DNA of 38,649 nt, filler included, from Desulfobacterales bacterium (lineage in GTDB: Bacteria; Desulfobacterota; Desulfobacteria; Desulfobacterales; UBA2245), in assembly GCA_040771865.1 (NCBI GenBank). It is 4 parts of 4 records of this genome, joined end to end, with 100 filler letters (N's around TTAATTAATTAA, not from the genome) between each part and the next. Parts side by side here need not be neighbours in the genome. Positions count along the whole stretch, not along the records: positions 1 to 14,366 come from JAXGZF010000001.1; 3 more parts are not named here. One strand, written 5' to 3'. Position numbers and translations under genes: made by a program. Positions 1 to 38,649 of the stretch are shown piece by piece. Position 1 is the stretch's first letter. Each line of letters starts with the position of its first letter. The notes beneath the pieces are model-generated. The model did not search any database. It was not told the DNA's origin and saw only the letters and a program-made list of their open reading frames with translations.

Positions 1-77
1 CGGGGTAGGGGGGATGACAAAAGCCGTTGCCGGACGGCAGAAATTGCGGGTGATTCCGTGGATATGAGTTGCTGCCC

Positions 78-106
78 TTGCCAATCGCGTCTTGTGCGTA
101 TATGAT
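78..106 (+). promoter_or_regulatory. Putative sigma70 promoter of the sigma54-activator gene
   Basis: TTGCCA (78-83), 17 nt spacer, TATGAT (101-106), about 40 nt upstream of ATG 149. It overlaps the TTG at 92, which argues against that start. Confidence 0.55.
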
Positions 107-148
107 AAAAACAATTGCGGCGGTGAAAAAGAAGGCGGGCAATATCTT

Positions 149-1519
149 ATGACCGAGTCAAAGCATCCAATACAACCGGGACAGGTCACGGACGTCATTC
201 TGGAGAGCATCTCGGAAGGGGTGTTCACGGTGGACAACGAATGGCGGATCACATCCTTTAACCGGGCTGCGGAAGTGATTACCGGCGTTCCCCGAAAGGA
301 AGCCATCGGCAAGCATTGCTGGGATGTGTTTCGCTCCAACATGTGCGGCGAGGACTGCGCGCTGCGCAAGACCATGAAGCTCAAAAAAAGCCTGCTGGAC
401 ACATCCACCTATATTGTCAACGGAGATGGAAGGCGGACACCGGTGGTAGTCTGCACGTCGGTTCTCAAGGATGAAGAAGGCAGAATTCTGGGCGGCGTGG
501 AAACGTTCCGTGACATGAGTCTGATTGAAGAGTTGCGCAAGGAAATTGACGCCCGCCACCAGTCGGGTGACATGGTGAGCACCAGCCCCGCGATGCTGAA
601 AATTTTTTCCATTCTGCCGCAGATCGCTGAAAGCGGCTCGTCGGTGCTGATTTGGGGTGAAACGGGAACGGGAAAGGAACTACTGGCCCGTGCCATCCAT
701 CATCTAAGCCCGAGACGCAAAAATCCTTTCGTAGCCGTTAACTGCGCGGCTCTTCCGGACACGCTTCTGGAATCGGAACTTTTCGGATACAAGGCGGGTG
801 CGTTTACCGATGCGAAACGCGACAAGGCCGGAATTTTTGCTGTGGCCCGGGGCGGCAGCCTTTTTCTGGATGAAATCGGCGAGATTAGTCCGGCGTTTCA
901 GGTTCGCCTGCTGCGGGTTCTTCAGGATCAGGTTTTTCATCCCCTGGGCGCGACCCGCGATGAAAAAACCGACGTGCGCATCATTGCCGCAACGAACAAG
1001 AATTTACAGGAAAGGGTCGGAGACGGAGCCTTTCGTGAGGACTTGTATTACCGGATCAACGTGGTGAGTCTGTACCTGCCGCCGCTTCGCGAACGCCGGG
1101 AGGATATTCCGCTTTTGGTTGATCATTTTGTCCGTAAAAAAAATTTGCTGCGCGGCAAAAAAATTTCCGGTCTGGAGCCGGAAGCGCTTGCCGTCTTGAT
1201 GGCCTACCATTTTCCGGGAAATATTCGGGAGCTGGAAAATGCCATTGAGCATGCGTTTGTTTTGTGCCGCGAGGGACGGATTACAGCGCATTGCCTGCCG
1301 GATTCAATGTTGGGAAGTTTCGGAGGCGCCACAACACCGCTTGCACCGACCGGAGCCGTCAGAGCAATGGAAACCCGCGCGATTTTAGAGGCTCTCACGC
1401 GCAACGGCGGGAACCGGGTGGCCGCCGCCCGAGATCTGGGCATGCACAAAAGTACGTTTTTCCGGAAAGTCAAAAATTTGGGCATCGAACTTCCTTCAAG
1501 AGACGGGCGGTCCCGTTAA
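149..1519 (+). CDS. PAS-domain sigma54-dependent transcriptional activator (Fis-type HTH), OrpR-like
   Basis: N-terminal PAS with C-X8-C-X3-C (CWDVFRSNMCGEDC), Walker A GETGTGKE, ESELFG..GAFTDA (GAFTGA variant), Walker B LFLDEIGE, FREDLYYRINV, PGNIRELEN, C-terminal HTH AARDLGMHKSTFFRK. Start moved to ATG 149 (MTESK). Confidence 0.95.
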   Translation: MTESKHPIQPGQVTDVILESISEGVFTVDNEWRITSFNRAAEVITGVPRKEAIGKHCWDVFRSNMCGEDCALRKTMKLKKSLLDTSTYIVNGDGRRTPVVVCTSVLKDEEGRILGGVETFRDMSLIEELRKEIDARHQSGDMVSTSPAMLKIFSILPQIAESGSSVLIWGETGTGKELLARAIHHLSPRRKNPFVAVNCAALPDTLLESELFGYKAGAFTDAKRDKAGIFAVARGGSLFLDEIGEISPAFQVRLLRVLQDQVFHPLGATRDEKTDVRIIAATNKNLQERVGDGAFREDLYYRINVVSLYLPPLRERREDIPLLVDHFVRKKNLLRGKKISGLEPEALAVLMAYHFPGNIRELENAIEHAFVLCREGRITAHCLPDSMLGSFGGATTPLAPTGAVRAMETRAILEALTRNGGNRVAAARDLGMHKSTFFRKVKNLGIELPSRDGRSR

Positions 1520-1533
1520 ATTCATTTGTAATC

Positions 1534-1582
1534 GTCTCTGCAATGCGACTCTATCGATTGTATCAGTCGCATTGATGCGACT
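1534..1582. promoter_or_regulatory. Paired palindromic enhancer (UAS) sites, consensus GTCGCA-N4-TGCGAC
   Basis: GTCTCT-GCAA-TGCGAC (1534-1549) and perfect A-GTCGCA-TTGA-TGCGAC-T (1565-1582), cores 32 bp apart, about 114 bp upstream of a sigma54 -24 element. The same pair recurs at 9824-9871. Confidence 0.8.
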
Positions 1583-1677
1583 ATAAATGTGAATCTTGAA
1601 GGTTCCCTGCAAAAGTTTCTAGCTTTTAAGTATATGTATTTACTTATCTATTATATATCTGTGTAAATAATCAGGAC

Positions 1678-1694
1678 CTGGCATATATAATGCT
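1678..1694 (+). promoter_or_regulatory. sigma54 (-24/-12) promoter
   Basis: CTGGCATATATAATGCT: GG 1680-81, exactly 10 nt, GC 1692-93. An AT-rich tract (about 1620-1670) lies between it and the UAS. Confidence 0.85.
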
Positions 1695-1708
1695 ACTTGT
1701 TGATGGTG

Positions 1709-2098
1709 ATGAACGGATACCGTCGAACAATTGCTTTGGCCGTGTGGGGTGACCTGATTTCACCCGTTTTCGATTCAGCGCGAACGATTTTGCTTGCGCA
1801 GGTTGAAGACGGGAAGGTGGTTTCCACGAGAACGGAGCCCATGGGGCCGGAATTGCCCTATTCGCGTGCTTCGAGATTATCCGAGTGGGGCACGCAGGTT
1901 TTGATCTGCGGGGCGATTTCGACGGACTTTTCGAGGACACTGGAAGTTTCCGGAATCGAAGTGATCGGGTTTGTTTCCGGTAATGCACGGCAGGTTTTGG
2001 AGGCTTACTTGAGGCAAATGCCGATCGGCCAGGCCTTCCGGATGCCCGGTTGCCTCGGCCAGGGCCGCCGCAGACGATTTCGCGGCGGAAGAGAATAA
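1709..2098 (+). CDS. NifB/NifX (FeMo-co biosynthesis / MTH1175-like) family protein
   Basis: IALAVWGDLISPVFDSA, VLICGAIS, GIEVIGFVSG, C-terminal MPGC plus Arg/Gly tail. Start uncertain (1697/1703/1706/1709); 1709 chosen because 1697 and 1703 lie upstream of the predicted +1 (about 1705). Confidence 0.8.
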   Translation: MNGYRRTIALAVWGDLISPVFDSARTILLAQVEDGKVVSTRTEPMGPELPYSRASRLSEWGTQVLICGAISTDFSRTLEVSGIEVIGFVSGNARQVLEAYLRQMPIGQAFRMPGCLGQGRRRRFRGGRE

Positions 2099-2126
2099 GG
2101 ATTCATCAACAAAGAAGGAGGTTTAT

Positions 2127-2510
2127 ATGCCAAGAGGAGATCAAACAGGTCCTGCAGGGTTAGGACCGATGACGGGAAGAGCCGCGGGTTTTTGTGCGGG
2201 ATATGCAACGCCCGGATTTGCCAATCCGGTTTTAGGCCGCGGATACGGCGCGGGCTTTGGCCGGGGCCTGGGGCTGGGGTTCCGGGGTGGTCGCGGCGGT
2301 CGCGGCGGTCGCGGCGGCTGGGGCGGACGCTTCGCGGCGCCTTATGCCGGCTATGGATATGCCGCGCCGGCGGTAGCGCCTGCCTGGGCGGCGCCAACGC
2401 GCGAGCAGGAGGTCAGCGCGCTCCAGGGACAGGCGAAATATTTTGAAGACGCGCTGGCGGATATCAAAAAGCGTCTGGCTGATCTGGAAAGCGAAAAAAA
2501 CGTTAAGTAG
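2127..2510 (+). CDS. DUF5320 family protein (RGG-rich, C-terminal coiled coil), copy 1
   Basis: MPRGDQTGPAGLGPMTGRAAGFC signature, GFRGGRGGRGGRGG tract, EQEVSALQGQAKYFEDALADIKKRLADLE heptads, RBS AGGAGG. Confidence 0.88.
   Translation: MPRGDQTGPAGLGPMTGRAAGFCAGYATPGFANPVLGRGYGAGFGRGLGLGFRGGRGGRGGRGGWGGRFAAPYAGYGYAAPAVAPAWAAPTREQEVSALQGQAKYFEDALADIKKRLADLESEKNVK
2289..2315 (+). repeat. Three perfect tandem copies of GGTCGCGGC encoding (GRG)3
   Basis: Read directly at 2289-2297, 2298-2306 and 2307-2315. The paralog at 10172 lacks this expansion. Confidence 0.9.
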
Positions 2511-2539
2511 TAACCTTCCTTTTTGCAAACAGAAATTCG

Positions 2540-2574
2540 AAAACCGGTCGCCGGAAATCCGGCGGCTGGTTTTT
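2540..2574 (+). terminator. Stem-loop with T tract between DUF5320 and the ORP-like gene (terminator or mRNA-stabilising hairpin)
   Basis: AAAACCGGTCGCCGG-AAAT-CCGGCGGCTGGTTTTT; the stem pairs with G-U wobbles. Confidence 0.55.
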
Positions 2575-2594
2575 GAATCAAGGAGAGAAATTTT

Positions 2595-3062
2595 ATGAAA
2601 ATTGCTGTGACCTCCAACGGTCCCTCGTTGGATGCTGTTGTCGATGCGCGATTCGGACGTTGCGCTTATTTTTTGGTGATTGACCCGGAAACGTTGGAAT
2701 TTGAGGCGATTTCCAACCCCAATATTGCTTTAGGCGGGGGTGCGGGCATCCAGTCCGCGCAACTTCTGGCCAACAAAAGCGTGGAAGTCGTGCTGACCGG
2801 AAACTGCGGCCCTAATGCGTTTCAAACCTTCGGCGCGGCCGGCGTCCGCGTCATCACCGGCGTGAGCGGAACGGTACGGCAGGCGGTTGAATTGTATAAA
2901 ACAGGAAACCTGTCCGGCGCGTCCGAGCCCAACGTCCAAAGTCACTTCGGTACCGGCGCAGGTGCGGGCCGCGGGATGGGTGGCGGCAGAGGCCGTGGAA
3001 TGGGCGGCGGCGGTAGAGGTGGCGGAATGGGCGGTGGCGGCGGAAGGGGCTTCGGCGTTTAA
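2595..3062 (+). CDS. Orange-protein-like NifB/NifX family protein with Gly/Arg-rich tail
   Basis: MKIAVTSNGPSLDAVVDARFGRCAYF, GAGIQSAQ, VLTGNCGPNAF and GTVRQAVE match recalled MTH1175/ORP family motifs. Tail GRGMGGGRGRGMGGGGRGGG; RBS AGGAG. Confidence 0.9.
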   Translation: MKIAVTSNGPSLDAVVDARFGRCAYFLVIDPETLEFEAISNPNIALGGGAGIQSAQLLANKSVEVVLTGNCGPNAFQTFGAAGVRVITGVSGTVRQAVELYKTGNLSGASEPNVQSHFGTGAGAGRGMGGGRGRGMGGGGRGGGMGGGGGRGFGV

Positions 3063-3192
3063 TGCTTGCCTAACTGAATGCTTAAAAAAGATTTGCCCTG
3101 ACACAGCCCCTTTGAAACAAATGTCTCATAAAGCTATTCTGATTCAAAGACGGGCATTTTGAAGAACAATAAAACAAAAAAGGAGAAAGCGT

Positions 3193-4656
3193 ATGGCCCT
3201 GATGAATGCCAATCAGTATGAGGATAGCTTAAGAAAGTTGCATCTGGATGTCTGGATGTTCGGGAAAAAAGTTGAAAATGTGGTGGATGATCCCATCATC
3301 CGGCCGTCCATGAATGCCGTGGCCCTGACTTACGAATTGGCGCACAAACCCGAATACGAAGACCTCATGACGACGATCTCTCCCCTGACCGGAAAAAAGG
3401 TCAACCGCTTCTGCCATATTCACCAAAACACCCAGGATCTGGTCAAAAAAACAAAAATGGGCCGTCTTCTGGGATACCATACCGGCTGCTGTTTTCAGCG
3501 CTGCGTCGGAATGGACACACTTAACGCCCTGTCGATTACGACTTACAATATCGATCAAAAATACGGCACGGAATACAACAAGCGTTTTCTTACATATCTT
3601 GCGTATGTGCAGGACAACGACCTCACCTGCTGCGGGGCCATGACCGACACGAAAGGCGACCGGTCGCTTGCTCCGCATCAGCAGAAGGACCCGGACATGT
3701 TCCTGCACGTCGTTGAAGAACGCAAGGACGGCATCGTGGTCTGCGGCAACAAAGACCATCAGACCGGCGCGGTCAATTCCCACGAGATCATCACCATGCC
3801 CACCATCACCATGCGGGCGGAAGACAAGGACTATGCGATTTCGTTTGCGATCCCCAGCGACACGAAAGGCCTGACCTACATCATGGGCCGTCAGTCGTGC
3901 GACACCCGCAAGCTCGAAGGCATGACGCTTGACCGCGGCAATATGCACTACGGCGGCCATGAGGCGCTGGTGGTGTTCGATCACGTATTTGTTCCGTGGG
4001 AACGGGTATTCATGTACAAGGAATTCGATTTCTCCACGGAGCTGGTGGAAAATTTCGCGGCCTACCACCGCCAGAGCTACGCGTGCAAAAGCGGCGTGGG
4101 CGACGTGCTGATCGGCGCCACGCAGACCATCGCAGAGTATAACGGTGTGGAAAAGGCGGCGCACGTCAAGGACAAGATCGTGGAAATGAATCACCTCAAC
4201 GAAACGCTTTACTGCGGGAGCATCGCCTGCGCCTCCGAAGGGCACAAGGAGGCCTGCGGAACCTATCTGGTGGATGTGCTTTTGGCCAATATCAGCAAAC
4301 ACAACGTCACCCGCTTTCCCTACCTGATCGCCCGACTCGCCCAGGACATTGCGGGAGGTATTATGGTCACGCTGCCGTCGGCGGCGGATTTCGATTCGCC
4401 CGAAGTCGGCAAGTGGCTCAAGAAATATTACCAGGGCAAAGCCGATGTCAACACGGAAGACCGGATGCGCATTTTAAGACTCATTGAAAATTTAACCCTG
4501 GGCACGGCCGCCGTGGGGTATTTGACGGAATCGATGCATGGCGCGGGCTCGCCTCAGGCGCAGCGCATTATGATTACCCGGAGGATCAACTTAAAGGAAA
4601 AACAAAAAATCGCCAAGCAGCTTTGCGGCATTGAAAAGGGGGATCAGCTAACCTGA
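3193..4656 (+). CDS. abfD: 4-hydroxybutyryl-CoA dehydratase / vinylacetyl-CoA delta-isomerase ([4Fe-4S]/FAD; HpaB structural family)
   Basis: CFQRCVGMD and YHRQSYACK supply the 3Cys+His Fe-S ligands. GAMTDTKGDR, HQTG, GRQSCDTRK and ESMHGAGSPQAQR are colinear with recalled clostridial AbfD. Confidence 0.9.
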   Translation: MALMNANQYEDSLRKLHLDVWMFGKKVENVVDDPIIRPSMNAVALTYELAHKPEYEDLMTTISPLTGKKVNRFCHIHQNTQDLVKKTKMGRLLGYHTGCCFQRCVGMDTLNALSITTYNIDQKYGTEYNKRFLTYLAYVQDNDLTCCGAMTDTKGDRSLAPHQQKDPDMFLHVVEERKDGIVVCGNKDHQTGAVNSHEIITMPTITMRAEDKDYAISFAIPSDTKGLTYIMGRQSCDTRKLEGMTLDRGNMHYGGHEALVVFDHVFVPWERVFMYKEFDFSTELVENFAAYHRQSYACKSGVGDVLIGATQTIAEYNGVEKAAHVKDKIVEMNHLNETLYCGSIACASEGHKEACGTYLVDVLLANISKHNVTRFPYLIARLAQDIAGGIMVTLPSAADFDSPEVGKWLKKYYQGKADVNTEDRMRILRLIENLTLGTAAVGYLTESMHGAGSPQAQRIMITRRINLKEKQKIAKQLCGIEKGDQLT

Positions 4657-4720
4657 TAAAGGCTGACGGGTAGATTTCCGGGCGGGAAAATGGTTTTCCA
4701 CCCCCAAAAGGAGATGTGAG

Positions 4721-5251
4721 TTGTCCAAAGGCGCATTCGAGCTCGCAAATAAAATCAGGATTGGGCTGAAGTATTGCGGGGGGTGCAAACCCGAATATGA
4801 CCGGGTGCAGGCGGTGGTGTTGATCAGGGAACGCTTGCAGGAAGAAATCGAACTGGTTTCGCACGAGGAACCGGACACGCATGGAACGCTCGTCGTCGCC
4901 GGCTGTCCGACTGCCTGCGTCGATCTGACGCCGTTTGCCGGGCGTCCGGTCTGGGTGGTGACCAGCCTCTCGGACGTTGAGGAATTTGTCCAAAGGACCA
5001 GATTGTCGCCATCCTGGATAAAATCTTTCTCTCAGGAGGTAGAAATGCGGCCAACATGCAAGGCCAGTGAAATTGAAACAGGTTATCACCCGTCGGGGTT
5101 CAGAATTGATAAGACGGGGGCGCCCTTGGATCGCTATACCCAGTGGGAAATCGACGCAAAAGGCCGCTGGCACAGCGCCAAACCCGTCTGTTTTCACACC
5201 TTGCCTGAACAGGGTTGGATGAAAGACGACCCTGCGGCAGACAAACGTTGA
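4721..5251 (+). CDS. Hypothetical Cys-motif protein (KYCGGC...GCPTAC), possibly two genes in one frame
   Basis: N-part IGLKYCGGCKPEYDR and VVAGCPTACVD. An internal in-frame ATG at 5045 has an AGGAGG RBS at 5034-5039. Confidence 0.65.
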   Translation: MSKGAFELANKIRIGLKYCGGCKPEYDRVQAVVLIRERLQEEIELVSHEEPDTHGTLVVAGCPTACVDLTPFAGRPVWVVTSLSDVEEFVQRTRLSPSWIKSFSQEVEMRPTCKASEIETGYHPSGFRIDKTGAPLDRYTQWEIDAKGRWHSAKPVCFHTLPEQGWMKDDPAADKR

Positions 5252-5365
5252 GGAAATCACCGGTTGGAAAAAAATCTCCATGCCGCCGACGCTTTTCGTA
5301 ATCATCCGGGCGTTTACCCCCGGTGTATGAGCGTCATCCGTAATCATCCACTTTTGGTGTAAATT

Positions 5366-6034
5366 ATGAAAATTCTACTGGCCTATTATTCCCGCACCGA
5401 TTGCACAAAGAAGGTGATGGATAACGTAAAAGACAGGCTGGTCAGACTCGGTCATTCGGTGGAAGTCGAACATTTACAGGTGATGCGGGAATCCTCCTGT
5501 GTCGGTGAAATCTGGAAAGATCTGCACCATTATCCGCTTATTTTTCTAAGTTCATTCAAAGCCTCCTGGCGGAAAAAGTATCTGGCAAGCTATACCCAGA
5601 TCGAAGAGGATATCGCCCCCCTGCGATATCCAGATGTTTCGGCGTTTGACCGCATTTGCATCGGTGGCCCCAAGTGGGCGCAGATTTCGTATCCCGTGGC
5701 GCGATACCTGCGCACGGTTCGGGGCCTGGCGGGAAAGAAAATCGGGTCGGTGGCCACGTTTGGCGGCCCGCCGCTGCCGTTTTTCGAACTGGCCATGATC
5801 GAAAAAGCAATGACCCGGATGGCAAGCGAAAGAGGCGCCTCCATCATCGCCCATCTTGGCCTTTCCAGCGCGTATCATGAGCTGGGAATCATGCCGCTGT
5901 TTCGATGCGCAAGCCGCCTCATTTTACATCAACCTATCGAGTCTTTTATGATCGGATCAGATTACGCAAACCATTTAACGCGGCAATTCTGTGACAAGAT
6001 TGCCGGGACGCAGGAGGAAAATCCATGTTTCTAA
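5366..6034 (+). CDS. Flavodoxin-like fold protein
   Basis: MKILLAYYSRTDCT (variant FMN phosphate loop), FDRICIGGPKW, LAGKKIGSVATFGG. Confidence 0.7.
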   Translation: MKILLAYYSRTDCTKKVMDNVKDRLVRLGHSVEVEHLQVMRESSCVGEIWKDLHHYPLIFLSSFKASWRKKYLASYTQIEEDIAPLRYPDVSAFDRICIGGPKWAQISYPVARYLRTVRGLAGKKIGSVATFGGPPLPFFELAMIEKAMTRMASERGASIIAHLGLSSAYHELGIMPLFRCASRLILHQPIESFMIGSDYANHLTRQFCDKIAGTQEENPCF

Positions 6035-6963
6035 AGTTATGGATGGATCGTCAGCGGGCCGAAAAAGAACGCAACGCCCGGAGTTATTCGCGCATTGAAA
6101 ATCCCGGATCCGTCGCGTCCCTGACGGTTTTGCCGCTGGTCGATTTTAAAAGCACGTTTCCGGAAGCGAAGACGGAACCCGGCGTCTCGTATCTTCTGAC
6201 AGCGGGAAATTTTAAAGTACTGATGGATGTCGGCTACAACGCCAAAGGGGAGCATCCCTCCCCGCTGATCTCTAATATGAAGCTGTTCGGCGTTAACCTG
6301 GCCGACATCAATGCCCTGTTTGTCTCGCACCATCATCTGGATCACTTAGGCGGCAGCAGGGATCAGAGAAATCATACGTTCAGCCTCTCCAACGGCCCCG
6401 TCGATTTTCCTGCCGTACCGGTCTATTCTCCGCTGCCGATTAAACCCTCGCCGATGAACGCCAACCCCGCCTCGGAAATTCGCGTGTCGCTGGATCCGGT
6501 GGAGCTGGCACCCGGGGTGTACGGCATTGGCAGCATTCCCCGCGCCCTGTTTCTGATGGGATATACCGAAGAGCAGGCCCTCGCCGTCCACGTGGCCGGA
6601 AAAGGCCTCGTGTTGATTATCGGGTGTGGACACCAGACCGTGGAGCGTGTCGTTGAACGGGCCAAACAACTTTTTGATTTGCCGATCTACGGCATTATCG
6701 GAGGTCTGCATTTTCCCGTCCACGGCGGACGCATCATGATCGGCCCCATCAACGCCCAGGCCCTTGTCGGCTCGGACCGGATGCCGTGGGACGGCATCAA
6801 TGAAAACGATGTACGGCAGGCCATTCGCGCCATTGCGGAGGCGAAAGTAAAATGCGTATCTCTGTCCGCCCATGACAGCTCCGACTGGGCGATCGACCAG
6901 TTTAAAAAAGCCTTCGGGCCGGCCTATGTGGATTTGTCGGTGGGAACGCCCATCGAAATATAA
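6025..6963 (+). CDS. MBL-fold metallohydrolase (COG1237-like)
   Basis: VLMDVG, SHHHLDHLGG, EQAL, IIGCGH, IIGGLH, SAHDS. Overlaps the upstream gene; RBS AGGAGG. Confidence 0.88.
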   Translation: MFLKLWMDRQRAEKERNARSYSRIENPGSVASLTVLPLVDFKSTFPEAKTEPGVSYLLTAGNFKVLMDVGYNAKGEHPSPLISNMKLFGVNLADINALFVSHHHLDHLGGSRDQRNHTFSLSNGPVDFPAVPVYSPLPIKPSPMNANPASEIRVSLDPVELAPGVYGIGSIPRALFLMGYTEEQALAVHVAGKGLVLIIGCGHQTVERVVERAKQLFDLPIYGIIGGLHFPVHGGRIMIGPINAQALVGSDRMPWDGINENDVRQAIRAIAEAKVKCVSLSAHDSSDWAIDQFKKAFGPAYVDLSVGTPIEI

Positions 6964-7023
6964 ACCATTCACGAAGGGAGGGGCTTTAGATGGAAGAACA
7001 GAAGAGAGAGGGGAGGAGGACAT

Positions 7024-7599
7024 ATGGTTCTGGTAGATAAAAATCAATGCGTCGGTTGCGGAATTTGCGTCTCTGTCTGTCCGGAAGCGATCACATTGAA
7101 AACGGAAAAAGGGTTTGCGGAAATTGTGATGGAAAGGATGGACTGTCTGTGGAAAGTGATGAAGGCCTGCCCTCAAAACGCCATTAAGGAAATCAAAGAC
7201 CGGTTGTTTTTTGCCATCGGGACCGATGATCATCAAACCATTAAATCAAACGATCATGTGGGCAAATCCGCTTATTTTGACATTTTTGAATATTTTGAGG
7301 GGACGTTGGTTTTCCGGGAAACCCGGGAGAATCCCAAATACAGAGAGGATGAGACAAAAGTTCACGGCGACCCCGGCAAAGCGAAAGCGACGGTTTCCGC
7401 CCTGGCGGGCGTGGATGTGCTGGTCGGCCGGCTGATGGGGCCCAATATCGTCCGATTGAAAAATAAATTTGTATGCGCGATTGTCAGAAAAAAGGAAATC
7501 GCCGAAGCAAAGAATGTCATTGTGGAAAATATTTGCGCTATCATCCATGAAAAAAGCAAGAAAGACGGCAAAGACCGAAGGGGCATTATTCTGACCTGA
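7024..7599 (+). CDS. 4Fe-4S ferredoxin domain fused to a NifB/NifX family domain
   Basis: CVGCGICVSVCP (complete motif), degenerate second motif DCLWKVMKACP, then FAIGTDD..DHVGKSAYFDIF..ENP..VDVLVGRLMGP (NifX-like). Confidence 0.8.
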   Translation: MVLVDKNQCVGCGICVSVCPEAITLKTEKGFAEIVMERMDCLWKVMKACPQNAIKEIKDRLFFAIGTDDHQTIKSNDHVGKSAYFDIFEYFEGTLVFRETRENPKYREDETKVHGDPGKAKATVSALAGVDVLVGRLMGPNIVRLKNKFVCAIVRKKEIAEAKNVIVENICAIIHEKSKKDGKDRRGIILT

Positions 7600-7632
7600 C
7601 TAAACGGGCTCTTTGACCGGAAGACATAAGAG

Positions 7633-8778
7633 ATGATCATCAAAATTTTAGGCGCCGAATCTCTGGGGTGTCGCGGACTGTCCTGTCTGGTGGAATTAAA
7701 AAATCGGAAAATCTGCATCGATCCGGGCGTTGCCTTGGGCTGGTCCCGCTATGGTTTTCCGCCGCATCCTTTTCAGGTTGCCGTTGGAGCGGCCATCAGG
7801 GAAAACATCATTGATGCATTAAAAGAGGCGACGGACGTTGTGATCAGCCATTTCGACGGCGACCATTGTCCCCTTTTGAATCCGAATCCCTACCAACTGG
7901 GGATAGCGCAAGTGAAAACAAGTCTGGCGCATTGCCGGATCCGGGCCAAGGGGCCCGACGACTGTCCATCCATCCAGCAGGAACGAAGAAAGGAACTGGC
8001 CTTTGCGCTCGGCAGGGAGCTTTCCCCTCCGGAAGGCGCAAAAGAATTGGGCCTGGAATTTTCTTTGCCGGTTCCCCACGGGGGAAGCGCAAAAACACAA
8101 AACAGCGTGATGATGACCAGAATAGAAGAGGAAGGCGAAACCTTTGTTCATGCCTCGGATATTCAACTGCTCGAGGAAGAGGCCATTGAAAAAATTCTGG
8201 ACTGGAAGCCGGATATCGTTTTAACTTCGGGACCGGCGCTCTATCAGGAAAACGATTTATCCGCAGCGGAACGCACAAAGCGCGCATGGAATAATGCGTT
8301 GATCTTGTCCCGAAACGTTTCTACGCTGCTCATTGATCATCATCTTTTGAGGTCGGCCGACGGGATGATCTGGCTTCATCAATTAAAGCGTGCCGCTCAA
8401 AATGAAATCCTTTGCGCGGCGGAATTTATGAAAAGAGAGCCTCTGCTTTTGGAAGCCTGGCGAAAAGAACTCTATACATGGCTTCCCGCGCCGATCGATT
8501 GGCGAGAAAAGCACAAGACGGGAACAGTTGACGTCCGTGATTATCGCATCAGGGGTTGGGATGTTTTAATCCATCAGGGAAAGATCAGGCCGTGCAAATG
8601 GTACTTTGCCTGCCCCATAAAAGAATATACGGAAAGGGGAAAACTGGAAAGATACTGGATTGAAAATTATTGTCTGGTGAATAACCGGCGTTGCATACGC
8701 TATCAAATGGAAGAAGACCGACAATCTCATCCGGACAACCTGTTGCCCGATGGAAAAATCAGAAAAACGCTAGAGTAA
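7633..8778 (+). CDS. MBL-fold hydrolase (UPF0282/COG2248-like) with C-terminal Cys-rich domain
   Basis: GAESLGCRG, IDPGVALG, FPPHP, SHFDGDH, VPHG, HASDIQ, IDHHLLR. C-terminal CKWYFACP...YC...C..PDNLLPDG. Confidence 0.82.
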   Translation: MIIKILGAESLGCRGLSCLVELKNRKICIDPGVALGWSRYGFPPHPFQVAVGAAIRENIIDALKEATDVVISHFDGDHCPLLNPNPYQLGIAQVKTSLAHCRIRAKGPDDCPSIQQERRKELAFALGRELSPPEGAKELGLEFSLPVPHGGSAKTQNSVMMTRIEEEGETFVHASDIQLLEEEAIEKILDWKPDIVLTSGPALYQENDLSAAERTKRAWNNALILSRNVSTLLIDHHLLRSADGMIWLHQLKRAAQNEILCAAEFMKREPLLLEAWRKELYTWLPAPIDWREKHKTGTVDVRDYRIRGWDVLIHQGKIRPCKWYFACPIKEYTERGKLERYWIENYCLVNNRRCIRYQMEEDRQSHPDNLLPDGKIRKTLE

Positions 8779-8791
8779 AAGAAGGGTTATT

Positions 8792-8980
8792 ATGATTGCG
8801 GAAAATGTAAAATTGACGCTAAACCGCTCATCCAGGAAATTTCAAAACTGCGAAATGTCAGAATCATGGGTCTGATGACGACGGGGCCCGGTTCGGAGAT
8901 CCTGAAGATTCCAGACCTTATTTCAGGGAAACGAAAGAGATATTCGATCAGATTTAAAAGATGAATCTATTTAATGCAGA
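8792..8980 (+). pseudogene. yggS: Decayed YggS/PLPBP (pyridoxal-phosphate homeostasis protein) remnant
   Basis: Manual translation: MIAENVK, deletion/shift, AKPLIQEISKLRNVRIMGLMTTGP, frameshift, RFGDPEDSRPYFRETKEIFDQI, premature TAA. The GLMT..P....PYF pattern is typical of YggS. Confidence 0.7.
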
Positions 8981-8999
8981 TCAGAAAGAGGAGTAAAAG

Positions 9000-9722
9000 A
9001 TGTCCGACACTTTTACATGGATGGCTGTATTCGCCATTTTTTCAGCATTGATCAATGCCGCAGGCATCTTTGCGATTGTCAAATATAAAAAATGGGCGGA
9101 AAAGACCAAGTCCTATTTTATGTGTTTTGCCGCCGGCGTTTTGATTTCAACGCCCTTGATGCTGGCCTTGCCTCAGGCGTTGCAAAAAAACCCTTACGCG
9201 GGATTTATGGCGGCGGGAGGATTTCTGTTCATGGTCTTTTCCAATAAACTCATCAGATACCATGCGCAAAAAGAAAATCTGGCCTTTGGCATTGTAGTTG
9301 CGGAAGGCATTGGGATTCACTCTTTTGTGGACGGCGTGATTTATGCCGTGACGTTCAGCGTCAGCATTCTTACCGGTTTTCTTTCCGCCACGGGCCTGGT
9401 GGTGCATGAATTTGCCGAAGGGGTCATCACCTACCTGGTTTTTATGCAAGCGGAAGTCAAACAAAGAACGGCCATCTTTTATGCGCTTTTGATCGCTTCC
9501 TTCACCACGCCTCTGGGCGCGTTTATCGCGTACCCTTTTATGGATAAGTTATCGTCAAGCGGCTTGGGATTGACGCTGGGATTCATCGCCGGCGTATTAA
9601 TTTATATTTCCGCTTCGCATCTTTTGCCTGAAGCCTTGGGCGACAAAAAGCAACACTCCATCTTTGCCTTTCTGGGCGGTGTCGGATTGGCCGTATTTAT
9701 TGTCTTGTCTAAATTTCTTTAA
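9000..9722 (+). CDS. ZIP (ZupT/GufA) family divalent metal transporter
   Basis: Multiple hydrophobic helices, FAAGVLI, IHSFVDG and VHEFAEG metal-site motifs, LIYISASHLLPE. Confidence 0.9.
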   Translation: MSDTFTWMAVFAIFSALINAAGIFAIVKYKKWAEKTKSYFMCFAAGVLISTPLMLALPQALQKNPYAGFMAAGGFLFMVFSNKLIRYHAQKENLAFGIVVAEGIGIHSFVDGVIYAVTFSVSILTGFLSATGLVVHEFAEGVITYLVFMQAEVKQRTAIFYALLIASFTTPLGAFIAYPFMDKLSSSGLGLTLGFIAGVLIYISASHLLPEALGDKKQHSIFAFLGGVGLAVFIVLSKFL

Positions 9723-9822
9723 AGATCACCTGGCGGGATGCCTGTGCGGGTCGGCGGAAAATCAAAAGGCGGGCATCATGCGCTTCTCCCAAAACAGTGC
9801 GTCTTCGTAAGGGCTCGCATAG

Positions 9823-9873
9823 AGTCGCATCACCAAGACTGTTATTAATAAATTAGTCGCATTTACGCGACTA
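9823..9873. promoter_or_regulatory. Second pair of GTCGCA-N4-TGCGAC-type enhancer sites
   Basis: GTCGCA-TCAC-CAAGAC (9824-9839) and GTCGCA-TTTA-CGCGAC (9856-9871), 32 bp apart, 113 bp upstream of the -24 GG. Confidence 0.8.
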
Positions 9874-9966
9874 TGTGTTGGTATCCGCCTGATTTCCGCA
9901 ATTTTGTTATCAATATATATGTTTGTAATGATTGTTATTATTACTAATTCTGATGATTTTTGCTCT

Positions 9967-9983
9967 CTGGTACATATAATGCA
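9967..9983 (+). promoter_or_regulatory. Second sigma54 (-24/-12) promoter
   Basis: CTGGTACATATAATGCA: GG 9969-70, 10 nt, GC 9981-82. Near-identical to 1678-1694, with an AT-rich tract upstream. Confidence 0.85.
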
Positions 9984-9995
9984 ATCATGTAAAGT

Positions 9996-10137
9996 AGGAA
10001 TGGAAATTTCCGGAAAATTGTCTTGGCGGTGAGGAGCGAAGGAATGGTGTCGGTTGCTAAGGCAAATGCCGTGGGCCTATTTTCCCGATGCCCGGTTGCC
10101 ATGGCGCGGATCGTCGCGTTTTTTCCGCGGCGGCTAA
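9996..10137 (+). pseudogene. Internally deleted remnant of the NifX-like gene at 1709-2098
   Basis: NGNFRKIVLAVRSE parallels NGYRRTIALAVWGD. AGGCAAATGCCG...GATGCCCGGTTGCC is shared with the 3' end of the intact copy. About 250 bp are missing and AGG sits at the start-codon position. Confidence 0.75.
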
Positions 10138-10171
10138 GATTAAAGATACATCAGTAAAAAAGGAGGTTCTT

Positions 10172-10528
10172 ATGCCAAGAGGTGATCAAAAGGGTCCTGC
10201 AGGGTTAGGACCGATGACAGGGAGAGCCGCGGGTTACTGTGCGGGATATACAGTGTCCGGATTTGCCAATCCGGTTTTGGGCCGCGGATACGGCGCGGGA
10301 TTCGGCCGGGGTCTGGGACTGGGATTCCGGGGCGGACGCGGAGGCCGGAGTGGACGCTTCGCGGCGCCTTATGCCGGCTACGGTTATGCCCTGCCGGTTG
10401 CACCTAACTGGGCGCCGTCGACACGCGAGCAGGAAATCGACGCCCTTCGAGGTCAGGCGAAATATTTTGAAGACGCACTGGGCGACATTAAAAAGCGGTT
10501 GGCCGAATTGGAAGCCCCCTTGTTCTAA
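10172..10528 (+). CDS. DUF5320 family protein, copy 2
   Basis: MPRGDQKGPAGLGPMTGRAAGYC, long nucleotide identity to 2127-2510, RBS AGGAGG just before ATG 10172 (the track start 10088 lies in the pseudogene). Confidence 0.88.
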   Translation: MPRGDQKGPAGLGPMTGRAAGYCAGYTVSGFANPVLGRGYGAGFGRGLGLGFRGGRGGRSGRFAAPYAGYGYALPVAPNWAPSTREQEIDALRGQAKYFEDALGDIKKRLAELEAPLF

Positions 10529-10577
10529 CCGGGACGGCAAGAAAGGCCAGGCGCAATAAACAAAGGGGAAACCCATC

Positions 10578-11087
10578 ATGAAGCCCTCCGATGCATCACT
10601 GGATTTGCAAGTTTATCCCGCTGAGGTTTTGAGGAAAATCTGTAAACCGGTGGAACAGTTTGACGCGGAGCTGCGAGAAATGATCAACGCAATGTTTGTC
10701 CTCATGCGCCAATGCGAAGGCATTGGTCTGGCCGCGCCACAGGCGGGACTTGCCAAACAATTTTTTGTCAGCGGCATTAAAAACGAAACGCTCGCGCTTG
10801 TCAATCCGGTCATTCTCGAAACCGGAAAAGAAACGCAAATGGTCGAAGGGTGTCTGAGCCTGCCCGGCATCTGCGTCAACGTCAAAAGAAACGACCGGAT
10901 TTATGTCGCCGGACTGGATGGGCGGGGGAAGAGAATACAATATGGACTCACCGGTCTGTGGGCGCGCGTGGTGCAACATGAAATGGATCATCTCAAAGGC
11001 GTTTTAATCTGCGACCACGGCGAACCGGTAACCGAGGAAACCCCGGAAACAACACGGGAAAACACAAGCGAACGTTATAAGATTTAA
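10578..11087 (+). CDS. def: Peptide deformylase
   Basis: All three PDF motifs are present: GIGLAAPQ, EGCLS, HEMDH. Confidence 0.95.
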   Translation: MKPSDASLDLQVYPAEVLRKICKPVEQFDAELREMINAMFVLMRQCEGIGLAAPQAGLAKQFFVSGIKNETLALVNPVILETGKETQMVEGCLSLPGICVNVKRNDRIYVAGLDGRGKRIQYGLTGLWARVVQHEMDHLKGVLICDHGEPVTEETPETTRENTSERYKI

Positions 11088-11136
11088 AGTTGGAAACGGC
11101 AGGACGCAAAATGCCGATTCCAAAGGGAAAGGATAA

Positions 11137-11622
11137 GTGAAAATGCGGAAAGAAAGATTAATCATTGTAAAAATTGATGAAAGCAAATGCACCGGCTGCG
11201 GGCTGTGTGTCGATGCCTGTCCTGTCGGAGCTATCACCATTGTGGAAACGGCAAAAATTGACGCAGGGCTTTGCACCGCTTGTTGCGCTTGCATAAACGA
11301 ATGCCCAAACGATACCATTTATACCGAACGCAAAGACAAAGCAAACGAGACCACATCTCCTCAGCCTGCGGCATCACGCACCCCCATTACCTCAGCCTCG
11401 ACGTCTCCGCTGCATGCGCCGTTTGCCGCGAGAGTTTCAGCTTTGCAACCGGCGCAAATGGGCGGTCTTTTGGACCGGGCGCTGAATTTTCTCTCCGGCG
11501 CCGCCCCATCGGGTCAAAGCCGGGGCAAGGGCCGGGGCGGAGGACGTGGCGGAGGACGCGGCGGGGGCCGGGGCATGGGCCGGGGTGGGGGACGCGGATA
11601 CGGCAACCGGAGACAGTCCTGA
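11137..11622 (+). CDS. 2x[4Fe-4S] ferredoxin with Pro/Ser/Thr linker and RGG tail
   Basis: CTGCGLCVDACP and CTACCACINECP motifs; tail GRGGGRGGGRGGGRGMGRGGGRGYG. Start uncertain. Confidence 0.85.
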   Translation: MKMRKERLIIVKIDESKCTGCGLCVDACPVGAITIVETAKIDAGLCTACCACINECPNDTIYTERKDKANETTSPQPAASRTPITSASTSPLHAPFAARVSALQPAQMGGLLDRALNFLSGAAPSGQSRGKGRGGGRGGGRGGGRGMGRGGGRGYGNRRQS

Positions 11623-11838
11623 TAAATGCGCAACCAACCGGACTAAAAAGAACCGCTGACATAAAGTTCGGCCGCCCTCCGTCGGGGTACAGTATTGATA
11701 ACGGCCCCGTTCGCGGATATCGCCGCGCCCGGTGGGATGTCGATCCGGACGGCAGGCGACTCCATACCTTCTCGCTACGACGTTGCGGGAGCCTGCTGCT
11801 GGATAAAAAGCCATAAGGCCATAAAGCGCTAATGTCTC

Positions 11839-11867
11839 TTGACGGAGCGATCCGGCGACATTATCTT
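11839..11867 (+). promoter_or_regulatory. Putative sigma70 promoter for the FmdB-type gene
   Basis: TTGACG (11839-44), 17 nt, TATCTT (11862-67), 40 nt upstream of ATG 11907. Confidence 0.45.
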
Positions 11868-11906
11868 TAACCAAAAGAATCAGAGGAATGGAAAGGAAAA
11901 CGTTTT

Positions 11907-12119
11907 ATGCCGTTTTATGAATATCAATGCAAAGATTGCGGCGAACACTTTGAACAGCTGGTATCAATTTCAGAGGCTTCCCGCAAACAGGTATGTCCCC
12001 ATTGCGGCAGCAAAAACACGGCAAAACAACTTTCTGTTTTTGCTGCGAAATCGCCTTCGTCCTCACTGTCCGGACCTTCAAGCGGAAGGGGATTTACGTG
12101 AGGAACCAGCGGTTGCTGA
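11907..12119 (+). CDS. FmdB-family zinc-ribbon protein, candidate selenoprotein (UGA 12099-12101 read as Sec); conventional end 12101
   Basis: MPFYEYQCKDC...CPHCGS...KQLSVF is the FmdB signature. The frame continues GFT-TGA-GTSGC-TGA with a SECIS-like hairpin directly 3' of the first TGA. Family call is strong; the extension is inference. Confidence 0.75.
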
Positions 12120-12145
12120 CCGCGGTCGCGGTCATGATGGGTTCC
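12102..12145 (+). promoter_or_regulatory. Putative bacterial SECIS element
   Basis: Lower stem GGAACC (12102-07)/GGTTCC (12140-45), upper stem TGACCGC (12117-23)/GCGGTCA (12128-34), apical loop GGTC starting 22 nt after the UGA. Confidence 0.65.
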
Positions 12146-12211
12146 CGATGACCCCAAAACCAATCTCGGGATTGTCCAGCGTATCTTTTGTATAAAAACA
12201 GCCGAAATTCC

Positions 12212-12961
12212 CTATTTCAAATTCGCGGGGAAAATTTCCGTGCCAGCCCCGAGAGGGATGAAGCGCTTCGCATATTCACGGGCGAAAAGCTCCCTGGCTC
12301 TTTCGCCGCTGCAATGGGATGCGGCCGCATAGCGGACCCCGAGGGATTTGAACTGCGCGATGATCTTTAGAATTTCTCCCTCGCTGTCGTCGAGCAGATG
12401 AAATCCGCCCATGACAAGCGCAAGATGGTCATTTGGTAAAATCCTTTTTGCGGTCTGAATGATGTGGACGATGCCGGGATGAGCGCAGCCGGTAATCACA
12501 ATGACTCCCGCAGGCGTTCTGAACAACGCCGCCTGCTCCCGCACGGGGCCGTTCAATTCGCCGGTGGTATAAAAGCCCGGGAAAATTTCCTGCGCTCCGT
12601 CAGCTTCCATCACAGGGACGCCGTAGCGTTTCATGTCTGCCTTGAAATGGGCAGAAAAAGAACGGGGCACCAAAACCCGAAGATCGCGGTTGGCGTCCAG
12701 AACCGAATAGATGCCGCCGGTGTGGTCCCAGTGTTGATGTGAAATCATCAATAAATCAATTGCCGCGGGATCTAGACCCAGCCGCGCCATGTTTTTCGAC
12801 AGAACCATGCCGTCGCAGCCGGTGTCGAATAAAATGTTTTTGCCGCCGTGCCGGATAAGACAGGAAAATCCCCAACAGGCTTCCAGATCCTCCGCGGTCT
12901 TGTAGTTGTCGCAGACAACGGTGACGAGCGGACGGACGTCTTCGGGTCGGGAAGGCTTCAT
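12212..12961 (-). CDS. MBL-fold metallohydrolase (COG1237-like)
   Basis: WGFSCLI, ILFDTG, SHQHWDHTGG, ITGCAHPG, MGGFHL, SHCSG. Start at ATG 12961 overlaps the HD gene stop (ATGA); the track extension to 13423 is spurious. Confidence 0.9.
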   Translation of the reverse strand: MKPSRPEDVRPLVTVVCDNYKTAEDLEACWGFSCLIRHGGKNILFDTGCDGMVLSKNMARLGLDPAAIDLLMISHQHWDHTGGIYSVLDANRDLRVLVPRSFSAHFKADMKRYGVPVMEADGAQEIFPGFYTTGELNGPVREQAALFRTPAGVIVITGCAHPGIVHIIQTAKRILPNDHLALVMGGFHLLDDSEGEILKIIAQFKSLGVRYAAASHCSGERARELFAREYAKRFIPLGAGTEIFPANLK

Positions 12962-13755
12962 TGCGCTTCTGTCCTTTCTTCGGAACTTGTCATTTTTGGG
13001 ATGCCGGCAAAAAGCTCCCGGATGAAAGGGGTCTCCGGCAGTTCTTTTTGCAGCCGGCCGATCAGGTCGCGGGAAACCGCGATCTGCCGGGATGAAAAAA
13101 AATTGAAATCGTAAAACCAGAAAGCCAGCATCAGCAGAAAGTCCGCAACCGTTCCCAGATGGCTTGTGGAGATGGACCTGTGTTTTTGAAATTCCTCCAC
13201 GACGGAGGGCGTCAGTTCCCGGCTTAAGCGAATGTGGGGCAGCATGCCGGGGAGGTCGCGAAATCCGTCGCGGGCGACGGATTGCAAAACCAGATCCATG
13301 ATATCCAGTTTGTCCGCGTCCCGAATGATGTTCAGCAACTGCCGGGCATTTTCGGGAAGGTCCGCGGGCAGATCGTCCGTTTTCCGGTTGTGATATTCGA
13401 CGGCGCAGGCAACACGCTCCCACTCATCTTTGTTCATCAGAGACGGCACGCCTTCGGCCTCCAGCGTCTTTCGGCCGGCCAGGCCGTGGTCCAGCGTATC
13501 CGCGTCCCGGAAAGTGCCGAACCAGCTGTATTGCGGAAACCGTCCGATGTCGTGAACCAGTCCGCAGATTTCCGCGAGCTGAATTTCCGACTCGTCGAGC
13601 TTCAGGCCGAGGGCAATAAGGCGTGCGTTCTCCGCGACGCGCCGGCTGTGGCGGTACTTGAGCTCCAGCGCGGCAGGCAGCAAATCCACCGCGTCTCGGT
13701 AGCGCGCCGTGTACCGTTCGAACCATTTGATCAGAAGCCGTTCTTTGGGGGTCAT
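12958..13755 (-). CDS. HD-domain metal-dependent phosphohydrolase
   Basis: KYRHSRRV, GLVHDIGRFPQY, DHG, YHN, IIRDADKLDI; RBS AGGAGA before ATG 13755. Confidence 0.88.
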   Translation of the reverse strand: MTPKERLLIKWFERYTARYRDAVDLLPAALELKYRHSRRVAENARLIALGLKLDESEIQLAEICGLVHDIGRFPQYSWFGTFRDADTLDHGLAGRKTLEAEGVPSLMNKDEWERVACAVEYHNRKTDDLPADLPENARQLLNIIRDADKLDIMDLVLQSVARDGFRDLPGMLPHIRLSRELTPSVVEEFQKHRSISTSHLGTVADFLLMLAFWFYDFNFFSSRQIAVSRDLIGRLQKELPETPFIRELFAGIPKMTSSEERTEAQ

Positions 13756-13786
13756 GTCTCTCCTGTGTGCCGAAAGGAGGAAAGGA

Positions 13787-14230
13787 TCATTTTTTCTTTC
13801 CAACGGCATAGTCCCGCAAAGCTTTGTGAAACGTGTTGGCGGCCAGCAGGGCGCAATGCTCTGAATCTTCGGGCATGCCGCCCAGGTGCTCCAGGATCGA
13901 ACTCTGATTGATTTTCAGGCACTCCCGGACCGTTTTTCCCTTAGCCATGACCGTGGCGGCCGTAGCCGCGGCGTGGGACGTCATGCAGCCGTCCGTCGTA
14001 TAGGAAATATCATCAATTTTATCGTTTCGAATCTTGAGAAACATTTCCATCGTGTCGCCGCAGGGGCCTTTGATTTTGGCGTAGCCGTCCGGTTTGTCGA
14101 GGCTTCCGTAATTGCGGGGGTTGTTTCCGTAATCCACAACCTTTTCGGAAAGACCGCCCGTGATTTTTTCCATGAGCAGGTCGATCATTTCCTGTTTGAT
14201 TTGCTCATCGCTTTTTTGTTCGCCTACCAT
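13787..14230 (-). CDS. IscU/NifU N-terminal-like Fe-S cluster scaffold protein
   Basis: NPRNYG, GPCGDTM, DGC, EHCALLA supply three conserved Cys; RBS AAGGAG. Confidence 0.9.
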   Translation of the reverse strand: MVGEQKSDEQIKQEMIDLLMEKITGGLSEKVVDYGNNPRNYGSLDKPDGYAKIKGPCGDTMEMFLKIRNDKIDDISYTTDGCMTSHAAATAATVMAKGKTVRECLKINQSSILEHLGGMPEDSEHCALLAANTFHKALRDYAVGKKK

Positions 14231-14296
14231 TTTACAACTCCTTCATCATCTTCTTTTCCCGGAGACGGGGCTTTAAATTCTTCCGCCTACCGTTGC

Positions 14297-14365
14297 TTAC
14301 AGTATCTTTTTACCTGCGTCGGGACCGCTTTTGATAAGATAAACATCCGTAATTTTTCCCACGAC
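14297..14365 (-). CDS. C-terminal fragment of a gene cut by the contig end, possibly pyridoxamine 5'-phosphate oxidase-like FMN-binding protein
   Basis: Manual translation VVGKITDVYLIKSGPDAGKKIL-stop. The GPDAGKKI ending resembles that family as recalled; only 22 residues are visible. Confidence 0.4.
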   Translation of the reverse strand, partial: VVGKITDVYLIKSGPDAGKKIL

Positions 14366-14366
14366 G

Positions 14367-14466
14367 NNNNNNNNNNNNNNNNNNNNNNNNNNNNNNNNNN
14401 NNNNNNNNNNTTAATTAATTAANNNNNNNNNNNNNNNNNNNNNNNNNNNNNNNNNNNNNNNNNNNN
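14367..14466. other. Artificial contig-join spacer
   Basis: N44-TTAATTAATTAA-N44 (stops in all six frames). Confidence 0.98.
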
Positions 14467-15912
14467 GATGTGGCGGAATTGATCCGCGCGGCAAGGCGCG
14501 CGTCCGCCGCCGTCAAAATTATCGTGACGTGCCGCAGGAAAGAAGAGTCTTTGCTTGCACAGGAAAACCTCCCGGCCCTTCCCGTAAAAGAAAGAACCAG
14601 TGCGGCCAAAATGAAGCTGCTTGAAACGGCTGTTTCATCCGGTGCGGATTTCATTGATATCGAGCTTGCGGAAGGGGAAAGCGCCATCTCCAGAATGCGA
14701 TCCCGGTGCCACAAGCGGCCAAATCCCGCGCGGCTGATCGTTTCCTGGCATGACCCGTTCAAAACCCCGTCTCTTGCCTGTTTGAAGAAAATCTTTGACG
14801 CTTGCGTACAGGTAGGCGCGGACATCGTGAAGATGGTCCCGTATGCCCGAAGCCTGTCCGATAATGCCACCGTTCTGAGCCTGATGGATTACGCGAAAGA
14901 TCAGGGGCGCGAAATCATCGCCATGTGCATGGGCGAGAAGGGGCAGATCAGCCGCGTGCTGGCGCCTTCGCGGGGAAGTTACCTGGGATTCACCGTTTTG
15001 CCGGGTGGCAGGGTTTCCGCGCCCGGCCAGTTGACGATCAGTGAGATGAGGGTATTTCAGAAACTTTTGTCCGGCCGTCAACGATTTTTTGAGCCGCCGC
15101 AGGGGGATCTCCATTTTGTTCTTCTGGGAAACCCCGTCCGTCAGAGCCTGTCGCCGCTGATGCATCAGTCGGCTTTCCGGGCGATGAAAGTGAATGCTTC
15201 CTACAGCGCTTTCCGCGTCGGCGATCTGGCCGCCGCTGTCGCCGGTATTCGGGCAATGAACATTCGGGGCGCATCGGTTACAATTCCGTTCAAAACGGAG
15301 GTCATGGACTATCTCGACGAAATAAACGCGGACGCGGCCGCCGTGGGGGCGGTCAACACGATCGTGAACGATGACGGCCGGCTGATCGGCCATAACACCG
15401 ACTGGTCGGCCCTGATGGATGCGTTGCGTGCGGAGACACAGATGAAGGGCAAGAAATTTATCATTCTGGGAGCGGGTGGAACAGCGCGGGCCGCCGCATA
15501 CGGAATCACAAAAGAAGGCGGAAGGCCGATCATTGTGAACCGGACGCCGGAGACGGGCAGGGAACTGGCCGCCCGGTTCGATTGTCCGTTTTATCCGTTG
15601 TCGGAAATCGATAAAGTCCGGGCCTTCGGCCTCATCCATACGACGCCGGTTGGCATGTTTCCGAACCTTCATTCATCGCCGGTCGATTCGTCCATTCTGG
15701 CCAACTACCGAGTTGTAGCGGATGTTGTTTACAATCCACTGAAGACCAGATTGATTCGGGATGCGGAGTCGAAAGGATGTAGGGTTGTCCCCGGGCTGGA
15801 GATGTTTGTTCGGCAGGGAGCGCGGCAGTTGAAGTTATGGACGGGCGGAAAAGCTCCCTTGGCCGTGATGAGAAACACAGTCCGCGAAAGGTTGATGCGG
15901 CATGAATCCTGA
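14467..15912 (+). CDS. aroDE: Bifunctional type I 3-dehydroquinate dehydratase / shikimate dehydrogenase (5' truncated)
   Basis: AroD motifs DFIDIEL, IVSWHD, DIVKMV, MGEKGQISR, SAPGQ. AroE motifs SLSPLMH, VTIPFK, AVNT, NTD, GAGGTA, DVVYNP, GLEMFVRQG. Confidence 0.92.
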   Translation, partial: DVAELIRAARRASAAVKIIVTCRRKEESLLAQENLPALPVKERTSAAKMKLLETAVSSGADFIDIELAEGESAISRMRSRCHKRPNPARLIVSWHDPFKTPSLACLKKIFDACVQVGADIVKMVPYARSLSDNATVLSLMDYAKDQGREIIAMCMGEKGQISRVLAPSRGSYLGFTVLPGGRVSAPGQLTISEMRVFQKLLSGRQRFFEPPQGDLHFVLLGNPVRQSLSPLMHQSAFRAMKVNASYSAFRVGDLAAAVAGIRAMNIRGASVTIPFKTEVMDYLDEINADAAAVGAVNTIVNDDGRLIGHNTDWSALMDALRAETQMKGKKFIILGAGGTARAAAYGITKEGGRPIIVNRTPETGRELAARFDCPFYPLSEIDKVRAFGLIHTTPVGMFPNLHSSPVDSSILANYRVVADVVYNPLKTRLIRDAESKGCRVVPGLEMFVRQGARQLKLWTGGKAPLAVMRNTVRERLMRHES

Positions 15913-16241
15913 AGCTAAATTGTCAAAACCTGTTTCAAGCGTGGAAGTGCCCGGCTCGAAAAGTCTGACGCAGCGGGCTTTGATTGCCGCCGCTCTGGCC
16001 ACGGGGAAATCGTTGATCCGGGGCGCTTTGATTGCTGAGGACACCCTGCGCCTGATGGAAGGTCTGAGGCTGCTGGGTGCGAGGCTGGAACAGGATACCA
16101 ATGGCATAAAAGTTATCGGCACCGGTGGGGCGATTGCCAAATTGGACCGTGAAATCTTTTTGGGAAACAACGGCACAGCGCTGCGGTTTTTAACGGCGCT
16201 GGTTTGCCTGGGACGCGGTATGTATGTTCTGACTGGGGAGC
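15902..16241 (+). CDS. aroA: 3-phosphoshikimate 1-carboxyvinyltransferase (EPSP synthase), 3' truncated
   Basis: VPGSKSLTQRALI, AEDT, LGNNGTALRFL, LTG; overlaps the aroDE end. Confidence 0.93.
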
Positions 16242-16341
16242 NNNNNNNNNNNNNNNNNNNNNNNNNNNNNNNNNNNNNNNNNNNNTTAATTAATTAANNN
16301 NNNNNNNNNNNNNNNNNNNNNNNNNNNNNNNNNNNNNNNNN
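16242..16341. other. Artificial contig-join spacer
   Basis: N44-TTAATTAATTAA-N44. Confidence 0.98.
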
Positions 16342-16343
16342 GC

Positions 16344-19300
16344 ATAAGTGGAGTCGTAAATGAGCGTGCGATACACCACTGCCTGGCCCGCGGTTAAGCC
16401 GTGGCTTCCGAGTGTAATCGTATCCGTGTCGCTGTCGATCTTTTGAGAGGGATCGAAGAGGAGGGTGCCGGAAGAAGTTTCAAATCCATGCTGAGCCCCC
16501 GTGGCCGTGCCGTTGTCGATATCGAGGGCATCGCCGCCCGGTGTGGCCGAAAGCTTGATATTATAGGCATCGACCCAAATGACGTAATAGGTGACACCAT
16601 CCTCGAGTCCATCAACCGGGTTATGGGGCTGAGTCATACGGTACGTCCAGTAGGTCCGGTATTCCGTCTCCCTCGTCAGCTCAAAGGAATCGATGAGGTT
16701 CAGAATTTTGTTTTCCGCTGCGGTGCCGGTCAGGCCAAGGTCGTGCCAGACGCCGCTGCGCAGCTCCTCCACCGTCCGCTCATCGACTTCTGCTTTCTGG
16801 TTGACATCGAGGAGCGTACCATTCAGCACGCCGATTCCCACGTCACCGTTCGCCACAACCTGTTTCAAACGCAGATCATCCGTCTGCTCGTCAAAGTAGA
16901 CCGCACCACCGGCTGTGACGGAGACATAATCCTTGAGTTCGGTCCCCGAATCCAGTTGTATCGGGTTAGCGCTGGTTCCGACGGCTCCGGAGGCGTTCAG
17001 GACAACCGTCCCTCCCTTGATCATTCCATCGTAGAAGTCCCCGTTTGAATCTTTTCCTGCCTGAATTGCCCCGGGGACATCCAGGGTCACATCACCTCTC
17101 GAATTTGCGGAAATCTCATCAACGGGAAGCAATCCGACTATTTCAGAGATGTTGATGTCGCCATCGGCTGTGGTCGCTTTGAGGCTGGTGTTATGCGTAA
17201 CAAGTTGCCATGCCGCACTGGTATAATCTTCAGTTCCCAGGTTAAGGCTGGCAGGGGTATTGCTGATATACTCGTAGACAGCACCGGGTGTGCCCTTCGT
17301 GGAGTCATAATTCGAGGCAAGTTTTACACGATCGCCCTTCGCGATAGTTACATTGGCAGGCGGCGTGTAACTTCCGTTCTCGGGCAGCGTGAACGTAGCA
17401 CCCTCCGTGCCGGTACTTCCCGTCGTGTACTGATATACAGGATCATCTGAAACATTAGTTCTGAGCACTTTATCTTCGCCGATGCCGTCCGCGGCTGAGA
17501 GCACGATCCGCTTGCCGTTTACGTAGGCGAGTTCACCGTCCTGTATAATGGATCCGTTGACGGAAGTCAGCGTTGTCGTCCCGGAGGGGTTCAGCACGGG
17601 ACCCTTTACGATAATGTCCTGGTTGGACGTGACGGACAAATTGCCCTCCTTGCCCCCCAGGAAGGTAATGAGCACGGGCTGGTCGGCTTCCACGGAATGG
17701 GTGAAGATGTCCCGAACGCCCGTTTCCGTCTTCCACTTCTGATAATAGGTAGTTTCGCCGTACCAGGTGGTTTCTTTCCATTCGGAGACGAATTGCTTTT
17801 CCGAGGTGCTGAGGACCTTATGATCAGTCGCAGAACTGTAATCGTATCGATACTGGGTGGTATCGCTTGTATCCTTATAGTAATAGGGGCCGCTGTCCAT
17901 GAGGGTCGGCTGCTGCGTTACCTCGCTTTCCGTCCACGCTATGTCATCGGGATCGAGGGCCAGGGCGTCGATCCCCAGCCAGGCGCTCGTCGCATAGATT
18001 TCGTAGAGGCGTGTCGTTGCCTCCACCCCAACGGACCACCCGTAACGCCATCCGGATGTGGTGTAATAGGTGTCCGTGCTTCCGGAGATGTATTGGATAT
18101 CAGCGTCGTTCACCCCGTCGTTGTCGTCAATTGTCCGGACGAATCCATCGCCGGATGCCCGGTAAATGGTTGCTGTAAAGTCGGAGCCGGGGCTGTCTAT
18201 CGCCTTGTCCTTGATGATCAGCGTGCCGGCGCCGCGCTGGGACGCATCGAGCCGGTTCAGAACGATATCATACGGGGTGGTATTCGTGATGTTTATGTTC
18301 GCATACCCGCCGAGAAGCCGTATCTCCCCATAGCCCGTGTTCAGGATATGGCCGGTCAGGTCGATATACCCCCCGCTCACCTTCATCTCTTCCACGATGA
18401 TCTGATCGGTTACCGGGTCGAAGCGGATGATGAAATCCGCATACTTTTCAAGTGAAGGCGAAAGCGTGACCTCGCTTGTTATGGATGGGTCGATAGCGGC
18501 GATTTCCCTGGTTATCGATTCGTCAAGTAACAGATCGTAGTCCGCCCTGCCGCTCTGCATAATTCCGTTGAGGTTGATGTACTCGGCATTGATGAAAATC
18601 TTGTCCGCGTAAATATTCGGTTCGGACTTTTCAGCCGTCAGCAGGTTATGAACCGCTGTAGCGTCTGCGGCGGATACGTACGGGTAGGTCCCGGGCGCAG
18701 CCGTTTCACCATCAGGATAATAAAGTCCTCTGGTGAGTCCGGATAACTGAGAGTAAGGCTCGCCGCCCAGTTCATACTTGGTTACGCCGTCGATATAAAC
18801 GGTCCCGCCGGCTATGACCGTAAGGTTCTTGGCACTGACGGAAGCGGTAATATTGATGTCGCCTTCTCCGGCCGAATAGGCACTCAGAAGTACATTCCCG
18901 CCGAGGTTTTCAATATCGCCGGCAATCGTAATGTCGGGCCAGGGATATTGATAGCCACCGACCGTGACATCAGTTAATGTGTTTTGCACAGTGATGGTCG
19001 GCTCGCTGACCGCAGCCTCCGGTATGGCGGTGAAAACTATATCCGACAGCAGGCCGGTTTCAGAACTATCCCAATGGCTGCATGTTTCCCCTAATGGCGG
19101 CGTCAAGTTGTCCGAATCAATATTCGCCTTAACGATTTCCTGGATTGATGTTTTTCCCTCGACGGGGAGATTGCTGGTCACCTCGGCCCCCTGGAAATAC
19201 AGGCCGCCGTTGTTCTCCGGGATCTCTATCCCAAGTATTTTCAGGAATGCCGGAGTTGCATTGGTGATGGTCACGCCCGCGTCGCTTGGGGCGATGAACT

Positions 19301-22300
19301 GACCCGAACCGACCAGCGCATCGGCCCGCACGTCTATGCTGCCCGCTTCGGCATAAATGGGGTCCACCACGACGGTCATGACATATTGTTCGGCGCTGAT
19401 CGGGTTGCTAAGATTGGCGAGCGTAAAATTAACATTCGTGCCGTCTTTTGTGAAGTAATGGTTGGTTCCCGCGCCCAAGGGGCTGAGCATGATTGGATGA
19501 CCACCTGCCGATGCCGAGAGCGAGAAGGTATCGGATTCATCTACACCAGTAGTCGACGGGTTATCCGCCTGGGCAATAACATAATAGGTAGCGCCGTCAG
19601 TCAGGCCTCCGATAGGTGCCCCTCCAGAACTATGGTAGACAACCGCATTTTCATTGCCGAACCCGTGATTGTCTATGGTAAAGCTGCCATACGTAAGAAG
19701 CCCTTCGGACGCCAGAAGCGCTTCAAGCCGTGCAACCTCCTGACTGTAATAGGCCGCGAGGCTGGCATTCGAGTTCTGATAAAGCGAAAGCTGGTATTTG
19801 GCGTTATTCAACTCTTCTACCAGGTCGGATTCCAGCTTTTCCTGCGTCACAGTAAAAGTGATTCCTTCGGTGGCGTTATACCCGGTTATTTCGCCCGTAG
19901 CCGGGTCCCAGCCGGTGAGTTCAAGGGACTTTTGCCGGTTCAGGCCCGTTTCGGCGATGCCGTCCATCTGAACGATCGCATGGGCTTCCGAGTTGAGTTC
20001 CCCTTCGAGCATGAATTCGGCCGCCGCCCCGTTGATGGCATCCTGCAGCGAGCTTACCCAGTTGACTGCCTTGGCCTGCGCCCACATATCGGCTGACCCG
20101 ACCCGCTCCGCATGCAGCTTGATGCTGCGTTCCGTGAGCAGGTGCGCGTTCGATTCCACGTTGATAGTATTGTGCTGGATCAGGTAAGCCCTGGCATCGA
20201 CATCGTCGATGGGGATAGCGCTGCCCGCAAAACTGTCGTGCCGCACCTCCATTTCGTAGAAGTCCGGATGGAATTCCGTGTCTGTCCCGGCGGAAATCAG
20301 AATATTGCCGGCCGCCGTGAGATTGGCGGAGCTCCCGACAATGACCTGATTATCCGGCCGTACAATTCCCTCGGATGTGCCGGTGATCACGGTGCCAAGG
20401 CCATAGGCTTCGGCATCGACCAGGCTTGTCACCTGCCCATTGCCTCGGGCTGAAATATTCATATCGCCCAGGCTTGTCAGGTCGGCGTCGCCGATATCTA
20501 CCTTGGCCAGGTCGGTTTCGGCCTTAATGGAGGAATCGGCACCCAGGCCGGAAAGGCCGCCGGCCGCGAAAAGAACGACCTTTTCTTCGGCGTTTATTTC
20601 GTTGAGGGCGCTGATGTTGAAGTCGCCCGGATCGGAACGGTCGCCCGTCAATTCGAGGGATGCGCCGTCTTCAATGGTGACGAGCGTTGTCAGGCTGATG
20701 ATCGTGTCGCTGTCCGCTCCGGCTCCTGCCACCAGTCCGCCCGCTTCCCCACGGATATTCCCGTCGGCAAGCATCGTTTTTTCAACATGGTTGGCCGCCT
20801 CGATGCCCAGATATCTTGCCAGAACGTCCACGTTGCTTCCGATTTTCGCCTCGACGGACGACGTAACCGTATTGTCAATTTCAGCTCCCGCACCCCCGAA
20901 GAGTCCGCCAGCCAAGCTGTACACGCTGCTGTTGGGTTTCGCCGTGTGTTCGGCTGAAATTTCGAAAGACCCGGCGCCGCTGGCCACTCCTATAGCTTGC
21001 CAGTTATTGGCGTCATAGTAATTCTCAGTTTGCAAATTGATGGTGGCGGACGTCCCGCGAATGACCCCAAGGTCCTCCCATCGCTCAGTGTTGGCGTAAT
21101 TTTCCGATTTCAGGTCTAACTGGCTCGGAGTCAATCCAATATATTTGTAGCGGTGGCCTGTTATACCGGTCCCAGTATGTCCGCTGAGAACATCGACAGT
21201 CTTCCCCGAGCTCAACCAGTATGGTGTAGTGTAGGTCGACGTGAAATCCGCCGCCTTGCCGATGTATTGATAACGGACGCCCGCGTCCCCATTCATGGCA
21301 GATCCCGGAATAACATCTACTGTCTGGCCGGCGTTGACCACCTTTGACCCGGCAAGTGTATCGAACGTTGCGTCATCGTCGTTACTCAGGAAAGGCAGTG
21401 TGGGATAAGTGCCCGCCAGATCAATGTAGCTTCCTGCGCCTATGTAAGAACTGGTCGTACTGGTCGTTATGGTTTCAGCGGTTGCCGCCGCAACCCCGAT
21501 CGCACCTACGCTACCCGCCGTGGTATCCGCAAAGTTTTCATCGGTTCCGGTTGCCCCTATCCTGAGGCTGTAGCCGGTCATGTTAACGTTATCTCCAAGA
21601 TAGGCAGAGGTAGCGACATTGGAAGACGCCTTGGCGGTGCTCACGCCCGTTGCAACCAAGCCTCCCGTATTGCTGTTAGCGTCTGCCCTCTGCCGGGTAT
21701 TCGCCGTTGCAGCGACAAGTGTCGCCCCTCCGATGATGAGCGTCGATGCCTCATCCACATAACTGGTTACCATAGCATCATCGGTCTCTGCCGTTGCGAT
21801 GGTCGCATCGATGCCGATCAAACCGCCCGCCGAGCCGGTGGCCTCCGCTTCGGCCGAGTAGCCCGAAGATGGATTCAAAAGGAACGCCTGAATCGACAGG
21901 CTGTCGGCGGTGATCGCCCCTTTGGCCTTTGCCGTAACAGTGGGCATGACTGTCGCCGTGGCCTTGGAAACCCCAACAGCCAGCGTTCCGGCATTGACCC
22001 CTTCAGCTAAAATATCTGTTTTGGGTACCGCTGTCGCTGAAATCGAAACATCCCCGGCATGGACAGTCGGCACGTCAAGATAGGCGTCGACAATGGACGT
22101 GATCGTCGAGTCGGCAACGGAACCACCGGTGGAGATTGAAATGATGCTTCCCGATGCCGTGGATGCGGTGAGGACATCCGCCGTGGAGGTCGAATTGTCC
22201 CGGGCGGTGACGGTCAGGTTTCCGTATACGTCGACGCTGCCGCCTGAGACATATGCTTTGGTCGTGTTGTCGATGGAGTTGGTCGCCTCTGCGCCGCCGC

Positions 22301-25300
22301 CGCTAACCGCGTACCCGAAAATGCTGGCGCTGACCGCAGCCGAAGCGGCTGAGGATTGGGCGGTGATGGTCGCGTCCTCAAGCGCATCTACAGTGAGGCT
22401 GTCAGCGGTAACCGTCGATCCGCTCACGTAAGCCTGCACGTTGTTGGCGATCGTATTGGAGGCCACAGAAACCCCGATGCTGACCGAGGCGCCGATATAG
22501 CCCACCGACCCGGCTACAGAAGCCGCCCCGACAATTGCGTTGATGGTGGAGGTGTCATGAGCCGTCAGGGAGACGTCGCCAGCCCTGGCGCCTGAGGTCT
22601 GCGGTCCGGTAATGGTTGAATTGTACACATAGGCTTCCACGTCTGTTGAAACCATGTTCGTCACGGAAGCACCGGCGCCGCTGACCGAAACGGCGACCAC
22701 ACCGCCCGTGAAAGCCACCGAACCGGCAAACACTTCCGCATCCACCGTTGCATCGGACGTGGCCGCAAGGGCTATGTCGCCCAGCGCCTTGATCGTCGAA
22801 GAATTCGTCACATACGCCTGCACCTCGGCGGCGTCTTTTACTCCCCAGATATCGTAGCCGATGAAATTCCGGGCCACCGAAATACCGAGGGACGCTCCGA
22901 CGGCGACACCACCGACGGATGCGGCGGCTGAAGCGGTCAGCACGGCGGCGTCGATCTTCGCGGTGTTGTCCGCGGTGACGGCCACGTCGCCTTCGCTGAC
23001 AAGGGTGCTCGAATCGACATAGGCGTTCGTATCCGTGAGAATGACGTTGGTCGCGCCCGCACCGGCCGCGCTGACGGAAACCGTCACGAGCCCGCCGGAC
23101 ACGGCCAGCGAGGCCGCAGCCGAAATTGCATCGATGGTGGCCGCCTCAACGGCCGTTACCTGGATGGTGTTAACAACTTTCCAGAGATCCGTGTCAGTGT
23201 AATCCTCATCATACAGATTCACCTGATCCAATCGATTCTCACCCACATACTCGTAGATGATATCCTCGTAAGTCCATACACGGTCGCCTTTGATCAGTTC
23301 ATCCGGAGAATTCCAGATCGTATAATCATACCTGCTGAATTCTACCCAATTATGAGCCTCATCGTAAGTTTGACCTGATAAAATTACTGATCCGGATAAA
23401 TCATCACCTACATACTCGTAGACGGTCCCGTAGACATAAACCCGGTCTCCGGTTGACAACCCATCGGCGGTATCCTGAATTGTGTACTCGTAGTCCCTTG
23501 TCGTTACGTCCGCATCGGCAATATAGGAAGCCACATCATTGCTGATCTCGTTGTAGGCCCCGGCGATGCCAATGGAGACGGCCACACCCACACCGCCCAC
23601 CGCCCCGGCCAGGCTCGCTGCGCCGGTGACCGCCGACACCGTCGAGGAGTCATCAGCCAGCAGAGAAACACCGCCGGCTTCAATGACGGTTTGACGGGTT
23701 CCAAGTGTTGCATCCTCATCGATGAAGGCCTGGACATCGGTGGTGATCATATTGACGGCCCCGGCCCCGGCACCGCTGACGCCCACCCCGACGCCGCCGA
23801 CGGAGATGGCCGCCGATCCGGCCACGACCAGGGCGTCGATGGTTTGGTTGGAAATGGCCGTCTGGGTCAGGTTGCCGACGGCATCCACGCTGGAGTTGAC
23901 GATGTAAGCCCGGACCTCGGCCGGATTGTCATCATTCAAATTGACCTGTTCCCAGAGATCCGTGTTGCCGTAGTCCTGGGTTCTCAGGTCAACGGTCGTT
24001 TCATCATCTTCTTCGGGAACCAGGTTTTCGGAACCGATATATTTATAGATATAGCCCTTTTTGACGCCTTCCAGAATCTTGACGGTCTGACCAGTGGAGA
24101 GGCTGGCCGGTTCCGACGCTGTTGTGTAAGTCGAGGCGGTGTCCACCAGATCCCACCCGATCAGGTTGGTGGCAAAGGAAACCCCGACCGAAACCCCGAC
24201 GCCGACTCCGCCGGCGGCAAGTGCAGCCGATGCGGCGATGACCGTGGCCCCGATGGTGGGCGTGGTCACCTCGAATGTGGTGTCATTGATCTTGGTCAGC
24301 GTATAGGTGTACCCGGTTGCACGGTCTGTAACCGACCATTCCTCGCCTTCGGTTCGAATAGTGACCGCCAGATCCCCGGAATTGGCGATGCCGTTAGTCG
24401 CCAGGGTAGTGGAAAGGAACGCCAGGAAAGCGTTATCGGCAGTAATGTCGACAGCGTTCTCGTCCGTTCCAGTATCTTCGTCGTCCGGATCCGTGGAACC
24501 GGCATCGTCCAGCTTCCCGGCAAAATCAGAGGCCGTAGTCAATGTAACCGCCGGTCCGCCTGCCGGCAGGCTCTCGGCCGTAAGATCCACATCGCCCGCG
24601 CTGATAATCTCGGCGTCCTGGATGTAGGCGTTCGTCCGGGTGAGGATGACGTTGCTTGCCTCGGCCCCGGCCCCGCTGACGGACACACTCACCCCTGCAC
24701 CGGAAAAGGAAACCGATGCCGCCGCGGAAACCGCATTGATCAGGGACTGTTCGACGGCATGCAGTTCGATGTCGCCGATGGTGGACTCGACCGTTCCGCC
24801 GAGGATGTATGCCGCCACGTCGTTGTCGATCATGTTGTGGGAAAAGGCCACGCCGATGGACACGGCCACGCCCACGCCGCCGAAGGCCGCCGCCACCGAG
24901 GCTGAACCGGCAAAGGCCATGATCTGCGAGGTGTCGTCCGCAGTCAGAGATACGCTGCCGGCCTCGATGGTCTTATTTGCGTTATCAATGAACGCCTGGA
25001 TGTCCGCGCTGATCTCATTGACGGCAACGACGCCCGTCCCGCTGACGCCCACCCCGACGCCGCCGGCAGCAAAAGCCACCGATCCGGCCATCACGGCCGC
25101 CCTGATGGTTTCTTCCGCTGTGGCCGTCAGGTCAAGCGCGCCGTCGGCGGTAATATCGGAATTCTTCACATAGGCCTGAACGCCTGCGGCATCCGTCGCG
25201 GATTTCGCCTCGATGATGTTGACCGCCACCGCTCCGCCGATGGAGACACCCACGCCGACGGCGCCCCCGGCGATGGAGGCCGTCGTGGCCGCCACAATCG

Positions 25301-28300
25301 CGTTGATGGTGGAGGTGTTTTCGGCGTCGATCGTCACCGCTCCGGCGCTGTCGAGGGCACTGTTCAACACGTAGGCTTCGGTGCTGCTGAATATGAGGTT
25401 GGTCGCCCCGGCGCCCGCGCCGCTGACCGCCACACCCACACCGCCGATGGCCGCGGAAAGGGATGCCGCCGCCGTAATGGAGTTGATGGTGGCCGCCTCG
25501 ATGGCCTCGATGGTAATCGCGCCGCTGAGGGTCTCCACGCCGTCATCGGCATTGTAAATGTAGGCCGCCACATCGCTGTCGATCTCGTTGACCGCCCCTG
25601 CAACGCCGATGGACACGGCCACGCCCACGCCGCCGAAAGCCGCGCCCAGGCTTGCGGCGCCGGTTACGGCGGAAATTCTGGAAGTATCTTCCGCCCGCAG
25701 CGTAATGCTGTCGGCCCTTACTCCCGGCTCATCTACGTCAATTGCGACATCCCCATCGATATAGGCCTTGACATCGGTGGAAATCGCGTTTACCGCACCG
25801 GCGCCGGCTCCGCTGACACTCACCGCCACGCCGCCGCCCGAGACGGCGGCCGATCCGGCCACCACCAGCGCGTCGATAGACTGATCCGAAACGGCCGTCT
25901 GGGTCAGGTCGCCGACGGCATCGACGCTGGAATTGGAAATGTAGGCCTGGACCTCTACCGCGTTCTCTTCACGATTGACCTGCTTCCAGAGATCCGTGTT
26001 GCCGAAGTCCTGCAGGGCGAAGGCACTGCTGCCGACGGATTCCCATAGGTTTGTGTTTGTATAATTCTGTTGACTCAGGTCACCTGACAAGGGAGTATCT
26101 CCCTTATACCGGTAAATCGACTTCTCAGCGCCCTTGGCACTGTCATAACCCGAGTTCACCTTGACGAGTTGGTCTTTATTGACGGTCTGGTTGCCGTCTG
26201 CTGTAGTGTAATCATAAACAGCAGTTGTCGGCCCGATATACTCGTAAACGTATCCTTCCTTGACGCCGTCCAGAACCTTGACCGTATCGCCGTTTTCAAG
26301 GCTCATGCCGAGTTCGTCCGCCGTGGTGTAGTCCGCGGCAGCATCGAAATCAATGCTCCAGCCGATCAGGTTGGTGGCAAAGGAAATGCCGATGGAAACA
26401 CCCACACCTGTGCCGCCGCCGGCAATGGCGGCCGATGCGGAGATGACCGTCGCTCCGATCGAGGACATGGAGACGCTGAATGTGGTCTCGCCTGTCCGGG
26501 TCAGCGTATAGGTGTAACCGGTGACGCGATCCGTGACTGACCACTGCTCGCCTTCTTCGCGGAGAGTGACTGCCAGTCTATCTCCATCGACTGTACCTTC
26601 GATAGGCAAAAGAGGTGCTAACGTGTCTTTCAGGAAACCCTGATCAGCGAGAATATCAACGTCCCTTTCATTTGTTTTATCCGCATCATCGGCTGGATCG
26701 TCAGGGTCATCATCAGGATTGTTTGGATCATCGGTTATATCCACATCGGTAGATGAGGCATCGTCAAGCAAGGCGGCAAGCGCGTCGGCTTCCGCCTTAG
26801 TCGATTTTACTATATCCGTCAGCGTCGGCGCCGCCGACAAACTCTGGGCGTCGACAACGACATCCGCTGCGCTGACAAGGTCGCTGTCCGCCACAAAAGC
26901 GTTGGTCTTGGTCAGCACAATGTTGCTGGCTTCTGCTCCGGCGCCGGCCACGGACACACCGACTCCGCCGATCGCAACGGCAAGGGATGCCGCCGCTGAT
27001 ACCGAGTTGATCAGGGTGTTTTCCCAGGCATGCAATTCGATGTTGCCGACCGTGGAGGTGATCGTGCTGACCGTCTCACTCTCGTTGTCAATGTAAGCCG
27101 CAACGTTGTTGTCGATCATGTTGTGGGCGATGGCCGCGCCGATGGACACGGCTACCCCCGTGCCGCCGAACCCGCCGGTGATGGCAGCCGCTCCGCCGTA
27201 AGCCATGATCCTGGAAGTGTCGTCGGCAGTCAGGACCACGCTGTCACCCGAAACGGTGGAGGACGTAATAAACGCATTGACATCGGTGGCCATCATGTTA
27301 ACGGCGACTACCCCGGAACCGCCCACGCCAACTCCCACGCCTCCGGCCGCGATGGCCACGGCGCCGGCAATGATTCTGGAGGTGATCGTCTCGTCGGCTT
27401 CGGCGGTCAGCTCAACATCGCCGGCGGCCGTAATATCCGAATCCTTTACATAGGCCAGGACCTGCGCATGGCCCAGGAGCAGGTCGTACCCGATCGTATT
27501 CACGGCAACCGAAGCGCCGATGGCTACCCCGACACCGGTGCCGCCGCCGGCGACTGCTGCGGCGACAGCGGCCACGGTGGCATCGATGGTGGATGTATCA
27601 CTGGCGCTGATGATCACGTCGCCTGCCGTCTCATCCGTCAGGGTGGTGGTGGTTGTAAGGTCACTGCTGTCGATGTAGGCGTTGGTCCTGTTCGTAATCG
27701 TGTTGACCGCTATCGCGCCCGCGCCGCTCACCGCTACGCCGGTGCTGCCGAAGGCCGCGGAAAGGGATGCCGCCGAGGTGATGCTGAATATTTCGGCGCT
27801 CTCCCCGGCCGTAATCGACACGGCGCCCAAATCGGTGCTCACGTCGTCGGCATTGGCCATATAGGCGGTTATGTCGTTTCCGATGTCGTTGTAGGCGACG
27901 GCAATGCCGATTGCCACCGCAACTCCGGTGCCGCCGAACCCGGCTGCCAGGCTCGCGGCGCCGGTAAAGGCATGAATCGAGGAGGTGTCATCCGCAAAAA
28001 GGGTCAAAGAATCGGCATGGATACCCGATGTGCCGTCACCGTCGATATACGCCTGGACATCGGCTGCTATCAAGTTCATAGCGCCAGCGCCCGCTCCGCT
28101 CACGGACACGCCGGTGCTGCCGCCCGAGACCGCCACGGAGCCGGCGAAAACGGCCGCGTCGATGGTCTGCCCGGAGACGGCTTCGATGGCGATGTCGCCG
28201 TCAGCCTGGATGCTCGAACCGGACGCGTAAGCCTCGACCACGTTGGGTGATTCCTTGAGGTTGACCTGTTTCCACAGATCCGAATTGCCGTAATCCTGGG

Positions 28301-31300
28301 TGGTGAGCCGGGCGCTGCCGACGGACTCCCACTTCTGATCGACTTTTTTCCACTGACTCGTAACAGTGTAATCCTGTGCAGACAGGTCCAGTGAGGCACC
28401 ATTGGTGCCCACGTACTCATAGACAGCCGTCCCTTCTCCCTTGATGTTGTCGGAGTCGTCATCTGTTCCGTAGCCGGGCACGAGCTTCACCAGGTCTCCC
28501 TGGTAGAGGGTTTTCGTCCCTTCCCCGCTGACATAGTCGTAGCCGATATAGTCCTGCTGGGTCAGGTCAACGTCGTCGGCGTCGGGGCCAATGTAACGGT
28601 AGATGGTCGCACCGACTCCCCTGATCGTATCTGTTTCGGAAGCTTCGCCATACCCTGCGTTCACCTTGACCAGATCCCCGGTCTTGAGGTCAGCCGCCGT
28701 ATTGTCCGAAGTAAATGTGTAAAGATCGACCGTCTCGCCCACGTATTCGTAGACATTGCCCGCACGGGCACCGGATACGATCTTGACGCGGTCGCCGGTT
28801 ACCAGTGCGTCAGGGTCATCGCCTGTCGTGTAGAAGTTCACCTGGCGCCAAAGCGTCGTAACGCTGTAATCCTGTCCAGATAGTGTGGGGCTTACTAATG
28901 GAGTTCCACCGATGTAGATATAGACATCCCCCGATGCAGTCTGGACTCTGTCGCCCGCTACCACCGATTCCGGGGTGTCGCTGAAGGTGTAATCGTAATC
29001 CGATTCAAGGGGCGTGTACGCCGCCGGATCGTCACCCGTGATGGGTTCCCAGCCGATGATGTTGCTTGCAAACGATACGCCGAGGGCTACGGCCACGCCG
29101 GTGGAGCCAGAGAAGCCGAAGGAGGCGGCAATCGACACGACGGCCGCGTGAATGGCCGCATCGTTGTCGGCCGTAATGCTGACGTTGTCTACGGCCAGGG
29201 CGGTGGTGCTGCTCATGTACGCGCTCGCGTCCGTGCCGATATAGTTGACGGCTACGGCACCGCCGCCGCTTACCGCCACGCCGGTGTTCGTGCCGGCCGC
29301 GACGGACACCGCCGCCGCCACGGATATCGCGTCGATGCAGCCCGCGGCGGTCGCCGCCACGGTCAGGTCCCCGATATCAGTTAGCGTGGAACCTTCCACG
29401 GCTGCTTTCACTGTATTGTCGATGTCGTTGACGGCCACGGACACGCCCACGGCCACCCCCACGGCAGTTTGCGCGCCGGCGGATACCGCCACCGACCCGC
29501 CCATGGAATCGGCCACGATGCTCGAATCGTCCAGGGCCTCGATGCTCAGATATCCGGTGGTTGAGGTCACCGAACTGCCGCCGCTGATCACGGCCTCGAT
29601 GGTGTTACCGATGCTGTTGCCCGACCCGGCGCCGGCGCCCGCAATGGCCGCGCCAACGCTGCCGCCGCCGCCTGCCGCCACGCTCCCGGACCCGGCCAGG
29701 GTCAGGGCGTCGACTACCGCGTGCGATTGGGCCGACAGCGTAATATCGGTTTGAGCCTCGATCACCGAGTTATCGACCAGGGCGCTGACGGTGTTGCTGA
29801 TGTCGTTGAGCGCCACCGATGCGCCGAAGGCCAGCGAAGCGCTGGTTCCGGAGCCTGCGCCCGCCCTTACGGCGATGGCGACACCGCCGGCATCGGCATT
29901 GATAACGGCATGGTCGGCGGCCAGCACCTGGATGCCGCCGTTGACCGCCTGAACTTTTTGCGATTCGCCGTTGTCGGCGCCCTTGATCGACGCTTCGATG
30001 GTGTTGCTGATGGTATTGCTCACGCCCGAGCCGGCACCGGCCAGAGCGCCGCCCATTCCCCCGCCGCCGGCGCTTGTGGATACGGCTGCGGCAACGCCGA
30101 AGGCCAGGGCATCGATCTTGTTTTCGTAAGTGACGAAGCTGTGGTTGGTGCTGGCATCCGTGGTCGAAAGAGTGATGGTCGTCGGCTCATCACCCTGGCT
30201 GCCGGCCTTGTCTGCCGCCAAACGGATGGTGTTGTCATCGACCTTGACGACGAAATAGGCCCGGCCGTCCTCGAGCCCGCCGATGTCTTTTCCGGTCCCG
30301 TCGTTGAAGTAAACGACGCGGTCGCCGGTGTTTAACCCATGGCCCGTCAACGTGATGTTGTTCTCTATAACCGCTGTATTGGCGAACTCGAGAGTTTGAT
30401 CCACTTCCGCGGTTGCCGCCGCATCCAGCTTGATGTCTCCGTCGGCGATTACCTTGGAATCATCGATCGTTGCAATGATGCTGTTGTCGATCTCGTTCAC
30501 GGCCGCCGCGATGCCCACCGAAGCAGCCAGACTGTTGCCGCCGCCTCCCGCGCCGATAGTCAGCGCCAGGGCCACTCCGCCGGCGTCCGTATAGATGTGC
30601 GAGGCGTCCGTGGCTGTCAGGGTGATGTCCCCAGCCGAGCCTGTGGTGGTCGTAACGACGCTGTCGCTCTTGATCGATGCCTCGATATCGACCTTGATGG
30701 CATTACCCGTGCCTGCGCCCGCTCCGGCAAGGGTCAGGCTGGAGCCGCCGCCGGCGCCGCCCTGGGCCGCGGCCGCCCCGCCGATGGCGAGCGACTCGAT
30801 CTGGGCGTTTGAAACCGCCGTCAATGCAATGTTTCCGTCCGCTTCAACATCGGAGTTGTCGATGATCGCCCGCACGGCATGGCTGTACGCATCATCTTCC
30901 GCGCTCTGTCCGATCTCGTTTACCGCCACCCCGGCTCCCACCGCCACGGTGCCGGTGCCGCCGCTGCCGCCCTTCTTGGCGGTGATGGCGATGGCCACCC
31001 CGCCGGCATCCGCGCTGATGGCGCTGTTGTCGGTGGCGGTCAACGTGACGTTGCCCCCCACGTCAATGCCTGAATTGGATGAATCTATACGGCAGTTCTC
31101 AATGGTGCTTTCGATGATATTGTCGATGGTATTGAACGACACTACACCGGTAACGGCTACGGCGCTGCTCTGGCCGCCGGCGCCGGCGCCGCCGATGGCT
31201 ACGGACAGGATGGAAGCGTCATCTTTGGCGTCCATGAGAAGATCTCCAGAGGCTTCGAGATCTCCATCCTTTATCCGGGTTCGAGTATTTCCCCGAACAT

Positions 31301-34300
31301 TGTTGATTGAAAACGAACCGGAAACGGCCACGGAAGCGCCCCCGGCCGCGCCCTTGGGCGAGGTGGCGGCAACCGCCACGCCCATGGCAATGGCCATGAT
31401 GTCGCCTGTCCGCAGCGCGGTGAGCGATGCATTGCCCGTACTTTCCACGTCAGTCCCGTTGATGAAGGCCTCGGTGGTCATGTCCAGATCGTTGAAGCCG
31501 AAGGCGCCTGCGATGCCGATGGCCGTCTTGGAGGTCTTGGCGAAGGCCGCGGCACCGGCGATCGAGATGATTCCCGTGCTATCTTTGGCGGTCAGGGTCA
31601 AATTGCCGTCCGCGTTCACCGAACCGCTGTCGTTGATGTAGGCCCAGGTAACGTCGTCCACCCCGGCAAACGATACCACGCCCGCGATGCCGGCGCCGAT
31701 CTGCGGCGGCGGATCCCCGCTCTTGTCCTTGATCGACAGCCCGGGCACGTCGGCGACCACGGCGCCGGCCACGCCGATACCGATGATCCGGCCGCTGTTG
31801 ACCGCATCAATGGTGACCCCGCCGGCATCGATGTCGGTACCGTCGCTTCCCGGATCAGTGTTGTCTTCGGTCAGGCGGCTTCCGATCAGGGCCTCGGTGT
31901 CGCGGTCGAGCATCGTGCTGCCGGCCGTGATGCCGATGCCCACCTGCCGCGCCATCTGCACCGCGCCGGTGAAGTTGACGTGGGTGGCGTCGCTGGAGGC
32001 CAGAACATTTATAAATCCGCCCGGCAATATTGTTTCACCGGACAAACCGCCATTGATCACTGTGCCGCTGGCGATCTGGGCCAGGGTCTCACTGGTCTGG
32101 GTTGCAAAGGAGAAGCTGCCGGCCACGCCGAATTTGCCCGAGTTGCCGCCGGTCTGCGCAAAGTCGAAGGAATAGACATCTTCCTCGGCCTTCACGGTCA
32201 GGCCGCCGCTGGTCCCGGTGCGTATTTTCGTGTGCTTCTCGGTAGTCGTATTCCATCCATCAATTCTTGCAATAGTGTAATTCTCGATGTTCTGCACCAG
32301 CACCGACCCGCCGATCCCCAGAGTCTTGGCCTCGTTGCCGAACAGGGAGAAGGGCGAACTGAAGCCGCCGGTGCTGCGGGCTTTAAGAAAGTCGCGGAGC
32401 CCCGCCTCGTTCAGGTTGAGGTGGATGACCCCGGCCAGGTTGATCAGGTCCACGTTGGTGGCTGCGCTCACCAGCACCGACTGGTAGTCGGTCCAGTAGT
32501 CTTCGTCCTGGTTGATCAGGGCGCCGTCTCCGATGATGGCCTCTGATCGATTGGTATAGTCGGTGACCCCCACCGATGCGGTGACGGTCATCTGGGCATC
32601 GGGCGCCTTGCCCTTGGTGGCGGACCACATGTTGAACAGGCCGGTCATGCCGAGCGAGCCGTTGAGCAGCTTGGCCACCTCTTCTATGAGGTTGTCCTCC
32701 TTGATGTCGAAGTCGTAGAAGGGGATGGCGCCGAGCATGAAGGGGTAAGAGATATCCGAAGATACAGAGATGGTATCTTTCGCATCGATCGACGCGCCAC
32801 CCTCGACAATGGCCTGCACCGTGTTGTCGTAAATTCCCACCCCGACGGCCACCGACGCCGCAAGCTGCTTATTGCCCGACGCTGTTTTGGTGGCGCCGGT
32901 GGAGATGTTGCCCTGAACCGTGATGCCGGACTTCTGAACGGCCGTCGCCTGGATATTGACATTGGCATCCGACTTCAGCACCGCAGTGGACCCGACCTTT
33001 GCCACCACATCGTGGTCGAAGAGGGCCGCAGCGGCTGAAGCGGCGATACTCACGGCCGTCTTCTTGTCGGCCTTGAAGCTTGTGCCCGCGCCCTGCACCA
33101 TCGATTTGAGCAGCTTGGGACTGGGCGGGACGTCTCCGCCGAGCATGCTGCTCAGGTTGGGGATGCCGCCGATGCCGGCCTTGGCGATCGCCTTGTTCGC
33201 AGCCTTCATGTCGGCCGTGACATTGATGCCCGATTCGACATTGGGCAGCTTTAGGGAATGGGTGAGGGTAGCCGCGTTTGTTACCTGATCCGTCGTGAGG
33301 GTAAGATCGACCGCCTGGGCAGCCAGGGCACCCTGAAGCGAGTCGGAGAGGCGGATCGTGTGGGCATCGACCACTGTGACGTAGTAAATGTCGCCGGCCC
33401 TCAGGCCGCCGATGGCAAGGTCGCCCTGGAACACGGTGGACGCCCGTTCGAAGCCGTGACGCTCGACGATGGTGTCGACCAGCGTGACGTTGCTCAGCGT
33501 TACCAGACTGCCATCAATGTCGTCTGGATCGGTAGCCAGGCCGAACCGGTTGGCATCGAGCACTTTCACGTAGTAGTCTTGCCCGTCGGTCAGGCCGCCG
33601 ATGGCATGGCCATTAAGCCCTTTAAGGTAGGTGACCCGGTCGCCGGTCTCAAAGCCGTGATCCGGGTTCCAGATGCCGCTATCGACCACCGCCGGCCGCA
33701 AGGTCGGGTCGAAAGAAATAGACTCGTAGGATGTCAACGTGTGAGTGGTGCCAATGGCGTCTTTGAAACCATAGAGGGAGATCGGGGTATCCGGATAGGT
33801 AGGATCGGCGAGTTGGATGTAGTCTCCATCCACATATATAACGACATACTGGTAGCCCTCGGTTTGTCCGCCGATGGGAGTGCCGCCTCCGCTGATCGAG
33901 TAATAGACCGTCTCTCCGCCTGAAAAGCCGTGCCCGGCAATTTTAATCTTCGCCTCCGTCGGATCGAAGCCAACAACGGTTTGATCATAATCCGCGAGGG
34001 TGAACGTGTGCAGGTCTTCGCCGAGGGTTGCACCTTCGGAAAGGTCGATAGCCGTCGTTGACCCGTCTGTGCTGAGCTTGAAGGTATTTGCATCTAATTT
34101 AATGACAACGTATTCGCCACCCTCCTCGAGTCCTCCGATTGCGTCACCGCCGCCTGTCGAATAGATGACATGAACACCGTTGGCAAAGCCGTGTTCGGAT
34201 ATCGTGATCGTCTCGGTGTCGAGATCGATGCTCAACAGCACGATTTCCGCCGGATCAAACGTGACCGGCGTCGCCGTGGTAAGCGAATGCAAGCTTAAAC

Positions 34301-37061
34301 CGATGGCGCCGCGGTCTGTAAGATCGACAACATGATACACCACATCATTTGTGTCGGTGAAGGTTTCGGTGGTCGCGTACTCATCAATGATACCGAGTTT
34401 GATGTGATCAGGATTTACTGCCCATACATAATACTCACCGCCTTCACTAAGTCCTTCAATCACTTCCCCGTCGCCGGCCGAATAGATCACCTTCTGGCCG
34501 GTTGAATAGCCGTGGCCGATGAGTTCGATGGTATTGTCCACCAGATCGACGGAATCCGTAGTTCGCGATCCGTCAAAGATCGGCACGACGGTGCTGGTCT
34601 GAAAAGCATGGACTGCTCCGGTGCCGGCTGAAGTAAGATTGATAGCCGTTCCGGCCGAGGCATCCGTGCGCGAGAGAGCGAGTTGCAGGATGTTTTCATT
34701 GATGCGGATGGCATAGTAAGTGCTGCCGCTGGCCAGACCGCCGATGGCAGTGCCAAGCTCGTCCGTGTAGTATTTTATTTCCTGGCCGGTCTGGAAGCCG
34801 TGATTGGCAATTACGAGCAGATCGCCATCGCTGTCATCGATATCCACCGCACCGCCGGTGAGGGTATGGGCACTGCCTGCAATTGCCGCCAGGCCGGTGA
34901 TGGCAATACCGCCAAGGGCGTCCTCACGCGAAGCCGCAAGCTGAATGCGGTCGTCACCAGAGGCAATGATGAAGTAATCCGTGTCGTCAGTGAGTTCCGT
35001 GATCGCGGTTCCCCCGGTGCCGGCATCATAGGTCACCCGCTGGCCGGTGGTGAAATCGTGAATCGCATTGAAGACGATGGTTTTGCCGTCGGCGTCGATC
35101 ACGTTCTCCACGTCATCGCCTTCGCCGATGGTGCCGCCGGGATTGAATGTTACCGTGGTTTCCGCCAGCCGGAACTGGGTGCCACGGTTGATGGCGATCT
35201 CACGGCTGAAATCCATGTCCGGCCGGTAGACTACTGCATCGCCGGTCTCCAGATTATGCACATCTTCAAAGTAGATGGTACCTTCTCCGTGGGTCTCCAC
35301 CGCGTCGGCGACTTTAAATTCGAGCGGTGTCTCTTCGTAGCTTAACACATGGACATGGTAGCCGGTAAAGCTGTGTTCGGTGCCGGTGGCAACAGAGGCG
35401 TTCAGTGTGATCGCAGTGCCGGCCTCTGCATTTTCCTTTGATGAGGCCAGCTTGATCCGATCGGCGCCGGTAACGATGGCATAGTAGTCATGGCCGTCGA
35501 TGAGACCACCGATGGCGGTGGCGGGACTTTCATCGACAAGGCCGGCATCGTACAGCAAACGTTGGCCGGTGGTGAACTGGTGGGTGTCCGCGAAAATGAT
35601 CTCATTGTCGATGACGGTGGCATCGTCGTTCCCCACCGGGTCAAAGGTCAGGTCACAGCTGCCGTCGAAGCTATGCGACGTGCCGGCGGCGCCAGCGCTC
35701 AATGTGATGGCAATCCCATTTACAGCATCCTGTTCGGACAAGGCCAGCTTGATGCGGTCGGTGTCGGTTGCGATAACATAGTATTCTTCGCCGCTGGTCA
35801 GGCCGCCGATGGAAACGGAAGTGCCGCCGCCGTTCGAGTACACCACCCGCTGACCGGTGAAAAACGAATGAGTACTGGAAAAGGAAATCTCGTCGGTCTC
35901 GATATCCACCGTCCCTGCAGGATCGAAGGTGGCCACGCTGCTGTTGGCGAGATTGTGAACTCTGCCGGCCACGCCTGACGCATCGAGACTGATGGCCGTA
36001 CCTGCTTCGGCGTCCGCCTTGGAGGCGGCGAGCTGGATCCGGTCAGCGGCGATGTTGATGACGTAATAAACGCTTCCGTCGGTCAGTCCGCCGATGGCGG
36101 TCCCATCCGCACCGGCATCATAGGTCACGCTCTGGCCGGTGAAAAACGAATGGGTTCCGCTGAAGATGATTTGGTTGTCTACAATGATGGCATCGTCGTT
36201 ACCGGCAGGGCTGAACGTCACCGTGCTGGTGGTGGCGCCGCCCTCGGTCAGGTCGATAACGTAATAGGCCACACCGTCTGCGTCGGTGAAGGTTTCGGTA
36301 GTCGCATTCTCATCGTCGGCATTGATGGTGCCGAGCTTGATGGTGTAGTCATCCACGACCGCTACGACATACGTGCCTTCGTTATCAAGTCCCCATATCG
36401 CCTCACCCCCGTCAGATGCGACCAGGTAGTCCACCACCTGGCCGGTATAGAAATCGTGTCCGCCGGTGAACGTGATGGTGTTGTCTATCACGTTAACCAC
36501 ACTGCCGCCGCCCGGCTCGAAGGTGATGAAATCCTTGCGGCTGACGCTCTGCACGGAATCGGGGTTCACGTAAAGTGTCCGTGCGGCGTTGAAGTCGATG
36601 GTTTCCCCGCGCACGAGCTGAATCGTGTCTTTATCAACGACCACGACCCGGTAGGTCGTGCCCGGCTCCAGCCCGCCGATGGCAGTGAGCGGTGAATCCG
36701 GCGTGTCCGGATCGACGGCCAGATAGATCAGTTCCTGGCCGGTTTCGAGGCCGTGATCGGGAATGGTGATGGTATCGTTGGAGGTGTTGATACCGGACAG
36801 CTCCAGATCCAGCACAGTCTTTTCACCACCTGCGGTGATCGTGCCGTTGACCTCCGAACGGATGTCGGCCTTGTCGAAGCCCAATGCCAGGCTCACCCCG
36901 CCGAACCCGTCCACAAAGATCGTAACGCCGGCATTGGCCGTGTTCCCCAGGTCCCCTACTGCGGTGATGTTCGCGTTGCCGCCAGCGTTGATGGTGACGT
37001 TCTCTCCCACCAGTGTATTGGCGGTGGTTTCGGAATTGGTCACCGCCACCGAGAGGCCGCC
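16344..37061 (-). CDS. Giant (>6,900 aa, both ends missing) repetitive secreted adhesin-like protein with LktA-like beta backbone and inserted modules
   Basis: One stop-free frame across the entire 20.7 kb contig (upstream of the track start it reads GGLS to the contig edge). Ala/Gly/Val/Ser/Thr/Asp-rich with very few Cys. Recurrent (A/G)xSxAxNxIxNxVxAyI...GxvxlxAxdxSxI units resemble leukotoxin LktA-type filamentous adhesin repeats. Confidence 0.9.
17200..29000 (-). repeat. About 12 dispersed Tyr/Trp modules YT...GDxV...YxYxG...LxxxDYxxxxxW
   Basis: Clusters at about 28262-29000 (4), 25978-26333 (2), 23941-24130 (1), 23172-23495 (2), 20990-21366 (2) and 17200-17436 (1). Confidence 0.88.
23940..28262 (-). 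repeat. Large internal tandem duplication (period about 2.0-2.3 kb) within the giant gene
   Basis: Paired landmarks HNMIDNNVAAYI/HNMIDNDVAAYI, EGEQWSVTDRVTGYTYTLT/EGEEWSVTDRATGYTYTLT, SFATNLIGW x2, QD(Y/F)GN(S/T)DLW(K/E)QVN x3. Confidence 0.88.
33340..36790 (-). repeat. Block of about 12 H(G/D/S)xxTGxxVxY...IGGLxxGxxYYV..(D)xIxLA modules; single further copies near 30215-30360, 19420-19690 and 16345-16625
   Basis: Counted in the translation, e.g. HGLETGQELIY, HSFFTGQSVTY, HQFTTGQRLLY, HGFQTGQEIKY, HGFETGDRVTY. Confidence 0.9.
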
Positions 37062-37062
37062 G

Positions 37063-37162
37063 NNNNNNNNNNNNNNNNNNNNNNNNNNNNNNNNNNNNNN
37101 NNNNNNTTAATTAATTAANNNNNNNNNNNNNNNNNNNNNNNNNNNNNNNNNNNNNNNNNNNN
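37063..37162. other. Artificial contig-join spacer
   Basis: N44-TTAATTAATTAA-N44. Confidence 0.98.
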
Positions 37163-38648
37163 CGATGGGGCCGATGATGCCAACCTTTTCACCGGCACGG
37201 ATCTCCAGCGTGATATTGTTGAGGACCTTGGCGGTCTGGCCGGGGTAGGCAAAGGTCAGGTTCTTGATTCCGATGGCGCCATCAAATCGGGCTCTGTGCA
37301 GAAAGGTTTTGCCCGGAGGTCTCTCCACGGGAAGATCCATGATGTCGTTGAGCGTTTTGAGGGCTTCCTTGGCCCGCTGGTAACGCGCTGCGAGACCCAC
37401 CATCTGCCCCATGGGCGCCAGCACCTGCCGGGACAGAATGACCAGGGCGATCAGGCCGCCCTGGCTAAGTTTGCCATCGCTGATCATGTAAACGCCGCCG
37501 ATAACCACGGCCACCACCACGGCGCTTTGCATGAAGAAGGAGAGGTCGGTGACCGAACCCGACAGGAAACGCGACCGGGAGCTCCACTGCGCGATATAGC
37601 TGACCGCCTCCTCCCAGGCACGCTGAATCTGGCTTTCGGCGCCCAGCATCTTGATCGTTTCCAGGCCGGAGAGCCCCTCCACAAGGATGGCGTTTTTCTG
37701 GGAGGATGCTTTGAAGGTCCTTCCGACCGCCTTCTGCAGGGGAATCTGGATCAGGAGCGCGTAGATCAGAAGAAACGCGATTACGGCCAGAAAGAGGTAG
37801 ACGATCGGGCCTCCGAAATACCAGACCACGAATAAACCCATCAGCATGAATGGCAGATCGATCACAGAGGTAATGGAAAAGGAGGTGACAAAATCCCGAA
37901 TGCTTTCGAACTCCTGAAGATTTCGGGTAAAAGATCCGATGGACTGGGGCCGGACTTCCATTTTCAGATCCAGAACCTTCTGCAGCAGCATGGCGGAGAT
38001 TCTGAGATTGGCCTTGTTTCCCGCCTCGTCGATAAAATAACTCCGCAATGCCCGCATCAGCACGGCAAAGAAATAGATCACCATGATTCCGATGGCCAGC
38101 ACCCACAAAGTCTCCACCGCGTTATTGGGAATGACGCGATCATAGACGATCAGGACAAAGAACGGGCTCGCCAGGCCGAACACGTTGATCAGAAAGGAGG
38201 CCACCAGTACATCCCGGTATATGCGCCAGGATTTGAAAATTGTTCCCCAGAACCAGCCCTTACCTGAACCGAGGGCCAACTCGTCCAAAGATTTTTTTTC
38301 CAACCGGTATTTAGGACGAACGAAAATAGAATAACCGGCGTAGAGCCTCGCCAGTTCGGTCTTTGTGACGACCTTTTCCCCCATGCCCGTTTCCGGCAGC
38401 AGGATCTTAAACTGCTCACCTGCTGCGTCTTTGCCGACCAGCACGCATGCCTGACGGCCCTGGAGCAGCAAAATCGCCGGAAGCTGCAGGAGAGAAATCT
38501 TATCGAGGGACCGTTTTACAACGCGGGATGACAGGTCGGCCCGGTCCGCCGCCCTTGAAAACAGCTCCACGGTAAGGCGATTCTTCACAAGCGGCAGTCC
38601 AGAAACCAGTCCCGTACGGGCAGCAGGCCGTCCGTGCAGCTTTGTCAG
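37163..38648 (-). CDS. Type I secretion system permease/ATPase, LapB/LssB family (partial, both ends cut)
   Basis: N-terminal C39-like region (GLVSGLPLVKNRLTVELFSRAA, LPAILLL), GWFWG, INVFGLASPFF..VYDRVIPNNAVETLWVL, FESIRDF, IDLPF, NBD start GEKVGIIGP. The frame is open to the window edge. Confidence 0.93.
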
Positions 38649-38649
38649 C

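What the first reader, a model, noticed from the sequence alone, without database searches (positions are those of the whole stretch)
11907..12145. Hidden selenoprotein candidate: FmdB zinc ribbon with UGA, SECIS-like hairpin and a C-terminal U-GTSG-C motif
Seen: the called stop TGA (12099-12101) is followed in frame by GGA ACC AGC GGT TGC TGA (GTSGC-stop). A two-tier hairpin starts at the first base after the UGA (GGAACC/GGTTCC, then TGACCGC-[GGTC]-GCGGTCA), with a G-initiated small loop 22 nt downstream and no T tract. Known: bacterial SECIS elements lie immediately 3' of the UGA with a G in a small apical loop, and FmdB-family tails often carry Cys-rich motifs that this ORF otherwise lacks. 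Inference: the protein ends ...RGFT-Sec-GTSGC, a terminal UxxxxC redox or metal motif that gene callers miss.
Basis: partly seen in the sequence, partly recalled or inferred. Interest (0 to 1): 0.8.

Follow-up and report, generated by a model that had tools for sequence, protein, structure and literature searches.

The report
Zinc-ribbon protein with selenocysteine tail
A small zinc-ribbon gene that gene callers end at a TGA most likely reads that TGA as selenocysteine and adds a six-residue selenium and sulfur tail, and many relatives in other bacteria show the same signature.

Summary
The FmdB zinc-ribbon ORF (11907-12101) ends at TGA 12099-12101. In frame follow GGA ACC AGC GGT TGC TGA, then a 7-bp hairpin (12117-12134) with a GGUC loop 22 nt after the TGA.

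The Sec reading is well supported by comparison, but no experiment has tested it. In 6 intact relatives (Smithella/Syntrophaceae MAGs, metagenomes) the codon is always TGA. The Gly, Thr and Cys codons after it vary only at third positions, the second stop is always TGA, and the hairpin keeps pairing through a compensatory change. One decayed copy has lost start, frame and hairpin together.

Among 100 unique short FmdB homologs, 67 have TGA, 1-6 codons, then a stop. Across 65 of them the hairpin covaries and its loop G is invariant, the U nearly so. All 27 genomes tested with such genes have SelA or a Sec-type SelD, against 12 of 27 controls. The hairpin apex equals the PrxU SECIS apex of one Smithella MAG that carries the ortholog.

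U65 and C70 align with conserved Cys in Cys-rich FmdB tails. No NCBIfam selenoprotein model matches, and the papers I could read list only an FmdB form with Sec in a CxxU/UxxU motif. The outer hairpin tier is not conserved. Contig C1 may be mis-binned. The tail's function is unknown.

The parts
11839..11867 (+). Promoter-like site (TTGACG, 17 nt, TATCTT), a weak consensus match
   Evidence: 1 site found, against a mean of 0.7 in shuffles, so it is not significant on its own. Listed only as the likeliest start region.
11907..12098 (+). FmdB-family zinc-ribbon coding part, residues 1-64. CxxC motifs at C8/C11 and C30/C33 are followed by a Ser-rich linker ending in G-R-G-F-T.
   Evidence: The AF2 model has residues 1-47 folded (block means 78-88 pLDDT) and 48-64 and 68-70 below 50.
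12099..12101 (+). TGA read as selenocysteine (U65); gene callers take it as the stop
   Evidence: It is TGA in 8 of 8 aligned window-type sequences. Eight database homologs are all cut at the aligned residue. It aligns with an invariant Cys of Cys-type tails.
12102..12116 (+). Translated tail G-T-S-G-C (residues 66-70)
   Evidence: the Gly, Thr and Cys codons vary only at third positions. Codons 3 and 4 vary (S/K/I and G/S).
12117..12119 (+). True stop codon TGA; all three bases are also the first three bases of the hairpin's 5' arm
   Evidence: It is TGA in 8 of 8 sequences, and sequence conservation ends after the hairpin.
12117..12134 (+). SECIS-type hairpin: 7-bp stem and loop GGUC (12124-12127), 22 nt after the Sec codon
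   Evidence: It meets all four published bSECIS constraints. A compensatory C-G to U-A change is seen in L044/L163. Covariation holds across 65 homologs. Its apex is the same as that of the PrxU SECIS in a Smithella MAG.
12102..12145 (+). Outer stem GGAACC/GGTTCC enclosing the hairpin; specific to the window
   Evidence: It folds in the window, but the arms are not conserved in relatives.

Best explanation
The gene at 11907-12119 encodes a 70-residue selenoprotein. It has an FmdB-type zinc ribbon (1-47), a disordered Ser/Gly-rich linker, and a C-terminal U65-G-T-S-G-C70.

Shown or directly supported: the TGA, the five codons after it, the second TGA and a GGUC-loop hairpin are conserved as a unit in relatives, with coding-type and pairing-type substitutions.

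Inferred mechanism: the ribosome pauses with UGA 12099 in its A site. That should melt the competing upstream pairing and leave the hairpin 12117-12134 free. SelB carrying Sec-tRNA(Sec) binds the G-U of the loop 22 nt downstream and delivers Sec. Five more codons are read, the hairpin is unwound, and translation ends at UGA 12117, which lies in the stem. Most of the SECIS therefore sits in the 3' untranslated region. If Sec delivery fails, a tail-less 64-residue product would result.

Inferred function: the flexible U-x4-C end acts as a selenenylsulfide redox arm, or as a soft-metal or metalloid ligand. It would take the place of the Cys-rich C-G-x-G-G-C ends of Cys-type FmdB proteins.
For: (1) Codon and frame. 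In alignment A2 (window plus 7 relatives, of which L044 and L163 are identical) the codon is TGA in 8 of 8. The next five codons are Gly (GGA/GGG/GGC), Thr (ACC/ACG/ACA), S/K/I, G/S and Cys (TGC/TGT), followed by TGA in 8 of 8.

(2) Gene calls. All 8 database homologs end G-[F/C/L]-T at the aligned residue.

(3) Hairpin. It passes the bSECIS constraints quoted: loop of 4 nt, stem of 7 bp, GG first in the loop, spacing 22 nt, -11.2 kcal/mol. GACCGC/GCGGTC becomes GATCGC/GCGATC in L044 and L163.

(4) Wider family. Of 100 unique FmdB homologs of <= 100 aa, 67 have TGA followed by a second in-frame stop 1-6 codons later. Only 3 of 20 that end in TAA or TAG have such a second stop. The 77 longer homologs use 28 TAG, 26 TGA and 23 TAA.

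(5) Covariation. In 65 unique downstream stretches the loop G is invariant and the U nearly so. The five stem pairs are 83.7% paired against 54.6% in shuffles (0 of 500 reach it). The covariation score is 0.703 against 0.202 shuffled and at most 0.262 when slid.

(6) Sec machinery. SelA scores over its cut-off in 25 of 27 genomes carrying such genes, and the other two have SelD with an in-frame TGA. Among control genomes with other FmdB types the figure is 12 of 27.

(7) Positive controls. In G000 only 7 GGTC-loop hairpins have 7 WC pairs. The three closed by C-G are this one plus those 27 and 17 nt after the in-frame TGA of HdrA2 and PrxU. In Smithella MAG G041 (L245, L246), which carries the ortholog, the PrxU SECIS apex CCGC-GGTC-GCGG is identical to the FmdB apex; the same PrxU apex is in L242 of G044.

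(8) Sec/Cys pairing. U65 and C70 fall in invariant Cys columns against tails of the form C-A-C-G-x-G-G-C-G-C-H.

(9) Transcription. RNA-library contigs bridge 11895-12267 with 0 differences.
Against: No experiment shows selenium in the protein.

No Cys-for-Sec ortholog was found within the close clade. The Sec/Cys pairing rests on distant, low-complexity tails that I picked for being Cys-rich, with U entered as C.

The hairpin class occurs by chance after 0.8-4% of TGA triplets. Rfam gave no SECIS match.

One relative, L161, has an in-frame TAA six codons before the TGA, although it also lacks an in-frame start and has a mismatched hairpin.

Contig C1 matches Smithella/Syntrophaceae MAGs at 70-82% but not the same-genus genome G001. 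Another part of the window matches G001 at 85%. The Sec machinery of G000 may therefore belong to a different organism.

Relatives are not independent, and the co-occurrence controls come from different phyla.

The RNA libraries may contain DNA.
Confidence: 0.85

Rival explanations
1. The TGA at 12099 is an ordinary stop. The protein is the 64-residue tail-less zinc ribbon, and the conserved hairpin serves mRNA stability, termination or some other RNA-level role.
For: Gene callers end all nine database proteins there. A hairpin just after a stop is common, and 4.1% of TGA triplets pass the bSECIS constraints. In 5 of 65 family members a T-rich run follows the stem.
Against: No terminator-like site lies in 11600-12400, and RNA-library contigs run on to 12207 and 12267. 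This reading does not explain third-position-only variation in the Gly, Thr and Cys codons after the TGA, or the fixed second stop. It does not explain 67 TGA cases against 3 TAA/TAG cases with a near second stop, or the invariant loop G and nearly invariant U at fixed spacing. It also leaves unexplained the 27 of 27 association with Sec machinery.
Confidence: 0.08
2. The UGA is recoded through the hairpin, but Cys rather than Sec is inserted, wholly or in part. This would use a tRNA(Sec)-like tRNA(Cys) of the selC* kind reported in delta-proteobacteria and in a composite Smithella genome.
For: Passages of PMC5389517 report selC* tRNA(Cys) genes in such lineages, and a second selB downstream of them in Syntrophobacterales and Desulfobacterales.
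Against: ARAGORN finds one tRNA-Sec(UCA) and one ordinary tRNA-Cys(GCA) in G000 and no further UCA tRNA. Only one SelB match passes the cut-off. I did not scan the Smithella MAGs for selC*.
Confidence: 0.04
3. The window copy is a decaying or unexpressed gene, and the features are inherited remnants.
For: One relative, L161, is clearly decayed. The same-genus genome G001 has no close ortholog.
Against: The window copy keeps its start codon, all four ribbon Cys, the TGA, the tail frame, the second stop and a perfect 7-bp hairpin. Contigs from RNA libraries of one study cover it without differences.
Confidence: 0.03

Closest known systems
FmdB-family putative regulatory selenoprotein from the GOS metagenome (Zhang and Gladyshev 2008, PMC2398784; listed in reviews PMC9312934 and PMC13188914)
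   Same: It has the same domain family (TIGR02605/COG2331) and was predicted as a selenoprotein from an in-frame TGA plus a bSECIS.
   Different: The passages I read give a CxxU or UxxU motif, 2 sequences and 807 Cys homologs. That points to Sec inside a CxxC motif; this is my inference, since the figure was not visible. In the window both CxxC motifs are Cys codons and Sec lies six residues from the C-terminus.
[quoted passage not shown]
   Same: These are small proteins whose Sec lies at the extreme C-terminus (U, two residues, stop), often after G-x-G. Many FmdB relatives found here end ...W-G-G-G-U-G-S-stop or ...G-F-S-U-A-G-stop.
   Different: NF041211 is a different N-terminal domain and does not match the window protein or 11 relatives scanned. 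In G000 its best match lies elsewhere, at 21.4 bits against a cut-off of 100. The window tail is U-x4-C-stop, not U-x-x-stop. The original paper is not held, so I could not check whether an FmdB form is mentioned there.
[quoted passage not shown]
   Same: Sec lies next to Cys at the very C-terminus. The review suggests metal binding or unknown substrates for SaoC and the UXX-star family.
   Different: These are unrelated domains with adjacent C-U rather than U-x4-C. No match appeared in the NCBIfam scan.
Mammalian thioredoxin reductase C-terminal G-C-U-G tail (recalled, not from a call)
   Same: A Sec and Cys pair sits on a flexible C-terminal arm, with the SECIS outside the coding region.
   Different: It is a eukaryotic enzyme with a eukaryotic SECIS and a vicinal C-U pair. 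It offers an analogy of mechanism only.
SECIS elements of PrxU (NF040737) and HdrA2 (NF040770) in G000 and in Smithella/Syntrophaceae MAGs
   Same: They have a GGUC loop closed by C-G on a 7-bp stem, 17-27 nt after the Sec codon. The apex CCGC-GGTC-GCGG is identical in PrxU of G041 and G044.
   Different: Those elements lie wholly inside long coding regions. In the window the stem starts at the true stop codon.

Membership tests
Bacterial selenoprotein gene (Sec-UGA plus bSECIS) | An in-frame UGA with a reading frame downstream that is conserved at the protein level | tested here: met
   8 of 8 have TGA. Five codons follow, with only third-position variation in the Gly, Thr and Cys codons, and then TGA in 8 of 8.
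Bacterial selenoprotein gene (Sec-UGA plus bSECIS) | A hairpin meeting the published bSECIS model: loop 3-9 nt, stem 4-16 bp, G in the first two loop positions, 16-37 nt spacing, MFE <= -7.5 (quoted) | tested here: met
   Loop GGUC, 7 bp, spacing 22 nt, -11.2 kcal/mol. Covariation across 65 homologs.
Bacterial selenoprotein gene (Sec-UGA plus bSECIS) | selA, selB, selC and selD in the same genome | tested here: inconclusive
   All four are in assembly G000. However, contig C1 may not belong to that organism. The four MAGs with the syntenic ortholog have SelA, Sec-type SelD and PrxU; selB and selC were not searched there.
Bacterial selenoprotein gene (Sec-UGA plus bSECIS) | Homologs with Cys at the Sec position | tested here: inconclusive
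   U65 and C70 fall in invariant Cys columns against 8 Cys-type tails and one further Sec-type tail. The tails are short and low in complexity, I chose them for their Cys, and no Cys form exists in the close clade.
Bacterial selenoprotein gene (Sec-UGA plus bSECIS) | Selenium shown in the protein | not testable with these tools
   This needs 75Se labelling or mass spectrometry.
FmdB family zinc ribbon (TIGR02605 / PF09723) | Profile score over the curated cut-off, and two CxxC motifs from the initiator Met | tested here: met
   67.4 bits against 31.3 and 64.7 against 34.4. C8, C11, C30 and C33 are present.
GOS-type FmdB selenoprotein (CxxU/UxxU) | Sec within a CxxC-type motif | tested here: not met
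   All four ribbon positions are TGC or TGT. Sec is at residue 65 in a U-x4-C tail.
[quoted passage not shown] | A match to the family profile | tested here: not met
   No hit at E <= 1 for the window protein or at E <= 10 for 4 relatives. The best match in G000 is elsewhere, at 21.4 bits against 100.
[quoted passage not shown] | Sec followed by exactly two residues and a stop | tested here: not met
   The window has five residues after Sec. Many FmdB relatives do have two.
Intrinsic transcription terminator | A GC-rich hairpin followed by a T tract | tested here: not met
   0 sites in 11600-12400. 5 of 65 family hairpins are followed by a T-rich run.

The most novel reading that the evidence does not exclude
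The window is one member of a large family, spread over several phyla and so far uncatalogued, of FmdB zinc-ribbon selenoproteins whose only Sec sits at the extreme C-terminus. The tails include ...G-F-S-U-A-G, ...W-G-G-G-U-G-S and, in Smithella/Syntrophaceae, ...G-F-T-U-G-T-S-G-C. The SECIS lies largely or wholly in the 3' untranslated region. Standard annotation cuts all of them at the Sec codon. If this holds, dozens of 50%-identity clusters of 'FmdB family' proteins in public databases are mis-called, and the long-unexplained Cys-rich FmdB tails gain a Sec counterpart that marks them as a reactive site.
Probability: 0.5. Interest if true: 0.75.

Novelty: new variant of a known kind. Interest (0 to 1): 0.66.

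Why it matters
Annotation pipelines stop selenoprotein genes at the TGA, so reactive C-terminal residues go unseen. The missed tail here is the only candidate reactive site outside the zinc ribbon of a protein family whose function has never been established.

A Sec residue marks a position where chemistry happens. That turns 'FmdB, putative regulator' into a testable hypothesis of a redox or metal-handling arm. The family would also supply natural bacterial cases in which the SECIS works from behind the stop codon, which is useful for understanding SelB geometry.

The signature is frequent. 63 of 143 short representatives among the best 150 hits in a library of 1.84 billion proteins end in the truncated pattern. 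Any correction would therefore affect many records. The host lineage consists of syntrophic bacteria of anaerobic digesters, as shown by the Smithella record titles and the run labels.

Tried and rejected
Rfam. An E-value search of 11900-12300 gave only two chance snoRNA matches with E > 2 and no SECIS family. I do not know whether Rfam holds a model that would fit this bacterial type.

NCBIfam. The window protein and 11 relatives, read with TGA=U, matched only TIGR02605 and generic zinc-ribbon models. No selenoprotein model matched.

Outer stem. GGAACC/GGTTCC is not conserved in relatives, so I dropped it as part of the element.

Alternative hairpin. My simple hairpin picker preferred GCGGTTGC-TGACC-GCGGTCGC in 4 window-type sequences. 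That pairing is broken in L160 and L044 and shows no covariation, so I rejected it as the conserved element.

Same-genus genome G001. It has no close ortholog and no DNA match to 10578-13000. This led to the mis-binning question rather than to a test of the codon.

Co-occurrence within the window's order. All 41 genomes have SelD or SelA, so this sample cannot discriminate.

RNA-library contigs. Parts of 11100-12900 without cover in X5, X13 and X19 are no evidence of anything. Run shares under 0.2 were not used.

Papers. Haft and Tolstoy 2025 and Haft and Gwadz 2023 are not held. The BSepDB main text has no 'FmdB' or 'ribbon'. Its one stored supplement was cut when stored, and the stored part has none either.

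Structure. The AF2 model was used only to separate the folded part from the disordered part. No fold search was run.

Full report
THE OBSERVATION

An ORF starts at ATG 11907 and ends at TGA 12099-12101 (64 aa). In frame follow GGA ACC AGC GGT TGC and a second TGA at 12117-12119.

The inner hairpin is TGACCGC, loop GGTC (12124-12127), GCGGTCA, and spans 12117-12134. The outer arms GGAACC (12102-12107) and GGTTCC (12140-12145) enclose it. The loop starts 22 nt after the TGA.

The protein is an FmdB-family zinc ribbon. TIGR02605 scores 67.4 bits against a cut-off of 31.3 and PF09723 scores 64.7 against 34.4.

Folded alone, the inner hairpin gives -11.2 kcal/mol with z -3.37. The whole 65-nt stretch is not unusual, with z -1.24. 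The hairpin meets the four constraints of the published bacterial SECIS model, which I read in section 5 of PMC13188914. So do 277 of 6730 TGA triplets (4.1%) on three contigs of the assembly, and 56 (0.83%) do so at dG <= -11. The hairpin alone would not carry the claim.

CLOSE RELATIVES

A word-indexed search of 5.8 billion proteins found 9 proteins. One is the window's own and eight are homologs of 67-83% identity to the window protein. All eight end G-[F/C/L]-T at the residue aligned with T64.

DNA for this clade came from metagenome contigs (L043, L044, L045, L047). It also came from genome contigs whose record titles name Smithella sp. and Syntrophaceae MAGs (L160-L163). L043 and L160 print the same protein and downstream 48-50 nt. 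L044 and L163 have identical rows in A2 although their proteins differ slightly. Counting the window, seven distinct sequences remain.

In alignment A2 (8 rows) the pattern is:
- The Sec-position codon is TGA in 8 of 8.
- The next codon is GGA, GGG or GGC (Gly).
- Then ACC, ACG or ACA (Thr).
- Then AGC, AGT, AAG or ATT (S/K/I).
- Then GGT, AGT or GGG (G/S).
- Then TGC or TGT (Cys).
- Then TGA in 8 of 8.

Third positions vary in all five codons. First or second positions vary only in the two middle codons. This is the pattern of a translated frame.

The hairpin that follows is conserved. In L044 and L163, GACCGC/GCGGTC becomes GATCGC/GCGATC, a change on both sides that keeps the pair. Beyond the hairpin the alignment falls apart.

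One row, L161, has TAA six codons before the TGA. It also has no in-frame start codon at the usual place, and its hairpin has mismatches and folds no better than shuffles (z +0.20). I read it as a decayed copy, not as a counter-example.

THE WIDER FAMILY

Among 40 genomes of the same order, the best 29 foreign loci included 14 FmdB genes that end ...C-x(6-9)-G-(F-S)-TGA, then one or two codons, then a stop. The other 15 ended in 7 TGA, 5 TAA and 3 TAG, with no such second stop.

I pooled all loci: 182 tblastn rows, 177 unique. There were 100 homologs of <= 100 aa. Of these, 67 have TGA followed by a second in-frame stop 1-6 codons later, against 3 of the 20 that end in TAA or TAG. The 77 longer homologs use 28 TAG, 26 TGA and 23 TAA.

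Typical ends are ...G-F-S-U-A-G...W-G-G-G-U-G-S...S-G-G-T-U-G-P-C-G-C-H (L167) and ...P-S-G-U-G-V-R-G-R-G (L168). Record titles place them in Anaerolineae, Nitrospirota, Planctomycetota and others.

An ungapped-style MAFFT alignment of 65 unique stretches of 46 nt, each starting at the TGA, has as invariant columns only T, G and A of the codon and the G of the loop. The next T is nearly invariant. RNAalifold places five pairs around that loop, and each has compensatory changes.

Counted with controls:
- 83.7% of cells pair, against 54.6% in shuffles (0 of 500 shuffles reach it).
- The covariation score is 0.703, against 0.202 shuffled and at most 0.262 when the partner is slid.

The sequences are related, so these figures overstate independence.

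The spacing found by my simple picker is 15-25 nt. [quoted passage not shown] No terminator-like site lies in 11600-12400.

SEC MACHINERY AND POSITIVE CONTROLS

Assembly G000 has the full machinery:
- SelA.
- SelB at 362.6 bits against a cut-off of 242.25.
- SelD with an in-frame TGA.
- One tRNA-Sec(UCA).

Contig C1, which is window 1-14366, matches Smithella/Syntrophaceae MAGs G041-G044 in several syntenic pieces at 70-82%. It barely matches the same-genus genome G001. Window 17000-31000 matches G001 at 85% and none of those MAGs at E <= 1e-50. C1 is therefore probably mis-binned, or an island.

For that reason I checked the four MAGs directly. All have SelA, SelD with an in-frame TGA and PrxU with an in-frame TGA.

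Of 27 genomes that carry a TGA-tail FmdB gene, 25 have SelA over its cut-off. The other two have SelD with an in-frame TGA. Of 27 genomes whose matching FmdB gene is of another type, 12 have SelA over the cut-off, one of them through a 26.8-bit partial match. The control genomes are mostly from other phyla, and the completeness of all these MAGs is unknown.

Within G000 there are 43 hairpins with a GGTC loop and at least 5 Watson-Crick pairs, and 7 of them have 7 pairs. Three of those 7 are closed by C-G. One is the window's hairpin. The other two lie 27 and 17 nt after in-frame TGA codons of proteins that score as HdrA2 (NF040770, 1194.7 bits against 1100) and PrxU (NF040737, 394.1 against 270). 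Both are listed selenoprotein families.

In Smithella MAG G041 (L245, L246), which carries the ortholog L160, the PrxU element reads CTCCGC-GGTC-GCGGAG. Its apex equals that of the FmdB hairpin. L242 of G044 has the same PrxU apex.

SEC/CYS PAIRING AND STRUCTURE

A full HMMER scan of 1.84 billion representatives gave 4085 hits at E <= 0.001. Among the 143 listed hits of <= 130 aa:
- 63 end in [F/G][S/T/G/R/K] with a Cys 3-14 residues earlier, which is the truncated pattern.
- 7 end in a Cys-rich ...C-x-C...H tail.

I aligned the window type, L167 and 8 Cys-type proteins. U65 (entered as C) and C70 fall in the only invariant columns of the tail, so that U-G-T-S-G-C lies over C-G-x-G-G-C. I chose those rows for their Cys-rich tails, and the region is short. 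This is supportive but not decisive.

An AlphaFold2 model built from that alignment has residues 1-47 folded. Residues 48-64 and 68-70 are below pLDDT 50. This fits a flexible arm.

EXPRESSION

Contigs from two RNA libraries of one study lie on the locus with no differences:
- X13 covers 11895-12092 and 12078-12267.
- X5 covers 11982-12207.

They bridge the TGA, the tail, the second stop and the hairpin. A contig from a second study, X19, covers 12083-12135 with 4 differences. By eye, its flanks equal the L162 ortholog in A2. DNA carried in these libraries cannot be excluded.

WHAT IS KNOWN

An FmdB-family selenoprotein was predicted from GOS reads, with a CxxU motif, 2 sequences and 807 Cys homologs. 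I read passages of PMC2398784. Two reviews list it as U/CxxU or UxxU without an accession; I read passages of PMC9312934 and PMC13188914.

The 2026 review also lists C-terminal Sec families on other scaffolds: UXX-star family 2, a HUGP/GUXX-star fusion, KCU-star and SaoC. NF041211 is named gluta_UXX_star_2 and does not match these proteins.

Three full-text searches found no description of a C-terminal Sec on an FmdB zinc ribbon: 'FmdB' with 'selenoprotein', 'selenoprotein' with 'zinc ribbon', and the four-term search. The two Haft papers are not held, and the BSepDB supplement was cut when stored. Prior description therefore cannot be ruled out.

VERDICT

The Sec reading is the best explanation, at about 0.85. 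The main rival is an ordinary stop with a conserved 3' hairpin. It fails to explain the coding-type substitutions after the TGA, the fixed second stop, the exclusive use of TGA and the link to Sec machinery.

The mechanism of insertion is inferred from the known bacterial system. The function of the tail, a redox arm or a soft-metal ligand, is a guess guided by the Cys-type relatives. I rate this a new variant of a known kind.

Noticed in passing
window 1-14366 (contig C1) versus window 17000-31000: C1 matches Smithella/Syntrophaceae MAGs in syntenic pieces at 70-82% but hardly matches the same-genus genome G001. The later part of the window matches G001 at 85% and none of those MAGs. C1 looks mis-binned or like an island. 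The window itself is several contigs joined by N runs (14367-14410, 14423-14466, 16242-16285, 16298-16341, 37063-37106, 37119-37162).
   Followed up: partly
G000:C3:564034-566562 (L240) and G000:C12:57515-58306 (L241): HdrA2 has an in-frame TGA in a D-C-S-I-U motif, and PrxU has an in-frame TGA in a T-F-V-U motif. Each has a 7-bp GGUC-loop hairpin, 27 and 17 nt downstream respectively.
   Followed up: yes
L161:1490-1740: The Smithella MAG copy of the gene is decayed. It has no in-frame start at the usual place, TAA six codons before the TGA, and two mismatches in the hairpin.
   Followed up: yes
L165, L177, L167, L168 and about 60 further loci: FmdB genes of Anaerolineae, Nitrospirota, Planctomycetota and others end ...G-F-S-TGA-A-G-stop...W-G-G-G-TGA-G-S-stop or carry longer tails. 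Each is followed by a covarying hairpin, with loops mostly CGUGN or GGUC.
   Followed up: partly
window 12110-12134: Three segments (GCGGTT, GACCGC, GCGGTC) allow two exclusive hairpins. The upstream pairing is the minimum-energy fold in L162 but is broken in L160 and L044. A ribosome sitting on the TGA would cover the upstream arm and leave the SECIS-type pairing free (inference).
   Followed up: partly
window 10088-10528 and 11137-11622: The neighbours are a DUF5320 protein and a 4Fe-4S ferredoxin that ends in a long Gly-Arg repeat tail. The order DUF5320, deformylase, ferredoxin, FmdB, then convergent MBL-fold, HD-domain and NifU-like genes is partly kept in the Smithella/Syntrophaceae loci.
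   Followed up: partly
L018 and L032, downstream of the FmdB gene: In two relatives the TGA-tail FmdB gene lies just upstream of an ORF that starts with a twin-arginine-like signal and a Cys-rich Fe-S motif (seen in the read-through print).
   Followed up: no
P0012 (3179 aa) and P0013 (2434 aa): Two giant proteins top the representative search. P0012 has 37 separate stretches matching the zinc-ribbon query.
   Followed up: no
G044:C22 and G042:C30: In two MAGs the PrxU selenoprotein gene lies on the same contig as the FmdB ortholog. The distance is about 3.5 kb in G044.
   Followed up: no
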